Source: Patescibacteria group bacterium (GTDB lineage Bacteria > Patescibacteriota > Patescibacteriia > S139-126 > S139-133). From it: DNA of 64,000 nucleotides. The notes under the pieces are model-generated. The model was not told the DNA's origin and made no database searches. It saw only the letters and a list, made by a program, of their open reading frames with translations. This document shows positions 1 through 64,000 of this stretch, piece after piece. The stretch spans positions 56,455-120,454 of the forward strand of contig JBMYTV010000002.1 in the NCBI GenBank assembly GCA_049604715.1, in the 5' to 3' direction. Position numbers and translations under genes: made by a program. The first letter of the stretch is position 1. Each line of letters begins with the position of its first letter.

Positions 1-229
1 GCACTGGATACTTCTTTCCTTCAGGTCCGATCATTGCCTGACCATCAAATACACCTTCGATGATGCGTTCGTCATCAGTTTCAAGAGCAATGCCTTCTGT
101 GCGTGCCTTGGTAGATACATCAGCGGGTTTTAGGCCTAGCTCAACGTCTATGTCACCAACGATTTGATTTATTTTGTTTTGAACTGTCAGTAGTTCATTT
201 TTTATATTTTGTAGGTCTATTTTTGCCAT
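1..229 (-). CDS. partial coiled-coil hypothetical protein (N-terminus only; continues beyond window start)
   Basis: Reverse-complement of 1..229 translates without a stop from an ATG at 229..227 (MAKIDLQNIKNELLTVQNKINQIVGDIDVELGLKPADVSTKARTEGIALETDDERIIEGVFDGQAMIGPEGKKYPV...). It lies 60 nt downstream of the stop of the 848-aa ATPase gene on the same strand, so it is probably in the same operon. Not in the ORF track because it is truncated by the window edge. Confidence 0.4.
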   Translation of the reverse strand, partial: MAKIDLQNIKNELLTVQNKINQIVGDIDVELGLKPADVSTKARTEGIALETDDERIIEGVFDGQAMIGPEGKKYPV

Positions 230-288
230 AGTTTTTGTTTTAATATATGCGTTTTTACTATATACTAGAGCGCATTCCTTGGCAATAT

Positions 289-2835
289 CTAAAGACTTGG
301 TTCGTTTGGCACTGGTGACTTAGTGGTAGATTCTCCTAGCTTTGTACGTTCGAGTATTTCTGACGCCACTTCAGCACGCGGTCGACCAAACTTGAGCCGT
401 GACAGCTCTACTATAGCCTTGCCACGCTCAGTATTTCCACCTTCATATGGAGGTATAGTATGCATATTAAATGGGCGAGATGCAGTACCATTTATAAGAA
501 GTTTGATATACGCAGTATAACGCTCAATGTTGATAAGATCGCTTTGTGAAAATACTGGCTGAAATTCTTTTGCCAAAGTTTCAGCATCCTCAATACCAAT
601 ACGGAAAGAAACCATAGTACCAGCATTACCAAGAACAGCATCACGAATTGATGTATCATTATTTTTGACCAGCTGATTCATATACTGGTGAGCAATTGTT
701 AGATTAAGTCTATACTTACGAGCTTCAGATAAAATAGTAGCAATAGAATCAGTTACAAAGTTCTGGAACTCATCGATATAAAGATAAAAATCCTTACGCT
801 CATCCTCAGGTAAATGCGCACGTGTCAGAGCAGCCATTTGCAACTTCGCAACAATAATAAGGCCCAGCAAATTACTATTTACCTCACCCACCTTACCTTT
901 TGATAAGTTTACGAGAAGAATCTTCTGCTTATCCATCACATCCCTAAAATCAAATCCTGACTTTGACTGCCCAATAATATTTCGCACCATTTCATTTTCT
1001 ACAAACCGTCCAACCTTTGAAATCAAATACCCTAGCATTTCCCCGCGGGCTGACTCTGGAGTTTGTGCCATTTCTTTTTCCCAAAAGGCACGAACCATAG
1101 GATCGTCAACGTGTTTTAAGTATTCTTTTTGAAAAGCAGTATCAGTGAAAATACGCGGGATATCTGCAAGTGTTCCTGGATTTTTCTTATTCGACATAAG
1201 TGTCAGCATGGCATTGCGCATGTTGTGTTCAAACATAGGACCAATCATATCTGGATTTGGCACAAGTTTGTAAAAAATTGACACCATCTCTTGCGCAGCA
1301 AAATCCATTTCTTCAGGAGTATCAGCTTCAAGCATATTTAGACCAATTGGCCGCTCAGTATCACCGGGACTAAAAATAATAACATCCTCAGCACGTTCTT
1401 TTGGTATGTGTGGCAATACATGGTCAACAAAATCTCCGTGCGGATCAATGATAGCCATTCCTTTTCCATTTTGAATGTCCTGGATGGCCATATTTTCCAT
1501 ATAAGTCGACTTACCAGTACCAGAACGCCCGACAATATACATATGCCTACGCCGATCATCATCAGTAATACGAACCTCTACTTGCTCGCCACGGTAATTT
1601 GTCTTACCAAGAAGCAGTCCCATTCTAGGCATATCAATAGGCGGAGCTGCCTTACGCGCTGTAAGCCAGGCAATGTTTGGCGTGTCAGTTGTTGGTAGCG
1701 GCAAATGATAAAGTGATGCTAGCTCTTCAGTATTGATAACTAGTTTTTTGCGTTCATTAAAATCACGGTGAATAAACTGCTCAAAAAATGCATCCTTTGA
1801 ATACGGCAAAGACACCTTAAACCGATTTCCATACTGATAAATAGAATACTGACTAAATGACTGCAAAATATCGTTAATATAACCTTGTGCTTGTGGCTGA
1901 CTACTTGCGCTAACTACAATCCTTATATTTGCGTCAAAGCCTGCCTTAGAGGCTTTATTTTCTAAATGTTTCACCATTTCTTGCTCCATTGGTGACAGTG
2001 TGTACTTGTCATCACCCTGAGACTCTTCACCTTTTTTCTTTGAATGAAACACACTCATAAGCGCGGTCACTGGCAGACTCACTGCTTTCATCCACATTGG
2101 TTTATAAACTTGTGACAAGCTCTTCCCCTGCTGCATCTCACGAGCTATTTGAACACCTTTTCGTCTCCAACTCCGCGGTGCAGAGCGAACAACAAACTGA
2201 ATAGCAGCCCCATCATGCTCTTTTACTTTTGACAAACTATTAGCAAGGATGCCCATAGGATCTGACTCCATTTCCTCATATGTTTTTATTGGAAAAACAG
2301 ACGCACGCTCTAATGTAAGGTAGGTACCAAGCGTAACTCCCTGAGCAGTAAAAATATTATAGTCATCAATTTCCTCGATATGAGCATCAGGATATTGTGC
2401 ATGTATTTGCTCCTCCAAAAGCTTTCGTAAATACAAAGGCACAGCAATATAAAAATATATCTGACCGCCTCTTGCTACCATTTCAAGTGACACATGATCA
2501 TGTCGACCAAGTAGTCTAGTTTTGAATGTGCGTTCTGGTTTTAGACCACCGATAACAGCGTACAAACTCTCTGCCACACCAATCTTTTCTTTTATTAGAT
2601 CTAGTGTATTTTTCTCTTGATCCTCCTCAACCCCAGCTCTTGGTACTGCTATTTGTAGTACATTCATGCGGTATTTGCGCGCAACCGGAATCTTAGCCTT
2701 AAGCACTCTACGCAGCACAATAAACGCGATAATAAGTATCGCAACAATAACAGCAAAATAAAATATAAAAAACACGAGCAAACTAACAAGTGTCTGCGGT
2801 GTTACCGTGTCTGGTGGTGAAATAAATATGTCCAT
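289..2835 (-). CDS. membrane-anchored P-loop NTPase of the VirB4/HerA(DUF87)/TraD-FtsK superfamily (T4SS-like or conjugative-type ATPase)
   Basis: 848 aa. The N-terminus has two hydrophobic helices (LVSLLVFFIFYFAVIVAILIIAFIVL), followed by a large middle domain. There is a Walker A motif GRSGTGKST, an 'IIDPHGDF' motif typical of HerA/VirB4-type ATPases, and a Walker B-like hhhhDE (YLYIDEFQNF). Confidence 0.6.
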   Translation of the reverse strand: MDIFISPPDTVTPQTLVSLLVFFIFYFAVIVAILIIAFIVLRRVLKAKIPVARKYRMNVLQIAVPRAGVEEDQEKNTLDLIKEKIGVAESLYAVIGGLKPERTFKTRLLGRHDHVSLEMVARGGQIYFYIAVPLYLRKLLEEQIHAQYPDAHIEEIDDYNIFTAQGVTLGTYLTLERASVFPIKTYEEMESDPMGILANSLSKVKEHDGAAIQFVVRSAPRSWRRKGVQIAREMQQGKSLSQVYKPMWMKAVSLPVTALMSVFHSKKKGEESQGDDKYTLSPMEQEMVKHLENKASKAGFDANIRIVVSASSQPQAQGYINDILQSFSQYSIYQYGNRFKVSLPYSKDAFFEQFIHRDFNERKKLVINTEELASLYHLPLPTTDTPNIAWLTARKAAPPIDMPRMGLLLGKTNYRGEQVEVRITDDDRRRHMYIVGRSGTGKSTYMENMAIQDIQNGKGMAIIDPHGDFVDHVLPHIPKERAEDVIIFSPGDTERPIGLNMLEADTPEEMDFAAQEMVSIFYKLVPNPDMIGPMFEHNMRNAMLTLMSNKKNPGTLADIPRIFTDTAFQKEYLKHVDDPMVRAFWEKEMAQTPESARGEMLGYLISKVGRFVENEMVRNIIGQSKSGFDFRDVMDKQKILLVNLSKGKVGEVNSNLLGLIIVAKLQMAALTRAHLPEDERKDFYLYIDEFQNFVTDSIATILSEARKYRLNLTIAHQYMNQLVKNNDTSIRDAVLGNAGTMVSFRIGIEDAETLAKEFQPVFSQSDLINIERYTAYIKLLINGTASRPFNMHTIPPYEGGNTERGKAIVELSRLKFGRPRAEVASEILERTKLGESTTKSPVPNEPSL

Positions 2836-2856
2836 GGGGGCGAAATTGGCAATTAC

Positions 2857-3363
2857 TTACATTGTAAGATTGTCTTTGGAGTCTGTGTTAGCATTAGAGT
2901 GATCATGCTCATGCATTTCTACAACTTTATCAGTTTTGAGTTTTGCTTCTTGCTCAACAAAGTATTTGTTGATTCCTGGAATAATGCGGAGCCACTTTGC
3001 AATAACACTAACAATTCTCCTTGTTTTGATCTTTGTCTGATGCACAAGATCAAATACCATCTTAGTGGTTTCTTCTCCTGATTCTTTAAAGGTTTTTTGT
3101 GTCGCTGGATCAAGCTTTGCGTACACATCCTTGAGGTCCTCCTCTAAAATATCCTCAATTTCTTCCATTTCCTGCTCCTGCTCTGGAGTAAGTTGCTCCT
3201 TTGATTCTTCATCATCAGGTATGTGTGGTTTTGCGACCGGTGTTTTTGCTGGTTGTTTTGGGGCAGCCTCAACCGCAGGTGCTTGTTCTTGCACTGGCTT
3301 TGATTCAGCACCTGTTTCTGGTGTTGGTGGAAATTGTTCTGGAGAAATTCTTTGTTCAGGCAT
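2857..3363 (-). CDS. acidic, Pro/Glu-rich hypothetical protein with a disordered N-terminal half and a helical C-terminal half; operon partner of the ATPase
   Basis: 168 aa, low-complexity PEQ-rich N-terminus (PEQFPPTPETGAESKPVQEQAPAVEAAPKQPAKTPVAKP), acidic run EQEQEMEEIEDILEEDL. It is 21 nt upstream of the ATPase gene on the same strand. Confidence 0.45.
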   Translation of the reverse strand: MPEQRISPEQFPPTPETGAESKPVQEQAPAVEAAPKQPAKTPVAKPHIPDDEESKEQLTPEQEQEMEEIEDILEEDLKDVYAKLDPATQKTFKESGEETTKMVFDLVHQTKIKTRRIVSVIAKWLRIIPGINKYFVEQEAKLKTDKVVEMHEHDHSNANTDSKDNLTM

Positions 3364-3460
3364 ATAACTTTCTTTGGTTTGTAGTATATCATTTTTTATG
3401 TAATCGAAAAATACTATAATTATTTTTTTGTGTTATACTATAGACAACTAAAAGGAGCCC

Positions 3461-4390
3461 ATGTCTCATATTAAAAAAATTGCAACAAACCAGGTTACCT
3501 GGTTAAATATCGTGAATCCTACAAAAGACGATATTGCTTTTTTGCGTGATGAATTTCACTTTCATCCTATCAATCTAGAAGACGCCTCTGTCAATGTACG
3601 TGCTCAACGTCCTAAATTTGACATGCATGATGACTATTTGTTTCTTGTTCTTCATTTTCCTGTATATGATGAAGCTGCTGGCAGAATCAAGGCTGCTGAA
3701 GTTGACTTCTTTATTGGCAAAGAACATTTGATAACAGTGCATGATAACTCTCTTACGCCTGTAAAAGACTTTGAAAAACTATGCCTTGAGTTTGATCACT
3801 ACCGTGAGCAGTACTTATCACAAAATCCATCTGTACTGCTCTACGAAATTCTTGATCGGCTACTTGAGTACTGCTTCCCTATACTTGATCATATGAGTGA
3901 AGACATTGAACATATAGAAGATAAAATTTTTGCTGGAGAAGAAAAAAAGATAGTAAAAGATATTTTACAAATAAAACGTAACATAGCAAACTTCCGTAAA
4001 ATAATGCAATCACACAACAAAATTATCAAGAAACTTATTGCTATGGATACGGCCTTTTTCCCACATGTAGATATGCACCAATATTACAATGACTTAGTTG
4101 AGGAGACAAAAGATATTTGGCAAATACTAGAAACTCACAAAGAGACTATTGATGCGCTTCACCAAACCAATGATGCATCACTTTCATACAAACTTAATGA
4201 CATAATGAAAACACTGACAATATTCTCAGTTGTTGTCTTCCCACTTACTTTGCTAGCTGCAATATTTGGCATGAATACTGAATATCTACCTGTTGTTGGT
4301 ATACCTGGTGATTTTTGGTGGATTACAGGGTTTATGTTGTTTTTGACACTTCTAATGTTCTTCTTTTTCAAACGTCGAAATTGGTTATAA
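3461..4390 (+). CDS. corA: CorA-family Mg2+/Co2+ transporter
   Basis: 309 aa with two C-terminal TM helices and the signature GMN motif (AAIFGMNTEYLP). An AAAGGAG Shine-Dalgarno sits 6 nt upstream of the ATG. Confidence 0.85.
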   Translation: MSHIKKIATNQVTWLNIVNPTKDDIAFLRDEFHFHPINLEDASVNVRAQRPKFDMHDDYLFLVLHFPVYDEAAGRIKAAEVDFFIGKEHLITVHDNSLTPVKDFEKLCLEFDHYREQYLSQNPSVLLYEILDRLLEYCFPILDHMSEDIEHIEDKIFAGEEKKIVKDILQIKRNIANFRKIMQSHNKIIKKLIAMDTAFFPHVDMHQYYNDLVEETKDIWQILETHKETIDALHQTNDASLSYKLNDIMKTLTIFSVVVFPLTLLAAIFGMNTEYLPVVGIPGDFWWITGFMLFLTLLMFFFFKRRNWL

Positions 4391-4406
4391 GATTTTTTTC
4401 CAGTAT

Positions 4407-4435
4407 AAAACCCGGCGCTTTGGTGTCCGGGTTTT
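4407..4435. terminator. bidirectional rho-independent terminator hairpin between corA (+) and 4464..4973 (-)
   Basis: AAAACCCGG-cgctttggtgt-CCGGGTTTT, flanked by A and T runs on both sides. Confidence 0.6.
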
Positions 4436-4463
4436 AAAATTTTTTTAAAAGAAAGCAGGGATG

Positions 4464-4973
4464 TTATTTGATAAGAGCTCGGCTGCTCTTCCGAGTTTTT
4501 CTGGCTCGGCTTTTTTCGGCTTGTTGTTTTTTCCGCGCAATCAGATTGCGAGTTCCGATAGTGTCGCACATAACGTACGCCAGTATCGGAAAAACAATAG
4601 TACCGGCAAGCCACTGGGTCCAGGTCAACGGATCAAGGCTAAAGAGCCCATCGTATGACAGCTCTATGCCATACGCAGACTTAAAGCCTTCAGCCATATT
4701 CGCGATACCAGAAGCGAAAAGCACTAAACCGGTAACAACACGGACCATCCAGGCAAGCTCGCCATCCTTGAGCAGTTCGTCCTTGAAAATCGACATTGCA
4801 ACCACCCCGGCGTCAATTGCAAATGCGGCAATCGCCCCGAGAATTAAATTATGATAAAAAAACTGACTCATAAATGATGCGGTATGCAAAAACGTGGCAC
4901 TTAAAATACCGATCAGACACAAAGCACCAGGCCGATATTTAACCAGCTCTCTAAACTTGAATCTCATTTCCAT
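4464..4973 (-). CDS. hypothetical polytopic membrane protein, paralogue A
   Basis: 169 aa with about 4 predicted TM helices. The C-terminal motif TWTQWLAGTIVFPILAYVM is shared with the downstream paralogue. It has a basic C-terminal tail (KKQQAEKSRARKTRKSSR). Confidence 0.5.
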   Translation of the reverse strand: MEMRFKFRELVKYRPGALCLIGILSATFLHTASFMSQFFYHNLILGAIAAFAIDAGVVAMSIFKDELLKDGELAWMVRVVTGLVLFASGIANMAEGFKSAYGIELSYDGLFSLDPLTWTQWLAGTIVFPILAYVMCDTIGTRNLIARKKQQAEKSRARKTRKSSRALIK

Positions 4974-5155
4974 AGCTTCCTCTCTTGTCTTTATATGATT
5001 TTATATAGCCATTTTTGAATGGCCTACATTTTTTAAATAGCGACCTGATAATCTACAATAAAGATTAAAATGTGTCAAGTAAAAAACCCTACCGCATTGC
5101 GGAGGGTAAAAAGGTATAACTTTTATATATTTCATTATAATTATAAACAAACAAC

Positions 5156-5719
5156 TCACTGGCCTTTTCGGTTTTTCTTAGCAATTGCTTCGCCCATATC
5201 ATAAGCGAGCATAGGAAAAACAATACAGCCAGCAATCCACTGGGTTTTTGTAAGAAAATCCAGCTCAAAAAACGCGTCTATTGAGAACGTAATCTCATAA
5301 GCCAATTCAAACCCATAGCCCATAAAAATATACCCAACCCAGGCCACAATAAAATGTGTGTATAGCTGGATAAGAGCTGGAACAAAACGTGCTCCAAGAG
5401 CATGGAGTTGATCTTTGTACGAGTTTATAGCCAGAGTTGCAATAACAAACAGAACGTACGACGCTACATCACCGAACGGATTGCTACTACGCGCAGCGTA
5501 GCTTTTTATGACATCACCAAAAGATGACCCAAAAAAGAGAAATAAATACCAAAAACCCCAGTGGTATTTAAACTTAAATAGATCAAGCGTAAATAACGGA
5601 ACTTTCAACATTTGAATTTTTTTTGAAGAAGAACGACGTTTTGAACCTCTTCTTTTCTTTCTGTATTTTCTGCGATTCTTTCTGTACTTATAATCATTAC
5701 GCCCGATATATGTCTTCAT
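5156..5719 (-). CDS. hypothetical polytopic membrane protein, paralogue B
   Basis: 187 aa with a highly basic N-terminal tail (YKYRKNRRKYRKKRRGSKRRSSSKK). Its TM core carries the shared motif TKTQWIAGCIVFPMLAYDM. An imperfect hairpin terminator lies at about 5089..5110. Confidence 0.5.
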   Translation of the reverse strand: MKTYIGRNDYKYRKNRRKYRKKRRGSKRRSSSKKIQMLKVPLFTLDLFKFKYHWGFWYLFLFFGSSFGDVIKSYAARSSNPFGDVASYVLFVIATLAINSYKDQLHALGARFVPALIQLYTHFIVAWVGYIFMGYGFELAYEITFSIDAFFELDFLTKTQWIAGCIVFPMLAYDMGEAIAKKNRKGQ

Positions 5720-5906
5720 AGTCTTTGCCTCGTTGTGTCTGTGACTTTGACTTATAAAAAACTGGGAAGGTACTACGCCTTTGTGTTTTATGAGTGTTTT
5801 CTATGAAATATAGCGCTTGTTGTAAATGAACAAGATAACATACATAAAATACGATAAATTGTCAACAATCATTGCTAAAAAATACAAGCTCTACTACAAT
5901 CAAAGC

Positions 5907-7334
5907 ATGAAGAAAATAACATTCACCAATACACTTGGCAAAACAAAACAAGAGCTCAAACCTCTTGATAAAAATAATATCACCATGTACCACTGCGGTC
6001 CTACTGTATACTGGACCCAGCACATTGGCAATTTACGTGCTGTAGTCATGGCTGATTTGGTTGTGCGTACGCTTTCCTACCTTGACTACAAAGTTAAGCT
6101 TGTACGTAACTACACAGATGTTGGTCACCTCACTTCAGACAGTGATACAGGTCAGGATAAAATGGAAAAAGCAGCCAAACGCGAATCACTCTCTCCAGAT
6201 GAAATTGCTCAAAAGTATATTGATATTTTTGAACATGATATTCATGCACTTGGTGTACCGGATGCAGATGTAAAACCACGCGCAACAAAGCACGTGAATG
6301 AAATGATCGCGATGGTTCAAGAATTACTTAAAAAAGAATATGCCTATACTACAGATTTGGCAGTATATTTTGATGTATCAAAAGCTAATGACTATACAAA
6401 ACTCTCCGGACAAAACTTAGAAGAAAATATTGCGCATGCTGGTACTGGTGATGTAAAAGATGATGACAAAAAAAATCCAGCTGACTTTGCATTGTGGTTT
6501 TTCAAAGCTGGCGCCCACGCTAATGCACTCCAGACTTGGTCTAGTCCATTTACCTCACCGCTTGTTCAAAACGGCGAAGGGTTTCCTGGTTGGCACATTG
6601 AGTGTAGTGCTATGGCGCAAAAACACCTAGGTAACACAATTGATATCCATATGGGTGGCATTGAGCACATTCCAGTGCACCACACTAACGAAATTGCACA
6701 ATCAGAACATGCAACTGGCGAGCCTTTTGCAAACATTTGGCTGCATAACGAACACTTGACTGTAGATGATAAAAAAATGGCCAAATCAGAAGGAACTAGC
6801 TTCTCACTGCAAGAAATCGTTGAAAAAGGCTTTGACCCACTAGCCCTGCGGTATTTTTTCTTGCAGGCACATTACCGCTCAAAACAAAACTTTACTTGGG
6901 AAGCACTAGCAAGTGCACAAACAACCTTGAATAAACTATATTTACAAATTCTCAACCTTCCCGAAAAAGGCGGATCGTTAAATGATGAATTTGCAAGAAC
7001 CTTTACCAAAGCACTCTCAGATGATGTGAATACACCACAAGCATTAGCAGTTGTATGGGACATGCTCAAATCTGACATACCAGCAGAGGACAAGTACAAA
7101 ACACTCATGTCCTTTGATGAGGTATTGGGGTTATCATTACAAAAACGACGTGAACATATCACTCATGCTCTTGAAACACTTCCAAAGGAAGTATCAGATA
7201 TGATGAAAGAGCGCGATAACGCACGCAATGAAAAAAACTGGCCAAAAGCTGACAGTCTTCGAGACGCAATTTTAGAAAAAGGATTCTGGGTAGAAGATAC
7301 TCCAGACGGAACCAAATTGATACCAAAACTATAA
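5907..7334 (+). CDS. cysS: cysteinyl-tRNA synthetase
   Basis: Class I aaRS signature HIGNLR (HIGH-like) after MYHCGPTVYWTQ, and a KMSKS-like KMAKSEGT. The ORF track starts at 5826, but the conserved CysRS N-terminus begins at the internal Met (MKKITFTN) at 5907. Confidence 0.9.
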   Translation: MKKITFTNTLGKTKQELKPLDKNNITMYHCGPTVYWTQHIGNLRAVVMADLVVRTLSYLDYKVKLVRNYTDVGHLTSDSDTGQDKMEKAAKRESLSPDEIAQKYIDIFEHDIHALGVPDADVKPRATKHVNEMIAMVQELLKKEYAYTTDLAVYFDVSKANDYTKLSGQNLEENIAHAGTGDVKDDDKKNPADFALWFFKAGAHANALQTWSSPFTSPLVQNGEGFPGWHIECSAMAQKHLGNTIDIHMGGIEHIPVHHTNEIAQSEHATGEPFANIWLHNEHLTVDDKKMAKSEGTSFSLQEIVEKGFDPLALRYFFLQAHYRSKQNFTWEALASAQTTLNKLYLQILNLPEKGGSLNDEFARTFTKALSDDVNTPQALAVVWDMLKSDIPAEDKYKTLMSFDEVLGLSLQKRREHITHALETLPKEVSDMMKERDNARNEKNWPKADSLRDAILEKGFWVEDTPDGTKLIPKL

Positions 7335-7730
7335 ACGCTCTTGGTATTGCCTCACAAACAACTCAACATTTTTGAATATACTCTCCTTTAGAGCCTCTTC
7401 AGGAGTAAAGTATTTAACTGCCACACATTCATCTGATGGCGTGAAGTTGAGATGCTCAAGACTTGCCTCATAAATAATATTTGCTTTCCAACTCCCCTTC
7501 TCTTCCCAGGTTGTTACAAAATCTGGAGTTTCTTTTATATAAGTAACTGGTATTTGCATTTCTTCTTTTATTTCCCTTTTCAAACCTTCATGTGGTGTTT
7601 CACCATGATCAAGTCCTCCTCCTGGAAGCTCCCAAGTACCATTATCCTCTTGAACTAATAAAAAACGCTTATCTTCATCCAATACAAGCGCCTTTACGCT
7701 GATGCGGTAGTGTGCATGTGGAGTTGTCAT
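7329..7730 (-). CDS. NUDIX hydrolase
   Basis: 133 aa with a Nudix box GGGLDHGETPHEGLKREIKEEMQI (GX5EX7REUXEEXGU). Confidence 0.8.
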   Translation of the reverse strand: MTTPHAHYRISVKALVLDEDKRFLLVQEDNGTWELPGGGLDHGETPHEGLKREIKEEMQIPVTYIKETPDFVTTWEEKGSWKANIIYEASLEHLNFTPSDECVAVKYFTPEEALKESIFKNVELFVRQYQERL

Positions 7731-7836
7731 ATAATACTTGCGTTAATATTAGCTACATGATAGTATATTATGTATTTCAATTCAGCAGCCCTTTAAACAA
7801 CTACATACAATCATCTCAAAACAAGTGGTATAATTA

Positions 7837-8175
7837 ATGGCTAAAAAAATGAGAAAAACTAAAGAACCAAGTATGTGGTATGTTATGTTTTTATTGATTA
7901 AATCAATATTTGTCCATCCAACAGCAGAAGAAGCATCAATAGTTGCCGGATCGGTATTTGATCTTCGAAGATTTAAAAGCTTCAAAAGTGTCAAGCCGGG
8001 CGATGTGATGACAGATGTTGATAATTTCAATCAACGACGTGACGCGACGGTTATCAAAGTTGAAGATGGAATTATTCACTGCGAAGTGAACATTGATCAA
8101 CCGCGGACAGTCAAGTATCACCAGAAAACTGGGATTAATGTCCTGGGAAAAGCTTTTGGTCATTTGGAATGGTAA
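7837..8175 (+). CDS. hypothetical small protein with hydrophobic N-terminus
   Basis: 112-aa ORF followed by a hairpin terminator at 8183..8205 (AGACTATC-aaaattt-GATAGTCT). No recognisable motifs. Confidence 0.35.
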   Translation: MAKKMRKTKEPSMWYVMFLLIKSIFVHPTAEEASIVAGSVFDLRRFKSFKSVKPGDVMTDVDNFNQRRDATVIKVEDGIIHCEVNIDQPRTVKYHQKTGINVLGKAFGHLEW

Positions 8176-8227
8176 AAAATGTAGACTATCAAAATTTGAT
8201 AGTCTTTTATATTACTACACCAAAACC

Positions 8228-8707
8228 TTACTTTTTACTTTTTAAAATTATACCTTTTGCAAAATCGCCATACCCAACACCATAAATCTTCGCCCAAACA
8301 TCTATATTTACATATACATTATCATTCATTCTTATTTTCAAATACTGATGTGGAGATATAAACCATACCCTTGTCCATTTTAATGAAATGTCAGCCTCTT
8401 CAAAATGCCCACTATGCACTAGCAGGTACTTTGCCAAATAGTTAATATTCGTACAGTGCAAATAACCTGTCTTCTTCCATAACTCATCAATATCTGTGTA
8501 CAAAAGCTCATACACACGTGTATATGTTTTGACTCGGCTACCATGATACTTATCAGACAAGTATGTATATACTTTTAGTAAACAGTCTTCTTTAGAAGGC
8601 AACCCTTTAAGTCCCTCAATAAGTTCCTGCATTTCAGATGAGATATTGGTATGTGTTTTCAGCTTTCTTTGTAAAAACATAAAAATACATGTTATATACC
8701 TCATCAT
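8228..8707 (-). CDS. hypothetical protein, possibly transglutaminase-like cysteine-protease fold (Cys-His-Asp)
   Basis: 159 aa. The candidate catalytic triad spacing is GYLHC(T)N...SPHQYLKI...VNIDVW, which resembles the transglutaminase-like or lasso-peptide B2 core. The match is weak and judged by eye only. Confidence 0.35.
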   Translation of the reverse strand: MMRYITCIFMFLQRKLKTHTNISSEMQELIEGLKGLPSKEDCLLKVYTYLSDKYHGSRVKTYTRVYELLYTDIDELWKKTGYLHCTNINYLAKYLLVHSGHFEEADISLKWTRVWFISPHQYLKIRMNDNVYVNIDVWAKIYGVGYGDFAKGIILKSKK

Positions 8708-8773
8708 AGCACAAACACCTTATCTCAGCCAAAAACTTGAAAAATTCAAAATATCCGTTATACTGCTCTAGAT

Positions 8774-9802
8774 ATGGACAATTTTTGGCAAAAACAAAAT
8801 AAACCTATTTTAGCACTGGCGCCTATGGCAGGTGTAACTGATATTGCCTTTCGGCAGATGTGTAAGCAATACGGTGCTGATGTGATTTATACTGAATTTG
8901 CATCTGCAGATGCGCTTATTTATGAATCACAAAAAACATTTGATATGATCCGATTCGCAGAAGAAGAGCGCCCTGTTGTTGTGCAAATTTTTGGCAACAA
9001 GCCAGAACATATGGGAAAAGCAGCTGCTATCTGCGAAGAACTCGGCTTTGATGGTATTGACATTAATTTTGGTTGTCCTGCTTATAAAGTTGTGAAACAC
9101 GGTGGTGGTGTCTCACTAATGCGTGAACCTGAGAGATGCCGTGAGCTTATTCAAGCAACTATTGAAGCTGTAAAAATTCCAGTATCTATAAAAATCCGCT
9201 CAAGTATATCTAGAGAGAGTAATGGTACAAAAAAGACAAAAAATAGTTTTGTCCCTGATGTGTCTGATCCTACTGACTGCGGCACAGAAACTGATCTTGA
9301 CTCTGTAACAGCTATTGAGTTTATTGAAGCGCTAAATGGGCTTGATATTGCAGCTATTATGATTCATGCCCGAAGCTATGAACGTCCATTTGATGGCTAC
9401 CCTGAAGTTGAGATTGTACAAAAACTTCGGAAAGTATACGACGGTATACTGATCCATAATGGTGGTATCTATACTCCAGAAGTTGCAAAAGAGCTTTTAG
9501 AAAAAACTGGTGCAGACGGTCTTGGCATTGCGCGCGGTGCTTGGGGTCAGCCATGGCTATTTCAGCAGATTAAAGAGTATTTAGAAACCGGTGAGTACTG
9601 GCAACCTTCTCACGACGAGATCATACCAATAATTTTAGAACATGCCCGGCGTGCCTTTGATCAAAAGGGAGAGCGCGGTGTCATAGAGCTACGTAAACAT
9701 TTGTCATGGTATATCAAAGGCTGGCCAGAAGCTAAAAAGATGAGAAACAAACTGATGCAAACCAAGTCATACGAAGAAGTAGAAAATATTCTCAAATATT
9801 AA
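8774..9802 (+). CDS. dus: tRNA-dihydrouridine synthase
   Basis: N-terminal LAPMAGVTD motif and the TIM-barrel Dus fold signature (IDINFGCP). It contains a roughly 35-aa low-complexity insertion. Confidence 0.85.
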   Translation: MDNFWQKQNKPILALAPMAGVTDIAFRQMCKQYGADVIYTEFASADALIYESQKTFDMIRFAEEERPVVVQIFGNKPEHMGKAAAICEELGFDGIDINFGCPAYKVVKHGGGVSLMREPERCRELIQATIEAVKIPVSIKIRSSISRESNGTKKTKNSFVPDVSDPTDCGTETDLDSVTAIEFIEALNGLDIAAIMIHARSYERPFDGYPEVEIVQKLRKVYDGILIHNGGIYTPEVAKELLEKTGADGLGIARGAWGQPWLFQQIKEYLETGEYWQPSHDEIIPIILEHARRAFDQKGERGVIELRKHLSWYIKGWPEAKKMRNKLMQTKSYEEVENILKY

Positions 9803-9825
9803 ACCGACGTATTTTACGTCGGTTT
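9801..9825. terminator. palindromic hairpin copy 1 (11-bp stem, 3-nt loop), overlaps the dus stop codon
   Basis: AAACCGACGTA-ttt-TACGTCGGTTT. The identical stem is repeated at 10410..10434. Confidence 0.6.
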
Positions 9826-10208
9826 TAATTCAATTGTTACCGCTTAACGCGGACACTACAAAATGGTACGAGGAAATAGTTATACCCCGCCTTACCGTTT
9901 GGCTTTCTGCGACGAACCAATGCCTTTGCACTTTTATCCCTTGGATCCGTCGCACCAAAGATCTGTTTACAGTTTCCTGAGTTCTTCATGACCTCAGTGC
10001 TGTGCCCGACAGCAAATTGACGCGTAGGGCTTTCGATTTAATAACACCAGATGTATTTGCTGGTGTGCCAGTTCTGGTTTTACAAAATACAGCATCAAGC
10101 CATTTTGCCGCGATCTTTCCTTAAAACAAAAGTCTTGCAAATCTTTGCGAACAGGAGTACACTTGGGGCGTCACCTACCTTAACATCCATGTATCAAAAG
10201 GGGGAAAT

Positions 10209-10400
10209 ATGAAAACCTTTGAATCCACTGTCTCGCTGTTAAAGAAAAAAGGAGTACGTGTGCGTTTTTATCCTGGCTACAAACCAATACCAGGAACATG
10301 TCGTCGTCCTACATCTGTATGTTCTAGGTGCCAATTTAAGCGCACTTGCCGGCGTAGCCCGCACTCCCGTGTTAATGTCCTTATCACAACCCAAAGGTAA
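10209..10400 (+). CDS. small Arg/Cys-rich protein (C-x6-C-x2-C-x6-C), hypothetical
   Basis: 63 aa. A strong Shine-Dalgarno (AAAAGGGGGAAAT) precedes the ATG, and the ORF is followed immediately by hairpin copy 2. The unusual composition means it could instead be the translation of a structured RNA. Confidence 0.3.
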   Translation: MKTFESTVSLLKKKGVRVRFYPGYKPIPGTCRRPTSVCSRCQFKRTCRRSPHSRVNVLITTQR

Positions 10401-10409
10401 AAAATCTTA

Positions 10410-10434
10410 AAACCGACGTAATTTACGTCGGTTT
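10410..10434. terminator. palindromic hairpin copy 2 (same 11-bp stem as 9801..9825)
   Basis: AAACCGACGTA-att-TACGTCGGTTT. It would terminate both the + strand small ORF and the - strand 55-aa ORF. Confidence 0.6.
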
Positions 10435-10438
10435 AAAC

Positions 10439-10606
10439 TTACATAAAACCTTTTGACTTTTTCGCACATGATGAAGCGCCACCATCACCACCACAATGCC
10501 TGCATACCAATCTTTTTTCCTTGGTAATACGAAATGAATGCTTTTTGTTAGGGCTTTTTAGACAATAGTCCGTAGAGATGGGTTTCAATTCTTTGTCCTT
10601 CTTCAT
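10439..10606 (-). CDS. unlisted 55-aa Cys-rich ORF downstream of dnaJ (possible zinc-ribbon mini-protein)
   Basis: Translated by hand as MKKDKELKPISTDYCLKSPNKKHSFRITKEKRLVCRHCGGDGGASSCAKKSKGFM. A weak AGGG Shine-Dalgarno lies 8 nt upstream. It is below the 60-aa cut-off of the ORF track. Confidence 0.25.
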   Translation of the reverse strand: MKKDKELKPISTDYCLKSPNKKHSFRITKEKRLVCRHCGGDGGASSCAKKSKGFM

Positions 10607-10700
10607 GGATATACCCTTTCAGAGTTTAGTTTTTATACGTTTTAAAATGATCAAACACAAAATCCATCATATTGATATCTGATGGACTTGTCAAGAAATA

Positions 10701-11792
10701 TTACAAACCTGCGTCTTGGAGTTTTTTAAGTAATTTCTTTTGTTCACTACTGAGCTTTTGCGGAACATCTACCTGAACTGTTACGATATGCTCCCCTCGC
10801 CTACTACTACCAAGCCGCATAGCACCTTTTTGCTTTAAACTAAACTGCTTACCTGACTTTGTGCCGGACGGGATTTTGAGAGTCACGTCCCCATCAACTG
10901 TCTCTACATCAATCTTGCCCCCAAGCACGCTTAAAGTAAAAGGAACCCGCTCTTCTGACATAATGACCTCACCATGCCGCTTGAACCTTGGATCTGGCTC
11001 AACATGTACATTTACATACAAATCACCTGCTTGCCCGCCCTGCTTGCCAGCATCACCAGCACCGCTCATACGGAGTCGATGACCACTTTCAATACCCCCT
11101 GGTACATCAAGTGTAATTTCTGATTCTTTTTGTTGAGTTCCACTTCCACTGCAAGTAGTACATTTGTCTTTGATTGTTTTACCGCTTCCACTACATGTTC
11201 CACATACTGTTTGGGTTTGAATAGCGCCTAAAAAAGTTTGGCGTACATGATTCACCTGTCCGCTACCACTACAAGTTGAACAACTTTCTGGGGTTGTGCC
11301 TTTTTTGGCACCACTTCCCTCGCAAGTCTCGCAACCTACTGATTTGCGCAGTGATATATCTCTCTTTACACCAAGCGCTGCATCTACAAATGAAATTGAA
11401 ATAGTCATCTCCAGGTCACGACCTCTATTTGCTTGTGCTTTTCGTCCTGACTGGCGACGAAAGCCACCAAAAAAATCTCCAAATATTTCATCAATATCGA
11501 CATCTGCAAAACCGCCACCACCCTGAAAACCACCAAATCCAGAAAAAGGATTACCTTGTGCACCACCACCAAAACCTGCCTGGTCAAATGTCTGCCCAAA
11601 CTGGTCATACTGTTGGCGCTTCTTCTCATCACTTAAGATTTGATAAGCTTCATTAATTTCCTTGAACTTCTCGTCGTTACCATCGTTTTTATCAGGATGA
11701 TGCTTGTGCGCAAGTGTTCGAAATGCTTTTTTGATCTCATCAGCTGAAGCTGACTTGTCAACGCCTAATATTTTGTAATAATCCTTTGCCAT
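10701..11792 (-). CDS. dnaJ: chaperone DnaJ
   Basis: J-domain (DYYKILGV...HPDKN), a Gly/Phe-rich linker and four CxxCxGxG zinc-finger repeats. Confidence 0.9.
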
Positions 11793-11856
11793 AGATACTG
11801 CTTATTTGAAACAAGGGCAGGCACAAAGCACCATCCTTGTTTCTTTATAAATAGTC

Positions 11857-12147
11857 CTATTCGGTTTTGAAACCTACTTGTTGATTGAGCTTGTCATTAC
11901 CAACCTCAATCTCGCCATGTTGCTCTTCATATCGCTTCACATTGTCTTGAAGTGCTGCAGCAAGCCGCTTTGCATGTGATGGGGATAGTAAAATACGACC
12001 AATAAGTAGGCCAAGTTTTTGCCATGGAAATATATTCATAAAATCCAAAACAAATTCTTCTTTACTATGAGTCACTTGCACTGCATTTGAGTAGCCGCCC
12101 TTGAGCTGCTCATCGGTTGCCTTAATTTGAATTTGTTGCTCTGTCAT
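11857..12147 (-). CDS. hypothetical protein (DUF3467-like) between dnaK and dnaJ
   Basis: 96 aa. The EEFVLDF motif is recalled as characteristic of DUF3467. The family name is from memory and is not verified. Confidence 0.45.
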   Translation of the reverse strand: MTEQQIQIKATDEQLKGGYSNAVQVTHSKEEFVLDFMNIFPWQKLGLLIGRILLSPSHAKRLAAALQDNVKRYEEQHGEIEVGNDKLNQQVGFKTE

Positions 12148-12160
12148 ATAAACGTATTAG

Positions 12161-14116
12161 TTATTTAGTTTCAGAGTCAGTGTCTTTTTTTTCTTCAAAG
12201 TCAGCCTCAACTGGCTCGTCTGACTTTGACTCACCATCAGCTGGTTGCTCAGGAGCGCCTTCAGCTGGTTGCTCAGGAGCGCCTTCAGCTGCTTGGTCTT
12301 GATACATGTGCTGTCCAAGTTTCATTGCGGTTTCATTGAGCGCATCAAGTGCTGACTTGATAGCTTCTGTATCTTCACTTTCTTTAACATCTTTTACTGC
12401 TTGCAACTTCTCTTCAACTTCCTTCTTCAAATCTTCTGGGAGTTTGTCTTTATTTTCATCAAGCAGTTTCTCAGTCTGATACACAACACTTTCGGCTTGG
12501 TTATGAAGCTCAATACGTTCGCGTTTCTTTTTGTCCTCATCTGCGTGCGCTTCTGCATCTTGCTTCATTTTTTCGATTTCTTCTTCAGTAAGTCCTGAGC
12601 TTGCAGTAATAGTAATCTTTTGTTCTTTGCCAGTTGCCTTGTCTTTGGCAGATACATGCAAAATACCGTTTGCATCAATATCAAAGGTTACTTCAACTTG
12701 CGGGATGCCGCGTGGTGCTGGCGGAATACCATCCAAGATAAACTTACCAAGTGTTTTGTTATCACCTGCCATTTCACGCTCACCTTGCAAAACATGAATC
12801 TCAACAGATGGCTGATTGTCAGCTGCAGTTGAGAAAACTTGCGTTTTTGAAGTTGGAATAGTCGTATTTTTCTCAATAAGCTTGGTCATAACACCACCCA
12901 GCGTCTCCAAGCCAAGTGACAAAGGAGTCACATCAAGCAAGAGAACATCCTTTACATCACCTTGGAATACACCAGCTTGGACTGCCGCACCCATTGCTAC
13001 TACCTCATCGGGATTAACTGATACATTTGGTTTTTTACCAAAAAACTCTTCTACCTTTTTCTGTACGAGTGGCATACGTGTCATACCACCAACCATAATA
13101 ACCTCATTGATATCAGATTTTGAAAAACCTGAGTCTTTGAGCGCTGCCTCACAAGGCGTAAGTGTTCGCACAATCAAATCCCCAACTAGCTCCTCAAGTT
13201 TTGCTCTGGTCATCTTTAGCACCAAGTGCTTAGGCCCAGAATCATCAGATGTGATAAATGGTTGATTGATCTCTGTCTCTTGTGCAGTAGAGAGCTCGAT
13301 CTTTGCCTTTTCCGCTGCTTCCTTAATTCTTTGCAATGCTAATGGATCGTTTGACAGATCAATGCCTTGGTCTTTTTTGAACTCTTCAATAATCCATTTA
13401 ATAAGCTCCTGGTCAAAATCGTCACCACCAAGGTGAGTATCACCATTGGTTGCTTTTACCTCTACAGTATTTTCACCATTATCAGAAAAATCAATTTCCA
13501 AAATAGAAACATCAAAGGTACCGCCACCCAGATCATAAACTGCAATCTTTTGATCTTTTTGTGCTTTATCAAAACCATATGCAAATGCTGCCGCAGTTGG
13601 CTCATTGATAATGCGCTTTACAGTAAGACCTGCAATTTCACCTGCATCTTTGGTAGCTTGCCGCTGTGCATCATCGAAGTATGCCGGCACTGTAATCACA
13701 GCCTCAGTAACCTTTTCACCTGTTTTCTCTTCAGCGTCTTCTTTAAGCTTACGCAAAATCATTGCTGATATTTCCGGTGGAGTATAGTCCTTGCCTTGCA
13801 TCTCAATAAGAACACCACCATTTTTGTCATCTTTTTTCAACTTGTAGGGCACCAATTTTTGTACTTCTTGTACCTCAGCATCATCAAATCGGCGTCCAAT
13901 AAGACGTTTAATTGAGAAAAGCGTATTACCTGGGTTAGTCACGGCTTGTCGTTTTGCTGATTGACCAACTAGCTTTTCACCTGATTTGGAAACTGCAACC
14001 ATAGACGGAGTTGTGCGGTTTCCTTCTTTATTTTCTAAAATTTTTGGCTGACCTCCTTCAATGACTGCCATTGCTGAGTTGGTAGTACCGAGATCAACAC
14101 CCAATATCTTTGCCAT
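12161..14116 (-). CDS. dnaK: chaperone DnaK (Hsp70)
   Basis: N-terminal [18 protein letters not shown], full-length Hsp70. The C-terminal tail contains a 24-nt tandem duplication encoding AEGAPEQP x2 (about 12241..12300). Confidence 0.95.
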
Positions 14117-14137
14117 ATAAATTCGTTTAATTACTTA

Positions 14138-14446
14138 TTATTTCTTAGTTATTTTATCTAAATCTTGTGCACATTGGAGCACATCATCAGCTGACAGTGG
14201 CTCGCTACCTGCAAAGGTTGCAACTTCACTCTTTTTTACATCTGTTAGGATTGCGGCTCCGTACATACCATGCTGCACTCCTGATAAGCACGCAAGTAGG
14301 CCAATTCCACAGCTTCCACACCGAGAGTATAAAAGAAGTGTACCATCGTCTGTTTCGCTTACCATTTCGATATGCGCACGATGTGCTGGTGCAGAGCACA
14401 TAGGACACCGTGATACTAATGCAAAGTTAAATGGTTTCTGGGGCAT
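14138..14446 (-). CDS. zinc-ribbon hypothetical protein inside the heat-shock operon
   Basis: 102 aa with CPMC ... CGSCG cysteine pairs, 21 nt upstream of dnaK and 4 nt downstream of hsp20. Confidence 0.45.
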   Translation of the reverse strand: MPQKPFNFALVSRCPMCSAPAHRAHIEMVSETDDGTLLLYSRCGSCGIGLLACLSGVQHGMYGAAILTDVKKSEVATFAGSEPLSADDVLQCAQDLDKITKK

Positions 14447-14450
14447 GAGG

Positions 14451-14882
14451 TTATTTTTTAGTTGTCTTAATTTTGATTGTTTTTGTTTCTTTTTTAGCTT
14501 CTTTTGGAATTGTTATCTTCAGAACACCATTTTCATACACTGCGTCTGATTTGTCTGCGTCGACTGCTGCTGGAAGTGCAACTGACCTGTGGAAGCTACC
14601 TTTTCTAATCTCTTTACGATAATAATTATCCTCATCGATCTCAGTTGTCTTCTCAAGCTTTCCTTGTAGTGTCAAAATATCGTTTTCTACAGACAACTCA
14701 ACATCTTCTGGATTTACTCCAGCTAACTGCGCCTCTACAATAACTGAAGTCTCATTTTGATAAATATCAAGCGCTGGATAAACAGTGGTTACATCATTTG
14801 AAAGTGGGCTGATTCGTTTGAACACATCATCGAACTCGTCCATGCTTTCAAGGAGTGAGGGTGTCCATCGAATAAGTGGCAT
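14451..14882 (-). CDS. small heat-shock protein, Hsp20/alpha-crystallin family
   Basis: 143 aa with an alpha-crystallin domain (SFHRSVALPAAVDADKSDAVYENGVLKITIPK). Confidence 0.85.
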   Translation of the reverse strand: MPLIRWTPSLLESMDEFDDVFKRISPLSNDVTTVYPALDIYQNETSVIVEAQLAGVNPEDVELSVENDILTLQGKLEKTTEIDEDNYYRKEIRKGSFHRSVALPAAVDADKSDAVYENGVLKITIPKEAKKETKTIKIKTTKK

Positions 14883-14906
14883 ATGATTATAATTTAATAC
14901 TCAATA

Positions 14907-15416
14907 TTATGAATTTACAATAACTTTTGCTGGAACTATGACTATATCACCAAGGCGATATCCAGCGCGTACTTCACGAAGTACTGTATCTGCCTCAGTC
15001 TGGTCATCATTTTTTGTCTCAACTGCTTCCATGGTCTCTACATCAAACTGCTTTCCTATTGTCTCTATCCGCTCAACTCCCATAGCTTCTAGTGTTTGAT
15101 CAAACTGTTTTTGTAAATACACAAATCCTTGTACCCAGACCTCATCTTTTGCTTTTTCTGGTATATGTTCTACTGCCATGTAGTAGTGATCTATTATTGG
15201 AAAGAAATCCTTCAAAACCTCGGCTTTTATATACTCGGCAAGTGCTTGCTTTTCTGCTGCTGACTGCTTTTGTAAATTTTGATAATCAGCCTGCGCGCGC
15301 TGCCAACCTTGTAAGTACTCTGCTGACTTCTCTTCTAGCTCTTGTAACTTCTTTTTCATGCCTGTCTGCTTGGATTTTTTTGGTTTATTTTTTTTGGTTG
15401 TATCTGTATCTGTCAT
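14907..15416 (-). CDS. grpE: nucleotide exchange factor GrpE
   Basis: 169 aa with a coiled-coil N-terminus, a RAQADYQNLQKQ (GrpE RxxAEFENYRKR-like) motif and a C-terminal beta domain (AGYRLGDIVIVPAKVIV). Confidence 0.8.
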   Translation of the reverse strand: MTDTDTTKKNKPKKSKQTGMKKKLQELEEKSAEYLQGWQRAQADYQNLQKQSAAEKQALAEYIKAEVLKDFFPIIDHYYMAVEHIPEKAKDEVWVQGFVYLQKQFDQTLEAMGVERIETIGKQFDVETMEAVETKNDDQTEADTVLREVRAGYRLGDIVIVPAKVIVNS

Positions 15417-15420
15417 AAAA

Positions 15421-16104
15421 TTATACTAAATCACGAATAGTTTTGAGCAGTGCGTAGTTATGATCATATCTCATTCGCATAGGTCCAAGTATTGAAATAA
15501 GACCTTTTGTATCATCAAGCATAACATTTGTCATCACCACACTACATTCTGGGCTAAATGGGTTTTGTCTACCTATTGCGATGGTAATATCATCAATAGC
15601 CTCAAATATATTTACAATCACATCATCAAGATGATCGATTACCTGCGAAATATGTACTACTGACTGCATCTCATGAAACTCAGGTTGAGAAAAAAGGTTA
15701 GTAAGACCAGTGTAGTACACATCGCGAGGTGAAAATGCAACTATCACAGCGTTATTAGAAAGTGCTGAAATATGCTTGGCAAGTGCTTTGCTCTGTAGGC
15801 GTTTGTCTGCATGCGACTTCAAAACTTCTTCTAGAGCTGACAACTCCTTTTGTGGGACAGATTGATCTTGATCTAGAAACTCAGCAATATAGTATTGCCA
15901 ACCTTTTTCACTCGGAATTCTACCAGCAGATGTGTGTGGTTGCATAAGAAATCCATCCTCAGTCATAGCAGCCATGTCGTTACGAATAGTTGCTGATGAC
16001 ACTCCAAGGGCCTGAGCAAGTAGCTCGCTACTAACTGCTTGTGCTTTGTCAGTGTAGTGCTCAACTATAATATTTAATATGTCTTTTTGTCTGTTAGTCA
16101 GCAT
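15421..16104 (-). CDS. hrcA: heat-inducible transcriptional repressor HrcA (short form)
   Basis: N-terminal winged-HTH (LTNRQKDILNIIVEHYTDKAQAVSSELLAQALGVSSATIRNDMAAM). A perfect CIRCE operator lies 30 nt upstream. At 227 aa it is shorter than the usual roughly 340 aa. Confidence 0.75.
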   Translation of the reverse strand: MLTNRQKDILNIIVEHYTDKAQAVSSELLAQALGVSSATIRNDMAAMTEDGFLMQPHTSAGRIPSEKGWQYYIAEFLDQDQSVPQKELSALEEVLKSHADKRLQSKALAKHISALSNNAVIVAFSPRDVYYTGLTNLFSQPEFHEMQSVVHISQVIDHLDDVIVNIFEAIDDITIAIGRQNPFSPECSVVMTNVMLDDTKGLISILGPMRMRYDHNYALLKTIRDLV

Positions 16105-16133
16105 ATGGTTCTTCTATACACAGAATATCAAAA

Positions 16134-16160
16134 TTAGCACTCCCCAGTCAAGAGTGCTAA
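16134..16160. promoter_or_regulatory. CIRCE operator (HrcA binding site)
   Basis: Perfect consensus inverted repeat TTAGCACTC-N9-GAGTGCTAA immediately upstream of hrcA. Confidence 0.9.
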
Positions 16161-16169
16161 TAACAGAAA

Positions 16170-16190
16170 ATCTCATCAATTTGATGAGAT
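16170..16190. terminator. 10-bp perfect inverted repeat (terminator of the 16207 ORF or an operator), adjacent to CIRCE
   Basis: ATCTCATCAA-t-TTGATGAGAT. Confidence 0.4.
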
Positions 16191-16206
16191 CTTGAAACGG
16201 TTTGAA

Positions 16207-16515
16207 TCATACATAGTATTTTGTGCTATCAAGGCGGTTATCGCTTTGGAAATCCGCAATCATTTTTTTAATGACTGCGCTTTGGTGCTTTTCACATGAT
16301 GTCCTTTTTTGACACACTTCGGTCATACGTCCGTCACGCACACGTTTAATCTTCAGTACGTACGTTACAACCGAACGAACACTACATTTAGAGCACGACG
16401 TGCCGGCGGGTAGCTTAACCAAAAATTTCTTCAAAGCCGCAGCAGGCAATGTTCTAATCTCAGTGAGAGTCATTGTCTCACCTGATGACTTTTTGTGACG
16501 CTTCTTATCAGCCAT
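16207..16515 (-). CDS. small basic hypothetical protein with four Cys (possible zinc ribbon)
   Basis: 102 aa, Lys/Arg-rich, with CSKC...C...C spacing. Confidence 0.4.
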   Translation of the reverse strand: MADKKRHKKSSGETMTLTEIRTLPAAALKKFLVKLPAGTSCSKCSVRSVVTYVLKIKRVRDGRMTEVCQKRTSCEKHQSAVIKKMIADFQSDNRLDSTKYYV

Positions 16516-16663
16516 ATATAATCCTTTCCATGTATAATGACTAGTTGTTGATGAGCTATCTGCCTACCTTACTAAAATATATATAATCTAGTCAAATAGC
16601 AAAAAACCGACCACTTTGGTCGGCATAAATCTTGGTTATATTTAAAAATTTTACCACTCCGGG

Positions 16664-16936
16664 CTATGCGGCGAATTCAATTTCGTTTTTGGGAATCCAG
16701 CGTTTTTTCCCGGCGGAGAGACTAATCAAGGCTTCATTGCCCTGAATTTCGTGGATGTTTACCTTCCGGCCTGCTTTGATAGTTGCAAAATTTGCCGAGC
16801 CTGTGCAGCACCGCTGCCTTTTATTGCTGATATCCCTTTTCACAACACCCGTCTTTCCATTCTGATTACTACTGTTGCTCCTTTTCTTTTTTTTGACAAT
16901 ACGACGATCACTTCGCTTGTTTTTACGACGTCTCAT
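16664..16936 (-). CDS. small highly basic hypothetical protein
   Basis: 90 aa with a poly-basic N-terminus (RRRKNKRSDRRIVKKKKR). Its own hairpin terminator lies at 16607..16623. Confidence 0.4.
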   Translation of the reverse strand: MRRRKNKRSDRRIVKKKKRSNSSNQNGKTGVVKRDISNKRQRCCTGSANFATIKAGRKVNIHEIQGNEALISLSAGKKRWIPKNEIEFAA

Positions 16937-17077
16937 GCAGTCACCTCATGGTAATTAGTTGTACAATGTGCCACCGTGCAATTATCTGGTTTACTCACGG
17001 TAATCACAGAATACAAGAAAACGTGCATTTCGTCAATATAAATATGAAAACCAGACATTTGCCTGGTTTATATAATT

Positions 17078-17389
17078 CTACGTTATTTTTGGAGGCCTCC
17101 CAATGGTGAGTGTTATTGCAGGCATCATTTTCTCAGCTTTTGCCTGCGCTGCAGAGATTAACTGTTGCCTTACGCCATTATGGATTGCCGGTGCTTTCTT
17201 GAGCACTTTATCAAAACGACAGTAACCGGCAGGAATAACTGGAAATTGTTCCTTGGTTACTAATAACCAACACGGTACTGGAACGTTTTTTAACTCGTTA
17301 GTTTTTCTGCGAATAAAAATGCCATACAGTACCTCTTTATTACTCCCTTCATTCACTTTTTTCTTCTTTATTACTTTTTTCCTTTTCAA
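17078..17389 (-). CDS. small basic hypothetical protein, 'PCW' paralogue 1
   Basis: 103 aa. The core LYGIFIRR...VPVPCWLLVTKEQFPVIPAGY is shared with the next two ORFs. A terminator hairpin lies at 17048..17069. Confidence 0.45.
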   Translation of the reverse strand: MKRKKVIKKKKVNEGSNKEVLYGIFIRRKTNELKNVPVPCWLLVTKEQFPVIPAGYCRFDKVLKKAPAIHNGVRQQLISAAQAKAEKMMPAITLTIGRPPKIT

Positions 17390-17404
17390 ATAAACTCCTT
17401 TCTT

Positions 17405-17695
17405 TTACAAGCCGCCATGTATACACGGCGGGTTATCAAATTTGACGCTCATCTTAGGCACTGTTCGACTTGCTTCGTTTAGTACCTTTGTCTTGAGCTC
17501 TTTTTCTACAGCATCCTCATTGTGCGTAAGGGTAAGCACCTGAACAAGCGTATACCCTTGCGGAGTGGGATACTTATCTGAACTAGTTAAAACTACCCAA
17601 CATGGAACTGGCTTTTCCGCCATCTCACCACTAACGCGAAACATAAACGCATACAACGTCTTGTTTAACTTTTTACTGCGTAGTGTAGCAACCAT
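17405..17695 (-). CDS. small hypothetical protein, 'PCW' paralogue 2
   Basis: 96 aa. The core LYAFMFRV...KPVPCWVVLTSSDKYPTPQGY is clearly homologous to 17078..17389. Confidence 0.45.
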   Translation of the reverse strand: MVATLRSKKLNKTLYAFMFRVSGEMAEKPVPCWVVLTSSDKYPTPQGYTLVQVLTLTHNEDAVEKELKTKVLNEASRTVPKMSVKFDNPPCIHGGL

Positions 17696-17717
17696 GTTTC
17701 TGTGCCTTGTTTTGAAA

Positions 17718-18005
17718 TTAGTCTAAGACATTCCAGTTGATTTCCCCATCTCTTCTCAATGTCTTCGTCTTCCGGGCTTCTTTCTTTGCTTTCTGGACTG
17801 CCATAGCTCGAGCTGTTTTCGACTTACCAGTGAAAGTACACCGGACAACCTCTGTTTTGCTATCTTTCAAAACACCAAAACAACCTTCTTTTACAGTAAT
17901 CCAGCATTCTCGTGGTTTATGTTTTATTTTTCTTAGTTTATACACTACTAAATACAAAGTGACATCCGAATCCAATGAGTGATCCGTTAATCTTCTCTTC
18001 TTCAT
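17718..18005 (-). CDS. small basic hypothetical protein, divergent 'PCW' paralogue 3
   Basis: 95 aa. LYLVVYKLRK...KPRECWITVKEGCFGV has the same spacing of the Leu-Tyr, Pro and Cys-Trp residues. A perfect 11-bp-stem terminator lies at 18077..18101. Confidence 0.4.
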   Translation of the reverse strand: MKKRRLTDHSLDSDVTLYLVVYKLRKIKHKPRECWITVKEGCFGVLKDSKTEVVRCTFTGKSKTARAMAVQKAKKEARKTKTLRRDGEINWNVLD

Positions 18006-18120
18006 GGCTGAGCCTCTTTTTTTGAATGTTCTATTCCATGCGTACTGTAGACCGTATATGATATATTGTCAAAAATAAAACATCGGATTTTCCGATGTTT
18101 TTTGTATATCCAGAATCAAA

Positions 18121-18474
18121 TCACCTTGCGTTCTTAGCGCCCTTTAGAGTGATAAAAACCCTCATGCCGGCTTTGCGGAACACTTTTTTGATCATGTCAG
18201 CATGTTCACTCTTTTGATCTCTCGTCATGACCAAAAATGGATTCATCTTACTAACCTTTTGCAGAACCAGAATCTGTCCGGCAAGTGAACTGTTGATAAC
18301 AGCTTCGCTGATATCAACAATGATGCGACTACGCTCGTTCCATTGCTGATACGATTTCGCAGCATCACTCAACGTAGTAGTTGCACCAGCAACATTACCA
18401 CTGACTTTCCATACAGCCATCTTCCCGTTCTTTGTATTAATGCTACTCTTCTTAAGTCTAAACGGATTAGGCAT
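18121..18474 (-). CDS. hypothetical protein, STAS-domain-like (anti-sigma-antagonist fold), paralogue 1
   Basis: 117 aa. VWKVSGN...IIVDISEAVINSSLAGQILVL...LVMTRDQ resembles the STAS layout (vvlDls.v.fiDSsG...). Confidence 0.4.
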   Translation of the reverse strand: MPNPFRLKKSSINTKNGKMAVWKVSGNVAGATTTLSDAAKSYQQWNERSRIIVDISEAVINSSLAGQILVLQKVSKMNPFLVMTRDQKSEHADMIKKVFRKAGMRVFITLKGAKNAR

Positions 18475-18492
18475 TACATCCCTCCAGATGGT

Positions 18493-18855
18493 TTATGCCG
18501 CTATTGCGGCGTCACGATTATAGACCACTGAATAACCGGACATACTAAGCATGGTTACTATGGCCTTTGATTTAGCATATTGCTTGCGGTCAAGCTGGAG
18601 CCGGATTGGGTATTTTACAATCCGCTTACGAATGGAGACAAGGGCCCAGAGAAGAACACTATTGATAGTTGCACCAGAAATGTCAAACGCAATTACCTTA
18701 TGATCACTCCAGAACTTATACTCACCCGCACGTTGCTTGAGAACGTCGGCATCATTTACCTTAACTCCGCGCTTCATACGCTCTTTAAATATTTTCCCGT
18801 ATATTTTCCATACGAGAACCTGTGACCCACTATAGGTCTCTGGTTTTACTCTCAT
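18493..18855 (-). CDS. hypothetical protein, STAS-domain-like, paralogue 2
   Basis: 120 aa. VWKIYGK...VIAFDISGATINSVLLWAL...LSMSGY is homologous to 18121..18474. Confidence 0.4.
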   Translation of the reverse strand: MRVKPETYSGSQVLVWKIYGKIFKERMKRGVKVNDADVLKQRAGEYKFWSDHKVIAFDISGATINSVLLWALVSIRKRIVKYPIRLQLDRKQYAKSKAIVTMLSMSGYSVVYNRDAAIAA

Positions 18856-18876
18856 ACAAGATTCCCTTCTTGTTTG

Positions 18877-19371
18877 TTAGAATTTGAGATGGATTTTTAG
18901 CGCTCTGTTGGTAGTTGCCTGAATTTCAGTAACCGGCTCATCAGCATCTACCCACTCAATCCTCCGCATAGGCAATCGAACAATGTACTTATTGCCAATG
19001 AAAACAAAAATATAGTCCAGAAAACAGGCATCTTTTACCACACGAAGAACCATTCCTTTGGTTAACTCGATTGGAACTTCAAGTTCCTTAAACACCGGCT
19101 TCCGTTGCCTACCAGGAAATGCCATTCTTTCTGCCGCACGAACTGCACTCATATCACCGAGCTTGCTAAAATCAACAACCTCGCTAACATATGCCCAGGA
19201 ATTAAAGGCGCTGGTTATATTAATAGCACCAATTCTACTCGGCGATGTGATACGAATCTTAGTAGAACGAGCGGTTCGTTTTTTTGAATCTGACTTTCTC
19301 CTCCTTCCTTTACCTTTTTTCTTTTCTTCACCATTTTCTTTCTTTTTGCCTGGTCTAATCAGCTTTGCCAT
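18877..19371 (-). CDS. hypothetical protein with Lys/Arg-rich N-terminal tail and conserved-looking C-terminal domain
   Basis: The track ORF starts at 19494 (205 aa). The internal Met (MAKLIRPGKKKENGEEKKKGKGRRRK) at 19371 has a GAGGG Shine-Dalgarno 7 nt upstream. The 41-aa hydrophobic extension from 19494 has no Shine-Dalgarno, but sits only 8 nt after the ftsW stop. The true start is ambiguous. Confidence 0.4.
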   Translation of the reverse strand: MAKLIRPGKKKENGEEKKKGKGRRRKSDSKKRTARSTKIRITSPSRIGAINITSAFNSWAYVSEVVDFSKLGDMSAVRAAERMAFPGRQRKPVFKELEVPIELTKGMVLRVVKDACFLDYIFVFIGNKYIVRLPMRRIEWVDADEPVTEIQATTNRALKIHLKF

Positions 19372-19502
19372 AGCACCCTCGCTGTAGTTAGTGAATGTGA
19401 ATTGGATTAAATCAACTAGATATAGATATGAGTTATAAAAGATCAAAAAAATTAAACCTAAAAGGTTTAATAATAAATACCAATTTTCTCTCATTTTGTC
19501 AA

Positions 19503-20675
19503 CTACTGTTTCATCTGCCGAGAAATACTCAAAACCAAGCCTATACTGCTCAGGTTAATAGCCAGTGCTGTTGATCCATAAGATACAAGTGGCCATGGCA
19601 CACCAGTAAGCGGAAGAAGGCCAACCATAGCACCGATATTAACAATTGTCTGCCACCCAAGCCAGGCTACTATACCTATAGCCAGAAGCGATGCATAGGT
19701 ATGTGGTACTTTTCCAGCCACTTGAAATCCACGTATAAAATAGTAAACAAACAAACCAACTATAATGAGTGTAAACAAAAATCCAAGCTCTTCTGCCATC
19801 ACAGCGAAAATTGAATCGCCATACACTTCAGGCAAATATTGGAACTTTTGCCTTGAATGCCCAAGTCCCTTACCAAAAAAACCTCCAGAGCCAATAGCAA
19901 GCAAAGCTTGATTAATATGATACCCAAGTCCTTGTGGATCAAGTTCTGGATTGAGAAATGTTGTTAAGCGCGCTGCACGGTATGGAGCTGCCTTAATAAG
20001 TAACCACACAGCTGTCATCCCTCCAACTCCAAGCAATGCCAGATGACCAAGATGACCACCAGCCACAAAGTACATTGTCAGAGCAATAAGCACAAAAATT
20101 CCCATAGTGCCCATGTCAGGTTGCAAAATAAGTAGACCCCCAACAACACAAAGCACAATCACAAATGGGATAAAAGTTGTTTTGAAATCTTTTATATAGT
20201 CTTTCTGCTTTGTTAGCCATGCAGCTAAATATAGCACAAACGTGAACTTCACAACCTCTGATGGCTGAAAAGAAAGTGGTCCCAAGTTCAGCCAACGACT
20301 TGCACCAAGACGCGTATCACCAAATTGCGGGATCAGTACTAGGATGAGAAGTACAAGAGAAAATAAAAAAATGTGAAACGACCACTTTTGTAGCCATTCT
20401 ATCGAAATGTTATACAGCACAATAGCACCAACAACCCCCAAAAATACTCCTTGCATGAGTTGTTGCTTTAAAAAGAAATAACTATCATCAAACTGCCGCA
20501 AAGCCACAACAGATGAAGCTGATGTCAAGATCATAAGTCCTAGCAGAAGCAGTAAAAACGTCATACCAAGTAACACATAATCAGGGTGAGTATGTTTTTC
20601 TTTTGATATAAACTTTACTATCCACTTTTGTAGTGGCGCAAAAAGAGAGCGTTTTTTCCTACGTTTTTGTTTCAT
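19503..20675 (-). CDS. ftsW: SEDS-family peptidoglycan glycosyltransferase (FtsW/RodA); FtsW by dcw context
   Basis: 390 aa, about 10 TM helices, typical FtsW/RodA/SpoVE sequence, immediately downstream of murD. Confidence 0.8.
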   Translation of the reverse strand: MKQKRRKKRSLFAPLQKWIVKFISKEKHTHPDYVLLGMTFLLLLLGLMILTSASSVVALRQFDDSYFFLKQQLMQGVFLGVVGAIVLYNISIEWLQKWSFHIFLFSLVLLILVLIPQFGDTRLGASRWLNLGPLSFQPSEVVKFTFVLYLAAWLTKQKDYIKDFKTTFIPFVIVLCVVGGLLILQPDMGTMGIFVLIALTMYFVAGGHLGHLALLGVGGMTAVWLLIKAAPYRAARLTTFLNPELDPQGLGYHINQALLAIGSGGFFGKGLGHSRQKFQYLPEVYGDSIFAVMAEELGFLFTLIIVGLFVYYFIRGFQVAGKVPHTYASLLAIGIVAWLGWQTIVNIGAMVGLLPLTGVPWPLVSYGSTALAINLSSIGLVLSISRQMKQ

Positions 20676-20689
20676 GGGGAATAAAAATT

Positions 20690-22108
20690 TTAGAGTGCGC
20701 GTACTGCTTTTTCAAAAAAATCTCCGCGCTCAAATTCATGTGTAAAACTTGCAAAACTAGAAAATCCAGGGGACAACAACACAACTCCCTTTTCTGGTGT
20801 TTTTTCCAGTGCAAGCGCTACAGCCTCATCCATAGTTGGAGTATGAGCATATGCTGCATAAGCTCTATCATGAAGTGCTTTTTCTAGCATAGCACTACCC
20901 TCACCGGGCAGAAGAGCTACAAACAATGCTTTTTTAACAATAGTATCTGCAAAATCATCAACAGGAAGTTTTTTGTCAAAGCCACCGGCAATGAGAAATG
21001 ACTTTTCATCAAATGCCTCTAACGCGAACTGAGCTGCGTCTGGTGCTGTAGCAGTTGTATCGTTGTACCATATACGTTTCTGAAATTCTCCAACACATTG
21101 CATACGTGCCGGCAGTGCTTTATAGGATCGTATAGCTTTGACTATTTGCTCTTTTGTAACATCAAAAAGCCGAGCTACAAGCGCTGCAGCTGCAGCATTT
21201 GCTCGGTTATGCTCACCTACAAGTGGTATGTCTTCTGCATGAAGAATGGTCTTTTCTTCTCCATCTAATACTTCTCTAAGCTCGTCATCAAGCCAATACA
21301 CCCCCTTTTCAACAGACTTTCTTGTAGAAAATGCTAATTTTTGTGCTTTGTTAGTATCAGCCAGAGTAGCCGCGTACTCATTGTCAGCATTATAAACAAA
21401 AACATCATCAGTTGATTGATACTTTTCTATAACAGACTTTGCTGCTATATAATTCTCCATTGTCTTATGCCTGTTCAGATGTTCAGGAAAAATGTTAGTC
21501 AGCACACCAACATGTGGACTTCTGTGGATAGCATCCATATCTTCAAGTTGCCAAGATGAAAGCTCAAGAACAACAAACGGAATAGTTGGATCTTCATTCA
21601 CAACATCAATGATCTCAAACATTGGTGTGATCTTGATATTGCCCGCCACTGGCACTGTTGGATAAGTAGTATGTATCATATCCCCCAGCATAGATGTTGT
21701 TGTGGACTTGCCCTTACTACCCGTAATACCAATGATCGGCTTCTCACAAAGTAAAAAAAATAGACTTGCCTCATTGTAAACAGGCACATCATGAGCTTTT
21801 GCATGTAAAATGTACGGCGAGTCAACTGGTACATCTGGATTTTTAATAACCAGATCTGTATTTTCGAAATCTTCCTCCCGATGCTCACCAAAAACATATA
21901 TGAGTTTACTTGCAGCGCCGAGCTGCTCAGCAACTACTTCTAATTTTTCTATAGATGGCTTAAGCTGATCTGATGTTTTAAGGTCAGTAACAACAACGTG
22001 CTTAGCGTGCTGCAATAACCACTGCGTCACAGACAAACCACCGCCATGAAGTCCAAGTCCCATGACGGTTACTGTTTTATCTTTTATATACTGATCAAGT
22101 GGATTCAT
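20690..22108 (-). CDS. murD: UDP-N-acetylmuramoylalanine--D-glutamate ligase
   Basis: Mur ligase with the MurD-type N-terminal Rossmann (VMGLGLHGGGLSVTQWLL..HVVVTD) and a central GITGSKGKSTT P-loop. Confidence 0.85.
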   Translation of the reverse strand: MNPLDQYIKDKTVTVMGLGLHGGGLSVTQWLLQHAKHVVVTDLKTSDQLKPSIEKLEVVAEQLGAASKLIYVFGEHREEDFENTDLVIKNPDVPVDSPYILHAKAHDVPVYNEASLFFLLCEKPIIGITGSKGKSTTTSMLGDMIHTTYPTVPVAGNIKITPMFEIIDVVNEDPTIPFVVLELSSWQLEDMDAIHRSPHVGVLTNIFPEHLNRHKTMENYIAAKSVIEKYQSTDDVFVYNADNEYAATLADTNKAQKLAFSTRKSVEKGVYWLDDELREVLDGEEKTILHAEDIPLVGEHNRANAAAAALVARLFDVTKEQIVKAIRSYKALPARMQCVGEFQKRIWYNDTTATAPDAAQFALEAFDEKSFLIAGGFDKKLPVDDFADTIVKKALFVALLPGEGSAMLEKALHDRAYAAYAHTPTMDEAVALALEKTPEKGVVLLSPGFSSFASFTHEFERGDFFEKAVRAL

Positions 22109-22881
22109 ACAATAGTTGCCAAAAATGCACCAACGCCATACGCAATTACTGCTGCAATACCACCAACAAAGAGCATTTCAAAACCTGCTCTAAACCAATG
22201 GTAATCAACCAAGCGAGTGCGTAGTGCTCCGACAGTAAATAGCGCAGCAAATGTCATACCAATAGACCACGAAAAGCCATTTTCCTGTATACCTGGAATA
22301 AAGTATGGTATGAGAGGTAAAAAGCCAGCAATAATAAACGATACCCATGTGACTATTCCATGACGAATTGGAGTAGAGTCGGTCTCTTCAATAACACCAA
22401 GTTCGTCCTTGAGCATAGTATCTACCCATACTTTTTTATCACTAGTAATAACCTCTACCACGCGATCTAGGTCTGGTCCAGTAAATCCTTTTTTTGCAAA
22501 AATTTCACGCACCTCTGCCTTTTCTTTTTCAGGCACATGCTCTATCTCCCAGAGTTCTTTTTTCTTAAGCTGTCTGATAAAACTTTCTTCTGATTTCTGA
22601 CCCAAATAATTTCCAAGCCCCATACTTGCTGCATCTGCCAAAAGACTAGCAACACCGAGCACAATCACAATATTGGCTGAGAGCTCAGCGCCAGCAATAC
22701 CTGCCACAACAGCAAATGTGGTTATAATACCGTCATTTGCAGCAAAAACAGCGTCAGCTAAATACTGACCCTTTTCTTGATTGTGCCAATCTACGACAAC
22801 ATCCGGATCTGCAGGATCCTTGCCATTTGCCTTGCGTTTCCATTCTTTTGCTAGTCGCCTTCTTTCTTCTGGTGTAAACAT
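22105..22881 (-). CDS. VIT1/CCC1-family (vacuolar iron transporter-like) membrane protein
   Basis: 258 aa with NDGIITTFAVVAGIAGA and LGVASLLADAASMGLGNYL motifs typical of the VIT family. Overlaps the murD stop by 4 nt. Confidence 0.65.
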   Translation of the reverse strand: MFTPEERRRLAKEWKRKANGKDPADPDVVVDWHNQEKGQYLADAVFAANDGIITTFAVVAGIAGAELSANIVIVLGVASLLADAASMGLGNYLGQKSEESFIRQLKKKELWEIEHVPEKEKAEVREIFAKKGFTGPDLDRVVEVITSDKKVWVDTMLKDELGVIEETDSTPIRHGIVTWVSFIIAGFLPLIPYFIPGIQENGFSWSIGMTFAALFTVGALRTRLVDYHWFRAGFEMLFVGGIAAVIAYGVGAFLATIV

Positions 22882-22903
22882 ATGGTAATTATATCACGAA
22901 ATA

Positions 22904-23284
22904 TTATGTGTGTAATCTTGAAAAAAACTGCTTAGCAGAAGCAACATCCGCAGATATTTCCTGTATTAACTCCTGCTCTGAACTCATGTCCTTTGTTGTT
23001 CTGTGTAGTTCAAGTAATTCTACATTATAACTACCAGCACCATACGCATCATCCCAATCAAGTATATGCACTTCTACAGTTGCCTTAATTTGATTGAACA
23101 AAGTACTTGGACCAATATGCGTGATACTTGGTATGCTTTTGTGCATTTTTGTATTGCAATAGGAAAACCAGACTCCATATAAGTCTGGTGAAATATTTTG
23201 TGTATCAAGATTGATAGTTGGAAATCCAAGTCGTGTACCGTCACCTCTTCCTACGACTTGTATTCCAGAAATTGTCACAGACAT
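22904..23284 (-). CDS. monofunctional riboflavin kinase (RibF C-terminal-domain-like)
   Basis: 126 aa. GIQVVGRGDGTRLGFPTINL...HILDWDDAYG...VELLELHR matches the riboflavin kinase beta-barrel motifs (PTAN, E.H..DF). Confidence 0.6.
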   Translation of the reverse strand: MSVTISGIQVVGRGDGTRLGFPTINLDTQNISPDLYGVWFSYCNTKMHKSIPSITHIGPSTLFNQIKATVEVHILDWDDAYGAGSYNVELLELHRTTKDMSSEQELIQEISADVASAKQFFSRLHT

Positions 23285-23285
23285 A

Positions 23286-24338
23286 CTAACCAGTGATACC
23301 TAGGTCAAGTAAAAATAAAATAAGACCAAGTGTTACACCAACGCCTGATATTACCCAAAATCGCATAACAACCTTTGGCTCTGACCACCCAAGCGCTTCA
23401 AAGTGGTGATGAATTGGCGCTGATAAAAATACCTTTTTTCTACGAAACTTCTTTGATAGCACCTGAATAATAACAGACAACGACTCTACAACCAGCACAA
23501 GTCCGATGATCGGCAAGAAAAAGAGCGTGTCCGTCAACATAGCAATAATACCAAGCGTAATACCAAGACTCATAGATCCGGTATCTCCCATAAAAAACCG
23601 CGCCGGGTTGATATTGAACCACAAAAACGCTAGTAAACTACCAGCAATAACACCGCAAAGTGTTGCCAGATCATAGTTCCCTTGAATAAATGCAATAGCG
23701 CCATACGCCCCAAACATAGACATCATCACGCCCCCAGCCAAGCCATCAAGTCCATCTGTCTCGTTCACGGAAAAACTCGTAGCAACTATAACAAAGATAA
23801 AAAGTGGGATATACCACCACCCAAGAGTGAAGTCTCCAAAAAAAGGAACATGGATAGTATCAAAACCAAGCTTTACATAAAACCAGTATGCACCAACTAT
23901 AGCAATAACTGTATATAAACCAAGACGATAAGGGATGCTCAAACCTCCACCATCAACACCCTTGCCTGTAACAGTAAAATAATCATCAACAAGCCCAACT
24001 GCAGCACCCAAAAGCATTGCGCCAAGTGGGAGCCAGGTTTCTGATCGAGATACAAAATTAAAAAATCCAAGCCACTCAGTTTCCCATACTCTCCAAGAAA
24101 CAAACAGCACAGCAGCAAGTACAAATACGGTTAACCAAACCAAAACACCTCCCATTGTTGGGGTGCCTGACTTTTTTGAATGAAGTTTAGAAAAAATTGG
24201 TGTTTTCGCACTTGAACGAATGTTTTTGCCAAGCTTATACTTGTACAAAAAATGAGACAGGACAGGTGTCCAGCTCATAGCTAAGATAAATGATAATGCT
24301 GTCAGTGTACCGATTTTAACTAATGCCAAATGTTCCAT
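23286..24338 (-). CDS. mraY: phospho-N-acetylmuramoyl-pentapeptide transferase
   Basis: 350 aa polytopic protein with the MraY signatures NINPARFFMGDTGSMSLG and VVESLSVIIQV. Confidence 0.9.
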   Translation of the reverse strand: MEHLALVKIGTLTALSFILAMSWTPVLSHFLYKYKLGKNIRSSAKTPIFSKLHSKKSGTPTMGGVLVWLTVFVLAAVLFVSWRVWETEWLGFFNFVSRSETWLPLGAMLLGAAVGLVDDYFTVTGKGVDGGGLSIPYRLGLYTVIAIVGAYWFYVKLGFDTIHVPFFGDFTLGWWYIPLFIFVIVATSFSVNETDGLDGLAGGVMMSMFGAYGAIAFIQGNYDLATLCGVIAGSLLAFLWFNINPARFFMGDTGSMSLGITLGIIAMLTDTLFFLPIIGLVLVVESLSVIIQVLSKKFRRKKVFLSAPIHHHFEALGWSEPKVVMRFWVISGVGVTLGLILFLLDLGITG

Positions 24339-24341
24339 ATA

Positions 24342-24746
24342 CTACACCAAATAATATAATAATGCGCTTATTTGCATAAGCGTCAAAAGCTGCACTAATA
24401 CAGTAATATATACTACTATATAACTGTATAAACGTCGAGTGAAAAAAAGCTGAGACGCTAAGAAGAAATTGATTATAAAAATAACTGTTCCAAAAAAGGC
24501 ATATCTTAAGATAGACCACCACGGACCAACTCTATCAATACCAAAATAAACAGTATAATGCCACGGTATAATATTGTCTCCAAGTTCAGCTTGCGCACTC
24601 AAAAGCCAAAGCCCGATCATAAGTACAAACGAACCACCAATGCCAAACAAAAAAATACGATCACGCCACAGTACCTGACTCACTGCTTTTTTTAGAACTT
24701 TGCTTACAGAAAATTTCATACCTACCTTCATCCTAGCACAATGCAA
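24342..24746 (-). CDS. hypothetical membrane protein
   Basis: 134-aa ORF with 3-4 hydrophobic helices. No motif recognised. Confidence 0.3.
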   Translation of the reverse strand: MHCARMKVGMKFSVSKVLKKAVSQVLWRDRIFLFGIGGSFVLMIGLWLLSAQAELGDNIIPWHYTVYFGIDRVGPWWSILRYAFFGTVIFIINFFLASQLFFTRRLYSYIVVYITVLVQLLTLMQISALLYYLV

Positions 24747-24827
24747 AAAAATTCTCTATGCACCAACTCTATTTAGTTGTTACTAAAATTTATGGTATAA
24801 TGAGCACATAACAAGCACTATTTCCCC

Positions 24828-26612
24828 ATGCTTGATGATAAACAAATAAAAGAAATTTTACTTGGTCTTAAACTTACAACCAAGGAAGAATTCCCTACAC
24901 TAGAAAAAGATGCGAAAAAAGCCAAGATGTCACTTGAGCAGTTTTTGTATAAGAAAAAAATTATCACAGAAGAGTCGCTCTATGAGATGTACGCAAAGCA
25001 ACTTGACGTACCGTTTGTTAACTTAAAAGAAATGCCTGTGCGCAAGGATATTTTGTTCACACTACCAGAACCACTTGCACAAACACACCAAACAGTAAGT
25101 TTTGATGCAACCGACGACCTAGTAAAGATCGCCACACTCAAACCAGACGACATTCAGATGGTAGACTTTTTGCAAAAAACTACTGACAAAAAGATTAAGG
25201 TCTACTTAACCACACCAAGTGCACTACAAGAATCTCTAAAGCAGTACCAAAAAAGTTTGGAAGCAGAATTTAAAGATATTACGAAAGTTGGTGATGATAC
25301 AGCTGAATTAACTGAAGCAGACCCAGAACAAGCTGCACAAGACGCAGCCAAGGGCGTATCTGGTGGAGACAAAGACCTACATGAACTTGCACAAGATCTA
25401 CCAGTTATCCGCATTGTCGATACACTTCTTGAATATGCAATATTTGAACAAGCATCAGACATTCATATCGAACCAATGGAGAAGAATGTTTTAGTTCGGT
25501 ATCGTATTGATGGTATCTTGCGAGATGTTATGACACTACCAAAATCTTCACAAACCGGTATTGTTGCTCGCATCAAGATTCTATCCAATCTAAAGCTAGA
25601 TGAACACAGGCTACCACAAGATGGTCGATTTAAAGTAGAAAAAGATAACTATAAAGTAGCATTTCGTGTTTCTATTATCCCTGTATATGATGGTGAGAAA
25701 ATTGTTATGCGTCTTTTGAATGAGTCAGGACAAGTACTAGGACTTGAAGATCTTGGATTCCAACCAAAGCCACTAGAACTAGTTAAAGCAAACGTAAAAA
25801 AGCCTCATGGTATGATCTTGGTAACAGGCCCAACTGGTAGCGGTAAAACAACCACGCTGTATACAGTTATGAATATTTTAAACTCTCCTGAAGTAAACAT
25901 TGCAACTGTAGAAGATCCGATTGAGTACCACATGCCTCGTATTAACCAAAGTCAAATCAACCCAAAAATTGACTTTACATTTGCGGCTGGTCTTCGAAGT
26001 CTACTTCGCCAAGACCCTGATATTATTATGGTTGGTGAGATTCGCGACCTTGAAACAGCAGAAATATCTATTCACGCTGCCATGACAGGACACTTGGTAT
26101 TATCTACCCTTCACACTAATAGCGCAGTTGCAACTATCCCCCGCTTACTTGATATGGGTATTGCTGCCTTTTTGGTGGCATCCACAACCAATATTATTAT
26201 TGCACAGCGCTTGGTGCGTAAAATCTGCCAAGACTGTATTACTAGCTACAACCTTACAGAAGAAATGATTAAAGACCTTGAAGCACAGTTTGATGTACCT
26301 GATGTTATGAATACGCTTGAGCGTGAAAAAATCATTAGCGATAAAAACACTCCAATTGATAAGCTGCTATTTTATCGCGGAAAAGGGTGTAAAAAGTGCG
26401 GAGAAACAGGCTATAAAGGACGAATAGGCATTTATGAAGTTCTAGAAGTTACTGACATTATCACCAAGCTCATTATGCAAAAAGCAGCAGTACCAGAACT
26501 ACGCCAGGCTTCTCTTGACCAAGGAATGCTTAGAATGATTGAGGATGGATTTATAAAAGCAAAGAACGGCGTTACAACAATTGAAGAAATTCTCCGCGTA
26601 TCTAAACAGTAG
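24828..26612 (+). CDS. pilB: type IV pilus assembly ATPase PilB/GspE family
   Basis: 594 aa with an N-terminal GspE_N-like domain, Walker A VTGPTGSGKTTTLY, Asp box, His box and the tetracysteine motif (CQDC...CKKCGETGY). Confidence 0.9.
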   Translation: MLDDKQIKEILLGLKLTTKEEFPTLEKDAKKAKMSLEQFLYKKKIITEESLYEMYAKQLDVPFVNLKEMPVRKDILFTLPEPLAQTHQTVSFDATDDLVKIATLKPDDIQMVDFLQKTTDKKIKVYLTTPSALQESLKQYQKSLEAEFKDITKVGDDTAELTEADPEQAAQDAAKGVSGGDKDLHELAQDLPVIRIVDTLLEYAIFEQASDIHIEPMEKNVLVRYRIDGILRDVMTLPKSSQTGIVARIKILSNLKLDEHRLPQDGRFKVEKDNYKVAFRVSIIPVYDGEKIVMRLLNESGQVLGLEDLGFQPKPLELVKANVKKPHGMILVTGPTGSGKTTTLYTVMNILNSPEVNIATVEDPIEYHMPRINQSQINPKIDFTFAAGLRSLLRQDPDIIMVGEIRDLETAEISIHAAMTGHLVLSTLHTNSAVATIPRLLDMGIAAFLVASTTNIIIAQRLVRKICQDCITSYNLTEEMIKDLEAQFDVPDVMNTLEREKIISDKNTPIDKLLFYRGKGCKKCGETGYKGRIGIYEVLEVTDIITKLIMQKAAVPELRQASLDQGMLRMIEDGFIKAKNGVTTIEEILRVSKQ

Positions 26613-26618
26613 CCATTT

Positions 26619-27839
26619 ATGAAATTCCACTACACTGCACGCGACCGTGAAGGCAATCTTGTTTCTGGTGATACAGAAGCAGAATCACGTGAAGCGCTTG
26701 CTAAACAATTACAAACTGATGGGTTGTTACTCACCTCAGCTGAAGCGCAGGGTGGTAGTTCTGTGTCACTTCAAAAAATTGTCACAAAACTCAAAACTAT
26801 TGGCACCATCCCACTTGAAGAGAAAATCTTTTTCACGCAAAATCTTCATGTCATGTTGCATTCTGGTATTTCCCTTTCAGTTGCTATCAAAACATTAGCT
26901 AAACAAACTAAAAATTTACGATTCAAAAATGTACTAAACGACATAGAACAATCTGTTGAACAAGGCACAAGCTTTGCGCAGAGCCTTGCAAAACATCAAA
27001 AAATATTTGGCGAACTATTCGTCAACATGATTGAGGCTGGTGAGACATCAGGTCAACTTGAAAACACACTCATCCAGCTTCATACACAAATGAAAAAAGA
27101 CCACAATCTTATCAGTAAAGTTCGCGGCGCTATGATCTACCCAGCAGTGGTTATCGTTGCAATGGTTGGTGTGATGATTGTGGTTGTTACATTTGTTATT
27201 CCAAAAATTACTGATTTGTTCACGGAAGCACGCGCCGACCTGCCACTACCAACCAAAATACTGATCGTAACAAGTGACTTTCTTATTAACTACGGCGTGT
27301 GGGTGATTATTTTTCTTATATTACTTGCATTTGGATTTTTCAAATTTATCAAGACAGAGCGCGGCAAAAAGATTTGGCACAAAATACTTGTTAAGGGACC
27401 TATTGTAGGGCCAATTATCAAAAAAATTAATTTAGCTCGTTTTTCCCGTACACTTAGTTCGCTTATCAAAACTGATATTCCAATTGTGAAAAGTTTTACT
27501 ATTACATCAAAAACAGTCGGTAACTATTATTACAAAAACATTACCCTCACTGCAGCTGAGCAACTAAAAAAAGGTAGTTCTATTACGACCACACTTGCAA
27601 CTGATGAAGATCTTTTCCCGCCACTTATCACTCAGATGATTTCTGTTGGTGAGGAGAGTGGTTCTCTTGATGATATTTTAGAAAACTTAGCTATTTTTTA
27701 TGAAGAGGATGTGACTGACACTATGGCGAACTTTTCTTCTATTATCGAGCCTGTGCTGATTCTCATTCTAGGCCTTGGTGTAGGAGCTATAGCAGTATCA
27801 GTTATAATGCCGCTATACTCTCTTACACAAAACATTTAG
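26619..27839 (+). CDS. pilC: type IV pilus platform protein PilC/GspF family
   Basis: 406 aa with two GspF repeats and 3 TM segments. Confidence 0.85.
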   Translation: MKFHYTARDREGNLVSGDTEAESREALAKQLQTDGLLLTSAEAQGGSSVSLQKIVTKLKTIGTIPLEEKIFFTQNLHVMLHSGISLSVAIKTLAKQTKNLRFKNVLNDIEQSVEQGTSFAQSLAKHQKIFGELFVNMIEAGETSGQLENTLIQLHTQMKKDHNLISKVRGAMIYPAVVIVAMVGVMIVVVTFVIPKITDLFTEARADLPLPTKILIVTSDFLINYGVWVIIFLILLAFGFFKFIKTERGKKIWHKILVKGPIVGPIIKKINLARFSRTLSSLIKTDIPIVKSFTITSKTVGNYYYKNITLTAAEQLKKGSSITTTLATDEDLFPPLITQMISVGEESGSLDDILENLAIFYEEDVTDTMANFSSIIEPVLILILGLGVGAIAVSVIMPLYSLTQNI

Positions 27840-27844
27840 TGACT

Positions 27845-30800
27845 ATGTCAAAACGGGGTTTTACACTTGTAGAGTTATTAGTCACCCTCGGAATCATGGT
27901 CGTGGGCGTTTTAGCAATTACACAACTTACGATACTTTTTTTGCAAATGAATGCAGAACAAAAAGCAAAAGTTACTGCCATTTCACTTGCCAATGAAAAA
28001 CTTGAGATCATCCGTAACCTTCCCTACACCGATATTGGCACTGCGGGTGGTATTCCGCCTGGAAATCTCATTCAAACAGAGCCTATCACTCGAAACAACA
28101 TTGATTTTACAGTCACAACCGAGATTGTGTATATTGATGATCCATTTGATGGTCTTATCAGTACCACAGGAAGCAGCGGATCCATATATAACACAAGTAA
28201 TTCTGAGGTGCTGTACTACTGGGATTTTGACTCGAATACAACTGGAGAAACCCCAAATATTGGCTCTGGCTCTTTAAGCTTTGTGGATACCTCACTAGAT
28301 ACTGGCTATCAAGGCGATGGCATTGCTATGAGTAGTGGCGATCGTATAACTACCACAGCTACTGGTAATGTTGATCTTTCAGAGGGCAGAATAGGCATTT
28401 GGTACAAGCCGAGTCTTAGTAATGCTGGGAATGAGCGAATTGTAGATTTTGAAACTACATCTGGCAATTTCTATATACGACGTCAGAGTAACGAAAAGCT
28501 ACAATTCAATTTTGGCGGACAATCAGCACGCTCATCTGCACTAACATGGAACGCTGATCAATGGTACTTTATCGAAGCTGCCTGGGAGGGTGATAATTAC
28601 AGACAAATATGGCGCGATGGTGTTCCTCTGGCACTAAAAGAAAATGTAGCAACCATCCCAGTTATTGATAACCAAATGAACATTGGCAACAGAGGAGATT
28701 CTAGCGAAATAGTTGAAGGAGTTCTTGATGAGTTGTATATACTCAATAATGCCCATAAATATGAGATATGGGGATATAATTACTCCAATCCGTACGTAGA
28801 CTCAAGTCCTTTAACTACATTTTATTGGAGTATGGACTCAACCAGCGCGTCGCAAACCCCTGAAGTTGGCACTGGCCCTATTACCCTTGGTGGTGACTAC
28901 ACTGAAACAAATCCTGCTGTTAATAACACAGGCATATATTTTAGTAACAACGGCAACCCTGACACTGACCATGCTTACATTCCTGCTAGCGGAAATATTG
29001 ACTTTGCTGAAAGTAGAATTTCTTTTTGGTTTAAGCCTCGAAATAACAATAACGTTAATAACAATAATGACTATTTACTCAAAGCCAGCGGCTGTAGTAG
29101 CGGCATGCTAGAACTAATACGAACTGATGATGAAAAATTAGAATTTTCATATGGCCCCTCAACAAATACTATTACTATAGAATCCCAAAGTTATTCTTGG
29201 AATAAAAACTACTGGTACTTAATTGAGGCAGCATTTGATGATGCGGGTGACACACTTCACGTATATATCAACCGCGAGGAAGTAGCGGTAAGTACCGGCG
29301 TGACTGTTGACGCCCCAATCGGCTGCTCTGGTCTTTATTTTGCAAATGAAAATAGCACATCATCAAAAAACGGTGATGGACATTTTGATGAACTTTATAT
29401 ACTTAACGAAGCGTATCCAGAGAGTGAAACCGCTGATCTTTTGAATACTGATTACAAACGAGCAAAAATAACAGTCGCCTGGGAAAACCAACGAGGAACA
29501 AGAGAGGTTTATTTGATTTCAGACATTGCTCCACCTGGTGTTGAAACAACTGCTGGTGGAGGTACGCTAATTTTCAATGTATTTGATGCTAGCGCTCAAC
29601 CAGTGAATGGAGCAACTGTAGATGTGTACAATGACTCGCTAGATCCTATTATTGACCTAACACTAACCACTGACTTATCAGGTAGACTTGTGCTTCCCGG
29701 AGCTCCAGCAACCTCAACATCATATGAGATTATTGTATCAAAACTAGGGTACAGTACTGACTATACATCTGCCGCCACCTCGACTTACACAAGCCCAGTA
29801 CGTGATCATTTAAGCGTGCTTGAAGGACAAGTCACTGAGGTCAGCTTCTCTATTGACCTCACTAGCACACTTGATATCACAACAGTATCACAAACCCTAC
29901 CTGTTACTTATCAGCTAAATACAGACTCATCAGGTGAGTCACAAACAAGCCCAACACTAGCACAAACCGCAGCTCACTTCTATCCAGTATGGGAAGATTA
30001 TCGTGGTAGTACAACAACCATGACTTATGGGCAAAAATATACTTTTGCCGGCTCAAATCAATGGACCAACGACAGCCAAGTATCTGTTCAAGCTAACCAA
30101 CTAAAGCCCCGCGCAGTTGCTGATAGCAGCGGCAACGTATATATAACGTGGTATGACAACTCATCGGGCGATAACGATATCTACATTCAAAAGTTATCCA
30201 CAGACGGTATCCCGCAATGGTCATATCCGGTCAAAGTAAACGGAGATAGCGGCAGTGCAGACCAGCGAAACCCAGATATAGATATCTTCAGCAACGAACT
30301 CTATATAGTCTGGGAAGATCAACGAAATGACACAGGCGATATCTACTTGCAAAAAGTATCATCAGGAGGAGTTATCCAGTTTGGTAGTGATATAAAAATC
30401 AATTCTGACAGCGGCGCAGACCAACAACAGAAACCAAAGATTACTATTGATTCTGGAGGTGACCTCTATATTGCCTGGATTGATGACCGTGGTGGTAGCG
30501 ATGATGTCTATCTTGACCGTGTTAATAGCGCGGGCTCAAATGTATGGTCATTTGAACAACAAGTAAATAGCAATAGCGCACCTGACATATCTCACTTTGA
30601 TTTTGATCTTGATAGCAATGACGATGCTCACATTGTGTGGCATGACGACCGTGGTGGCGACAATGACATTTATTTTCAAAGTTATGCATCTTCAAGTGTT
30701 GCCTTATTTGGATCTGACCAAACAATAACTGTGCAATCACCTTCATACAATCAACTTAATCCTCACATAGCTCTTGCAAGTGACAATACATTTTATATTG

Positions 30801-31279
30801 GCTGGCACGATGATAGTGGTGGAGACCAAGACGTGTATGTGCTAAATACAGACTCATCTGGCAACTCTCTTTGGGTAAATGAGATACAATTACACCAAGA
30901 AACATCAGGTGACCAACTTATTAGCGACCTTGCGACATATGATGGCACAAAAGTTGTAGCCACTTGGACTGACTACAGTCAAGGTGAGGCAAATGCCTGG
31001 CTTGGAACACTTAACTACGACGGTAGTGAGTCTGCTGCTCCATTTATTGACTTTATACTTCGTGGCACCAAACTCACTCACCAAAGCCCAGATAAAGTTA
31101 AATTTGAACAATCATACGCAACAGATGCAGCTGGCACTATATCAGTCACTGGCCTTGAATGGGACACATATGAGATAGAACTAAATGAACCAGGCGTAAC
31201 GACAACACAAGCAATTCCGTCACTACCTATCACACTCAATCCGAATACCACAGAAACGCTTAAACTCATCGTAGACTAA
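27845..31279 (+). CDS. giant prepilin-like (class III signal peptide) surface protein with two LamG/ConA-like domains, a carboxypeptidase-regulatory-like beta-sandwich and about 7 tandem ~58-aa propeller-like repeats; putative pilus tip adhesin
   Basis: Probable start at the ATG at 27845, giving MSKRG|FTLVELLV, a canonical prepilin leader with Gly-1 and Glu+5. The track start at 27839 uses GTG. There are two LDELYILN/FDELYILN LamG-type motifs. The repeat has the form P.I.xDxxGxLYIxWxDxRxGxxDIYxQ..xxxGxxxWxxxxxVNxDSG, about 7 copies between roughly 30000 and 31000. Confidence 0.75.
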   Translation: MSKRGFTLVELLVTLGIMVVGVLAITQLTILFLQMNAEQKAKVTAISLANEKLEIIRNLPYTDIGTAGGIPPGNLIQTEPITRNNIDFTVTTEIVYIDDPFDGLISTTGSSGSIYNTSNSEVLYYWDFDSNTTGETPNIGSGSLSFVDTSLDTGYQGDGIAMSSGDRITTTATGNVDLSEGRIGIWYKPSLSNAGNERIVDFETTSGNFYIRRQSNEKLQFNFGGQSARSSALTWNADQWYFIEAAWEGDNYRQIWRDGVPLALKENVATIPVIDNQMNIGNRGDSSEIVEGVLDELYILNNAHKYEIWGYNYSNPYVDSSPLTTFYWSMDSTSASQTPEVGTGPITLGGDYTETNPAVNNTGIYFSNNGNPDTDHAYIPASGNIDFAESRISFWFKPRNNNNVNNNNDYLLKASGCSSGMLELIRTDDEKLEFSYGPSTNTITIESQSYSWNKNYWYLIEAAFDDAGDTLHVYINREEVAVSTGVTVDAPIGCSGLYFANENSTSSKNGDGHFDELYILNEAYPESETADLLNTDYKRAKITVAWENQRGTREVYLISDIAPPGVETTAGGGTLIFNVFDASAQPVNGATVDVYNDSLDPIIDLTLTTDLSGRLVLPGAPATSTSYEIIVSKLGYSTDYTSAATSTYTSPVRDHLSVLEGQVTEVSFSIDLTSTLDITTVSQTLPVTYQLNTDSSGESQTSPTLAQTAAHFYPVWEDYRGSTTTMTYGQKYTFAGSNQWTNDSQVSVQANQLKPRAVADSSGNVYITWYDNSSGDNDIYIQKLSTDGIPQWSYPVKVNGDSGSADQRNPDIDIFSNELYIVWEDQRNDTGDIYLQKVSSGGVIQFGSDIKINSDSGADQQQKPKITIDSGGDLYIAWIDDRGGSDDVYLDRVNSAGSNVWSFEQQVNSNSAPDISHFDFDLDSNDDAHIVWHDDRGGDNDIYFQSYASSSVALFGSDQTITVQSPSYNQLNPHIALASDNTFYIGWHDDSGGDQDVYVLNTDSSGNSLWVNEIQLHQETSGDQLISDLATYDGTKVVATWTDYSQGEANAWLGTLNYDGSESAAPFIDFILRGTKLTHQSPDKVKFEQSYATDAAGTISVTGLEWDTYEIELNEPGVTTTQAIPSLPITLNPNTTETLKLIVD

Positions 31280-31896
31280 TGAATAATTTACATAACAATA
31301 AAGGAATTTCACTATTCGAAGTACTGATTACTGTTGGTATATTTGTCGTGGTAGTGGTTGTGTGGAATCAAATGATCATTCAAAGTTATCGTTCAGCTGC
31401 TTTTGGCCAAGAGCAACAAGAAGCTATTCGGCAAGCAGAGCGTGGTATAGAACAAATGACAAAAGAAATCCGTGAAATGTCCACAGCAGAAGACGGCTCA
31501 TATGCTCTTGAATTAGCTGGTGACAATGAAATTATCTTTTACTCAGACATTGACCAGGACGTACTTACTGAACGCGTTCGATACTACTTGTCAGGTACAA
31601 CACTTTATAGAGGCACAGTCGAACCGTCTGGAGACCCACTAAGTTATGACACGGGGAGTGAGGTTGTAGCTCAGCTCGCAACTTATGTAAACAACACTAG
31701 CACAAGCATGTTTACTTATTACAATGATCAGTACCCATTTGATGATGTAAACAATCCCCTTCCTGCACCAGCTCGTTTGATTGAAACAAAACTACTTCAT
31801 GTTTTCTTGCGCATAAATATCGACCCAACCCAAGCACCTAACGATTTTGATGTTGAATCTGATGTGCAACTGAGGAATCTAAAGTCAAACTTATGA
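31279..31896 (+). CDS. pseudopilin / minor pilin with prepilin-type N-terminus
   Basis: MNNLHNNKG|ISLFEVLITVGIFVVVVVV: Gly-1, Glu+5 and a hydrophobic alpha1 helix. 205 aa. Confidence 0.7.
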   Translation: MNNLHNNKGISLFEVLITVGIFVVVVVVWNQMIIQSYRSAAFGQEQQEAIRQAERGIEQMTKEIREMSTAEDGSYALELAGDNEIIFYSDIDQDVLTERVRYYLSGTTLYRGTVEPSGDPLSYDTGSEVVAQLATYVNNTSTSMFTYYNDQYPFDDVNNPLPAPARLIETKLLHVFLRINIDPTQAPNDFDVESDVQLRNLKSNL

Positions 31897-33290
31897 GAAA
31901 GCACATACATACAAACCAGGATGGTACATTGCTTATTATAGTTGTTGTGATGACAGGAATATTTGTATTTATGCTTTCTGGATACTTAAGTTTGATGACA
32001 TATCAGCAGCGACTAACCAATGCCAAAATTGCTGGCATACAATCTCTCCATATTGCAGAAGCTGGAGTAAACTACTACCGTTGGCATTTAGCACATGACC
32101 CTGATGATTATACTGATGGCACTGGTGGTCCTGGTCCATATGTTCATGATTACTATGACCCAACAACCGGTCTTATTGGGCAATATAGTCTTGAAATTGA
32201 CCCCCCTGAGCCAGGTTCTACTATAGTAACTATCCGCTCAACTGGCTGGGTTAACGATTATCCTGATATTGAACGCACTGTTGAGGTTACCTATGGAAAA
32301 CCATCACTAGCTAAATACTCATTTCTAACCAATAGTGACGTTTGGCTAGGTGATAGTGAATCAGTAAGTGGCGAAATGCACTCTAATGGCGGTGTACGTA
32401 TGGACGGCACCAATGATTCACTTGTTACTTCAGCATTAGCTACATACACCTGCACCCCATCACACGGCTGCTCATACGAGACAAAAGATGGAGTCTGGGG
32501 CACTGGCCCAAATAGCGATCTTTGGAGTTTTCCTGTAACTGAGGTTGATTTTGCTACAATTACACTTGATCTGGCTGACATAAAAACAGAAGCAGAAACA
32601 AACGGAGACTACTATCCTGACTCGAGTTATGGATACCACATAACATTTTTAGCTGACGGTACTTACAACATCTACACTGTAACTTCCCTACAGTCTAGTT
32701 TGTACCAAATTGATGATGATGATTTTTCAGGATGTGAGTCAAAATCAGAAGGCATTGCAAGTGAAACATTTATCGGCAACTACCCCATTCCAACCAACAG
32801 CACTATCTTTGTTGAAGATGATCTGTGGATTGATGGCGTACTTAATGGTAAAATAACAGTAGCAGCCGCACGGTTTCCAGCAAATCCATCAACCTATGCC
32901 AACATTTACATAAATAACAACCTAACTTATGTGGCGCGTGATAATACAAATGCGCTTGGCTTAGTTGCTCAAAAAAATATCCAAGTACCACGGCATGCAC
33001 CTTCTGACCTTACTATTGATGCGATCTTGCTTGCACAAAACGGAAGAGTATATAGAGCATATTACTGCTGGTGGCCACACAGACTTGTAACCAACTCCAT
33101 AGAAGTATACGGTGGTATTATCACCAACAAAATCTGGACATGGACATGGGTCTCTGGTTCAACCACAGTTGATGGATATGATAGTACCAATAGCATCTTT
33201 CATAACAACTTATTATTTGCACCACCTCCCTACTTCCCAACAAGTGGTGAATACCAATTTATTACCTGGGAAGAAATTCCAACACCCTAA
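31893..33290 (+). CDS. PilX-like pilus-associated protein (N-terminal membrane anchor, beta-rich ectodomain)
   Basis: The N-terminal TM segment is followed by QSLHIAEAGVNYY, which resembles the PilX_N motif (A..AAEAG). 465 aa. It overlaps the upstream gene by 4 nt. Confidence 0.45.
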   Translation: MRKHIHTNQDGTLLIIVVVMTGIFVFMLSGYLSLMTYQQRLTNAKIAGIQSLHIAEAGVNYYRWHLAHDPDDYTDGTGGPGPYVHDYYDPTTGLIGQYSLEIDPPEPGSTIVTIRSTGWVNDYPDIERTVEVTYGKPSLAKYSFLTNSDVWLGDSESVSGEMHSNGGVRMDGTNDSLVTSALATYTCTPSHGCSYETKDGVWGTGPNSDLWSFPVTEVDFATITLDLADIKTEAETNGDYYPDSSYGYHITFLADGTYNIYTVTSLQSSLYQIDDDDFSGCESKSEGIASETFIGNYPIPTNSTIFVEDDLWIDGVLNGKITVAAARFPANPSTYANIYINNNLTYVARDNTNALGLVAQKNIQVPRHAPSDLTIDAILLAQNGRVYRAYYCWWPHRLVTNSIEVYGGIITNKIWTWTWVSGSTTVDGYDSTNSIFHNNLLFAPPPYFPTSGEYQFITWEEIPTP

Positions 33291-33295
33291 AACCC

Positions 33296-34354
33296 ATGTT
33301 TCAATCACAATCACCAACAGCCTGGGGGCTTGATATAGGAGAAAAATCACTGAAGATGTCAGCGGTTATTCAGTCTGGTGATAATTTTGCTCTTTCTAAC
33401 TACGGATCACTGACAATTGAAGACGAAGAAGTAACAAAAGGCATTCTGCAGGACCCTGACTTGCTTGGTAAAAAAATCAAAAAACTTCTCAAAGAACATA
33501 CATATGGCAGAAAAGTGAAGACACCCTTTGTTCATGCGTGTATTCCTGACTCAGATACATTTGTAAAGCTTATTGATATTCCTGATATGACTGATGAGGA
33601 AATACCAGAAGCTGTACGCTGGGCATCAGAACAACACATTCCACTTTCACCTGATGATATATATATTGATTGGAATATTGTAAGACATGATCCACAAAAT
33701 AAAAAAATATATGTTTTGATTGGAGCAGTTCAAAAATCAATCAGCAATCAACTCACAGAAGCTATTAAAAGAGCAGATCTAGTACCACTATCCCTTGATG
33801 TTGAAGCAACAGCCATCGTCAGAGCTCTCCAGAGCCTAACTGTACCTACAAATACCTCACATGCGACTGCATTCCTTGATCTTGGCGCTACGCATTCAAC
33901 GATTATTATATTTGCGCGTGATACCATTCAGTTTGTCTCTACTATTCCATTTAGTGGAGAAGAAATAACTAGCACACTTGCAACTGAGCTTAGCATCTCA
34001 AAAGCTGAAGCAGAAAAGGCCAAAATAGTATGCGGACTTACCAATCCAGATTGTGAAGATGCACTAAAACAGGTTCTAAAAAAGGACCTTGATGCTATGA
34101 CTAAAAAAATTAATAGTTCTTTTGCCTTTTACAAAGAGCACACATTTGATCCATTACCTATAAACCAACTTATTTTGTGCGGGGGCGGATCACTTCTTGA
34201 TGGTATTGTTGGCCACTTAGGTAAAGAAATTGAATGCGATGTCAGACTTGGCAATTTAGCTCCATTTATTTCATCCTCATCAAAGTCAGACTTTGCGAAA
34301 AAGAATTTATCCTACACAACAGCCTTAGGCCTTGCTATGAAAGCATATGAGTAA
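33296..34354 (+). CDS. pilM: type IV pilus assembly protein PilM (actin-like ATPase)
   Basis: 352 aa with N-terminal WGLDIGEKSLKMSAV and an actin/FtsA-like fold signature (LCGGGSLLDGI). Confidence 0.8.
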   Translation: MFQSQSPTAWGLDIGEKSLKMSAVIQSGDNFALSNYGSLTIEDEEVTKGILQDPDLLGKKIKKLLKEHTYGRKVKTPFVHACIPDSDTFVKLIDIPDMTDEEIPEAVRWASEQHIPLSPDDIYIDWNIVRHDPQNKKIYVLIGAVQKSISNQLTEAIKRADLVPLSLDVEATAIVRALQSLTVPTNTSHATAFLDLGATHSTIIIFARDTIQFVSTIPFSGEEITSTLATELSISKAEAEKAKIVCGLTNPDCEDALKQVLKKDLDAMTKKINSSFAFYKEHTFDPLPINQLILCGGGSLLDGIVGHLGKEIECDVRLGNLAPFISSSSKSDFAKKNLSYTTALGLAMKAYE

Positions 34355-34922
34355 ATTATCCCTAAACTTATTATCACCAACAGAGCGCATGGAGTCATCC
34401 CTGCAGTGGCATTATGTGATTATAAAAAATGTCATTTTTATGATTCTTTCAGTAACGTTTGTAATTGCTGTTATGCTTTTTGGTGCTAAGCTAATTTTGC
34501 TGAATAGACTTACTGAAGCAGAAATGCAAATATCTTTAGTTAATGCTTCACTAGCCGGAACAAATCAAAAAATAGCAAATGTAAATAAAGATTTGAGAGA
34601 TATAGAAAAAATACAAAAAGAATTTGTTCCTTGGTCTGAGTCACTATGGAATGTACTGACGCTTGTCCCAAACGAAATACAAGTCTCATCATTAAGGTTG
34701 TCATCGGATGAGAGCACTATCTACATAGACGGTATTGCGCAAACCCGAGAATCTTTACTCGAATTCCAGGAGTCACTTGAGACTGCTCAATTTGCTGAAA
34801 ATGTATACCTACCACTGGCAAGTCTTTTACAAAAAACAGACATAACATTTAATGTAACTATTACAGTCGCACCTGTTCTAGTTTCTGATTTACAAGAACA
34901 TGAAACTGAAGGAATTGAATAA
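34347..34922 (+). CDS. pilN: PilN-like bitopic protein
   Basis: 191 aa with a single N-terminal TM helix then a coiled-coil. Position after pilM with an 8-nt overlap. Confidence 0.5.
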   Translation: MSKLSLNLLSPTERMESSLQWHYVIIKNVIFMILSVTFVIAVMLFGAKLILLNRLTEAEMQISLVNASLAGTNQKIANVNKDLRDIEKIQKEFVPWSESLWNVLTLVPNEIQVSSLRLSSDESTIYIDGIAQTRESLLEFQESLETAQFAENVYLPLASLLQKTDITFNVTITVAPVLVSDLQEHETEGIE

Positions 34923-35439
34923 AAAACAAATAGTACATGTTAGCTTTGCACTTAGTGGCGCAGTAATTTTGGGCTTACTTGTGTTTATTGTACTTACAGT
35001 ACGTGATATTAAGGTTATTAGTGGCGACATATATTCTAAACGCGTAGCTCTAGAAACGAGATATCAATCAGGACTATCAATGCGTGAAAGTATTCAGCAG
35101 CTAGATGAAATAGAACCTTCAATTGAGAATGTTTCAACTGCTTTTGTATACAAAGAGCAAACACTAGAATTTGTAAATGACCTAGAAGAAACTGCGAGCA
35201 CATATAGACTAGAGCAGATTATCAATATCCCCGAAATCGACGCTGAGGACAAAGCCGTCACGGAATCACCCATCGGACTGACTTTGCGCGGCGAGGCAGA
35301 AGACATTTTTGCATATATTAATGCACTTGATAGCAAACCATACTATATCGTAGTGAATCAAATTGAACTAACAAATATCACAAGTGGTAATAGCACCGGT
35401 CTAACATGTGTTATTTCAGGTACAATTCATTGGAGATAA
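34900..35439 (+). CDS. pilO: PilO-like bitopic protein
   Basis: 179 aa with a single N-terminal TM helix. Gene order pilM-N-O. Confidence 0.45.
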   Translation: MKLKELNKKQIVHVSFALSGAVILGLLVFIVLTVRDIKVISGDIYSKRVALETRYQSGLSMRESIQQLDEIEPSIENVSTAFVYKEQTLEFVNDLEETASTYRLEQIINIPEIDAEDKAVTESPIGLTLRGEAEDIFAYINALDSKPYYIVVNQIELTNITSGNSTGLTCVISGTIHWR

Positions 35440-35444
35440 CTTAT

Positions 35445-35816
35445 ATGAAAAAAATACCTCTACCAAAAATCCCAATTAAAAAAGTCCTCAGTGTTGCACT
35501 GGGACAAATTAAACATATTGCGATTATTCTTTCCATTGTATTATTACTTAGCTTTGGTTGGTTTTTGTATCAAAACTTTTATACAACTATTATTAGCGCG
35601 CGAGAAATAGTTATTTTGGAAAGTGAAGTATCAAGTAATAATGTTGACATTCACCTATTACAACGTGTTGAGAAAAGCCATGCTGCAAAACAAGAGATTC
35701 AGATTAAGTCCTGGGGTGTTATGCGCAGTGCCTTTTCAGATACTCCAGCTACAAACAATGACCTGCAATTAGATGACCCGTTTTCTAATGAGGTCACTCC
35801 GCGGGTAACTTTCTAA
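35445..35816 (+). CDS. hypothetical bitopic membrane protein (PilP-position)
   Basis: Internal Met MKKIPLP at 35445 avoids overlap with the upstream gene. It has a single TM segment (IAIILSIVLLLSFGWFLY). Confidence 0.3.
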   Translation: MKKIPLPKIPIKKVLSVALGQIKHIAIILSIVLLLSFGWFLYQNFYTTIISAREIVILESEVSSNNVDIHLLQRVEKSHAAKQEIQIKSWGVMRSAFSDTPATNNDLQLDDPFSNEVTPRVTF

Positions 35817-36070
35817 TCCTCCTCAACCTCTAAATGCATAAACTCAGGTATAGACTCTAGTAGCTCGCGCTCAACCCCAAGTGTCAGCGTAATTGAAGAT
35901 AGCGGACACCCTATACACGCACCGCCTAGCCGCACTGTTACTGTACCTGACGCCTCATCACAATTCACAAGAAAAATATCACCACCATCCATCTGAACGG
36001 TTGGTTTTATTTTAGCCTCAAAAACCTCTTCTACCCGTGCTTTAAATGTTTTATCTTTCTGCTTAGTCAT
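35813..36070 (-). CDS. NifU-like Fe-S cluster scaffold domain protein (Nfu type)
   Basis: 85 aa. VRLGGACIGCPLSSITLTLGVE matches the NifU C-terminal domain CxxC motif. Confidence 0.75.
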   Translation of the reverse strand: MTKQKDKTFKARVEEVFEAKIKPTVQMDGGDIFLVNCDEASGTVTVRLGGACIGCPLSSITLTLGVERELLESIPEFMHLEVEED

Positions 36071-36130
36071 AACGCTTACGATTATAACATGATCCTTTAA
36101 TTTATGTATATTTACCCAAAATCAGAAGCT

Positions 36131-36166
36131 TGACAAATTCCTCTAATTGTTTTAAATTAGACAAGT
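36131..36166 (+). promoter_or_regulatory. sigma70-like promoter for rpmA
   Basis: TTGACA-17 nt-TAAATT, about 25 nt upstream of the rpmA Shine-Dalgarno and ATG. Confidence 0.4.
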
Positions 36167-36190
36167 ATTACTAAATATTGACATTAGCAT

Positions 36191-36475
36191 ATGGCACATA
36201 AGAAAGCTGGTGGTTCAACTAGTTTAGGTCGCGATTCGATTGCAAAGCGCCTTGGAGTTAAGCTATTTGACGGTCAATTTGCTCATGCCGGATCAATTCT
36301 CGTTCGACAACGTGGTACAAAGATTCATCCAGGTAAGCATGTTAAACGAGCCGGTGATGATACTCTATTTGCATCAGAATCAGGTATGGTAAAATTTATT
36401 ACCAAAAGCGTACGATTGTTCAATGGTAAGCTCAAAAAGCGCAAATACGTGACTATCGAACCAACCAAAAAATAA
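36191..36475 (+). CDS. rpmA: 50S ribosomal protein L27
   Basis: [24 protein letters not shown]...[11 protein letters not shown] is near-identical in pattern to bacterial L27. Confidence 0.95.
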
Positions 36476-36504
36476 AAAAACGCGGTACATGCCGCGTTTT
36501 TTTG
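36474..36504. terminator. bidirectional rho-independent terminator between rpmA (+) and pyrG (-)
   Basis: AAAAAAACGCGG-tacatg-CCGCGTTTTTTT. Confidence 0.7.
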
Positions 36505-36513
36505 ATTGTGTTT

Positions 36514-38154
36514 TTACGAGTGCTTATTTTTAGCAGCTTCTATGAGTCCTGTGAACACCGGATGTGGTCGCATTGGTCGCGACTTAAACTCAGGGTGAAA
36601 CTGCACTCCAACAAAATAAGGATGATCAGGAAGTTCTATAATCTCAACCAAATCTCTCTTTGTATTCAAACCAGCGATAATAAGGCCGGCTTTTTCTAGC
36701 TTATCACGATATTTATTGTTAAATTCATATCTATGACGATGTCGCTCCACAATATCCTTTTTCTTGTATAATCGCCTTGCATGTGTACCAGCCTTAAGCG
36801 CACAAGAATAATCACCTAATCGCATAGTACCTCCATATCTGTTTTCAGCTATAAGCTTCTTTTGATCATTCATAACATCAATAACCGGATGCTTGGCCTT
36901 TGGTTTTATCTCTGTAGTATGAGCCTCTTTTATACCTGCGACATTACGAGCAAACTCAATAGTTGCTAGTTGCATACCATAGCAAAGACCGAGGTATGGG
37001 ATATTATTTTTTCTTGCATATCCAATTGCTGCAATAATACCTTCAACCCCACGACTACCAAAACCGCCAGGCACTACTATGCCATCAAATTGATCCAAGT
37101 ATGATAGTTTCTTTTTATTTTTTTCAAAATCTTCACTACTCACCCATGTAAACTCAACATCAACCTTCTGATGAATACCTGCTGACTTTAGAGCCTCAAT
37201 AACAGAAATGTAAGAATCAGATAATGTAAACTCACCTGTAGCAAAATATTTACCAATCATCGCTATATTGATTGTCTTGTTGTTTTTACCAGACTTAACC
37301 AGTGTCTTGTTCCATTCACCCAATGCGCTTTTCTTAGGTCGCATGCCAAAACTCTTTTGAATAAGCTCATCAAACTTCTGATCCTGGTAAAGAAGCGGTA
37401 CTTTATAAATACTTTCAACATCTTCTGATGAAATAACGTGACCTGCAGGCACGTTGCAGTAGTACGAAATCTTTTCTTTACGCTTTTTATCAAGTGGCTT
37501 TGAGCTCCTAGTCAAAATAAAGTCGGGCTGAATGCCAGCAGCATTTAGTGTATTAACCGCTGTTTGGGTTGGTTTTGTCTTCATCTCTCCAACCATAGCA
37601 GGAATTGGTAAGTACGAAACCATAATATGACGTACTGAATCTGGTGTTTCAATGCGCATTCGACGTGCTGCTTCTAAAAATATCAAGTTTTCATATTCTC
37701 CGACAGTACCACCAATCTCTATAAGCACAAAATCAGCCTTTGATACTTTACCAAGGTGCTTAATTCGATTGATAATCTCCTCTGCAATATGCTTAAAAGG
37801 CTGCACTGTAATACCACCATATTCTAAGTTCCTTTCTTTTTCTATCACACTACTCCATACCATGCCTTGGGTCATGTAATTATCTTTTGTCATCTCTTTA
37901 TCCAGGAAGCGTTCGTAATTTCCAATATCTTGATCTGTTTCAAGGCCATCCTTTGTGACAAAAACCTCACCGTGTTCAGTTGGATTCATAGTTCCAGCAT
38001 CCACGTTGATATATGGATCAATTTTCAATGCAGTAACATTGTACCCACTATATGTAAGTAGCGTACCAATAGATGAAGTGGCTATGCCTTTACCTAAGCC
38101 TGATAGCACACCGCCCATTACAAAAATATATCTAGTCTTTTTTTGAGAACTCAT
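36514..38154 (-). CDS. pyrG: CTP synthase
   Basis: 546 aa with N-terminal synthetase domain YIFVMGGVLSGLGKGI and a C-terminal class-I glutamine amidotransferase (GLCYGMQ, HPEF). Confidence 0.95.
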   Translation of the reverse strand: MSSQKKTRYIFVMGGVLSGLGKGIATSSIGTLLTYSGYNVTALKIDPYINVDAGTMNPTEHGEVFVTKDGLETDQDIGNYERFLDKEMTKDNYMTQGMVWSSVIEKERNLEYGGITVQPFKHIAEEIINRIKHLGKVSKADFVLIEIGGTVGEYENLIFLEAARRMRIETPDSVRHIMVSYLPIPAMVGEMKTKPTQTAVNTLNAAGIQPDFILTRSSKPLDKKRKEKISYYCNVPAGHVISSEDVESIYKVPLLYQDQKFDELIQKSFGMRPKKSALGEWNKTLVKSGKNNKTINIAMIGKYFATGEFTLSDSYISVIEALKSAGIHQKVDVEFTWVSSEDFEKNKKKLSYLDQFDGIVVPGGFGSRGVEGIIAAIGYARKNNIPYLGLCYGMQLATIEFARNVAGIKEAHTTEIKPKAKHPVIDVMNDQKKLIAENRYGGTMRLGDYSCALKAGTHARRLYKKKDIVERHRHRYEFNNKYRDKLEKAGLIIAGLNTKRDLVEIIELPDHPYFVGVQFHPEFKSRPMRPHPVFTGLIEAAKNKHS

Positions 38155-38239
38155 ACATTATCTTTCAATACTAAAAAACAAAGGGTCTTGAAAAGACCTC
38201 TTTGATCGAAGAGCACATTGAATGCTGCTAATAAAATAT

Positions 38240-38653
38240 TTAACTTGATGTGATGTTAACATGAATATCGTACGTTTTGTTTTGTACTGTCACTGATACT
38301 TTATGATCACCTACTTCTTTTAAATGAGCAGGTTTCATCTTTTTAATCATTACGCCAGGAAATTGCTTTTGAAGTGCGCGACTTACTTGTTCTTTATCTA
38401 CTGAAGAGTAAAGGCCACCACTTTCGTTACTTTCCATATTTATAGTGATAGACACACCCTTTAGGTCTACTGACGTTTTCTTTACTTTTTTCTGTACTAC
38501 TTTTTGCTGTGTAATTGTCACAGCTGTTGATTTATCAACTGCATGCGCTAGCTTATTTGGAAACAAATAGTTTTGCGCATACCCTTCTTTGACGTCTTTT
38601 ACGTCACCTGCAGAACCTAGGCCTGCAACATGTTTATTCAGTTTCACTTTCAT
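38240..38653 (-). CDS. rplI: 50S ribosomal protein L9
   Basis: [36 protein letters not shown] matches the L9 N-domain. 137 aa. Confidence 0.8.
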
Positions 38654-39872
38654 AATTTTCTATATCAAATGTTCCTAATAAAAATGAGACAGCCGCATCG
38701 CGCTGAGGGTCCAAATCATTATCATAATCTTCGCGAGTGAGCTCAATATTGTAATTTGGCTCAATACCTTCTTGCTCAATAGTGCGTCCATTTGGCGTGA
38801 GCCACTTAGCAATTGTAATCTTCACTGATGATCCATCCTTGAGCTCAATCAAATCCTGCACAGACCCCTTTCCAAATGTTGTCTGACCAATAACAGTGGC
38901 TTTGCCATAGTCTTGCAGAGCGCCTGCTACAATCTCAGAAGCAGAAGCTGAACCACCGTTTACAAGAACTACCGTTGGTATATCTTCAAATATAGCTCTG
39001 CCACGTGACTTATACTCAACTTCTCTACCATCACTGAAGCGTTCTAGCACAATAGCGTCGTCATCTACCCAATAACTAGCTATTCCAACTGCTATTTCTA
39101 GAAAACCACCCGGGTTATTCCTTACATCCAAAATTATATTGTCAGGCTGCATTTCTATAACCTCGCGGACAACCTCCTTGAACTGCACTTCTGTATCTTG
39201 GTTAAAATAACTCACTTTAATATACGCTGTGTGATTATCTATATTCTCCCATCTGACGCTTACGATGTTAATCACATCACGAACAATACTAACGTCCCGG
39301 GATTCATCATCTCCAGGCGTCAAAACAGTTAAAATAACCTCCGTACCACCTTCACCGCGTATTCTATTTACTGCTTCATCAAGAGCCATATCTTGTGTTG
39401 ATACATCGTCAACCTCAAGGATGTAATCACCAGGTTGTAAGCCTGCTTTTTCAGCTGGAGAATCAGGCAGCGGCGCAATGATAGTGAGTACTTCTTTTTT
39501 GATACCAATCTCTGCTCCTATTCCTTGAAAATTTCCACTAAGTTCCTCAGTAAAATCTTCTGTGACCTTTGGGGTTAAGAACACTGAGTAAGGATCACCC
39601 AAAGATGCGACCATGCCTCCAAGACTACCATAAAACAACTCCGTATCAAGAACTTCATCTGCATCAATATACTTCTCAGTAACAACATCAACAACATCCC
39701 AATAAAGATCAAAATCTACATCTTTATATAGATAGTTTGGCTTATCAGTATCTCCGATAAGCCGAGGGTCATCAGTAAAATGACCTTGAGTTTGACCGTA
39801 TTCTTTTCCTATAACAAATGAGACTGCAACAAGTGCAATGATAAGTACTACCGGTACTGTTTTTGATTTCAT
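38634..39872 (-). CDS. S41-family C-terminal processing (tail-specific) peptidase
   Basis: 412 aa with a signal/TM N-terminus, a PDZ domain ([14 protein letters not shown]) and the S41 catalytic region ([21 protein letters not shown]). Confidence 0.85.
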
Positions 39873-39993
39873 AGTTTGATATTAATACAACATACCCATT
39901 GTACCACATGGACGACATTTGGTTCAATCTTGTTTGTTTTAGCCAAAAAGTAAAAATAATGCTATAATATAAAAACCGCCATTACATATATTT

Positions 39994-41343
39994 ATGACGC
40001 TCGGAACACGAAGATTTCTCTACATAACTGCAATGGTACTATTTACCGTGAGCGCGCCGTTACTTGTTTTGTATACGGCGGGTTTTCGTTTTGATTTTTA
40101 CCGTAATGCAATACGATCAACAGGCAGTTTGTTTATTAAAACACTTCCTCAAGACGCATCAGTCTATATCAACAACAACCTCGTTGACACCAACACCCCA
40201 CTGCGCCTCAATCATTTAACCCCCAACGTCTACACTGTTCGTATTGAAAAAGAAGGCTATCATACCTGGAAAAAAGACCTAGCTGTATCAGATAAAAAAA
40301 CCACATTTGCTGAAAACATTATTTTGTGGAAGACACAACCAGAAGGCACTGAGTTGCTAGATGCGTCGGTTGATTTCTTCTCTTTTGATCATGATGAGAG
40401 ATACATAATATACATAGAAGAAAAGACACTAAAAGCATATCACCTAGCTAGCGAGATAGAAGTAACTCTACTACAGACCATTGAAACTGACACTGTCAAT
40501 ATCAAATGGTCAGAGCATGGCAGTGATGCGCTTATTACTATTGGCTCTACAACATGGCTTTTTGACCATGATACACTTGAGCTAACAAATCTTTCAAATA
40601 ATATTTCTGGTGATGATATACGTTTCCACCCTACACAAAATCAACTACTTACATTCAATAACCAGCGAGGTATTTACACTTACAGCCTTGTAACGGGTAA
40701 AACCGAGTCACTTCTCATGCGACCTGTTCTAGATTACAGCATTGTGGAAGAAGACGTATACTATATCACTGGCCCTGATCCTACAATTTTAACCCGCAAA
40801 CAACGAGATATTGATGAAGAACCACCTTCTTTTGTTTTACCAGAAATAAGTACACTATCTCTTGAGAGAATCATAGACCACCGTGCTTATGTATACGATG
40901 AGAATGAACGCACTCTTTATATTTTGCATTTACAGCCTGAATCATTTAATCAACAATCTCATATACTCCAGGATGTTGACCAGTGGGAATTCACAAAAGA
41001 TGGAACAAAGCTACTACTCTTTAATGAATGGGAAGTTTCATTTATCACTCTTGATGACATGAAAACAAAGGTCATAACCCGTGTAAGTACACCACTTGAA
41101 CATGTATATTGGCATGCTGATGACAACTATATTATCACCGTAGCTGAGGCTGCTGTTACAGCTATTGAGCTTGATACACGCGACATACAAAACAAACACG
41201 CGCTTTGGCAAAACACCGAAGTCATACAAGCGACCTTATCAACTGACGGTGAGCATATTTATCTAACAACAAAAGAAGGTGACGCGCACCTTCTTAGAAA
41301 ACTCAAAGTTACTGATCTAGAAACTTCACTACTACCACTATAA
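39994..41343 (+). CDS. membrane-anchored PEGA-domain protein with beta-rich C-terminal domain
   Basis: The N-terminal TM helix is followed by a PEGA-like segment (ASVYINNNLVDTNTPLRLNHLTPNVYTVRIEKEGYHTWKKDLAV). 449 aa. Confidence 0.55.
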   Translation: MTLGTRRFLYITAMVLFTVSAPLLVLYTAGFRFDFYRNAIRSTGSLFIKTLPQDASVYINNNLVDTNTPLRLNHLTPNVYTVRIEKEGYHTWKKDLAVSDKKTTFAENIILWKTQPEGTELLDASVDFFSFDHDERYIIYIEEKTLKAYHLASEIEVTLLQTIETDTVNIKWSEHGSDALITIGSTTWLFDHDTLELTNLSNNISGDDIRFHPTQNQLLTFNNQRGIYTYSLVTGKTESLLMRPVLDYSIVEEDVYYITGPDPTILTRKQRDIDEEPPSFVLPEISTLSLERIIDHRAYVYDENERTLYILHLQPESFNQQSHILQDVDQWEFTKDGTKLLLFNEWEVSFITLDDMKTKVITRVSTPLEHVYWHADDNYIITVAEAAVTAIELDTRDIQNKHALWQNTEVIQATLSTDGEHIYLTTKEGDAHLLRKLKVTDLETSLLPL

Positions 41344-41772
41344 CCTTTCTAGACTATTACGAATTTTTTCTCCAAATAACTCCCACTCCCCATCTTCGTA
41401 ATCGCGCCCACCAAACTGCTCCCAATCAAACAGACCATCATCTTTACTACGTGGAATAATATGCCAATGTAGATGCGGGATGCTTTGACCAGCTATTTCA
41501 TCATTATTCAAAACCAAATTGTAGCTGCCTGCCCCAGCTGCCTTTGAAAGTGGTAGGGCAACTTTTTTTATTGTATCCATAACTTCTTTATATTCCCCCT
41601 GTGGAATGTTTTGAAGATCTTTAAAGTGTTTTTTTGGCACAACTAAAGAATGACCCAGGCTCAGTGGCTTTATATTTAAAAATACCAACACATTGTCATT
41701 TTCATAAACTGCCTGCCGAGGTAGTTCATTTGATATTACTTTACAAAAAATACAACCATCAGACATAACCAA
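41338..41772 (-). CDS. HIT-family (histidine triad) nucleotide hydrolase/transferase
   Basis: 144 aa with HLHWHIIPR, a His-x-His-x-His-x-x HIT motif. Confidence 0.8.
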   Translation of the reverse strand: MVMSDGCIFCKVISNELPRQAVYENDNVLVFLNIKPLSLGHSLVVPKKHFKDLQNIPQGEYKEVMDTIKKVALPLSKAAGAGSYNLVLNNDEIAGQSIPHLHWHIIPRSKDDGLFDWEQFGGRDYEDGEWELFGEKIRNSLERL

Positions 41773-41776
41773 AGTA

Positions 41777-42175
41777 TTAATTATCCTCCTCCATAAGTAT
41801 AAGTAGTATACGATAACTCACATACATAACACCAGCAAAAAGCACATAACCCATGAAGCTAGGCGAAAACTGCATTATCAAGTATATATATAAAAGCACC
41901 ACAACCACTCGCGCTATCCACACATCATAGTTTTTCACTGCGGTTGTAATAATCCCCTCAGAGGACTTCATATGGCCATATGGAGCAGTCCAGAGCACGC
42001 CAGTCAATCCCAATACAAGCACAAGCAACATCCAATGAGGAGAAAATACTGTAGAAATCATATATGGCCTTGTATCTTCTAAGAAAAATAGTACCAACAA
42101 ATAAACAAGCGACCACTTTAAAATAAGTGTGCTGATGTCATATATAAAACGTTTTGATTTTTTCGATAATGTCAT
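41777..42175 (-). CDS. hypothetical membrane protein
   Basis: 132 aa with 3-4 hydrophobic helices. Confidence 0.35.
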   Translation of the reverse strand: MTLSKKSKRFIYDISTLILKWSLVYLLVLFFLEDTRPYMISTVFSPHWMLLVLVLGLTGVLWTAPYGHMKSSEGIITTAVKNYDVWIARVVVVLLYIYLIMQFSPSFMGYVLFAGVMYVSYRILLILMEEDN

Positions 42176-42176
42176 A

Positions 42177-43007
42177 CTAGAACTTTTCTAAAACCCGTTG
42201 CCACACATCATTTATTGTCATAGGATCTTTTTTGTAAATTATGTCAATTGACTTCACGTCTACTGTTTGACTTCTATCATCAATACCTGGAGCAGAAATC
42301 ACAAACTCAAACCCTTCGGGAGACTGATATAGTTCACTAAAAACAAACTCAGCACGTGCAATGTTCCAATCCCCACTAGTACTAGGCGGGATGTACTGTG
42401 CAATAAAGTAGTCATAATTATCTAAATCAGTCTCATGGTTATAGCCATCGATCCGCAGCCGATCAAATCCCTCTTGTAAAGGAAAATTGTAATTAACAAC
42501 TCGTGCTGATCGTGGAGGAGCAAGTAAAAAGTTCTCTATACTCCTATACTGCGGTACGCGCTGACATAACCACCATTGTTTTTCCTCATCTCTAAGACAC
42601 GGCCATTCAATCTCTTCTAAGGCTTTATTCTGAACACCATGCCAGGCAAAATTCCAACCACTTTCACCTACAGCACCACCCAGCTGAATAAGTGGAACAG
42701 TATCCGCTCTATAAGTCAAAACCACCTCCACGGTGTCATATTGACGCGGAATAAACGAATGAATATATACAGGATCAATGATTACCTGCCAAAATTGATC
42801 ACCCACAAACCCTTTGGTTGTCAGTACTCGTAGCTCTGGATCTGGACCTGTAACCATAACATGCTCAGATGACACTGAATGCGATAGTATTCGCTCACCA
42901 TCAAGATCAAGATCAAGATACACCACATAACCAACAATACACACGAGACTTATAGCAAAAAGTGTGTGCAAAAATAATAGAAATATACGCTGTGGTGTAT
43001 AAGACAT
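42177..43007 (-). CDS. hypothetical protein with N-terminal membrane anchor
   Basis: 276 aa with a single N-terminal TM helix. Its start codon overlaps the start of the divergent + strand ORF. Confidence 0.4.
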   Translation of the reverse strand: MSYTPQRIFLLFLHTLFAISLVCIVGYVVYLDLDLDGERILSHSVSSEHVMVTGPDPELRVLTTKGFVGDQFWQVIIDPVYIHSFIPRQYDTVEVVLTYRADTVPLIQLGGAVGESGWNFAWHGVQNKALEEIEWPCLRDEEKQWWLCQRVPQYRSIENFLLAPPRSARVVNYNFPLQEGFDRLRIDGYNHETDLDNYDYFIAQYIPPSTSGDWNIARAEFVFSELYQSPEGFEFVISAPGIDDRSQTVDVKSIDIIYKKDPMTINDVWQRVLEKF

Positions 43008-43062
43008 GTTTCTAGTATACCATTTTCTTTTCTACAACATAAAAAAGCTATATACTGTATAT

Positions 43063-44298
43063 ATGATACGAAAGTTACTAAAAAAGAATACTATATGGAT
43101 TGGCGCATCAGAAACATGGCTTAAAGTCATGTCTTTTATAGCTATTCTTATGATTGCGCGTATATATGGCGATACTATCTTTGGCCAAGTGTCATATGTA
43201 ATGGCTTACTTGCAACTATTTCAGATAATATTTGATTTTGGGCTACATATGATTATGACACGTGAGATCAGCCAAAATATCAAAAAGACAGAAGACATAC
43301 TAGCAAAATACTTTGGCTTTAAAGTACTGGTCGGCCTAATAATAGTAGCAGCACTTCTTGCGAGTATCCCCTTTTTACAAAAAGACACAGCAGTCATCAC
43401 GTATCTATTGGCAGCTAGTGGATTTATGCTATTTATGTCGATCAATCAGCTCCTGCGGGGTGTATTTGTAGCCCATGAAAAGTTCTCATTAGATGCATTT
43501 TCTAAAATATTTGAGTCTACGTTTTTTATTATCTTGGTGAGCGTTACTTTGTATTACAAAAACGTTAATCTAACCATGCTCAGCTACTCTATAGCAGCTA
43601 CTGTTGGTTTTGTACTTCTCTACTACCTCTTGCGTAAACAATCTATTAAACTACGCGCACGTATCTCAAAAAAGGATATAAAAGAGGTATTTGCACAGGC
43701 ATGGCCGCTTGCATTGGCTGGTTTATTTGTAATCGTATACTTTCGAATAGACACTATTATGCTTTCGTACATGAAAGGTGATGAAGTGACCGGATGGTAT
43801 AATGCTGCTTATCATTTTATGTACACATTCATTTTCATTCCAGGCTTTATCATGACATCATTGTTTCCTAAGCTTTCACAATTTGCACTCAATAATAAGA
43901 AGAAGTTTAAAAAATTGTATGTTCAAAGCCTTCTTTTGATAACTGCAGTTGCAACTGTGTTCATGGGAACACTTTGGTTTGCAGCAGAACCAATAATTTT
44001 ACAATTCTATGGCGCACAGTATAGCCCTGCTGTGCCTGTGCTCAAGATCTTGACCATTGCTGTATTCTTGTCATATGTGTCACACGTTTGGTTATTTGCC
44101 CTGACTGCTATCAAAAAGCAACATATGTACACCTGGGCTGTTGGAGCAGGCATGATCATCAACGTGATACTTAATATTATTTTTATCCCCCAATACTCAC
44201 TCTATGCTGCTGCATGGACCACTGTAGCAACTGAAATAATTACTGGATCAGTTATTTTTGGCTCATGTCAGTATTTTATATTAAAATTACGCAAGTGA
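43063..44298 (+). CDS. Wzx-like polysaccharide flippase (MOP superfamily)
   Basis: About 12 TM helices. MIRKLLKKNTIWIGASETWLKV is a typical Wzx N-terminus. The track start at 43006 adds 19 aa that overlap the divergent gene. Confidence 0.7.
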   Translation: MIRKLLKKNTIWIGASETWLKVMSFIAILMIARIYGDTIFGQVSYVMAYLQLFQIIFDFGLHMIMTREISQNIKKTEDILAKYFGFKVLVGLIIVAALLASIPFLQKDTAVITYLLAASGFMLFMSINQLLRGVFVAHEKFSLDAFSKIFESTFFIILVSVTLYYKNVNLTMLSYSIAATVGFVLLYYLLRKQSIKLRARISKKDIKEVFAQAWPLALAGLFVIVYFRIDTIMLSYMKGDEVTGWYNAAYHFMYTFIFIPGFIMTSLFPKLSQFALNNKKKFKKLYVQSLLLITAVATVFMGTLWFAAEPIILQFYGAQYSPAVPVLKILTIAVFLSYVSHVWLFALTAIKKQHMYTWAVGAGMIINVILNIIFIPQYSLYAAAWTTVATEIITGSVIFGSCQYFILKLRK

Positions 44299-44310
44299 TA
44301 TACTAAAAAT

Positions 44311-45303
44311 ATGAGCGACTACCCACATGTAAGCATTATCATACTTCACTGGAAAAACCTTGCTGATACACGGCATTGTCTTTCAGCAGTACGTCAGCTT
44401 ACCTATCCTTCATATGACGTATATGTAGTACTAAATGGCGCTAGTAGAGAGGATAGTATCAGTATCCACAATCTATATGATCAGTATGATAATTTTACTA
44501 TCATTGATGAAGAGGAAAATATCGGCTTTGCTGAAGGAAACAATGTTGCAATACGACTTGCACTTAAACAATCAAATCCAGAGTATGTCTTTGCTCTTAA
44601 TAATGATACAGAAATAGAACCTCATGCTCTTGATGAAGCTGTAGCCAAGGCACAAGAGGGTTTTGACGAAGTTCAATTACTTATGATGAACTTTGAGAAT
44701 CGCAGTCTTATTGATAAAGCCGGAATACGCATAGGCAAAAGCTTACTTCCCTTTGATATAAAAGAACTAGGAACTGAAAGTCCTATTGTATGCGCCAGCG
44801 CTGGAGCAGCCCTTTACTCAAGCAAACTCCTTGAAACAATAGCCATAAAGAGACAGCACGCAAGTGGCTTTGCCAATACCGTAGAAAAAGAATATTTTGA
44901 TAGTGACTTTTTTGCCTATGCTGAGGATCTTGATCTTGGACTACGCGCACGTCTTGCTGGATTTGACTGCGCGCTAGCTGAAAAGGCTATTGTGTATCAC
45001 AAGGGATCTGCCTCAACCAGCACAATGTCAGATTTTGCTATTTACCATACATTCCGCAACCTTATTTGGACTTATATAAAAAACACACCCCGAGCATGGA
45101 TGATACGTTTTGGTGTGTTTTTTATCATTGGTCAACTCGGAATACTCTATAAAAACTTTACACGCGGACAGCACAAACAAATATTACGTGCCTGGAAAGA
45201 TGCAAAACGTGACAAAAGTGTCATGCAATTAAAAAGAGCGTATATTCAGAAACAAAGTTCCAACGCTCTTGATTATTCACTGGTTGATAAAACACTTTTT
45301 TAA
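44311..45303 (+). CDS. family-2 glycosyltransferase
   Basis: VSIIILHWKN...YDVYVVLNGAS and DxD-region motifs of the GT-A fold. 330 aa. Confidence 0.8.
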   Translation: MSDYPHVSIIILHWKNLADTRHCLSAVRQLTYPSYDVYVVLNGASREDSISIHNLYDQYDNFTIIDEEENIGFAEGNNVAIRLALKQSNPEYVFALNNDTEIEPHALDEAVAKAQEGFDEVQLLMMNFENRSLIDKAGIRIGKSLLPFDIKELGTESPIVCASAGAALYSSKLLETIAIKRQHASGFANTVEKEYFDSDFFAYAEDLDLGLRARLAGFDCALAEKAIVYHKGSASTSTMSDFAIYHTFRNLIWTYIKNTPRAWMIRFGVFFIIGQLGILYKNFTRGQHKQILRAWKDAKRDKSVMQLKRAYIQKQSSNALDYSLVDKTLF

Positions 45304-45602
45304 GCAAAAAACCACGTCACTGCAGTGACTATTGTGGCTGAGATAGCCAAAGCTGACAGAAAAACTGTGCGGCTTTTTTTGTAGTATATATTGTACTTCT
45401 CCTTTTGAAGCCACATAAACCCAGCCTCAGGGATTACAAAAACAGAAACAATATGCCCGAAAGCACAAAGTAGTGACAGAGCTAGTCCATACCAGCCTAT
45501 ATACTGATACGAAATAATACCCATACTTCCGTGCCCAACTACAAAAAAGCCCCACACGACCTTGGTCAGTGGATGCATCTTCCGTTTTTTTAATTTATTC
45601 AA
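45300..45602 (-). CDS. small hypothetical membrane protein
   Basis: 100 aa with 3 hydrophobic helices. Confidence 0.3.
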   Translation of the reverse strand: MNKLKKRKMHPLTKVVWGFFVVGHGSMGIISYQYIGWYGLALSLLCAFGHIVSVFVIPEAGFMWLQKEKYNIYYKKSRTVFLSALAISATIVTAVTWFFA

Positions 45603-45618
45603 CGTAGTGCCCTTTCTT

Positions 45619-47871
45619 TTATTTATAATGCCAAATGTACACGTCGCCTATTATATTCTCAGGTTCTCCCAAAATGTCAACCGTCTCCTTATATACACGG
45701 TCGTTTATCCACTTATCTTCGGTCATATAATAGCAGCTCGTGTCATTAGTTGCTTTTAGCGCCCAATCAAGTAGCTCTGTGTCTGGGAACTGACTCATAG
45801 TCTCAAAAATCTTCACTCTCTCTGGCTGAGAGTACTCAAAACCAACTGGAAAGCCGCCCCCTATAATCTCACGTCCCGAAACTGCCTCTACTGCCAAAAG
45901 TGGCCATGTATTTGCCAAAACACAGTAAAACTCGTCATTTTTATCTATACGCTCCCATACATACTGCGCAGATAAGTGTTCATCAGTGGTCACTACCTGA
46001 AGCAACGGACCTGATGCATAAGTGGATGATGCTACAAACGATACCATCACTACAACGAGTAAAACTTTTGTAGCCCAAGGCAGGTATCTCTTTTTTTCCA
46101 AAAAGTAAAAAATTCCTAAAGTCAAAAATACTGACAAGCAAAGTACTATAGTTACATCAAGCCGACGAGCTAAAATATGGTTACCATCAAGAAAGTACCA
46201 GGATAGAATATAATTTCCAAGCAGCACGCCTGTTAGTATCATGAAAAACCGAGGTACGATCTGCTGTTTTAAATGCTTTACTACTCTAAATCCAAGAGCT
46301 ATAAGTCCCCAAGCAAGAATAGTGAAAAATAATGGCCACAAGTTAAACTGCAAAAATGACACTGGCGCATGGTCGGCTCTTGTCTGGTTAAATAAAAAGT
46401 TGCCTTGGTCTACATGCCCTGTATGTGGCAAGTATGCAACAATTCCTGACAAATACCCAAAGGCATCAGCTAAAGCAGAGAAAGCCATGCCAAAACTTGC
46501 TGTTGCTGCATTTAGCTCACCATATCCTTGTACAAGCTCTAGACCTGGTATAAAAAGTGTTGCTCCTATGGCAAATACTATAAGCAGTGCCTGCCATACA
46601 CGTTTTGTATGTGTATACTTCTTTTGCAGTGCAAGTAAAAAAACAAGCACACCGATCTCAAGAAGTAATAAAAAGTGCAGCACATATCCAAAAAAGAGCA
46701 AAAGTGTAAATACACTATTCCATACACCAAGAGATCGAGACGGGACCTGCAAAAATCTAAGCCAACCATAAAGCGCAAACAAAAATACTATATGACCAAG
46801 TGACAAGGGCAATGTAATAGCCCCAAACACCTGGAGAGGATAAAACAATATAGGCACAAAGGCAAAAAACAGCGCAAAATGCCTTCCGGGTCTGATCAAG
46901 CCAGCTATTTTATATAACAGAAGCGGTACAAACAATGACCACAAAATAAACACCAACCAAAAGTCTATATAAAAAATATCAATTTGCAAAGTTTCAGCCA
47001 ACAAAATAGTAATAGCCCATTGCTGAGAATATGATGTTTTGTTGCCACTCACAAAAACGGCAGGCACTTCTACTCCGGCAATGGTGGCCATTTCCCTATT
47101 GTCACCAAGCAGTGACGGCTGATACACCGCCCCAGTCATCACAAGTCGCTCTGATGCTAAATGCCGCCATTTGTCCCCACCAAAACCAGTTTCATAAACC
47201 ACAGGTAAGTATGCATGCAAGGCAAATGACTGGATAATAATAACTGCTAAAATAACTGCGCCTTTTCGTTTTGAAAATATAAACAACCCCGCAATAGCAG
47301 TTAGCAAGATGTATACATATACATAAAGCCTTGGTATCACATGCCAAGGTGACAATATGAACTCACCTGTCCTGCCTTCAAACAAAAACAACAAACCTAC
47401 AATAACAACTGGAACAAATAACAGCGCCAAATACTTAGGTACGCTATAAGTCATACGAGGAGATTTAGCAAGCTGAAGATCCTCGTCTGCTATGTCATAT
47501 TTTTGAACAACCGGAACATACTGCAAAGCCTTAGCAAGAGCACTTACTATGAAAAGTACAAGTATCAAACTGCCTGTTGTATACCTAAATAAAGAAATAG
47601 GTATAGCAAGAAAAAGACTTGTAATCATAAGCGTTCCAAAAGCCCCAAACATCAGCGACCATCCACGGCTCAAGTCAAATAGCACTGCCATAGCCCTTGC
47701 AAGCCATACAGACACTATAGAAAAATATATAGTCGTACAGATAATACCAAAAAAAGTACTTTCCAGGCTCGTGTTAAAGAAAATACCGACTATACTAAGC
47801 AGTACCAATGTTACATACGCATAGTACTGATCTTTTTCTATACTACGAACAAAAGAATATAGTGTATTCAT
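45619..47871 (-). CDS. large polytopic membrane protein, GT-C-like glycosyltransferase candidate (YfhO/ArnT-like)
   Basis: 750 aa with more than 15 predicted TM helices and a C-terminal soluble domain. It co-occurs with a GtrA-family protein and two DPM1-like GT2 genes. A hairpin terminator lies downstream at about 47897..47925. Confidence 0.4.
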   Translation of the reverse strand: MNTLYSFVRSIEKDQYYAYVTLVLLSIVGIFFNTSLESTFFGIICTTIYFSIVSVWLARAMAVLFDLSRGWSLMFGAFGTLMITSLFLAIPISLFRYTTGSLILVLFIVSALAKALQYVPVVQKYDIADEDLQLAKSPRMTYSVPKYLALLFVPVVIVGLLFLFEGRTGEFILSPWHVIPRLYVYVYILLTAIAGLFIFSKRKGAVILAVIIIQSFALHAYLPVVYETGFGGDKWRHLASERLVMTGAVYQPSLLGDNREMATIAGVEVPAVFVSGNKTSYSQQWAITILLAETLQIDIFYIDFWLVFILWSLFVPLLLYKIAGLIRPGRHFALFFAFVPILFYPLQVFGAITLPLSLGHIVFLFALYGWLRFLQVPSRSLGVWNSVFTLLLFFGYVLHFLLLLEIGVLVFLLALQKKYTHTKRVWQALLIVFAIGATLFIPGLELVQGYGELNAATASFGMAFSALADAFGYLSGIVAYLPHTGHVDQGNFLFNQTRADHAPVSFLQFNLWPLFFTILAWGLIALGFRVVKHLKQQIVPRFFMILTGVLLGNYILSWYFLDGNHILARRLDVTIVLCLSVFLTLGIFYFLEKKRYLPWATKVLLVVVMVSFVASSTYASGPLLQVVTTDEHLSAQYVWERIDKNDEFYCVLANTWPLLAVEAVSGREIIGGGFPVGFEYSQPERVKIFETMSQFPDTELLDWALKATNDTSCYYMTEDKWINDRVYKETVDILGEPENIIGDVYIWHYK

Positions 47872-47957
47872 AAGTGTATTGTATCATAAAAGGTTGAGAA
47901 CCACCGCGTTTGCGATGGTTCTCGAAATTGTTTTTATTAAAAAAGGATTTACCGGTC

Positions 47958-48671
47958 TCAGGCTGATTGCTTTACTACCTTAGGCACAAACATCTTATGC
48001 GGCACGATATATACGTGCTCATTCGTACCTGGAATTTCAAAACTCTCAATAACTTTGCCATCGTATTTGGACATATCACCCATGCGAATAGAGCGCCCTG
48101 CGGTTCTTCTTCCATTGGGCCAATAATTGACAATCAGTGACTGGCCAAACGCTGGATGGGTGCAACGTTGAATCTGTACACTAACCACTCCACGTTCACC
48201 TACACAGGTCTTCCCGTTCATCTCATCCCTTTTAAATCCGAAGAAGTGGCGCTTTACTACGACGGGCTTACCATGCCTATCGTGAGCCACATAACCCTGG
48301 CGGTAAAAACTTCTTTGGATCTTTACCATCCCCGGGATATTTTCTTGAAATGCAGGGAATTCAAGGATGAACTCCTCATAGTTTATGAGGTCGTCATTTG
48401 CAGCTGCAATTGCAGCCTCTACTTGGTCTCTGGACATCACATCCACATAACTGATTGGATGTTTGTATCCTTTGAACGGGAGCGGATTGGGCGGCTCGGT
48501 CCACTTGGGAAGCTTCTTTACAAAAAGCGAACCGGTGAACAAAACTTCGTAGTTAGCCATCTGCCGGGGATCAAAGTAGGGACTTTCTTCATTATTTTTT
48601 TCCGCCGAAATAGCTGCGACCAGCATTTCTTCAGTGGTCTCTTTAAATGGTGCAAAAATCACATGTTTCAT
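47958..48671 (-). CDS. hypothetical soluble protein
   Basis: 237-aa ORF with no recognised motif. Confidence 0.4.
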   Translation of the reverse strand: MKHVIFAPFKETTEEMLVAAISAEKNNEESPYFDPRQMANYEVLFTGSLFVKKLPKWTEPPNPLPFKGYKHPISYVDVMSRDQVEAAIAAANDDLINYEEFILEFPAFQENIPGMVKIQRSFYRQGYVAHDRHGKPVVVKRHFFGFKRDEMNGKTCVGERGVVSVQIQRCTHPAFGQSLIVNYWPNGRRTAGRSIRMGDMSKYDGKVIESFEIPGTNEHVYIVPHKMFVPKVVKQSA

Positions 48672-48805
48672 GTGACCTCCTAATCCTTTTTTAGTGAGTA
48701 TTATATTTTTTTGGTGCTGCGAAAATACTTCATATAATACTACAAATTACAGAAAATGTCAATATGTGACATTTTTATTGTACTTTTCCCTTATATTAGC
48801 CTAAA

Positions 48806-49942
48806 CTACACCCTGTAAACTTGTAATAACTGCTCCACAATACGTCTCCAAAGGTATTTATCTTGGGCTAGATTAGCAGCTGTTTGGCTCATTTTTGCAT
48901 GTTCTTCTTTATTATCTAAAATATACTGTAGTTTTTCTGCTAACTTACGAGGATTGTTCTTCGGAACTACAAAGCCTGTCTGACCTTCTATGCCAACAGT
49001 CCGTACTCCTGGTAAATCTGATGCTATAATAGGACTTGCGCAGGCAAGTGCCTCAACCAACACTATACCAAACGCCTCACTCATATCAGTACTAGGAAGT
49101 ACTGTGACGTAAGCGTTTCTATACCAATCAGGCATGACAATATCTTCTTGGTACCCAGTGAACGTAACCCTATCTGCAATTCCCAAATCAGATGCCTGCT
49201 TTTTATACTCATTAATCATATCCCCTTTACCAACACATACCAAATGCCAATCATTACTTGAAATTTCCGCACACGCCCGGAGTAGTACATGCACTCCTTT
49301 AAAATAGTGCTCACGCCGAAGTCCTCCAACAAACAAGATGATCTTTTTATTGCTATCAATACTATACTTCTTGAAAAGCTCTAAACTTTTTTCACCCGGC
49401 TTATACTCTTCAGTCACACCAAAGGGTAATTCTACAAATTTTTCAGGGTTTCGCTCTGCATACAACCGAACATATGAGTGCAGCGCATAGTCACGAGTTG
49501 ATACAAAAACAATTTTTGCTGCTTTTATAAGCAAAGGTAAAACAAAAAACCTATGCACACGAAAAAGCAAACCAAGCCATCCAGTAGATACTGTATCCAT
49601 ATGATAAAACACATACAACCTCTTACCTTTTCTCCTACCTACAAACAATTGCCATAAAACAACAAACACACCCATTCCATACGCTGGGTAATGTAACTGA
49701 ATTACATTGTATTTTTTTAGATGTCTAACTACCTGTGGACAAAACGCAGCCAACCCCCAGAAAAACAAAGGCTTTAGATAATGCACTGTATACGGAGTAT
49801 CAATCTTTTCATTAGTATAGGCTGGTGTAATCACCTCTACATCTTCCCCAAACTCATGCAAATACTTAGCATAGTACCATGGCACTTGCCCCATACCACC
49901 TTTGTATGGCGGAAAAACAGTTGTAATTTGTGCAATTTTCAT
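48806..49942 (-). CDS. family-4 (GT-B) glycosyltransferase
   Basis: EAFGIVLVEALACASPIIASD (E-x7-E motif of GT4/GT1 retaining transferases). 378 aa. Confidence 0.8.
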   Translation of the reverse strand: MKIAQITTVFPPYKGGMGQVPWYYAKYLHEFGEDVEVITPAYTNEKIDTPYTVHYLKPLFFWGLAAFCPQVVRHLKKYNVIQLHYPAYGMGVFVVLWQLFVGRRKGKRLYVFYHMDTVSTGWLGLLFRVHRFFVLPLLIKAAKIVFVSTRDYALHSYVRLYAERNPEKFVELPFGVTEEYKPGEKSLELFKKYSIDSNKKIILFVGGLRREHYFKGVHVLLRACAEISSNDWHLVCVGKGDMINEYKKQASDLGIADRVTFTGYQEDIVMPDWYRNAYVTVLPSTDMSEAFGIVLVEALACASPIIASDLPGVRTVGIEGQTGFVVPKNNPRKLAEKLQYILDNKEEHAKMSQTAANLAQDKYLWRRIVEQLLQVYRV

Positions 49943-50851
49943 TTATCTATTCTTAAACCATTCCCAGGTTAATTGCAGCCCTTGTTCAAATGTGACCTTT
50001 GGCTCCCAGCCAAGATCTTGTTTTATCTTGTCGTACTTAAGCACACTTCGCATCATTTCTCCTTCAACATAACTCTCATGTATTGCTTGAGTATCTGAAC
50101 CAGCAACCTTTGCTTGTAGGTCATACAGATCATCAACTGAAATCTCAGTGTTGGTAGATACAATATACACGCCCATACCCTTAGTAATTCCTGTCATAAG
50201 CGCGTCAACCATATCACCAACATAAACAAAATCTCTTGTTTGTTTACCACCAAATATCTTTGAGGTATTACCCTCAAGCATGCTTTCAAAAAATAAAGCT
50301 ATAACCCCAGCCTCACCTTTTGGATCTTGCCGAGGCCCATACACATTTGATGGCCGAAAGCTTAGTGTCTCTATACCCTGAATCGTATGATAATACTGCA
50401 AAAAATTATCAATTGTCTGTTTTGCTAAGCCATATGGTGATAGCGGCATCTCTGGAGCCTCTTCATCTGCCGCGCCCTGAGCTTGATCATAGATAGCACC
50501 GCCTGATGATACAAAAATGATTTTTTTTGCACCTACTCTTTTTGCACTTTCCAAAATATTCAAACCTCCCAAAATATTCACTTCTGCATCAAATAATGGA
50601 TTTTCTAGTGAAACTCGTACATTTTTTTGGGCAGCCAAATGATACACTATGTCAGGCTTAAATTGACCAAAAAGCGACTCAACCTTTTTGTCTTGAATTT
50701 CAATCTGCTCAAAACTTGCTTTTGGGTTTATGTACTTTTTACTTCCTGTAGAAAGATCATCCAGTATCAATACATCATGACCTGCAACAATCAATGCGTC
50801 AACTAAATGAGAACCTATAAATCCCGCTCCTCCAGTAACCAAAATCTTCAT
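49943..50851 (-). CDS. NAD-dependent nucleotide-sugar epimerase/dehydratase (GalE/WbpP-like)
   Basis: MKILVTGGAGFIGSHLVD Rossmann motif and YxxxK region (SPYGLAKQ). Confidence 0.85.
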   Translation of the reverse strand: MKILVTGGAGFIGSHLVDALIVAGHDVLILDDLSTGSKKYINPKASFEQIEIQDKKVESLFGQFKPDIVYHLAAQKNVRVSLENPLFDAEVNILGGLNILESAKRVGAKKIIFVSSGGAIYDQAQGAADEEAPEMPLSPYGLAKQTIDNFLQYYHTIQGIETLSFRPSNVYGPRQDPKGEAGVIALFFESMLEGNTSKIFGGKQTRDFVYVGDMVDALMTGITKGMGVYIVSTNTEISVDDLYDLQAKVAGSDTQAIHESYVEGEMMRSVLKYDKIKQDLGWEPKVTFEQGLQLTWEWFKNR

Positions 50852-51882
50852 ACTATAAAATTTTTAACAATACTAAAGTAAATTCTAAAAATTGGATTGT
50901 ATACAAAACGCAGCGCAAATGACTTAATACCATCAAACTTAAGACTTGTGGTCATCACTCGCATTATTTCTTTATCTGACATTGTCCTTATCTGACGAGT
51001 ATGACTACGCTCTTTGATAATATGAAAAATACTTAGTATAAATCCGCCATAGCTTTTTATCTTCCACATACCCCAACCTGAGATAAATGCATAAAAAATC
51101 ATAGCAACTTCAGTTGCAAGTAATGCTGGTAGCAACAAACAAATAGTCCAAAGTCGATACCTTGAAGCAAGTACTAGTAGGCGATTACGTTCTGCATAAT
51201 AAAACTTTTTGCCTCCAAGGGTAAAAGTGTGATCATGAAATACAACACTCTGACTGGCAAGCCTAACCCTAAAGCCTGCCAAGCGAGCCCGCCATGAATA
51301 ATCTACATCTTCGTGGTACATAAACAAATACTCGTCAAGTAAACCAATTCGCTCTAATACACTTCGCTTGATAAGCATACTAGCACCTGATGCAACTGGC
51401 ACATCTCTATCCTCAGTATAATCACTACTCAAGTGCTTGTATCCGCCTGACCATGAAAAACCAAGCGGATGCAGTGGATTGCCAATAGTATCAACACGAA
51501 ACGCCTGCTGCATGAACAAGATCTTACTTTGCACTATACCAACATACGGATCTTCATCAGCAGTAACTACAAGATGCTCAAGCCAAGTATCACGCGGCTT
51601 TGTATCATCATTCAGAAGAACAACTGCATCATACCCACGCTCTAGCGCATACATAATACCAAGGTTATTACCCTTGGCAAATCCTAAATTTCTTTTCTGT
51701 GGCAAAAGCAGTACATCTGAAAAGTCCTTGGATACAATGTCTACAGTTGCATCGCTTGATGCATTATCAACAACCATTACGTCGTATTTGTCCTTGGCGT
51801 AGCTCTGAGAATAAACAGACCGCAAGCAGGTTGCGATGCGATCTTGAGCATTATAGGTAACTATGATAACGATAATTCGCAT
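50848..51882 (-). CDS. family-2 glycosyltransferase
   Basis: IIVIIVTYNAQDRIATCLRSV...DVMVVDNASSDAT. 344 aa. Confidence 0.8.
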   Translation of the reverse strand: MRIIVIIVTYNAQDRIATCLRSVYSQSYAKDKYDVMVVDNASSDATVDIVSKDFSDVLLLPQKRNLGFAKGNNLGIMYALERGYDAVVLLNDDTKPRDTWLEHLVVTADEDPYVGIVQSKILFMQQAFRVDTIGNPLHPLGFSWSGGYKHLSSDYTEDRDVPVASGASMLIKRSVLERIGLLDEYLFMYHEDVDYSWRARLAGFRVRLASQSVVFHDHTFTLGGKKFYYAERNRLLVLASRYRLWTICLLLPALLATEVAMIFYAFISGWGMWKIKSYGGFILSIFHIIKERSHTRQIRTMSDKEIMRVMTTSLKFDGIKSFALRFVYNPIFRIYFSIVKNFIV

Positions 51883-52241
51883 TATTCTAAAGTTTTATCT
51901 GTATTTGATTTTTTAACATTACGTATAGCAACTTCACGTGTAAGCTCAGTAATACTCTTTTCAATTCTATCAATTTTACTATAAAGTCGAAAAATTATAT
52001 AAAACAAAACTGGAATTGCCATATACACAGCCAGATCAACGCCCCTACCAGTCTCAAGTCCAACGCCCTGAGCTAGCTGGTCAGTTGTTTGTGGCAAAGC
52101 TGCAGCAATACCAACTGCAATCCAAAAAACTGTCCACCAAAGCCACTCTTTGAAACTGATATCAGACTGCACGTAACGCACAAAAACACGAATACATGCA
52201 AACGCTGCAAACAAGGCTATTATTATCTGAAATACTGTCAT
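51882..52241 (-). CDS. small membrane protein (DUF2304-like) commonly paired with GT2 enzymes
   Basis: 119 aa with 3 TM helices then a charged C-terminus. The DUF2304 assignment is from memory of the gene-neighbourhood pattern. Confidence 0.45.
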   Translation of the reverse strand: MTVFQIIIALFAAFACIRVFVRYVQSDISFKEWLWWTVFWIAVGIAAALPQTTDQLAQGVGLETGRGVDLAVYMAIPVLFYIIFRLYSKIDRIEKSITELTREVAIRNVKKSNTDKTLE

Positions 52242-52242
52242 A

Positions 52243-52908
52243 CTATTTTACTAGTTTAGCCTTTATTAAATCAAAAACTATACGAATCCCCCCACTCAAA
52301 CCCTGACCAAACTCATGATAAAGGATATCAACTGGTACCTCAGTGAAGGTGAGTTTGTTTAGCTTGATCTTTTCTAAAATCTCACTTGCATGTGCCTTCC
52401 CATCTTGTGTGATGTGAATAGTCTCTGCAGCATTTCGTGAAAGAGCACGAAAACCACAATGCGCATCTGTAAGCCACAAGCCTGTAAAAAGGACATTAAC
52501 AACACGCCCCACTGGATGAATAAAATATCTTTTTAAAAATGGCAATTCTTTTGTTGACCTCAAATAGCGTGAACCAAGTGTCACCTCAAAATCACCGTCA
52601 GCTATCGGCTGTATCATCGCCTTTATGTCACTAGCCTGCATCTGACCATCAGCATCAAAGTGAACTATAATATCCGCACCATTTCTCAGAGCGTACTGTG
52701 TGCCTGTTTCAAGCGCCGCGCCCTGATCTCTGTTTATAACATGCCTCAATACATGCGCTCCAGCAATAAGCGCTTTTTGTGATGTTGCATCTTTTGAACC
52801 ATCGTCAACAACAACTATATTGCTGTATCCATGCGCATACAAGTCTTCTACAACATTTTTAATGCGCTTTTCTTCATAATATGCCGGAATAACAACAAAA
52901 ATATTCAT
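52243..52908 (-). CDS. GT2, polyprenyl-phosphate sugar synthase-like (DPM1/GtrB/CsbB-like)
   Basis: 221 aa single-domain GT-A: MNIFVVIPAYYEEKRI...VVVDDGSKDAT. Confidence 0.8.
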   Translation of the reverse strand: MNIFVVIPAYYEEKRIKNVVEDLYAHGYSNIVVVDDGSKDATSQKALIAGAHVLRHVINRDQGAALETGTQYALRNGADIIVHFDADGQMQASDIKAMIQPIADGDFEVTLGSRYLRSTKELPFLKRYFIHPVGRVVNVLFTGLWLTDAHCGFRALSRNAAETIHITQDGKAHASEILEKIKLNKLTFTEVPVDILYHEFGQGLSGGIRIVFDLIKAKLVK

Positions 52909-52910
52909 GC

Positions 52911-53918
52911 CTAGACATTTAATACACCGTGTTGAGACTGCATAAACTCAATAGTCTTGCCCATACCTTCTTCAATTCCAACAAGCGGAAACCAACCAAG
53001 ATCTTGCTTGGCACTAGCGATATCAGGCAAGCCTTCTCGGTATACAAATGGATATTTCTCTGCTTCACGTATCTCAGAGCTAGATTCTGCTAATGTAACA
53101 ATCATATCTGCCACATCCCGAACGCGATACGCCTCAGGATGACCAAAATTATAAGGACCTGACTTATCTGAATTCATAAACTTAATAAGCCCATCAATCA
53201 AATCATCAATATACAAAAATGACGCCACCATAGACTCAAGGTTACCATGAATAGTAATTGGATCATCTTCAAGTGCATGTGCAATAAAATCTGGAATTAA
53301 CCTTCCATCATTAAGCTTCATCTTTGGGCCGTATGTTTTGAAAATACGAGCTACTTTTGTTTGTAACTTATGATGTACATTAAAGTTCCCAACCATTGTC
53401 TCAGCAAAACGCTTTCCTTCATTATATGAACTACGTGGCCCTAGCATATCAACGTACCCGTGATAATCCTCCTTAAACCGTGACATACCAGGAAGAAGAG
53501 CTCCATACACAGCTGCTGTTGAGGCATGCAAAAACTTTGACCCATATTCTTTGGCAACCATCAGCGCATTATAAGTAGCATGAGAATTTGCTAGAAGTGT
53601 CTCGAGCGGCACATCATTATAGTGCTTCGGTGATGTTGGACATGCCAAATGGTACACCTCATGCAGACCCTTATACTTAAGTTGGAATGCATCAAGCTCA
53701 GGAAATTTTCGAAAATCAAGCGCCTGCACTAAGTCATGTTTTAGAAATTTAAAATTTGGATATGTCAAAAGCAGGTCGATATTTTTTTCGCTACCAGTAA
53801 TAAAATTATCAACACAAATGACGTGGTGACCTTCACGAACAAATCGATCACAAAGGTGTGATCCAATAAATCCGGCGCCACCCGTTATGAGTATATTTTT
53901 TGTGGTTTCTTGGGCCAT
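52911..53918 (-). CDS. UDP-glucuronate decarboxylase (UDP-xylose synthase)-like SDR
   Basis: ILITGGAGFIGSHLCDRFVREGHHVICVDNFITGSEKNI closely resembles the UXS/ArnA-decarboxylase N-terminus. 335 aa. Confidence 0.75.
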   Translation of the reverse strand: MAQETTKNILITGGAGFIGSHLCDRFVREGHHVICVDNFITGSEKNIDLLLTYPNFKFLKHDLVQALDFRKFPELDAFQLKYKGLHEVYHLACPTSPKHYNDVPLETLLANSHATYNALMVAKEYGSKFLHASTAAVYGALLPGMSRFKEDYHGYVDMLGPRSSYNEGKRFAETMVGNFNVHHKLQTKVARIFKTYGPKMKLNDGRLIPDFIAHALEDDPITIHGNLESMVASFLYIDDLIDGLIKFMNSDKSGPYNFGHPEAYRVRDVADMIVTLAESSSEIREAEKYPFVYREGLPDIASAKQDLGWFPLVGIEEGMGKTIEFMQSQHGVLNV

Positions 53919-53926
53919 AAGGATAC

Positions 53927-54637
53927 CTATTTAAAGCGTTTGCGTAATTGAAATGTTGTTTTGAGCATTCGGAGTGATGTTTGAACGAGTTTGTATTTGG
54001 TTGTTATAAAAGTGGATGCTTTATTTTCTTCCCAATATGTTGGAACTTCAGTAATTTGATAATTATGCTGTTTACAAAGTAGCAAAAGCTCAATATCAAA
54101 TGCCATGTTGTTTACACTCAAGTCAGGTAATATTTTTTTAATGACATCCTGCTTAAATACTTTTGCCCCGCACTGAGTATCTGCATAAGGTAGCTCTACA
54201 ATAAGACGAACCAAAAACCTAAACCCATATCCCGCAATCCGGCGGAACCATGATACTCTGTTTGCTATTTCAGCACCCTCTGCATACCGCGACGCAATTG
54301 TACCATCTACATTTTCAAGTGCTTGCAGTAACTTGTTAAACTCTCGAGCTGGTGTAGAGCCATCAGCATCAACATATCCAACATATTCATTTCTGATTGA
54401 GGTAAATCCCAGACGAACTGCCCACCCTTTTCCATAACTCTCTTTATGCACTTCATATGTAATCCTCTCAGGATACTTTGCTTGCCAGTCTTTGACCACA
54501 CTTTCTGTATTATCAGAACACCCGTTGAGTACAACGTGAAACAGTACCGAATCAGCCATTGTGGTTAGGTAGTCCTCAAACATTGGCCCTATCCGCTCTG
54601 CTTCATTGTATGCTGGTACCACTAGTGTTACATCCAT
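53927..54637 (-). CDS. GT2, polyprenyl-phosphate sugar synthase-like (second copy)
   Basis: MDVTLVVPAYNEAERI...VVLNGCSDNT. 236 aa. Confidence 0.75.
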   Translation of the reverse strand: MDVTLVVPAYNEAERIGPMFEDYLTTMADSVLFHVVLNGCSDNTESVVKDWQAKYPERITYEVHKESYGKGWAVRLGFTSIRNEYVGYVDADGSTPAREFNKLLQALENVDGTIASRYAEGAEIANRVSWFRRIAGYGFRFLVRLIVELPYADTQCGAKVFKQDVIKKILPDLSVNNMAFDIELLLLCKQHNYQITEVPTYWEENKASTFITTKYKLVQTSLRMLKTTFQLRKRFK

Positions 54638-54641
54638 ATGG

Positions 54642-55097
54642 TTATTCTGGGTTTATCATACCTTTTTCCGTGCGAAATGACCAGTATTTATGAGCAGTAA
54701 AATTCCAAAATGTACCAATACCCATGGCTATAACTTTGGCTAAAATATCATAGAGCTTAAACTCTACGACACCTATATACAAAATTGACTGAACCAGTGC
54801 TATGTAAATCAATGCAACAGTCCAAAACTTCAAATACTGCTTGGCTATATTCTTTGATTTGTTTCTGAATGTGTAGTGTTTATTTAGAAAAAAAGATGAG
54901 GTTGTGGCAATAATAAAAGCAACAATATTTGCTCCCAAATAATTTGTTTGCCAAAAATCAAATGTACGTGTCAATCCAATGTAAATACTAAAATCAAGAA
55001 CAGCATTAGTAGCCCCAACTAATAAAAAAACAAACACTTCTCTACCAAGTGGAATATGTTTATCTACATAGTGTTGTATTTTATTAAATATTCTCAT
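54642..55097 (-). CDS. GtrA-family small membrane protein (lipid-linked sugar translocation)
   Basis: 151 aa with 4 TM helices. LVGATNAVLDFSIYIGL is GtrA-like. Confidence 0.7.
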   Translation of the reverse strand: MRIFNKIQHYVDKHIPLGREVFVFLLVGATNAVLDFSIYIGLTRTFDFWQTNYLGANIVAFIIATTSSFFLNKHYTFRNKSKNIAKQYLKFWTVALIYIALVQSILYIGVVEFKLYDILAKVIAMGIGTFWNFTAHKYWSFRTEKGMINPE

Positions 55098-56983
55098 TAG
55101 TCATACACCAATGATCCCACGCGTACACCACCCGCAAAATTTGGGCTATACGCTTGGAGGGTTTGTTGTTTGTTTCCAAGCCAATCAAAAATACCAACCT
55201 CAGGCGCCATTCCAGCGCTATTTCCTACTACTACCTGTGTTAATCCATCACCATTCATATCAGTCGCCATAACAGTAAAGCCGCCCTTTATATTTTCTGG
55301 TGCTGCAAACCACTGACTAGCAATTGACCCATTTGGTGAAAAAATACGTATATGCGCTCCGCCATCTGCCGCTGGTGCAGTGATTATCTCAGATGAACCG
55401 TTTACGGCAATGTCACCAACTGCAACGTTTACACCACCGCGGAAGTTTTCATTGTACGCCATGAACTGACTTTGTACTGCACCTTGAGCATTAAATACTC
55501 TAACATGCGGACCGCCACCACTACCTGCTCCGGTTATAATTTCTGCAATTCCGTCCCCGTTAGTATCACCAACTGCAACGTTCACACCACCGCGAAATGC
55601 TGGATTATAAGCCATAAATTCATACTCAATAATACCATTCATATCAAAAACTCGAATAAGTGGAACATGATCATTTGTTGTCGCTGTGATGACTTCCACA
55701 AATCCGTCATTATCAACGTCACCACTTGCTGTACTAACACCGCCGCGGTAATACGACTCAAACGCAAACCACTGACTCAAAATATTTCCTTGATAATCAA
55801 GAACTCTAACATGCGGACCGCCTTGGCTGGCTGGTCCTGTGATCACGTATGACCTGTTTACTGCACTAGTTGGGTTACCACCAAGTGTAGCGTGTGCAGT
55901 TTCTAAACTAGCTTCAGCATTTACCACTCCAGATCCGACTTTGCCTTTAAACTCATTTTGCTGCAGAGCATCAATAGAATCGGATGAATTCACAATAATG
56001 TCACGAATCTGAGCAGGAGTAAGGCTAGGGTTTTTGGCTTTTATGAGAGCTGCTAAACCAGACACAACCGGGGCGGCCACTGATGTTCCACTCCAACCAC
56101 CGCCATAAGCCTCGCTAAATGAATCATTTTCAGGATCATAAACTTGTGTACCATAAAAAGAAACCCCAGGCGCAGCTACGTCAACACATTTTGATCCATA
56201 ATTTGAAAAATTAGTCAGAACATTAAACTGATCAAGTGCAGCTACACCAATAACCATGTTTTGAGCACCGTCATAACAAACAGGATACGCAGCATCAACT
56301 GCTAGATCCTTTGGCGCCTCACCTTCGTTACCAGATGCAGCAACCAGCACCACACCTTGGTTGTATGCTCTGGTGATTGCTTGTTCTAAATCAAAACTAT
56401 AATCACTCCCTACAAAACTTAAGTTAATAATATCTGCACCCTGTGCCACTGCATAGTCAATTGCACGAGCCACTTGAGACGCGTCACCATTACCTTGATT
56501 GTTTAGAACTTTAATAGGCATTATTTTAATCTGCCATGCCATTCCTGCTACACCAACACCATTGGCTCCTCGCGCACCAATAACCCCTGCTATGATTGTG
56601 CCGTGTTGCGCAGCCGAAAACTCAGCATCGGCAACATCAGGAATAACATTGTTATTGTTCTCCAAAAAATTCCATCCATAAAAATCATCCGTATAACCAT
56701 TACGATCATTGTCAATCTGATCATAAGGAATCTCTGATGTATTTACCCAAATATTATCTCGAAGATCTGGATGATTTATATCAACGCCTGTATCAAGTAC
56801 AGCAACTACAATATCATAGGAGCCTTGTGTATATTCCCATGCCCGTGGAGCTTTGATGTGTGGCAAATACCACTGTCTAAAAAAATCAGGGTCATTTGGA
56901 ACAATAGCAAAAGTAGGCTGTGCAATAACAAACAAGCCCAAGACAAATATGCTTAACCGTAAAAATATATTTTCTTTTTTCAT
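55097..56983 (-). CDS. secreted subtilisin-like serine protease (S8) with C-terminal FG-GAP/VCBS-type repeats
   Basis: Signal peptide, then the catalytic Asp (VAVLDTGVD), His (HGTIIAGVIGA) and Ser (GTSVAAPVVSGLAAL) motifs. The C-terminal repeats have the form GDxNGDG..E(V)I(T)...GGxHVR(V)F. Confidence 0.85.
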   Translation of the reverse strand: MKKENIFLRLSIFVLGLFVIAQPTFAIVPNDPDFFRQWYLPHIKAPRAWEYTQGSYDIVVAVLDTGVDINHPDLRDNIWVNTSEIPYDQIDNDRNGYTDDFYGWNFLENNNNVIPDVADAEFSAAQHGTIIAGVIGARGANGVGVAGMAWQIKIMPIKVLNNQGNGDASQVARAIDYAVAQGADIINLSFVGSDYSFDLEQAITRAYNQGVVLVAASGNEGEAPKDLAVDAAYPVCYDGAQNMVIGVAALDQFNVLTNFSNYGSKCVDVAAPGVSFYGTQVYDPENDSFSEAYGGGWSGTSVAAPVVSGLAALIKAKNPSLTPAQIRDIIVNSSDSIDALQQNEFKGKVGSGVVNAEASLETAHATLGGNPTSAVNRSYVITGPASQGGPHVRVLDYQGNILSQWFAFESYYRGGVSTASGDVDNDGFVEVITATTNDHVPLIRVFDMNGIIEYEFMAYNPAFRGGVNVAVGDTNGDGIAEIITGAGSGGGPHVRVFNAQGAVQSQFMAYNENFRGGVNVAVGDIAVNGSSEIITAPAADGGAHIRIFSPNGSIASQWFAAPENIKGGFTVMATDMNGDGLTQVVVGNSAGMAPEVGIFDWLGNKQQTLQAYSPNFAGGVRVGSLVYD

Positions 56984-57042
56984 ATGTATATAGTAGCAAA
57001 TTGTAGCTAAAACATAAACAAAAGTTTACGATTTGCTACAAG

Positions 57043-58704
57043 CTAAAGCAACCCTTGCTGCTTTAAATAATCACACACCATATCAACCGCCTCTGTGACA
57101 CTTGTCTCAGATGTATCAATACTGATCTCAGCACTATCAGGCTCTTCATAAGGGTCGTCAATGCCAGTCACATTTTGGATTAGTCCGGCCTCTGCTTTTG
57201 AATACAAACCTTTTACATCACGTTGCTTACATACCGCAAGGGGTGTTGCCACATGCACCTCAATGTATACACCATATGTTGAGATTAGTTCACGATTATA
57301 GTCACGCGACTGAGCATACGGTGCAATAGCAGCGCACAGCGCAATACCACCGTGACGTACGACCTCAGCTGCGACAAAGCCAATACGCTGCACATTTGTA
57401 TTTCTATCTTCTTTGGAAAATCCTAAACCTTTTGATAAATGTTGCCGGATAATATCTCCATCAAGGTACGTTATTGGCCGATGCTGAATCTCTAGAAGTC
57501 TAGTATGAAGAGCTTGTGCTATAGTGCTCTTACCTGCCCCAGAAAGTCCTGTGAAGAAAAGTGTAAATCCACGAACTGAATCCACATATCGTGATGACTG
57601 CAACTCATCAAGTACTTCAGGAAATGAAAACCATTCAGGAATTTGTTCGTTTTTCGCAAGCTTGTTTCTAAACTCTGTCCCTGAGATGTAAAGTGGTTTT
57701 GAATTTTCAGTTTGTTCGTGAGTAGAGATGTATTGTTTTGTATGACCATCATAAAAAAGTTCGGGTGCAGATATTACCTTTATACCAATTTCATCTGCAA
57801 ACTGCTGTACATACTCTTGTGCATCATACAACCCATAAAAAGGATTGCCATTACTATCCTTACCAGGTCCCGCATGATCTCTACCAATAATAAAATGAGT
57901 ACATCCATAGTTTTTTCTTATAAGCGCATGCCACAAGGCCTCACGCGGCCCACCCATTCGCATAGCAAGCGGTAGCAAGCTTAACATAGTAAACTCCGGA
58001 GCATATTTTTCATGCACATGTTGATATGCACGTACACGTGTAATAGCATCTATATCACCTGTTTTAGTCTCACCAACAGCCGGATGGATGAGTACTGTCC
58101 CACCATGCTCCTCTGATGCTCGTTTGATCACTTCAAAATGTGCACGATGCAGAGGATTGCGAGTTTGAAAGCCAACCAATGTATCTATGTTATTCTGAAG
58201 TTTGTATTCATGTATCTCCTCTGGGGTTTTATAAAGGGACTGGAATAATTCATGCGATGGGATTGCAATTCTCTCAATAATACCACCAATGTATACGGGA
58301 TGAGTTTCAGATAAAATATATGAAACCCCGAAATGACTTTCATCGTCAGTTCCATACACTTGTTTAACCTCGTGTTCTTTATCAGGAACAAAAACTGACT
58401 CAACTAACATTAGCGCCAGTAAATTACCATATGCATCACAAAGCGCGACTTCTTGCCCTTCTGTATATGTGTGGTTTTCAGGAACATCAAGAACAACCGG
58501 CATTGGCCATACTGATCCATTTGGAAGTCTGGCATTATCCACAACTGACTTATACTCATCTTCAGTCATAAATCCAGTGAGCGGCGCAAATCCACCATTC
58601 AAAATAAGCTCCAAATCACTTAACTGGCGTTTGGTCAACCTGATATGCGGTATATGTAAAGCGCGCTGTTTTAGCGCCTCATATGTAGTCTTTTTTGTAT
58701 TCAT
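57043..58704 (-). CDS. bifunctional sulfate adenylyltransferase (ATP sulfurylase) / adenylylsulfate kinase (PAPS synthase)
   Basis: N-terminal ATP-sulfurylase motifs QTRNPLHRAHFE and GRDHAGPG. C-terminal APS kinase P-loop FFTGLSGAGKSTIAQAL. 553 aa. Confidence 0.9.
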   Translation of the reverse strand: MNTKKTTYEALKQRALHIPHIRLTKRQLSDLELILNGGFAPLTGFMTEDEYKSVVDNARLPNGSVWPMPVVLDVPENHTYTEGQEVALCDAYGNLLALMLVESVFVPDKEHEVKQVYGTDDESHFGVSYILSETHPVYIGGIIERIAIPSHELFQSLYKTPEEIHEYKLQNNIDTLVGFQTRNPLHRAHFEVIKRASEEHGGTVLIHPAVGETKTGDIDAITRVRAYQHVHEKYAPEFTMLSLLPLAMRMGGPREALWHALIRKNYGCTHFIIGRDHAGPGKDSNGNPFYGLYDAQEYVQQFADEIGIKVISAPELFYDGHTKQYISTHEQTENSKPLYISGTEFRNKLAKNEQIPEWFSFPEVLDELQSSRYVDSVRGFTLFFTGLSGAGKSTIAQALHTRLLEIQHRPITYLDGDIIRQHLSKGLGFSKEDRNTNVQRIGFVAAEVVRHGGIALCAAIAPYAQSRDYNRELISTYGVYIEVHVATPLAVCKQRDVKGLYSKAEAGLIQNVTGIDDPYEEPDSAEISIDTSETSVTEAVDMVCDYLKQQGLL

Positions 58705-58846
58705 AACCCTTTAATAATAACAGATATACTGATCTAATAAAATAAATGCCTGGGGGTATTGATTTTTTTCAAGATTTATGTTTTAATATGAGGTCAAATC
58801 TTATATTTAGCTATTTTTTTAGGCTTAACCCTAGTATAATAGTGAT

Positions 58847-60202
58847 ATGACTATAAAAACACGTAAAATACTAATGATTCTTGGTGATATAGGCATCTTT
58901 TATGCCTCTCTTTACCTTGCATTGACTATTCGTACTCAAACCCTTGTCACGCAAGGTGTGTGGGCTGATCATTGGCCTACTTTTACTGTTGTGTTTGGTT
59001 TATGGATTATTGGGCTCTACATAATTGATTTTTATGACCTTTCATCTGCTAAAAATGACCGAAAATTTATCATCCGTGTTGGCGTTGCTGCAGCTGTACT
59101 AACTACACTTGCTGTGTTGTATTTCTATACCATACCAAACCTCCGCATTGCACCAAAGACTATTTTGATCATTGATGTTTTGATTACACTGGCACTTCTT
59201 ATTGGATGGCGCCTAGCATTCAACAAACAAGCAAAGAACGCATCTCACTCACTAATTGCTATTGGTATTGGTTCTTCTGGTCAATCATTGCTTCAAGAAA
59301 TTCAGAACACTCCTCAGTGGGGGTACAAAACAGTAGCAATTTTTGATGAAAATGCTAAACCTGAATTTTCACCTATACCTACCTTTACTACACTTGATAA
59401 TCTGTCTCAGATTATTTCAGATACAGACACAAAGACTATTGTAGTTGATGACAAGCTGTACACATCAGAGAGATATATCAACACACTCTTTTCTATTATC
59501 AGCCCTGATATCACTATCATTCCCCTTACACTTTTATACGAACAAATTGCACAAAAAATTCCTGTACAAAGCATTTCAAAATCATGGTTTTTAGAAAATA
59601 TTAGCAAACATGACCATGACATTCATGACAAGATACAACGTTTGGTTGATATTGTGTTCTCACTATTCCTGCTTGTCATTACCTTACCTCTCTATCCATT
59701 AATCATACTTGCTATCAAGCTTGATTCACCTGGTCCAGCATTTTATAGACAAGAACGGCTAGGATATTTAGGCAAACCATTTATGATGATTAAATTCCGC
59801 ACAATGGTTGAAAAAGCGGAGAAAAATGGAGCGCAGTGGGCACAAAAAAATGACCCCCGTATAACTCGAGTAGGCAAATGGATGCGCAAATCCCGCATTG
59901 ATGAGCTCCCGCAAATGATGAATATTTTAAAAGGTGAAATGAGCTTTATAGGACCTCGTGCTGAAAGACAGGCATTTATTGAGCAGCTTGAACAAGAGCT
60001 TCCATTTTACAAACAAAGACTACTTGTCAAACCAGGAGCAAGTGGCTGGGCACAGGTCAATTATAAGTATGGCGCTAGTGTTGAAGATGCTTTAGAAAAA
60101 TTACAATACGATTTATACTACGTAAAAAATCGTAACTGGTATTTGGATGCCAGCATTGTACTCAAAACTATCAAAATTATGAGTAGCCTTGGAGGGCAAT
60201 AA
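58847..60202 (+). CDS. polyprenyl-phosphate sugar-1-phosphate transferase (WbaP/PglC 'bacterial sugar transferase' family)
   Basis: 451 aa with N-terminal TM helices and C-terminal Bac_transf motifs (MMIKFRTM...DELPQMMNILKGEMSFIGPRAE). Confidence 0.85.
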   Translation: MTIKTRKILMILGDIGIFYASLYLALTIRTQTLVTQGVWADHWPTFTVVFGLWIIGLYIIDFYDLSSAKNDRKFIIRVGVAAAVLTTLAVLYFYTIPNLRIAPKTILIIDVLITLALLIGWRLAFNKQAKNASHSLIAIGIGSSGQSLLQEIQNTPQWGYKTVAIFDENAKPEFSPIPTFTTLDNLSQIISDTDTKTIVVDDKLYTSERYINTLFSIISPDITIIPLTLLYEQIAQKIPVQSISKSWFLENISKHDHDIHDKIQRLVDIVFSLFLLVITLPLYPLIILAIKLDSPGPAFYRQERLGYLGKPFMMIKFRTMVEKAEKNGAQWAQKNDPRITRVGKWMRKSRIDELPQMMNILKGEMSFIGPRAERQAFIEQLEQELPFYKQRLLVKPGASGWAQVNYKYGASVEDALEKLQYDLYYVKNRNWYLDASIVLKTIKIMSSLGGQ

Positions 60203-60204
60203 AC

Positions 60205-61455
60205 ATGGTTGAAAAAATAAAAGTCATGCTATTCAAACTTCTTAGGAAGTCAGAAAAATACACCAAAACAGACATGGTGTATTTAGCCAAAGGCGGCTTT
60301 TGGCTAGGTATGAGCAAAATGGTGAGCGCTGGCTCTGCATTTTTGCTAGCTCTGGCATTTGCTAACCTGCTTCCTCAAGAAGAGTATGGTACTTACAAAT
60401 TTATTTTCTCAATTGTCAGCATACTTATTATAAGTTCAATGCCTGGTATTAATACTGCTCTTACACAGGCAGTTGCCAGAGGCTTTGAGGGGTCAATACT
60501 AACAAGTGTTAAAACAAAAATAAAATGGTCAACACTTGGTGCGCTTGGCAGTTTAGCTATAGCTGCATATTACTATATAAACAATGACCCAACACTTACA
60601 TATGCGTTTTTAATAGCTGCGATTTTCTTACCTTTCATTGACTCGTTCAATGTCTATGAACCATATCTGCAAGGAAGAAAAATGTTCAAGCAGTCAGCTA
60701 TCTTAAGCTCTATCCTGCAGAGCACCACAGTACTGTCTATGATAGCGTTTTTGTTCTTCACCAACAATGTAATTCTTGTTGTTGCAGCACACTTTGTGAT
60801 GTACACGTTGATCAAGTACATTTTCTACCTGTTTGTTACAAAAAAGTACAAACCAAATAATAAGATTGACCCTGGGTCAGTATCCTATGGCAGACATCTT
60901 TCATTCATTAATGTTATAGGCACAATTGGCGGACAAATTGACAAAATTCTATTGTGGCATTTCTTAGGTGCGGCATCACTGGCTGTGTACGCATTTGCCT
61001 TAGCTCCAGTTGATCAATTCCGTAGCATGCTTAAGTCTCTAAATATCCTTGCGTTTCCAAAACTAGCAGCGCAAGATACCGCAGTACTCAAAAAAACAAT
61101 TCCACAAAAAATGCTAAAGCTGTTTTTACTGCTCATTATACCTGTTACAGCATATATTCTTTTGGCACCGTACCTGTATAAAATATTTTTCCCTTTATAT
61201 GCAGAATCAGTCGAATACACCAGATGGTATGCGCTTTTTTTACTGAAATTCCCTACCAATCTTATGGGACAAACCCTCACTGCCAAAAAACAACAAAGAA
61301 CTCAATATAAATTAAAAATTATTAACCTTATTACAAAAATAACACTGTTTTTAGTTCTTACACCTATATTTGGCATCCATGGCGCTATTGCTACACTTCT
61401 AATCGCCCCAGTTATCAATAGCATTTTGGTTGCGTATCATTTCTATAAACTATGA
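60205..61455 (+). CDS. Wzx-like polysaccharide flippase (second copy)
   Basis: 416 aa with about 12 TM helices and polysaccharide-biosynthesis-protein-like topology. Confidence 0.7.
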   Translation: MVEKIKVMLFKLLRKSEKYTKTDMVYLAKGGFWLGMSKMVSAGSAFLLALAFANLLPQEEYGTYKFIFSIVSILIISSMPGINTALTQAVARGFEGSILTSVKTKIKWSTLGALGSLAIAAYYYINNDPTLTYAFLIAAIFLPFIDSFNVYEPYLQGRKMFKQSAILSSILQSTTVLSMIAFLFFTNNVILVVAAHFVMYTLIKYIFYLFVTKKYKPNNKIDPGSVSYGRHLSFINVIGTIGGQIDKILLWHFLGAASLAVYAFALAPVDQFRSMLKSLNILAFPKLAAQDTAVLKKTIPQKMLKLFLLLIIPVTAYILLAPYLYKIFFPLYAESVEYTRWYALFLLKFPTNLMGQTLTAKKQQRTQYKLKIINLITKITLFLVLTPIFGIHGAIATLLIAPVINSILVAYHFYKL

Positions 61456-62353
61456 GCAATATAACGAACTTTGATATTGACTTTATTGGCATTGGAACAG
61501 GTCATGCTGGCACGAGTTGGGTATTTACATGTATTAAAGAACACCCAGCAGTCTGTGATGCAAAGAAAAAAGAAACAAAGTTTTTCCGTGATCATTATCA
61601 TAAGGGCATTGAATATTATGCATCCCTCTTTTCATCATGTGATGACACACTTTTAAAAGGTGAATTTACACCTAGTTATATGTATGATGAGACAATTGCT
61701 GAACGCATTCATGCACACTTTCCTAAAGCTAAGATTATTGTTTGTCTCAGACATCCGTATGAACGTTTGCGGTCTGCGTATTACTTTAATAAACAACGCG
61801 CAGTTCTTTCGTTTGAAAATTTGAATAAAAAGATTCAATATGATATTGAAGCTGCTACCGGCACTGGCAGTGAACTCATTCGACAAGGAAACTACTACTC
61901 TTTTTTGAAGAAATATTATAAATTATTTGGAGCTTCCCAAATCCATATAATTTATTACGAAGATATAAAAAATAATCCTGAAAAAGTTATTGAAACCGTA
62001 TATAAATTCTTGTCTATCGACCCAAAGTACACCCCTTCTTCTCTTTCAAAAAAATCAATGTTACTGCACGTAACAAACGCTATATTGCTAGTCTCCCAAA
62101 AATTAAAACAAAGGTAAGTACATGGTTGCTACAAAGTTCTGTTGGCAAAGTCATCTTGAATATTGCGCGTACTACAGGTGTCACATCAATTGTAAACCGC
62201 ATACTGAAGCACAATATACGTCATTCAAACCTAGATCCCATACATAAAGAAATGTTATCTGATACCACAAAAAAATCATTACGCCAAATATATGCGAATG
62301 ATATTAAAGACTTAGAATCACTTTTGAAAAATAAAACTCCCTGGAACTTATAA
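61452..62353 (+). pseudogene. PAPS-dependent sulfotransferase interrupted by a -1/+2 frameshift in an A7 homopolymer (61452..62117 plus 62126..62353)
   Basis: The N-terminal part has a 5'-PSB-like IGTGHAGTSW motif and a 3'-PB-like RHPYERLRSAYY motif. The second ORF continues the same protein in another frame. Adding one A to the run at 62048..62054 joins them into a roughly 296-aa ORF (…SLSKKINVTARNKRYIASLPKIK…). Confidence 0.55.
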
Positions 62354-62355
62354 AA

Positions 62356-64000
62356 TTATCTCGCTCTCAAATACGCTACCAACTTTGTATTTACTTTCAA
62401 ACTACTTTTCTGCATTATACGCTTCATACCTGAAGTGGTACTTTTTTTGATAATCACAGGATACCGACGAGCTCTGAATTGGGCTCTTTTTATATGCTGC
62501 AACCAAGTTGGATCATGCAGCAAGCTACTTAGCGACAGACCAATATGTGGATACCAGCAACGGGTGTATGTCTTTGATTTTGGTGTAAGACTTAAGATGG
62601 GTTGATCATGTCGTGGATCGTCAGGTGCCCCAACTATATCAAAACTTTCCTCAAAACGAATCGGCTTCTCTTTATACGCGTAGTAAAACTCATAATCAAG
62701 CAGCCATACTTTTCTATCAGTATCAACAAGCACATCAACAGGGTGAGCATCATACAAATAATACCCCTGCGTATAAAAACATTTTAAAATATCCATAGCC
62801 TTTTTCGCAGCCCACAGTGGCATGATCCAGCCACGCGAATACTCGTGCATAGGTTCGTAGTATGGATACATAATATAATTTGGACCCTTTTCAACTAACG
62901 GTGGCACGCCTTGACACTTTTCAGCAAATTCAGTCGCTGCATATATAGACCTATCTAAAAATTTTTCTCTACCTGGACGAAACGTTTTTTTGACGTATTG
63001 CTTACAATCACTCTTTTCTATAAGCTCTACTTTGGCGCGTCTTCCATTTTTAGTTAAATCACTTATAACACGCTCATTAGTCGCAAACACTTCTTGCATA
63101 TTCTGTATTTCTTGCATAATTACACTTTTTTCTTCTTGAGTAAAAATAAAACTCATGTACTCAAGCGCTTCAGCGGCAGTATCACTTGAATGAATAGGAT
63201 TGTAGCTTTCACTTTTCGAAAGTGAGTGATTAATAAACTCGCGAATCCGATGTTTCACAAGTATTCGCTCATTATCAATTCCTGCAAACCTTATCTCTTG
63301 CATAGGTGACAGATTACGCGGTAGTAAATCATAAACAACATACATGTGCGCTGGCTTTCCGCCAGAAACTGGCCATGGACCTTTGTTCCAATTGCCACCC
63401 CTTGCCTCCTCAGTTAGCGTATCTTTTTGTTGTTCACTCAAACTTTCAGATCGCAAAACATTAAATCCCTCATCTTCCAATGTTTTTTGTATAAAGGGTA
63501 ATCTATTTTCTTTTACTGCTTGCTCACGAACAATAAAAACAGTCAAACCTCTGAGCTCAGTATGCAGACTATCTGCAAAATGATAATCCTTTATCCATTC
63601 ATTTTGCTTAGCAAGACGCCTGAGCATATCACGCGCAGGTTGAAGGCCATGTTCTTTTAAAAACCTATCTAAATCCTCTAGTTTATACTTTCCAGTGTAT
63701 GCAACAGCATCAGCGTACTTCTGCATCTCAGCAACGTAGTCGTGATCAGGGCTTTCTTCAGGGCTAGTAGGTTTAGTAGAACTTGGTACACCAGATATAT
63801 ATCCCTTGTGATACAGAGCATGATATGCGAGTGAGTAAAAACTGTGCTTTTTATCTGGGACATAAGCGCCAGATGATTCATCAAAAGTGGCTGAGCTCAA
63901 AATGCTCTTAGCAATTTTTGGTGGGAAATATGACATGCCACTATACTCAAATCCAGGTTGACCAGTAATTGAATATGCATCACAGGGGATAAGTCCTGGC
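62356..64000 (-). CDS. two-domain hypothetical protein with C-terminal protein-kinase-like fold (Kdo/WaaP/APH-like); may start upstream of the window
   Basis: The C-terminal half has a Lys-containing beta-strand (KQYVKKTF), a catalytic-loop-like DAHPVDVLVD and an iDxE/DFG-like LLDYEF. The reading frame is still open from 63937 to the window end. Confidence 0.5.
   Translation of the reverse strand, partial: PGLIPCDAYSITGQPGFEYSGMSYFPPKIAKSILSSATFDESSGAYVPDKKHSFYSLAYHALYHKGYISGVPSSTKPTSPEESPDHDYVAEMQKYADAVAYTGKYKLEDLDRFLKEHGLQPARDMLRRLAKQNEWIKDYHFADSLHTELRGLTVFIVREQAVKENRLPFIQKTLEDEGFNVLRSESLSEQQKDTLTEEARGGNWNKGPWPVSGGKPAHMYVVYDLLPRNLSPMQEIRFAGIDNERILVKHRIREFINHSLSKSESYNPIHSSDTAAEALEYMSFIFTQEEKSVIMQEIQNMQEVFATNERVISDLTKNGRRAKVELIEKSDCKQYVKKTFRPGREKFLDRSIYAATEFAEKCQGVPPLVEKGPNYIMYPYYEPMHEYSRGWIMPLWAAKKAMDILKCFYTQGYYLYDAHPVDVLVDTDRKVWLLDYEFYYAYKEKPIRFEESFDIVGAPDDPRHDQPILSLTPKSKTYTRCWYPHIGLSLSSLLHDPTWLQHIKRAQFRARRYPVIIKKSTTSGMKRIMQKSSLKVNTKLVAYLRAR

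Follow-up and report, generated by a model that had tools for sequence, protein, structure and literature searches.

Several described systems resemble a pair of hairpins enclosing a short stretch of intergenic DNA, among them bidirectional Rho-independent terminators between convergent genes, MITEs, REP palindromes and their BIME pairs, IS200/IS605 elements and integron cassettes. The attC sites of integron cassettes measure 57-141 nt and contain RYYYAAC / GTTRRRY core sites as well as extrahelical bases; they are imperfect, and the imperfection that they share with the end hairpins of IS200/IS605 allows one strand to be distinguished from the other. Duplications produced by ordinary transposition are much shorter than a palindrome of 25-30 nt. 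The hairpins of this kind used here for comparison are the REP palindromes and the end hairpins of IS200/IS605 elements (PMC3333891). The locus considered in this work is the convergent junction between dusB (+ strand) and the dnaK-DUF3467-dnaJ operon (- strand) in a Patescibacteria MAG, where one perfect hairpin occurs twice, on either side of DNA for which no counterpart was found in the collections searched. The explanation towards which we lean, with some reserve, is that orphan DNA, probably foreign or decayed, lies in the dusB/dnaJ junction and is insulated there by duplicated terminators.

Twin hairpins at the dusB/dnaJ junction

The features of the junction are given below by their positions in the window, that is, the whole 64-kb stretch of DNA that was analysed.

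8774-9802, + strand: dusB, tRNA dihydrouridine synthase, 342 aa, from the ORF list, with Pfam Dus recorded on the identical product; left synteny anchor
9801-9825: hairpin 1, 11-bp stem with a 3-nt loop TTT, predicted at about -14.3 kcal/mol; the repeat extends to 9799-9828
9826-10208: 383-nt stretch without a credible ORF, 44.1% GC, the first part of what is best read as a lineage-specific insert; unmatched in Rfam and in every other sequence set searched
9889-10030, + strand: predicted multi-branch fold, closed by 9889-9899 paired with 10019-10030; the only stretch with any folding signal, which is weak and lacks covariation support
10209-10400, + strand: 63-aa Arg-rich ORF with 10 Arg and with Cys at residues 31, 38, 41 and 47, preceded by AAAGGGGGAAAT
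10410-10434: hairpin 2, identical to hairpin 1 in its 11-bp stem but with loop ATT, predicted at about -14.8 kcal/mol; the repeat extends to 10407-10437
10439-10606, - strand: 55-aa ORF, its stop codon 4 nt from hairpin 2; codon score marginal
10701-11792, - strand: dnaJ, which closes the conserved part of the dnaK-DUF3467-dnaJ operon converging on dusB; right-hand synteny anchor

The preliminary description of this DNA had reported twin hairpins with 11-bp stems at 9801-9825 and 10410-10434, and both are present, as AAACCGACGTA-TTT-TACGTCGGTTT and AAACCGACGTA-ATT-TACGTCGGTTT respectively. Each stem has 5 G-C pairs, and the energies are predicted to lie between -14.3 and -14.9 kcal/mol. Even a search tolerating up to 3 mismatches finds the 25-nt palindrome only at these 2 places in the 64 kb, and 100 dinucleotide shuffles contain 0 copies, while the 9 other perfect hairpins of the window with a stem of at least 9 bp are all of unrelated sequence. 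Viral contigs contain no exact match to the hairpin, and no further copy is found in an additional ~5 kb of the same genome; since ~70 kb sampled in total yields no copies beyond these two, the generic REP-like terminator that had been offered as an alternative is not supported. The idea of a DNA-uptake sequence was likewise rejected, because the 8-mers of the hairpin arms occur nowhere else in the 64-kb window. The two copies are 93% similar over 28 nt when aligned as a direct repeat and over 30 nt when aligned as an inverted repeat, and the arms can be read equally well in the direct sense because each of them is itself a palindrome.

The insert is known from one genome, in two assemblies whose sequences at the locus are identical and which probably come from the same reads. 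Palindromes can mislead assemblers, and the NCBI MAG may rest on the same reads as the Logan contig of SRR27204692, so that a chimeric join at the short palindromic repeat has to be considered; we regard it as extremely unlikely, given that the copies agree exactly over at most 13-14 nt to either side of the loop in which they differ, much less than the k-mers used in assembly, that two different assembly pipelines returned an identical sequence over 12.2 kb, and that the loops differ between the copies, as those of two real loci would.

Both hairpins are placed immediately beside gene ends. Hairpin 1 overlaps the TAA stop codon of dusB (9800-9802), and the distances to the stop codons of the flanking genes are 0 nt for hairpin 1 and 4 nt for hairpin 2, with a U4 run that lies, for each hairpin, on the same strand as the gene it adjoins. 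On the + strand, hairpin 1 is followed by UUUU-AAUU; hairpin 2 has a good U-tract on the - strand, UUUU-AAGA-UUUUUU, where it was also detected by a generic terminator scan, and only UUU on the + strand. By prediction, both have what characterizes an intrinsic terminator, namely a stable G+C-containing stem-loop with a U-run directly after the end of a gene. From this we infer that the hairpins terminate transcription, hairpin 1 being placed to end that of dusB and hairpin 2 to end that arriving from the dnaJ side.

Seven syntenic relatives, with DusB 65-80% identical, were compared (L002, L016, L017, L018, L019, L020 and L021). The convergence of dusB on dnaJ-DUF3467-dnaK is kept in these relatives, except that in L018, whose contig is short, what converges on dusB is visible only as an incomplete gene without annotation. 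The content of the junction differs widely, from 50 bp in L016 and 217 bp in L019 to a 100-aa ORF in L002, a 352-aa and an 87-aa gene in L017, the partial gene of L018, and a 426-aa NTP_transferase gene in L020 and L021. The 584-nt segment is absent from all seven, blastn and tblastx detect no similarity to 9803-10700 in the relatives, and the AAACCGACGTA hairpin is missing from those checked for it (L002-L018). Instead, one hairpin of unrelated sequence follows dusB in each of the five junctions that were read (L002, L016, L017, L018 and L019). L017 carries a second, different terminator further into its junction, and a twin-hairpin arrangement as a habit of the family was rejected because these two terminators differ in sequence. 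To judge from the sequences compared, the dusB/dnaJ junction is a variable spot and a recurrent landing place for varied cargo in this clade. A lineage-specific insertion is the best reading of the segment, its loss in the relatives instead of a gain here being less parsimonious. In L002 and L017 a small Cys-rich protein is encoded downstream of dnaJ, and the 55-aa ORF beside hairpin 2 may be what truncation has left of such a protein.

The enclosed segment and its coding potential

The hairpins enclose 584 nt (9826-10409), close to the 585 bp first estimated, and the early part is indeed devoid of ORFs of 60 aa or more, its first 383 nt containing none above 53 aa. The raised GC content that had been noted by eye is also real: the segment has 44.0% GC, compared with 39.4% for the window, 39.7% for coding DNA and 34.6% for intergenic DNA, which places it at the 97th percentile among all 584-nt windows, and GC falls to 34.6% directly outside hairpin 2. 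Compared with the rest of the window by blastn and tblastx, the segment gives matches at chance level only, by which a decayed tandem duplicate of flanking DNA was rejected. It matches no phage record and no viral contig, and among plasmid records only a 26-nt chance match was returned (E = 0.6). In 194 codons, one reading frame is interrupted by just 3 stops, which also happens in 7% of resamples of the segment. The 188-aa translation of this frame, with 2 internal stops, finds nothing in Pfam, PHROGs, NCBIfam, the 5.8-billion protein collection or phage genomes, which led to the rejection of a pseudogene of a known family; as one of the internal stops is TGA and the other TAA, uniform recoding is not the explanation either.

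The preliminary description had suggested a structured ncRNA in the segment, with RNase P RNA, 6S RNA and tmRNA as candidates, a suggestion that is not supported. The Rfam search that it named as a check gave no match at gathering score over the whole 64-kb window and, by E-value up to 10 on 9700-10700 and 9826-10215, only junk matches to terminator-like sRNAs; ARAGORN found neither a tRNA nor a tmRNA; and the folding z-score of the whole segment is -0.9 on each strand, hardly an improvement on shuffled sequence. The interior is a member of no described RNA family. Nor is the segment present at any of the other loci fetched besides the seven relatives, so that the conservation with compensatory changes expected of a conserved structured ncRNA is not observed. 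The same description had held that lack of conservation in related genomes would argue against an ncRNA, and on that reasoning the absence from the seven relatives does so; therefore the segment cannot be an essential RNA.

A lineage-specific structured small RNA encoded by the GC-rich 383 nt, especially by 9889-10082, is a separate matter, which we consider very unlikely. These 383 nt are the only long non-coding stretch of above-average GC in a compact genome, and raised GC in a non-coding part of a compact, AT-rich genome would also fit a structured RNA. Local folding at 9870-10085 gives z-scores of -2.2 (+ strand) and -1.9 (- strand), a sliding-window scan gives local values of about -2 and, in one 150-nt - strand window, -4.1, and a terminator-like stem with a U-run is found at 10042-10082. 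Nevertheless, the local z-scores were chosen from ~76 overlapping windows and are therefore not significant after correction, a scan found no promoter-like site on the + strand inside the segment, and the Rfam result, the z-score of the whole segment and its retention in 0 of the 7 syntenic relatives all count against this RNA.

The remainder of the segment contains the 63-aa Arg-rich ORF (10209-10400), which exists as first described except for its Cys spacing: this is C-x6-C-x2-C-x5-C, ending in x5 and not x6, with only one CxxC. A very strong Shine-Dalgarno had also been claimed for it, and a GGGGG run does lie 4 nt before the ATG; this SD-like sequence carries little weight because most genes here are without a Shine-Dalgarno, an SD-like run being found in only ~7 of the 62 long ORFs of the window, many of which have instead a TATAAT box ~6 nt before the ATG. 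GGAGG or GGGA runs are present in a minority of host genes. The ORF is not called as a gene in the public assembly, no exact record of its product exists, and no homologue was retrieved by a word-based search of 5.8 billion proteins or from viral contigs. Exhaustive phmmer against 1.84 billion representative proteins returned one match (E = 4e-4), a 598-aa repeat protein that was rejected as a homologue, its score being summed over four C...CxxC repeats and the match judged compositional. Pfam, NCBIfam and PHROG gave no match.

Codon usage is also atypical, with a score per codon of -0.20, compared with a mean of +0.33 for real genes (253 windows of 63 codons) and -0.17 for spurious ORFs; the value is lower than in all 253 real-gene windows and falls in the middle of the range of spurious ORFs. 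Moreover, 30% of Markov resamples of the segment contain an ORF of 63 aa or more that begins with ATG. Small zinc-ribbon and zinc-finger proteins have two metal-binding knuckles, typically CxxC ... CxxC; to our knowledge, C-x6-C-x2-C-x5-C is not a recognised pattern of either kind, and the ORF shows neither a second knuckle nor a family profile match. The small zinc-finger regulator once proposed here is not supported, the ORF having no credible homologue, no family match, host-atypical codons and a length unremarkable by chance. Most likely it does not represent a functional host gene; it probably exists by chance, a very young orphan gene being the most that can be supposed.

That it encodes a real, horizontally acquired orphan small protein, for instance a nucleic-acid- or metal-binding peptide, is accordingly a doubtful proposition, and so is the SD-led mRNA ending at hairpin 2 that belongs to it. 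What speaks for such a protein is an intact ORF preceded by AAAGGGGGAAAT-ATG, in the manner of the minority of host genes just mentioned, four Cys with one CxxC, an end 9 nt before hairpin 2, and a weak promoter-like pair, TTGCAA-17-TACACT, at 10137-10165 (8 of 12 matches, below the scan threshold). Set against these are the searches of 5.8 and 1.84 billion proteins, empty apart from the one compositional match, the want of a family match or gene call, a codon score below every real-gene window of the host, the ~30% of sequences of the same composition in which an ORF this long is expected by chance, the mere UUU next to hairpin 2 on the + strand, and a Cys spacing unlike recognised zinc motifs. 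The few-stop frame and the SD-like G-run still leave room for a young or foreign small gene.

Possible origin of the segment

In relatives, this junction normally has a bidirectional intrinsic terminator right behind dusB. Under the explanation by insulated orphan DNA, ~610 bp of foreign or decayed sequence would sit in such a junction with the terminator hairpin once on each side; because the hairpins lie 0-4 nt from the stop codons with U4 on the strand of the gene, the two would be expected to stop both incoming transcripts and to leave the DNA between them largely untranscribed. As for the duplication, the segment would have entered at, or within, what had been a lone terminator in the ancestor. 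Twin hairpins would result from a small DNA circle that brought its own copy of this palindrome on integrating, and equally from a long staggered target duplication.

A miniature inserted element with terminator-like ends had been among the initial suggestions, and it is supported in part: compared with the syntenic relatives, all of which lack it, the segment is an insertion, and repeated hairpins mark its limits, while no second copy, target-site duplication, transposase remnant or element family came to light in the searches. In its general form the suggestion is that of a non-autonomous mobile unit with the palindrome as its ends or recombination site. It could be MITE-like, with terminal inverted repeats of 30 nt, or a palindrome-associated element of the IS200/IS605 type, or else a cassette, in which case a small circle would have integrated by recombination at the hairpin and left one copy on each side. 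Taken jointly, these possibilities appear improbable. The exact bounding by a repeat, the GC shift at the hairpin boundary, the size of ~0.6 kb, within the range of MITEs and integron cassettes, and the few-stop frame, which could be a decayed transposase remnant, are all consistent with a mobile unit. However, no other copy of the hairpin or segment exists in the ~70 kb of the same genome, the loci of the relatives, or phage, plasmid and viral collections, no short target-site duplication is seen outside the repeat, no conceptual translation gave a transposase or integrase match in Pfam, PHROG or NCBIfam, the palindrome, perfect and no longer than 25 nt, is unlike the imperfect hairpins of attC or IS200/IS605 ends, and the annotation of the neighbouring genes shows no recombinase gene near the segment.

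The most specific version, quite unlikely in our estimate, is that the hairpin and the 584 nt together form a small mobile cassette of candidate-phyla-radiation bacteria that recombines, for instance in the form of a ~610-nt circle handled by a hairpin-recognising recombinase, at a perfect palindrome resembling a terminator. Such a cassette would explain why the terminator of the junction stands on both sides of the segment, and it would represent an undescribed type of cassette, or of MITE with palindromic ends. An element exploiting Xer at a dif site was rejected, as the window shows no turn in GC skew and the junction hairpins of the relatives are unrelated in sequence.

As it stands, the locus matters little, being a further case of a lineage-specific orphan insert, here in a variable junction between genes of a streamlined Patescibacteria genome, and its lesson is that a GC-rich gap between neat hairpins need not conceal an RNA gene. 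If more hairpin-bounded copies were found, terminator palindromes would emerge as places where small cassettes insert or recombine in these reduced genomes, in which mobile elements are poorly catalogued.

Comparison with known elements

In the literature searched, no described element of this form was found, and each of the known systems is matched in some respects only. REPs, as intergenic palindromes of 20-40 nt able to terminate transcription, and IS200/IS605 elements, with similar palindromes near both ends, share these traits with the hairpins described here (PMC3333891). REPs differ in being highly repeated and imperfect, the present hairpin being perfect and limited to 2 copies in ~70 kb, both at this locus (64 kb searched with at most 3 mismatches, and none in the further ~5 kb), and BIME pairs have short linkers instead of the 584 nt found here (PMC3333891). 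As regards an element derived from IS200/IS605, a hairpin is present at both ends but each is a perfect palindrome, no sibling copies occur in the ~70 kb sampled, and no Y1 transposase (RAYT or TnpA) appears among the Pfam marks of the genes near the locus.

The likeness to a MITE lies in a short non-coding intergenic insert with terminal inverted repeats, 9799-9828 against 10407-10436, whose 30-nt arms are 93% complementary, terminator-like hairpins being possible in such elements as well. It is offset by a single copy in the sequence sampled, ends that are each a perfect palindrome, the lack of any detectable parent IS or transposase remnant, and the absence of dispersed copies and of a target-site duplication in the flanks (...CAAATA / TTAAACCG on one side and CGGTTTAA / ACTTAC on the other).

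To an integron cassette the locus corresponds as a ~0.6-kb unit in which a small ORF without a promoter immediately precedes a palindromic site, the same site being present on the opposite side as well, a layout that would be the expected product of a small circle integrating at the hairpin. It differs in having neither an array nor an integrase nearby, and in the site itself, a perfect palindrome of 25-30 nt in which RYYYAAC / GTTRRRY core sites are absent, TTAAAAC and GTTTAAA falling outside the consensus.

Bidirectional Rho-independent terminators between convergent genes provide a further parallel, since they too have a perfect stem with a G+C-rich core between an A-run and a T-run, are sited at the stop codons of convergent genes, and stand singly at this same junction in the relatives that were read. 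The present locus departs from them in carrying the same hairpin twice, 609 bp apart and in mirror image, with termination predicted at both copies and unrelated DNA between them.

Twin hairpins at a convergent gene junction

Hairpin 1 (AAACCGACGTA-TTT-TACGTCGGTTT) and hairpin 2 (AAACCGACGTA-ATT-TACGTCGGTTT), both read from the sequence, are the only two sites of their kind in the 64-kb window when up to 3 mismatches are allowed in a pattern search, and 100 dinucleotide shuffles gave 0 matches, in agreement with the preliminary description of identical 11-bp stems occurring twice. The arm 8-mers do not occur elsewhere in the window, which holds 11 perfect hairpins with a stem of at least 9 bp, the remaining 9 being all unrelated in sequence. 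The repeat is slightly longer than the stem and, because it is a palindrome, can be read in both orientations, as 28 nt direct or 30 nt inverted (93% either way). The features of the locus are as follows.

8774-9802, plus strand: dusB, the left neighbour, whose stop codon overlaps hairpin 1
9801-9825: hairpin 1
10209-10400: 63-aa ORF
10410-10434: hairpin 2
10439-10606, minus strand: 55-aa ORF on the right side, its stop 4 nt from hairpin 2
beyond the 55-aa ORF, minus strand: dnaJ, then a DUF3467 gene, then dnaK

Since dusB faces this minus-strand series, the locus is a convergent junction. A near-consensus promoter-like site, TTGACA-17-TATGAT (11/12 matches), lies at 10666-10694 on the minus strand, past the dnaJ stop and ahead of the 55-aa ORF, which it would drive toward hairpin 2. 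About 7 kb from the locus, 289-2835 (minus strand) encodes an 848-aa protein with TraG/VirD4-type coupling-protein domains (DUF87, TrwB_AAD_bind and T4SS-DNA_transf), near which no further conjugation or integration genes were noted. The source organism is a Patescibacteria MAG, and the Logan assembly of SRR27204692, probably made from the same reads by a different pipeline, contains 12.2 kb identical to the locus, its gene caller placing zero genes between dusB and dnaJ; that the layout is an assembly artefact is highly improbable.

Each hairpin has a predicted folding energy of about -14.3 to -14.9 kcal/mol. On the plus strand UUUU-AAUU comes directly after hairpin 1, while hairpin 2 is followed by UUUU-AAGA-UUUUUU on the minus strand, where a generic terminator scan detects it, and by UUU only on the plus strand. 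The pair is thus mirror-symmetric, the better U-tract of each facing the transcript from its own flanking gene. Both hairpins would work as intrinsic terminators, and together they would shield the intervening DNA from transcription on both sides.

The enclosed segment and its 63-aa ORF

The hairpins enclose 584 nt, of which the initial 383 nt have no ORF longer than 53 aa and the remainder carries the 63-aa ORF that had been described; 9803-10700 is the window's longest gap without a long ORF. The elevated GC content noticed earlier in the first part of the segment is also borne out for the segment as a whole, at 44.0% against 39.4% in the window, 39.7% in coding DNA and 34.6% in intergenic DNA (97th percentile among windows of the same size), and it drops to 34.6% just beyond hairpin 2. 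No diverged copy of the segment was detected in the neighbouring DNA.

A structured non-coding RNA such as RNase P RNA, 6S RNA or tmRNA had been proposed, and by the criterion set out with that proposal it is not supported, there being neither an Rfam match nor conservation of the segment in relatives. At the gathering score, the whole 64-kb window matched 0 Rfam families, and with E-values up to 10 the sole matches at the locus were terminator-containing sRNA models on the hairpins themselves; ARAGORN detected neither tRNA nor tmRNA in the 64 kb. The 383-nt stretch folds much like its shuffles (z = -0.90 on the plus and -0.94 on the minus strand). A young, lineage-specific sRNA encoded here is very unlikely. 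A sliding-window scan points to a moderately stable region at about 9876-10075, with a predicted multi-branch fold at 9889-10030 and then a terminator-like stem to 10082, the z-scores of -2.2 and -1.9 for 9870-10085 having been picked out of about 76 windows without comparative support, and the plus strand of the segment showed no promoter-like site.

The cysteine pattern of the 63-aa ORF is C-x6-C-x2-C-x5-C, the first part being as described and the final spacing x5 instead of x6. No exact record of the product was found, nor any homologue in a word-indexed search of 5.8 billion proteins, nor any family in Pfam, PHROG or NCBIfam. Among 1.84 billion representatives searched exhaustively, the single match (E = 4e-4) was a protein whose repeats carry a C...CxxC motif, a similarity regarded as compositional. 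When codon usage was scored as log-odds, with 46 long genes from the window as the training set, the ORF came out at -0.20 per codon, a value usual for spurious ORFs (mean -0.17) and exceeded by each of 253 63-codon windows taken from real genes (mean +0.33). Markov resampling of the segment yields an ATG ORF this long in 30% of cases. The small zinc-finger regulator suggested earlier is therefore not supported, the ORF having no credible homologue or family and a spurious-type codon score, and a genuine orphan small protein is doubtful.

Many of the window's long ORFs are preceded by a TATAAT or TATACT box whose end lies about 6 nt from the ATG (for example at starts 22881, 43007, 44311, 47871 and 58847), suggesting that leaderless mRNAs are common in this genome. 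Since SD-like runs (GGAG or GGGA) precede only about 7 of the 62 long-ORF starts, the GGGGG run in front of the 63-aa ORF, once called a very strong Shine-Dalgarno, is no strong argument here. Back to hairpin 1, the frame of the 63-aa ORF has two internal stops, that is 3 stops in 194 codons, as in 7% of resamples; the pseudogene reading hinted at by so few stops was rejected, the 188-aa conceptual product having no match.

The same junction in relatives

Seven related contigs were fetched through DusB homologues of 65-80% identity. In six of them dusB converges on dnaJ-DUF3467-dnaK, while what converges on dusB in the seventh, a short contig (L018), is just a partial gene that carries no annotation.

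Junction contents in the related contigs
L016: 50 bp
L019: 217 bp, including a tiny ORF and a promoter-like site of its own
L002: 100-aa Cys-rich ORF
L017: 352-aa gene and an 87-aa homologue of the L002 Cys-rich ORF
L018: the partial gene
L020, L021: 426-aa NTP_transferase gene

The contents thus differ in almost all relatives, from 50 bp up to a 352-aa or 426-aa gene, and by sequence comparison the dusB/dnaJ junction is an apparent recurrent insertion spot in the clade (L002, L016, L017, L019, L020 and L021). No relative has sequence similar to 9803-10700 by blastn or tblastx. Because junction content differs and the segment is absent from the relatives, the 584 nt are best read as a probable lineage-specific gain, the junction being one that takes up different cargo time and again. 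One hairpin of unrelated sequence stands 3' of dusB in all five junctions read (L002, L016, L017, L018 and L019), and L017 has a second terminator, different in sequence, beyond its cargo gene; the AAACCGACGTA hairpin is absent from the relatives checked (L002-L018), and the twin-hairpin layout is peculiar to the window's genome.

At L019 1990-2130, within the 217-bp junction, TTGACA-17-TATAAT precedes AGGAGG and an ORF that starts with GTG and runs for about 25 codons, a candidate further tiny lineage-specific unit at this junction. Directly downstream of dnaJ, relatives (L002 3291-3593 and L017 3411-3674, both minus strand) encode a conserved protein of 87-100 aa that has two CxxC...CxxC clusters and belongs to no Pfam family. 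The 55-aa ORF of the window may be what is left of this protein after truncation (24% identity at a BLASTP E of 0.03, marginal codon score). Directly upstream of dusB, three relatives have a gene for a Xer-like tyrosine recombinase (Phage_integrase plus an N-terminal SAM-like domain; L002 1350-2222, L017 301-996 and L019 131-946), in place of which the window has small unannotated ORFs.

Origin of the duplicated hairpin

The somewhat favoured reading is that of orphan foreign or decayed DNA, without demonstrable function, with a copy of the junction's terminator on either side. The duplication may have arisen by integration of a small circular DNA bearing the same palindrome, by an unusually long staggered target duplication, or by recombination or template switching at the palindrome. 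The miniature inserted element proposed earlier is supported only as regards a lineage-specific insert bounded by a repeat, but not as regards a family of such units, of which there is no evidence. A hairpin-ended mobile cassette would account for the same layout and is unlikely: the roughly 70 kb of this genome that were covered hold no further hairpin copies, viral, phage and plasmid collections hold no copies of the hairpin-bounded unit, and the locus has neither a short target-site duplication nor, by Pfam, PHROG and NCBIfam, a transposase or integrase remnant in the segment. Among known systems, dif/Xer does not fit, as the window shows no turn in GC skew and the relatives do not share the site. 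The hairpins also fall outside the definition of attC sites and, with two copies in the roughly 70 kb covered, that of REP elements.

Follow-up and report, generated by a model that had tools for sequence, protein, structure and literature searches.

A lineage-restricted islet of eight small basic genes, probably of horizontal origin, at the ftsW-hrcA junction of an uncultured Patescibacteria genome

Results

Eight small basic genes lie between ftsW and the heat-shock operon

The locus described here is a 3.4-kb stretch of an uncultured Patescibacteria (CPR) genome, situated in a 64-kb window (the whole stretch of DNA that was analysed), in which eight co-directional minus-strand ORFs, termed o1 to o8, separate ftsW, which closes a truncated dcw cluster, from the CIRCE-controlled hrcA-grpE-hsp20-dnaK operon (Table 1). 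All eight encode basic proteins (pI 9.2-11.6) and all were called by NCBI PGAP as hypothetical proteins (ACPGO5_01495 to 01530). The ORFs occupy 2784 of the 3398 nt of the sense strand. The spacer contains eight ORFs of at least 90 aa, and 2000 Markov simulations gave 0.23 on average and never more than 3. Shine-Dalgarno sites precede 8/8 islet genes as against 20/60 other genes (Fisher p=4e-4). In seven of the eight ORFs the annotated frame scored highest of all six for codon usage; in o2 an antisense frame scored almost equally well. The islet shows weak codon periodicity, and most of its ORFs have codon scores lower than the 5th percentile obtained for 100-codon chunks of the host. The eight co-directional genes placed here by an earlier first-pass annotation of the sequence are thus real, and the frame-specific codon signal supports their coding nature. 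The weakest call is o2, which PGAP reported and the Logan gene caller missed, and which is the likeliest of the eight to be non-coding.

Table 1. Features of the islet and its borders, in window coordinates.
Feature	Position	Strand	Remarks
CIRCE operator, TTAGCACTC-N9-GAGTGCTAA	about 16133-16161	-	zero mismatches, 0.01 expected by chance
Terminator-like hairpin after o1	16167-16193	-	dG -12.7 kcal/mol, z -3.3
o1, 102 aa, basic, monocistronic	16207..16515	-	ORF; CxxC-x23-Cx5C
GC-rich hairpin then T6 run, after o2	16606-16624	-	best intrinsic-terminator candidate
o2, 90 aa, pI 11.6, monocistronic	16664..16936	-	strong GAGGTGA Shine-Dalgarno site; least secure of the eight gene calls
Terminator-like hairpin, end of unit 2	17048-17069	-	dG -12.2 kcal/mol, z -5.3
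o3, 103 aa, o3/o4 family, last of unit 2	17078..17389	-	PGAP; TTG start, K-rich N-terminal tail
o4, 96 aa, o3/o4 family	17405..17695	-	z=12.9 vs o3; predicted order β-β-β-α-β
o5, 95 aa, candidate distant third o3/o4-family member, first of unit 2	17718..18005	-	z 5.3/4.3; LY...P..CW motif
Promoter-like site for unit 2, TTGACA-17-TACAGT	18072-18044	-	directly after unit-1 hairpin
Terminator-like hairpin, end of unit 1	18077-18101	-	dG -13.2 kcal/mol, z -2.9
o6, 117 aa, o7 paralogue, STAS-like, last of unit 1	18121..18474	-	z=7.7 vs o7
o7, 120 aa, putative divergent STAS-domain protein	18493..18855	-	predicted fold; putative phospho-acceptor Ser66
o8, basic, 164 aa, K/R-rich N-terminal third, first of unit 1	18877..19371	-	ORF; PGAP start M42
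AT-rich spacer after ftsW stop	19372..19502	-	non-coding (unit-1 promoter possible) or 41-codon hydrophobic o8 extension

The sizes first reported (90-205 aa) stand for seven of the ORFs, the exception being o8, for which the upper figure corresponds to a longer form (18877-19494) starting at an ATG at 19494 that has no Shine-Dalgarno site. The shorter start at 19371 is preceded by a GAGG Shine-Dalgarno site and is the one chosen by PGAP. The 41-aa extension displays GC contents of 0.27/0.20/0.32 at the three codon positions and a maximum KD19 hydrophobicity of 1.79. We consider that o8 probably starts at 19371 and measures 164 aa rather than 205.

The gaps separating o8, o7 and o6, like those separating o5, o4 and o3, are only 15-22 nt long and terminator-free, and the islet is therefore best described as four units (o8-o7-o6, o5-o4-o3, o2 and o1, or 3+3+1+1), not as eight genes each followed by its own terminator as initially proposed. 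Four terminator-like hairpins (dG about -12 to -13 kcal/mol) were indeed found close to the places previously indicated, and promoter-like sites precede two of the four units. High expression, which had been thought probable, is not reflected in the synonymous codon usage of the islet, the least host-like in the window. A second hairpin beyond o1 was rejected as a terminator because it is an exact CIRCE operator; it overlaps the hrcA promoter, with a promoter-like TTGACT in the operator loop, and is a boundary marker located outside the islet. The 64-kb window includes a type IV pilus cluster as well as a VirD4-like ATPase, and 13 kb from the islet lies a gene for a VirD4/TrwB-like coupling protein.

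The ftsW-hrcA junction is variable among relatives

Among the relatives compared, the ftsW-hrcA adjacency is common only to the two loci L003 and L004, whose junctions have a different content, namely a receiver domain, bona fide or degenerate, and an unrelated small basic protein. The L003 protein carries a canonical Pfam Response_reg domain (98.9 bits); the L004 receiver has degenerated below Pfam detection and still aligns to that of L003 with z 6.2. The islet was not found in L003, L004 or 120 other loci. It is hence lineage-specific, the closest relatives having other small genes at the same junction, and it does lie, as the first-pass annotation had noted, at the usual place of murG, the gene that comes after ftsW in 43 of the 58 more distant relatives. 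We consider the ftsW-hrcA junction to be a rearrangement-prone site. Three related genomes carry different small regulator-like genes there, and the junction therefore illustrates on a small scale how genes are replaced in nature where synteny breaks.

o6 and o7 are paralogues with a predicted STAS fold

Paralogy within the islet was evaluated with 1000 shuffles. The two families proposed earlier are solid for o6-o7 (z=7.7, 0/1000 shuffles as high) and o3-o4 (z=12.9, 0/1000), while the attachment of o5 to the latter is marginal but collinear (z=5.3 vs o3, z=4.3 vs o4). The o6 and o7 proteins have in common the motifs VWK..G and DIS.A.INS, and their orthologues, among them P0007, are found in tandem on ENA contigs L083/L084 with 60% amino acid identity. 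This metagenome contig, the only other carrier of o7-o6, has a GC content of 50.6% and a GC3 of 0.62-0.65. Comparison of the o7-o6 pair with the metagenome pair gave a pS of 0.75-0.91 (saturated) and a pN of 0.25, and the differences between o6 and P0007 (60% identical) amount to 32/26/68 per codon position, the third being dominant. Both genes are under clear purifying selection, and their duplication is old.

Searches of o6 and o7 against Pfam and NCBIfam (E≤1) and PDB profiles (E≤10) returned no STAS match. The fold assignment comes from one AF2 model with a two-sequence alignment as input, which agrees with the STAS architecture of a four- to five-stranded β-sheet and four helices with a β-hairpin at the start. 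The predicted fold agrees with the STAS-like guess made for this family at first reading, and o6 and o7 would be very divergent STAS-domain proteins, invisible to every sequence profile tried.

STAS proteins of the SpoIIAA/RsbV type are phosphorylated on the residue that opens helix α2, Ser58 in SpoIIAA. S66 of o7 is in the predicted model the first residue of helix α2 (66-78), and Ser or Thr is found at this position across four sequences (INS/INT/INSS/INST). An hhalign comparison placed N65-S66 of o7 opposite D57-S58 of SpoIIAA, with a non-significant E=0.06. Compared with SpoIIAA/RsbV (PDB 4qtp, 1tid_B, 1sbo, 6m36_B), o7 is of the same size (about 115-120 aa) and its strand 2 likewise ends in G, and a D-I-S...I-N-S/T motif in o6 and o7 carries a Ser/Thr that would lie at the start of helix α2. 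The two proteins differ in that neither Pfam STAS/STAS_2 nor any STAS chain of the PDB matches them at the profile level, by an Asn in place of Asp before the Ser, by a loop one residue shorter, by a 10-residue insertion after strand 2 of o7 and by their apparent co-transcription with the unrelated basic ORFan o8. In addition, within about 80 kb, made up of the 64-kb window (Pfam) and the called genes of flanks of roughly 10 kb and 7 kb, neither an anti-sigma (HATPase_c) kinase nor a PP2C phosphatase nor a sigma factor was detected, so that one half of an earlier suggestion, a partner-switching-like set devoid of kinase and phosphatase, holds as regards the absence. The side-by-side arrangement of o6 and o7 recalls that of RsbR/RsbS, or the RsbV1/RsbV2 antagonist pair of Chlamydia.

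The other islet proteins have no detected homologues

No homologue was detected for o1-o5 and o8, the protein-database searches covering o3-o5 and o8 and the most sensitive search o6/o7. The sole match of o8 among 5.8 G proteins was o8 itself, and no Pfam, PHROG, PADLOC, NCBIfam, phage or IMG/VR match was obtained for it. The TTG start of o3 is preceded at 6 nt by an AAGGAG Shine-Dalgarno site, and PGAP likewise retained the 103-aa form. Both o3 and o5 possess Lys/Arg-rich N-terminal tails; o5 gave a sub-threshold Pfam SCP2 match (19.3 bits) that is absent from its paralogues o3 and o4, and the structure model of o4 is of low confidence. The three proteins o3-o5 probably constitute a new small family of old paralogues.

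The four-Cys motif noticed earlier in one basic protein was confirmed in o1 (C41-x2-C44-x23-C68-x5-C74), where it could form a zinc-binding site; o1 had no match in any library. The GC3s of o2, 0.466, is the window maximum. From their composition, o1 and o2 most plausibly bind nucleic acid. In a hydropathy scan of o1-o7 and of o8 in its 164-aa form, no hydrophobic N-terminus or transmembrane segment was identified, the maximum KD19 hydrophobicity (≤1.63) being reached inside the STAS core.

Codon usage points to a horizontal origin

With an overall GC content of 41%, the islet hardly departs from the window (39%). Its synonymous codon usage is atypical, with a GC3s of 0.389 vs 0.288±0.040 (Mann-Whitney p=1.1e-5) and a pooled synonymous log-likelihood of 0.009 vs 0.166±0.063 (Mann-Whitney p=1.8e-7). 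Its distribution is patchy, as in genomic islands, the o7-o6 pair occurring on a 50.6%-GC contig and the islet being absent from L003/L004. Regarding hallmarks of integration, there is no tRNA gene in the window, only short chance-level repeats, and no integrase domain in the islet. Comparison with PHROGs yielded no significant hit (best E 0.0023, one protein), and no match was obtained in IMG/VR, in INPHARED (50,697 phage genomes) or in plasmids, nor was a viral structural match to o7 found in BFVD. The anti-phage defence models of PADLOC gave no match either (best E 0.054). Taken together, the data suggest that the islet was probably acquired horizontally.

Discussion

The reading that we favour, with a probability of about 0.5, is that of a horizontally acquired, lineage-restricted accessory islet of four units whose STAS pair would serve as putative switch proteins. 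Unit 1 would combine the basic 164-aa o8 with two anciently duplicated STAS-domain proteins, and unit 2 the old paralogues o5-o4-o3, of predicted order β-β-β-α-β. By analogy with anti-sigma-factor antagonists, o7 and o6 might be cytoplasmic switch proteins, possibly phospho-regulated, the Ser/Thr with which helix α2 begins in the model corresponding in that case to the residue phosphorylated in SpoIIAA/RsbV, and their binding partner could be o8 or the product of a gene in another part of the genome. Two operons and two single genes of foreign appearance lie together here, and any cooperation between these units would be hypothetical. The islet resembles genomic islets and strain-specific ORFan clusters by its atypical codon usage, patchy distribution, variable junction content and functionally unassigned genes, several with their own terminator-like hairpins and promoter-like sites. 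It differs from them in having no integrase, tRNA target or direct repeats, in its size of only 3.4 kb and in its two internally duplicated families, whose duplications are old.

Alternatively, a phage or some other mobile element could have left the islet behind, as a remnant or as 'moron' cargo, when its integration and structural genes were lost; the small basic proteins would then be early-gene-like products equipped with promoters, terminators and strong ribosome-binding sites of their own. Such an origin would account for codon usage and Shine-Dalgarno sites that are respectively atypical and stronger than in host genes, for compact units, several with terminator-like hairpins and two with promoter-like sites, for the ORFan content and for a patchy o7-o6 pair also present in a genome whose GC content is very different; the coupling protein gene 13 kb away is a sign of mobile DNA on the contig. 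We nevertheless hold it to be unlikely, given the absence of integrase, transposase, tRNA or att-like repeats and of any significant match among PHROGs, IMG/VR, the phage genomes and plasmids searched or, for o7, viral structures.

It is quite unlikely that the genes are native, either fast-evolving or formed de novo, in which case the ftsW-hrcA junction would be a place where local genes are born or change past recognition, and o6/o7 might, for instance, derive from the receiver gene of the relatives. The L003/L004 receivers do share with o6/o7 their genomic position and the association of a small α/β switch domain with a small basic protein; different small genes occupy the junction in L003 and L004, the L004 receiver has itself drifted below Pfam detection yet retains its alignment to that of L003, the islet has a weak codon periodicity, and the L003 receiver shows a marginal similarity to o6 (z 2.9, 13/1000). 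However, o6 and o7 have no detectable homology to these receivers, profile-profile comparison included, and their predicted fold belongs to another family, STAS and not CheY-like. Moreover, their duplication is old, the pair is present in a 50%-GC organism, and the GC3 of the islet is higher, not lower, than that of AT-rich host non-coding DNA.

More ambitiously, the islet could be a self-contained transferable regulatory cassette made of protein families not seen before, in which the STAS pair, as a new subfamily operating without canonical kinase or phosphatase, would for instance sequester o8, with o3-o5 and the candidate zinc or basic DNA/RNA binders as outputs of a stress or host-contact switch; we regard this as a distinctly improbable extension.

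CPR bacteria are commonly thought to be episymbiotic, and the first-pass annotation had considered secreted host-interaction effectors. Such proteins, secreted or injected, would suit this lifestyle, the type IV pilus cluster and VirD4-like ATPase of the window and the lineage-specific, basic nature of the islet products, but this reading is very improbable: the hydropathy profiles show neither a hydrophobic signal at the N-terminus nor a transmembrane segment, unless the doubtful 41 extra residues of o8 are counted, the sole recognizable fold is that of a cytoplasmic regulatory domain, and the basic tails are N-terminal, whereas those of T4SS substrates are typically C-terminal. Finally, that some or all ORFs are non-coding or decaying and over-predicted by gene callers, as the low codon scores, the tie and missed call of o2 and the six of eight proteins without homologues might suggest, is hardly credible in view of the number of long ORFs on one strand, their Shine-Dalgarno sites, a paralogy visible at the protein level with pN < pS, the purifying selection on o6/o7 and the confident fold prediction of o7.

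The STAS pair and the gene turnover aside, the accessory islet that we favour is an ordinary ORFan cluster, and the mechanisms put forward for it are proposals. Were the regulatory cassette to prove true, its location next to the heat-shock regulon would make it a new stress or host-contact switch for a CPR lineage. Patescibacteria have small genomes in which a large share of genes resists annotation. Two of these ORFans, o6 and o7, now gain a concrete if predicted annotation as deeply divergent STAS switch domains, and they exemplify how much regulatory machinery the 'hypothetical' genes of CPR bacteria may hide.

Results

All eight small ORFs (o1 to o8) that the first-pass annotation had called between ftsW and hrcA in this uncultured Patescibacteria (CPR) genome are present. 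Their products match exactly ACPGO5_01495 to 01530 of the NCBI MAG, all of them labelled "hypothetical protein", and the Logan assembly of SRR27204692 matches them exactly as well. The gene order on the minus strand is mraY, a flavokinase-like gene, VIT1, murD, ftsW, the eight small ORFs, CIRCE and hrcA, followed by grpE, hsp20, the gene of a four-Cys protein, dnaK, DUF3467 and dnaJ. Of the 3398 nt between hrcA and ftsW, 2784 are occupied on the sense strand by 8 ORFs that are 90 aa or longer; 2000 first-order Markov simulations produced 0.23 such ORFs on average and 3 at most. In 7 of the 8, the annotated frame outscores the other five on codon usage. The encoded proteins are all basic (pI 9.2-11.6). 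All 8 islet ORFs have a Shine-Dalgarno core (4 nt or more) upstream, against 20/60 other window genes (Fisher p=4e-4), for which sites were scored upstream of the longest-ORF starts; wrong host starts in the gene list may inflate the contrast. At random positions the core occurs in 14% of cases. For o8 the most likely start is 19371, also chosen by PGAP, which gives 164 aa with a GAGG site; a start at 19494 has no Shine-Dalgarno sequence and adds a 41-codon extension of 20-32% GC across the three codon positions.

Coordinates of the islet borders and of the other features discussed
Feature	Sequence	Coordinates	Strand	Remark
o1	window	16207-16515	minus	
o8, longest ORF	window	18877-19494	minus	
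Hairpin after o6	window	18101-18077		dG -13.2 kcal/mol
Hairpin after o3	window	17069-17048		dG -12.2 kcal/mol
Hairpin after o2	window	16624-16606		GC-rich 8-bp stem and T6 run
Hairpin after o1	window	16193-16167		dG -12.7 kcal/mol
Promoter-like site after first terminator	window	18072-18044		
Promoter-like site after second terminator	window	17036-17008		
CIRCE	window	16134-16160		TTAGCACTC-N9-GAGTGCTAA, exact
Hairpin at CIRCE	window	16133-16161		
Coupling ATPase	window	289-2835	minus	848 aa
Coupling ATPase	L127	12038-14905		
CPMC...CGSC protein	window	14138-14446	minus	
CPMC...CGSC protein	L003	14024-14356		
CPMC...CGSC protein	L004	5211-5528		
ftsW-hrcA junction genes	L003	11519-12182		
ftsW-hrcA junction genes	L004	2530-3366		
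dcw interruption	window	22105-23284		
Type IV pilus cluster	window	24828-35816		
Sulfation genes	window	57043-62117		
Synonymous-usage outliers	window	47958-48671, 4464-4973, 45300-45602		
New ORF past o6 orthologue	L083	677-692		

Terminator-like hairpins follow only o6, o3, o2 and o1, and the remaining intergenic gaps (15-22 nt) hold ribosome-binding sites and nothing else, which predicts four transcription units, o8-o7-o6, o5-o4-o3, o2 and o1, instead of the separate terminator for each gene proposed initially. Promoter-like sites lie directly after the first two terminators. That the four units act together as one system, as the first-pass annotation suggested, is conjecture. Upstream of hrcA and overlapping its promoter lies an exact CIRCE (0.01 expected by chance), whose loop contains a -35-like hexamer, TTGACT. 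No second copy was found in the window, the islet included, and the CIRCE sequence identifies the hairpin at this site as the HrcA operator, not a terminator.

The ftsW-hrcA adjacency was compared across relatives represented by one genome per GTDB species and is common to only two of them, L003 and L004 (FtsW 72% and 69% identical, respectively), in which the two genes are spaced by 1.1-1.5 kb with a gene content other than the islet. L003 encodes a canonical single-domain response regulator (Pfam Response_reg, 98.9 bits) and then an 85-aa basic protein; L004 encodes a 101-aa basic protein and then a 134-aa degenerate receiver, which aligns with the L003 receiver (z 6.2) and has neither the acidic phospho-acceptor pocket nor a Pfam signal. 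No relatedness of these junction proteins to o1-o8 was detectable, and homology of the o3/o4/o5 family to the small basic proteins of L003 and L004 was rejected by comparison. As first annotated, the islet sits at the usual place of murG, which follows ftsW in 43 of the 58 more distant loci with a callable downstream ORF (identity checked on one representative: Pfam Glyco_transf_28 and Glyco_tran_28_C) and is absent from the window, L003 and L004. ftsW and the heat-shock operon were brought together by a rearrangement specific to this lineage, and small genes that differ from genome to genome have since accumulated at the seam. The dcw cluster is also interrupted between mraY and murD, by genes for a flavokinase-domain protein (126 aa) and for VIT1, an iron/manganese transporter.

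Paralogy within the islet was tested by comparing Smith-Waterman scores with 1000 shuffles. The duplication of o6 and o7 was confirmed (z 7.7, score reached in 0/1000 shuffles). The reported triplication stands for o3-o4 (z 12.9, 0/1000), with o5 a distant member (o3-o5: z 5.3, 1/1000; o4-o5: z 4.3, 3/1000), made probable by collinear alignments sharing an LY...P..CW core. Synonymous sites are saturated between paralogue pairs (pS 0.71-0.75; pN ~0.49), indicating that the duplications are old.

None of the eight proteins gave a significant match to Pfam, PHROGs, PADLOC or NCBIfam models. A sub-cutoff SCP2 match of o5 (Pfam 19.3 bits, cutoff 21.3) was dropped for want of a similar match in the paralogues o3 and o4. 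When 5.8 G proteins were searched by word index, o8 and the o3/4/5 and o6/7 profiles matched the query genome only, and JGI metagenome scans with an o7+o6 query and a HrcA query returned nothing. An exhaustive HMMER run with the o6/o7 profile against 1.84 G cluster representatives yielded one true relative, P0007; two other matches, P0008 and P0009, were repeat-protein false positives.

P0007 (116 aa, 60% identical to o6) is encoded on the short contigs L083 and L084 (ENA ERZ23491859, ERZ27266021), which are identical to each other and where a partial o7 orthologue (60% identical) precedes it by 21 nt. Differences between the window and L083 fall mainly at third codon positions (28/23/71 per position for o7, 32/26/68 for o6) and pN (0.25) is below pS (0.75-0.91), which shows that the tandem o7-o6 codes for protein, is conserved as a unit and evolves under purifying selection. 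The o6/o7 duplication is older than the split of the two carriers. In the window o6 is followed by a terminator and a promoter, whereas on L083 a new ORF with an upstream AAGGGA site begins 10 nt past the stop of the o6 orthologue, where the contig ends.

An AF2 model of o7, computed from the o7+o6 alignment only (pLDDT 78.5, pTM 0.71), has the element order β-β-(β-β)-α-β-α-β-α-α-β-α, predicted as a STAS fold, the fold of RsbS, RsbR and RsbV, of SLC26 STAS domains and of MlaB. A G closes strand 2 in all four available family sequences, which also have in common the motif D-I-(S/T/R)-x-A-x-I-N-(S/T). The last residue of the motif, S66 in o7, is the first of helix α2 in the model, the start of that helix being the phosphorylated position in SpoIIAA (Ser58) and RsbV (Ser56). 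An hhalign comparison of o7/o6 with an approximate B. subtilis SpoIIAA sequence was collinear over 70 columns and placed N65-S66 on D57-S58, with an E-value (0.06) that is not significant. A search of PDB sequences with the o6/o7 profile recovered no STAS chain. Predicted fold and motif, not sequence statistics, thus support the early STAS-like guess for o6 and o7. Their assignment as degenerate receiver domains like the L003 and L004 genes was rejected on hhalign and predicted-fold grounds. As already remarked in the first-pass annotation, the usual partners are lacking: neither the remaining window genes, scanned with Pfam, nor the ~10 kb and ~7 kb flanks past the window ends, in precomputed Pfam lists, include a HATPase_c anti-sigma kinase, a PP2C/SpoIIE phosphatase or a sigma factor. 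Nothing relevant on STAS proteins or anti-sigma antagonists of CPR/Patescibacteria came up in a literature search.

Several other features of the window were recorded. An ATPase of the VirD4/TrwB coupling type (TrwB_AAD_bind, T4SS-DNA_transf, TraG-D_C), recorded in the window and on L127, has several ORFs lacking Pfam matches on its flanks and is a hint that DNA of conjugative or mobile origin lies ~13 kb from the islet. Between hsp20 and dnaK, all three related genomes (window, L003 and L004) encode a conserved protein of ~102-110 aa with two CxxC pairs; it has only a sub-threshold DUF7837 match and is a candidate zinc-ribbon component of the heat-shock operon in this lineage. The type IV pilus cluster encodes PilB-like T2SSE, PilC-like T2SSF, PilM, PilN, PilO and a giant pseudopilin, a protein of 1146 aa that bears an N-terminal methylation motif. 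A fused ATP-sulfurylase/APS-kinase and a sulfotransferase within a polysaccharide-biosynthesis cluster suggest a sulfated surface glycan.

Discussion

Our best-supported reading is that the islet was acquired horizontally as an accessory element; islets of ORFans are a frequent feature of CPR genomes. All eight genes lie at the extreme of the window in synonymous codon usage, with a pooled synonymous log-likelihood of 0.009 (0.166±0.063 for the other 60 genes, Mann-Whitney p 1.8e-7) and a pooled GC3s of 0.389 (0.288±0.040, p 1.1e-5). This speaks against the high expression first proposed. Combined with Shine-Dalgarno sites of unusual strength, it argues for horizontal acquisition. A GC-richer donor pool and incomplete amelioration in a host of 39% GC would fit the sole other known o7-o6 carrier (50.6% GC, GC3 0.62-0.65). 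Three non-islet ORFs without Pfam matches are also outliers (GC3s 0.37-0.45) and may be more foreign or spurious genes.

Hallmarks of integration are lacking: the window contains no tRNA, Rfam and tRNA scans of it having been empty, and the islet has no integrase and no meaningful flanking or att-like repeats. Its proteins gave no phage, plasmid or viral-structure matches, tblastn against phage and plasmid sequences and IMG/VR scans included. That the islet is a mobile-element remnant appears unlikely. Native, fast-evolving genes are a somewhat less likely origin still. Secreted effectors, as initially suggested, are improbable: a hydropathy scan of o1 to o7 and of the 164-aa form of o8 showed no signal peptide or TM segment, which together with the Lys/Arg-rich N-terminal tails among o1 to o5 favours intracellular roles for these five, possibly nucleic-acid binding. 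Non-coding sequence in part of the islet, mainly o2, the weakest gene call with a codon score nearly tied with an antisense frame, is the most improbable reading.

Within the islet, the sole interpretable part is, on the best-supported reading, a deeply divergent STAS switch-protein pair predicted to be co-transcribed with the basic ORFan o8. The other genes encode a new three-member family and the single basic proteins o2 and o1, the latter with a CxxC...Cx5C motif, and have no assignable fold. Each ftsW-hrcA seam pairs a small α/β switch domain, receiver or STAS, with at least one small basic protein, a recurrence that is suggestive. It is a long shot that the islet would be a STAS-based regulatory cassette, built of new families, transferable and independent of a kinase, beside the heat-shock regulon. 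As predicted from fold and motif, the divergent pair o6/o7 extends a known superfamily.

What the first reader, a model, noticed from the sequence alone, without database searches (positions are those of the whole stretch)
27845..31279. Giant 1145-aa prepilin-like protein combining lectin-like LamG domains and a novel ~58-aa repeat propeller: candidate pilus-tip adhesin
Immediately after pilB-pilC lies a protein with a canonical class III prepilin leader (MSKRG|FTLVE). It has two concanavalin/LamG-like domains marked by LDELYILN and FDELYILN, a CarboxypepD_reg-like beta-sandwich, and about seven tandem repeats. The repeat pattern is …LYI.W.D.R.G..DIY.Q…G…W…V.VN.DSG…, a repeat type I cannot assign to a named family. 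A pilin-anchored lectin or propeller this large would be displayed on the type IV pilus. In episymbiotic CPR bacteria it is a strong candidate for host-cell attachment.
Basis: partly seen in the sequence, partly recalled or inferred. Interest (0 to 1): 0.7.

Follow-up and report, generated by a model that had tools for sequence, protein, structure and literature searches.

The report
Giant lectin-and-propeller type IV minor pilin
This gene in an ultrasmall (Patescibacteria) bacterium encodes an oversized type IV pilus minor subunit, with two lectin-like domains and a seven-bladed propeller added to a small GspI-type pilin, so it is probably a pilus-tip binding protein, an elaborate new variant of a kind already described.

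Summary
Window 27845-31279(+) is a 1144-aa ORF directly after pilB-pilC. It has a canonical prepilin leader (MSKRG|FTLVE), two Laminin_G_3 domains, a CarboxypepD_reg-like sandwich, seven tandem repeats and a second C-terminal sandwich. The repeat period is 54 aa, not 58.

3. The two LamG domains are inserted inside the pilin head, in the β2-β3 loop. The propeller is inserted between two β-sandwich domains.

The core pilin and the two genes after it (about 205 aa with Glu5, about 465 aa without Glu5) form a triad conserved across Patescibacteria. In other lineages the same scaffold carries other cargo (β-helix, BNR, DUF2341).

Best reading: a tip-complex subunit that displays ligand-binding modules. 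Binding and host attachment are untested. Modular lectin pilins (S. sanguinis PilC) and lectin- or propeller-bearing minor pilins in Saccharibacteria are already published, so this is a new variant of a known kind.

The parts
24828..26612 (+). pilB, the assembly ATPase (594 aa)
   Evidence: Pfam T2SSE 431.6 bits and MshEN 43.3 bits.
26619..27839 (+). pilC, the platform protein (406 aa)
   Evidence: Pfam T2SSF 182.7 bits in two stretches.
27845..28156 (+). Giant pilin, aa 1-104. It holds the leader MSKRG, the mature N-terminus FTLVE, the alpha1 helix (aa 8-57) and beta1-beta2 of the pilin head, ending in the invariant IYIDDPFDG.
   Evidence: N_methyl and TIGR02532 pass threshold. DSSP on the model gives H8-57, E78-83 and E86-97. 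The motif is invariant in orthologues. The stand-alone homologue P0204 folds as a GspI-like pilin.
28205..28750 (+). LamG domain 1 (aa ~121-302, ends in LDELYILN), the first of two inserts in the beta2-beta3 loop of the pilin head
   Evidence: Laminin_G_3 41.1 bits against GA 27.6. pLDDT is about 80-89. It is absent from the 676-742-aa relatives, and the 940-aa relatives have a single LamG that is closer to LamG2.
28811..29410 (+). LamG domain 2 (aa ~323-522, ends in FDELYILN). It holds the protein's only two cysteines, C417 and C494.
   Evidence: Laminin_G_3 43.0 bits. Both cysteines are invariant in 10 orthologues. The single LamG of P0032 is closer to this copy (37% identity, 122 bits) than to LamG1 (30%, 92 bits).
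29426..29542 (+). Giant pilin, aa 528-566. This is beta3-beta4 of the pilin head (LLNTDYKRAKITVAWENQRGTREVYLISDIAPPGVE), the second half of the split pilin module.
   Evidence: In P0011, P0012, P0033, L006 and L007 this block follows DDPFDG after about 10 aa. The stand-alone pilins P0204 and P0197 end right after it. DSSP gives E537-548 and E551-561, matching beta3-beta4 of the P0204 model.
29552..29884 (+). CarboxypepD_reg-like beta-sandwich (aa ~570-680)
   Evidence: PF13620 30.5 bits against GA 32.3. This domain is present in nearly all family members.
29942..31030 (+). Seven-bladed beta-propeller (aa ~700-1062). The blades start at about aa 700, 753, 807, 862, 916, 971 and 1024. The blade consensus is LNPDIAIDSSNNIYIVWEDNRNGNGDIYLQKIDSTGTKLWSSDIKINSDTGSDN.
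31040..31279 (+). C-terminal beta-sandwich (aa ~1066-1144) plus the stop codon
   Evidence: Weak SpaA and CarboxypepD_reg hits. In the 430-480-aa relatives this domain follows the first sandwich directly.
31279..31896 (+). A 205-aa minor prepilin (MNNLHNNKG|ISLFE, Glu5 present), the J-like partner by position
   Evidence: N_methyl 17.5 bits; ComGE and GspJ models match the N-terminal helix only. A homologue lies directly downstream of the core pilin in 52 of 59 loci.
31893..33290 (+). A 465-aa pilin-like protein with a hydrophobic N-terminus (..NQDG|TLLIIVVV) and no Glu5, the K/PilX-like partner by position
   Evidence: No Pfam family; ComGG_2 15.9 bits. It is found in 51 of 59 loci, always about 460-470 aa and never with Glu5. 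Its profile finds no PDB relative.
33296..35439 (+). pilM (33296-34354), pilN (34347-34922) and pilO (34900-35439), the alignment subcomplex
   Evidence: PilM_2 132.7 bits, PilN 23.9 bits, PilO 20.5 bits. The gene order is conserved in L001 and L002.

Best explanation
The gene encodes the GspI/PilV-type core minor pilin of a Patescibacteria type IV pilus, enlarged about eight-fold by inserted modules.

Shown here:
- It has a class III signal peptide with Glu5 and sits in the order pilB-pilC-[this gene]-[205-aa prepilin with Glu5]-[465-aa pilin-like protein without Glu5]-pilMNO.
- Its pilin head is GspI-like by fold.
- Two paralogous LamG (concanavalin-A-like) domains are inserted in the beta2-beta3 loop of that head.
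- After the head come a CarboxypepD_reg-like sandwich, a CylK/SBBP-type seven-bladed propeller and a second sandwich.
- In other lineages the same scaffold is bare or carries different cargo.

Inferred:
- After cleavage by the prepilin peptidase, the protein joins the two downstream minor pilins in an I-J-K-like priming complex on the PilC platform. Pili grow from the base, so this complex ends up at the pilus tip.
- The roughly 1000 aa of extra mass could not pack into the filament shaft. It would project from the tip, with the sandwich as a stalk.
- There the LamG pair and the propeller would act as ligand-binding modules, most probably for glycans of a partner cell's envelope. Retraction or tethering would then bring the cells together.
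For: Pilin identity. Leader, Glu5 and N_methyl are met.

Insertion of the LamG pair. There is a natural series with zero LamG (P0011, P0012, P0033, L006, L007), one (P0032, L005, L008) or two (the window protein and nine orthologues) between the invariant DDPFDG and LNTDYKR blocks.

Conserved triad. The 205-like and 465-like genes follow the core pilin in 52 and 51 of 59 loci. The 465-aa family never has Glu5, as in GspK.

Cargo swapping on the same scaffold. Other members carry a beta-helix, BNR_2 plus fn3, DUF2341, DUF4114, or a LamG placed after the sandwich.

Divergence. The cargo modules diverge somewhat faster (46-48% identity) than the pilin and sandwich modules (59-65%).

Precedent. 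S. sanguinis PilC is a ConA-like lectin pilin and PilA is GspI-like, both in a tip complex (PMC9934059). Modular pilins with PF13385 or PF13620 are widespread, including in CPR (PMC8179133). TM7x PilX2, which bears a propeller, is needed for efficient host binding (PMC11623550).
Against: Nothing here tests binding, tip location or processing.
- The J-like and K-like assignments of the neighbours rest on position, on Glu5 status and on N-terminal-helix HMM hits only. Their profiles find no PDB relatives.
- The sequence models for GspI and PilV are not met.
- The GspI-like fold was shown on a 149-aa homologue, not on the window protein itself. In the window model only the DSSP pattern is available, and pTM is 0.43, so the domain arrangement is unreliable.
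- No major pilin, PilD or PilT was found among the window ORFs examined.
- The residues conserved in the propeller are blade-periodic (W-x-D-x-R). They look structural and do not define a ligand pocket.
- The closest structural relatives of the propeller are mostly enzymes (CylK, PL42, GH145, Vgb).
- The lifestyle and host of this organism are unknown.
Confidence: 0.55

Rival explanations
1. Assembly-only subunit. The protein is the essential I-type priming pilin, and its extra domains serve the machine rather than adhesion. They might span or anchor in the cell wall or S-layer, gate the exit, or bind DNA or substrates for uptake.
For: The core (pilin, sandwich, sandwich) is conserved across Patescibacteria without LamG or propeller, so the core function is independent of them. 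No PilT is present in the window. In TM7x most single minor-pilin deletions had no binding phenotype (PMC11623550).
Against: The variable, lineage-specific cargo and the faster-diverging LamG and propeller modules are the pattern expected of outward-facing recognition modules rather than machine parts. LamG is a classic extracellular ligand-binding fold.
Confidence: 0.18
2. Pilus-delivered enzyme. The propeller is catalytic, for example a polysaccharide lyase or hydrolase, and the LamG domains act as carbohydrate-binding modules. The pilus tip would then cut or remodel the partner's envelope glycans.
Against: Conservation is blade-periodic, not concentrated on one face or on a few blades. Thousands of relatives have 7 or 13-14 near-identical blades and T9SS tails, which suggests surface repeat proteins rather than enzymes. 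CylK's active site needs its separate N-terminal domain (PMC8916777), which is absent here.
Confidence: 0.12
3. Not a filament subunit. The class III signal is used only to export the protein and anchor it in the membrane by the N-terminal helix, or on a short pseudopilus as in type II secretion. The protein would then sit at the cell surface and not on a long pilus.
For: The fold match is to T2SS pseudopilins. No major pilin is encoded in the window. The very large globular load might hinder extrusion.
Against: The PilM/N/O genes and the MshEN-type PilB are T4aP-like. Patescibacteria are seen to make pili, and homologous operons encode them in TM7x (PMC11623550). Proteins of similar size, such as PilY1 and CofB, ride on pilus tips (PMC8179133).
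Confidence: 0.1

Closest known systems
Streptococcus sanguinis tip complex: PilC (modular minor pilin with an Ig-like fold and a ConA-like lectin module) and PilA (GspI-like minor pilin) (PMC9934059, PMC8179133)
   Different: Here the GspI-like subunit itself is the carrier. The lectin domains are duplicated and inserted into the pilin head's beta2-beta3 loop instead of being appended after it. A seven-bladed propeller is added as well. There is no detectable sequence similarity. Glycan binding is shown for PilC but not for this protein.
Nanosynbacter lyticus TM7x PilX1 (jelly-roll, L-type-lectin-like) and PilX2 (heptabladed propeller, PLL-lectin-like) (PMC11623550, published as PMC12206443)
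   Same: Patescibacteria T4P minor pilins that carry lectin-like jelly-roll or seven-bladed propeller cargo and are proposed as tip adhesins. PilX2 deletion lowers host binding. CV39L and PLL lectins are structural neighbours in both cases.
   Different: PilX2's propeller is described as RCC1-type, and PilX1 and PilX2 lack a predicted PilD signal. The window protein has a canonical signal, a CylK/SBBP-type propeller, and both kinds of module in one chain. Homology to PilX1 or PilX2 was not tested because no TM7x sequence was at hand.
GspI, XcpV and EpsI, the I subunit of the GspI-J-K (HIJK) tip complex of type II secretion and type IVa pili (PDB 3CI0, 5BW0, 2RET)
   Different: GspI proteins are about 100-120 aa with no extra domains. 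The sequence models TIGR01707 and TIGR02523 are far below cut-off. No H-like subunit was identified.
CylK C-terminal seven-bladed beta-propeller / SBBP repeat (Pfam PF06739, NCBIfam TIGR04275) (PDB 7RON; PMC8916777)
   Different: The Pfam SBBP (9.7 bits against 20.5) and TIGR04275 (20.8 against 85) thresholds are not met. Strand B carries W-x-D-x-R-x-G in place of the SBBP G-x-T motif. CylK is a cytoplasmic enzyme with an extra Ca-binding domain.
PilY1/PilC tip adhesin of diderm T4aP (C-terminal propeller IPR008707)
   Same: A large tip-associated protein with a beta-propeller and variable N-terminal adhesive modules. It rides on the minor-pilin complex.
GspK (an alpha-domain inserted into the pilin beta-sheet)
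   Same: It is a precedent for a domain inserted inside, not appended to, a minor pilin head (PMC8179133 discussion).
   Different: The insertion is in the K subunit, is helical and has no known binding role. Here the insertion is in the I-type subunit and consists of two lectin-fold domains.

Membership tests
Type IV pilin (class III signal peptide; PF07963 / TIGR02532) | A short polar leader ending in Gly, followed by F-T-L-x-E (Glu5) and a hydrophobic helix of about 20 aa | tested here: met
   MSKRG|FTLVELLVTLGIMVVGVLAI. N_methyl 22.7 bits against 21.2; TIGR02532 20.6 against 16.3. The motif is invariant in 10 orthologues.
Type IV pilin (class III signal peptide; PF07963 / TIGR02532) | Lollipop fold: a long alpha1 helix packed on an antiparallel beta-sheet | tested here: met
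   The stand-alone homologue P0204 models at pLDDT 93.5 with H12-62 and four strands. The window model shows H8-57, E78-83, E86-97 and, after the LamG pair, E537-548 and E551-561.
Type IV pilin (class III signal peptide; PF07963 / TIGR02532) | Cleavage and N-methylation by the prepilin peptidase, and incorporation into a filament | not testable with these tools
   No PilD was found among the window ORFs scanned. The rest of the genome was not available.
GspI/PilV-type core minor pilin (I subunit of the HIJK tip complex) | The globular head superposes on GspI-family structures | tested here: met
GspI/PilV-type core minor pilin (I subunit of the HIJK tip complex) | Reaches the family sequence-model cut-off (TIGR01707 gspI, TIGR02523 PilV) | tested here: not met
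   gspI 13.8-17.1 bits against 44.35; PilV 26.2-29.9 bits against 52.2. Only the N-terminal helix aligns, even after the LamG insert is spliced out.
GspI/PilV-type core minor pilin (I subunit of the HIJK tip complex) | Encoded with, and binds, J-type and K-type partners, with K lacking Glu5 | tested here: inconclusive
   A conserved downstream pair is present: about 205 aa with Glu5 and about 465 aa without Glu5, in 52 and 51 of 59 loci. Their heads have no Pfam or PDB relatives. Complex formation was not tested.
Modular pilin sensu Raynaud et al. 2021 (PMC8179133) | An N-terminal IPR012902 pilin motif plus at least one domain that is not specific to T4P biology | tested here: met
   N_methyl plus two PF13385 domains, a PF13620-like domain and a propeller.
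Modular pilin sensu Raynaud et al. 2021 (PMC8179133) | The extra module is grafted after the pilin module through a short linker | tested here: not met
   This holds for the sandwich, propeller and second sandwich, but not for the LamG pair. The LamG pair lies between beta2 and beta3 of the pilin head.
Laminin_G_3 / concanavalin-A-like lectin superfamily (PF13385) | Score above the Pfam gathering threshold | tested here: met
   41.1 and 43.0 bits against 27.6 on the isolated segments. Foldseek matches laminin LG4-5 and neurexin LNS.
Laminin_G_3 / concanavalin-A-like lectin superfamily (PF13385) | Carbohydrate or other ligand binding | not testable with these tools
   This needs glycan arrays or ITC.
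CarboxypepD_reg (PF13620) | Score above the Pfam gathering threshold | tested here: inconclusive
   The window protein scores 30.5 bits against 32.3. Relatives pass, for example P0033 at 43.0 and L012 at 57.8.
SBBP beta-propeller repeat (PF06739 / TIGR04275) | Score above the family thresholds | tested here: not met
   PF06739 E 1.1, 9.7 bits against 20.5. TIGR04275 20.8 bits against 85.
SBBP beta-propeller repeat (PF06739 / TIGR04275) | Seven-bladed propeller of about 55-aa blades, homologous to a solved SBBP-type propeller (CylK) | tested here: met
   No PD40 hit appeared even at E <= 10.
PilY1/PilC C-terminal propeller | Pfam or structural match to the PilY1 propeller | tested here: not met
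DGR (diversity-generating retroelement) target | A template/variable repeat pair near the gene | tested here: not met
   The only DNA repeats in the gene are its own blades, and there is no second copy elsewhere in the 64 kb. The rest of the genome could not be tested.

The most novel reading that the evidence does not exclude
The GspI-type core minor pilin of Patescibacteria is a dedicated cargo-swapping display scaffold. It has two permissive insertion sites: the beta2-beta3 loop of the pilin head, and the junction between its two beta-sandwich domains. Lineages would load interchangeable recognition modules at these sites (LamG, SBBP-type propeller, BNR propeller, beta-helix, DUF2341, DUF4114). 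The cargo would then set which partner cell an episymbiont can attach to, making it a readable genomic marker of host range. The window protein would be one of the most heavily loaded examples.
Probability: 0.3. Interest if true: 0.65.

Novelty: new variant of a known kind. Interest (0 to 1): 0.45.

Why it matters
How ultrasmall Patescibacteria recognise and hold on to partner cells is largely unknown, and almost none of them are cultured.

This analysis links a conserved three-gene minor-pilin set, analogous to the GspI-J-K tip complex, to a variable set of lectin-like and propeller cargo carried on the I-type subunit. If the cargo is the recognition module, then comparing it across genomes would give testable predictions of host specificity. 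The LamG pair and the propeller would be defined fragments for glycan-array or cell-binding experiments.

The work also shows that a very abundant 54-aa propeller repeat, present in more than 20,000 protein clusters, lacks any family model. This is useful for annotation.

The general idea is already published: modular lectin pilins at pilus tips, including in Saccharibacteria. The advance here is architectural detail and breadth, not a new principle.

Tried and rejected
- Direct sequence search of the whole protein against the PDB found nothing.
- A profile of the pilin head (A3) against the PDB matched only the N-terminal helix of geopilins. GspI-likeness could therefore be shown only by fold.
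- Splicing out the LamG insert did not raise the PilV or GspI HMM scores beyond the helix.
- Profiles of the 205-aa and 465-aa neighbours against the PDB gave no head-domain relatives. Pfam finds nothing in the 465-aa protein.
- PD40/TolB, RCC1, WD40 and PilY1 assignments for the repeat were considered and rejected, because there were no HMM hits and CylK is clearly the best structural match.
- A DGR was sought as a template repeat in the window and none was found.
- A look-up of the exact protein's contig failed, so the organism is known only as 'Patescibacteria group bacterium'. Its nearest genome relatives are Patescibacteria and Paceibacter MAGs.
- tRNA and Rfam scans of the window were empty and gave no taxonomic handle.
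- A search for a second prepilin motif found only the 205-aa gene. No major pilin, PilD or PilT turned up among 20 further ORFs scanned.
Contacts between the two halves of the split pilin head and the location of conserved residues on the propeller therefore could not be inspected.


Full report

Yes. Window 27845-31279(+) is an uninterrupted 1144-codon ORF. A GTG at 27839 overlaps the pilC stop by one base and is an alternative start. It would only lengthen the leader from MSKRG to MTMSKRG. The mature N-terminus FTLVELLVTLGIMVVGVLAI is a canonical class III signal. Pfam N_methyl scores 22.7 bits against a gathering threshold (GA) of 21.2, and TIGR02532 scores 20.6 against 16.3. G5, F6, T7, L8 and E10 are invariant in ten full-length orthologues of 46-63% identity.

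The genes before it are pilB (T2SSE plus MshEN) and pilC (T2SSF). The genes after it are a 205-aa prepilin (G|ISLFE), a 465-aa pilin-like protein without Glu5, pilM, pilN, pilO and a 136-aa ORF. This order is conserved in distant orthologues (L001 and L002).

**2. Domain anatomy**

The full-length Pfam scan reports only N_methyl and CarboxypepD_reg (30.5 bits, just below GA 32.3). When the segments are scanned alone, two Laminin_G_3 domains pass threshold clearly, at 41.1 and 43.0 bits against GA 27.6. They are paralogues, 30% identical with E 1.6e-21. The protein's only two cysteines (C417 and C494) are both in LamG2 and are invariant.

The repeat region contains seven copies with a 53-55-aa period, not about 58. 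A single blade used as a query scores 81.8 bits against the rest of the protein, against a maximum of 11.2 in 300 shuffles. A further beta-sandwich follows at aa ~1066-1144.

The AlphaFold2 model built from the 10-sequence alignment has a mean pLDDT of 75.5. The propeller reaches 85-94 and the LamG domains about 80-89. pTM is 0.43, so the domains are credible but their mutual arrangement is not.

**3. The repeat is not an orphan**

phmmer of aa 701-1144 against 1.84 billion cluster representatives finds 21,125 proteins at E <= 1e-3 and 1,955 at E <= 1e-30. In the best 150 hits the blade HMM finds mostly 7 or 12-14 copies, spaced 54-55 aa apart, which corresponds to single and double propellers. 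Only about 16 of the 170 proteins held at that point have a prepilin N-terminus. Many of the others end in type IX secretion sorting domains (Por_Secre_tail, FlgD_ig).

No Pfam or NCBIfam model covers the repeat. SBBP gives E 1.1, and TIGR04275 gives 20.8 bits against a cut-off of 85. Three results nevertheless agree on its nearest relative:
- The Foldseek top hit is CylK.
- A 20-blade profile finds only CylK in the whole PDB, with one partial match per blade on the motif g..D.yl.Ky.s.G..lW.

CylK's C-terminal domain is a seven-bladed propeller with a Ca site at each blade junction (PMC8916777). The repeat is therefore a diverged branch of the SBBP/CylK-type blade. It is very common in extracellular proteins of uncultured bacteria, and formally unnamed.

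The invariant residues are blade-periodic: W-x-D in all seven blades, and Arg two positions further on in most. This pattern looks structural, comparable to the WD40 tetrad, and does not define a ligand pocket. That last point is inference.

**4. The pilin module and where the extra domains sit**

Shorter relatives give a natural deletion series.
- P0011, P0012, P0033, L006 and L007 (676-742 aa) read ...IYIDDPFDG-(about 10 aa)-LLNTDYKRvkvtvsW...DIAPKGIE and then continue with sandwich, propeller and sandwich.
- P0032, L005 and L008 (about 940 aa) have one LamG between DDPFDG and LNTDYKR. It is closer to LamG2.
- The window protein and nine orthologues have two LamG domains there.

Most Patescibacteria relatives are 430-480 aa, with pilin, sandwich and sandwich but no LamG and no propeller. 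They come from Woese-, Gottesman-, Chisholm-, Kuenen-, Doudna-, Portnoy- and Moraniibacteria and from Paceibacter. Some genomes have the bare pilin only. P0204 (149 aa) and P0197 (152 aa) end right after ...APKNIEP. P0204 sits in the same slot, pilC-[149]-[198]-[469].

Two conclusions follow. First, the family is the I-type (GspI/PilV) core minor pilin by fold. It is not so by sequence model, where the PilV and GspI HMMs align only the helix and stay far below cut-off. Second, in the window protein the LamG pair is an insertion in the beta2-beta3 loop of the pilin head. The propeller is an insertion between the two sandwich domains.

**5. The conserved triad**

tblastn with the window's neighbours shows 205-like and 465-like genes directly downstream of the core pilin in 52 and 51 of 59 loci. 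The 205-aa family always has G|FTLIE with Glu5. The 465-aa family is always about 460-470 aa and never has Glu5. This is the hallmark of the capping K subunit, a point from established T2SS/T4P knowledge that is also summarised in PMC9934059. Their heads have no Pfam or PDB relatives, so the J-like and K-like labels are analogies by position, not demonstrated homology.

**6. Cargo swapping**

The same pilin-plus-sandwich scaffold carries different cargo elsewhere:
- a right-handed beta-helix in P0018 (PF13229, 100.8 bits);
- a LamG placed after the sandwich in P0016;
- BNR_2 plus fn3 in L024;
- DUF2341 in L012;
- DUF4114 in L039.

Among the ten orthologues, the LamG and propeller modules are 46-48% identical on average, against 59-65% for the pilin and sandwich modules. 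The difference is moderate and does not amount to hypervariability. No DGR-type template repeat exists in the window.

**7. Most likely mechanism**

Shown: pilin signal, operon position, GspI-type head (on a homologue), insertion topology, lectin-fold and propeller cargo, and the conserved triad.

Inferred: the protein is cleaved by PilD and nucleates pilus assembly with the 205-aa and 465-aa proteins as an I-J-K-like complex. It therefore ends at the pilus tip, because pili grow from the base, and about 1000 aa of globular load cannot pack into the shaft. There it would present the LamG pair and the propeller as binding modules, most likely for envelope glycans of a partner cell. I put about 0.55 on this reading.

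The rivals are an assembly-only role (0.18), a pilus-delivered enzyme (0.12) and a surface anchor that is not in a filament (0.10).

**8. Comparison with what is known**

- Modular pilins are an established class. An InterPro survey found more than 1,200 of them. PF13385 and PF13620 were among the commonest extra modules, several CPR examples were included, and the largest case was 860 aa (PMC8179133).
- S. sanguinis PilC is a pilin with an Ig-like and a ConA-like lectin module and has demonstrated glycan binding. PilA is GspI-like, and PilA, PilB and PilC are modelled as a tip complex (PMC9934059).
- In Saccharibacteria, TM7x PilX1 (jelly roll) and PilX2 (heptabladed propeller) are proposed tip adhesins, and PilX2 deletion halves host binding (PMC11623550, PMC12206443).

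Four things differ here. The carrier is the I-type subunit. The lectin domains are inserted inside the pilin head. Lectin-like and propeller modules sit together in one 1144-aa chain. The propeller is CylK/SBBP-type and not RCC1-type. This is a new variant of a known kind.

**9. Verdict**

The 'novel repeat' claim is overturned, and the 'tip adhesin' claim is plausible, has precedent and is untested. Interest is moderate at 0.45. The useful outcomes are the scaffold-and-cargo picture across Patescibacteria and the recognition of a very large propeller-repeat family that has no model.

Noticed in passing
window 29942-31030; proteins P0023-P0170: The 54-aa blade (consensus ..P.IAvD.sGNfvvVW.D.RnGn.DIY.Q.y...G...w....vN.dsg..Q) defines a very large family that has no model. 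21,125 50%-identity clusters match at E <= 1e-3. Copy numbers cluster at 7 and 12-14. Many members carry type IX secretion C-terminal sorting domains. The family looks like a candidate new Pfam entry related to SBBP.
   Followed up: partly
P0018, P0016, L024:5950-10539, L012:5983-8241, L039:5899-8103: The same GspI-like pilin plus CarboxypepD_reg scaffold carries other cargo in other Patescibacteria: a right-handed beta-helix, LamG, BNR_2 plus fn3, DUF2341 and DUF4114.
   Followed up: partly
window 31893-33290 and homologues in 51 loci: This 465-aa pilin-like family has a conserved length (about 460-470 aa), a hydrophobic N-terminus that never has Glu5, no Pfam family and no PDB sequence relative. 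It is invariably the third gene of the minor-pilin triad.
   Followed up: partly
L011, L013, L015-L018, L021 and others (core pilin N-termini): Many core pilins from Woesebacteria-like MAGs read G|QSLIGVL or G|QVYIGLI. They lack both Phe1 and Glu5, although the rest of the module is well conserved. This is unusual for an I-type subunit.
   Followed up: no
window 27845-31279: The full-length hmmscan failed to report Laminin_G_3 at E <= 0.01, yet both domains score 41-43 bits when scanned as segments. This is a caution for automated annotation of long multi-domain proteins.
   Followed up: yes
L058:1269-5246: In the Parcubacteria locus that holds the bare 149-aa pilin, a 1325-aa protein with no Pfam hit on record lies between pilB and pilC. 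It may be a separately encoded cargo or adhesin.
   Followed up: no
window 17078-18005 (- strand): Three tandem small paralogous ORFs of 103, 96 and 95 aa have basic N-termini and a shared P-x-P/E-C-W-[VLI] motif. Two more very basic small ORFs lie at 16207-16515 and 16664-16936. Function unknown.
   Followed up: no
window 39994-41343 (+): A 449-aa protein with a PEGA domain and a weak beta-propeller-like C-terminal region. It does not contain the pilin's blade repeat.
   Followed up: partly
window 55097-56983 (-): A subtilase (Peptidase_S8) fused to FG-GAP repeats. The DNA direct repeat D2 (55482 and 55788) lies inside this gene.
   Followed up: no
window 43006-61455: A large surface-polysaccharide gene cluster with flippases, GT2 and GT4 glycosyltransferases, epimerases/dehydratases and a Bac_transf priming transferase. 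It also holds a fused ATP-sulfurylase/APS-kinase at 57043-58704, which hints at sulfated glycans in a reduced genome.
   Followed up: no
window 289-2835 (-): An 848-aa VirD4/TrwB-like coupling protein (TrwB_AAD_bind, T4SS-DNA_transf).
   Followed up: no
window 45619-47871 (-) and 42177-43007 (-): A 750-aa and a 276-aa ORF with no Pfam hit. L058 also has a 750-aa unannotated gene after its minor-pilin triad. Homology between the two 750-aa proteins was not checked.
   Followed up: no
window 1-64000: No tRNA gene and no Rfam family at gathering threshold in 64 kb. GC content is 39.4%.
   Followed up: yes
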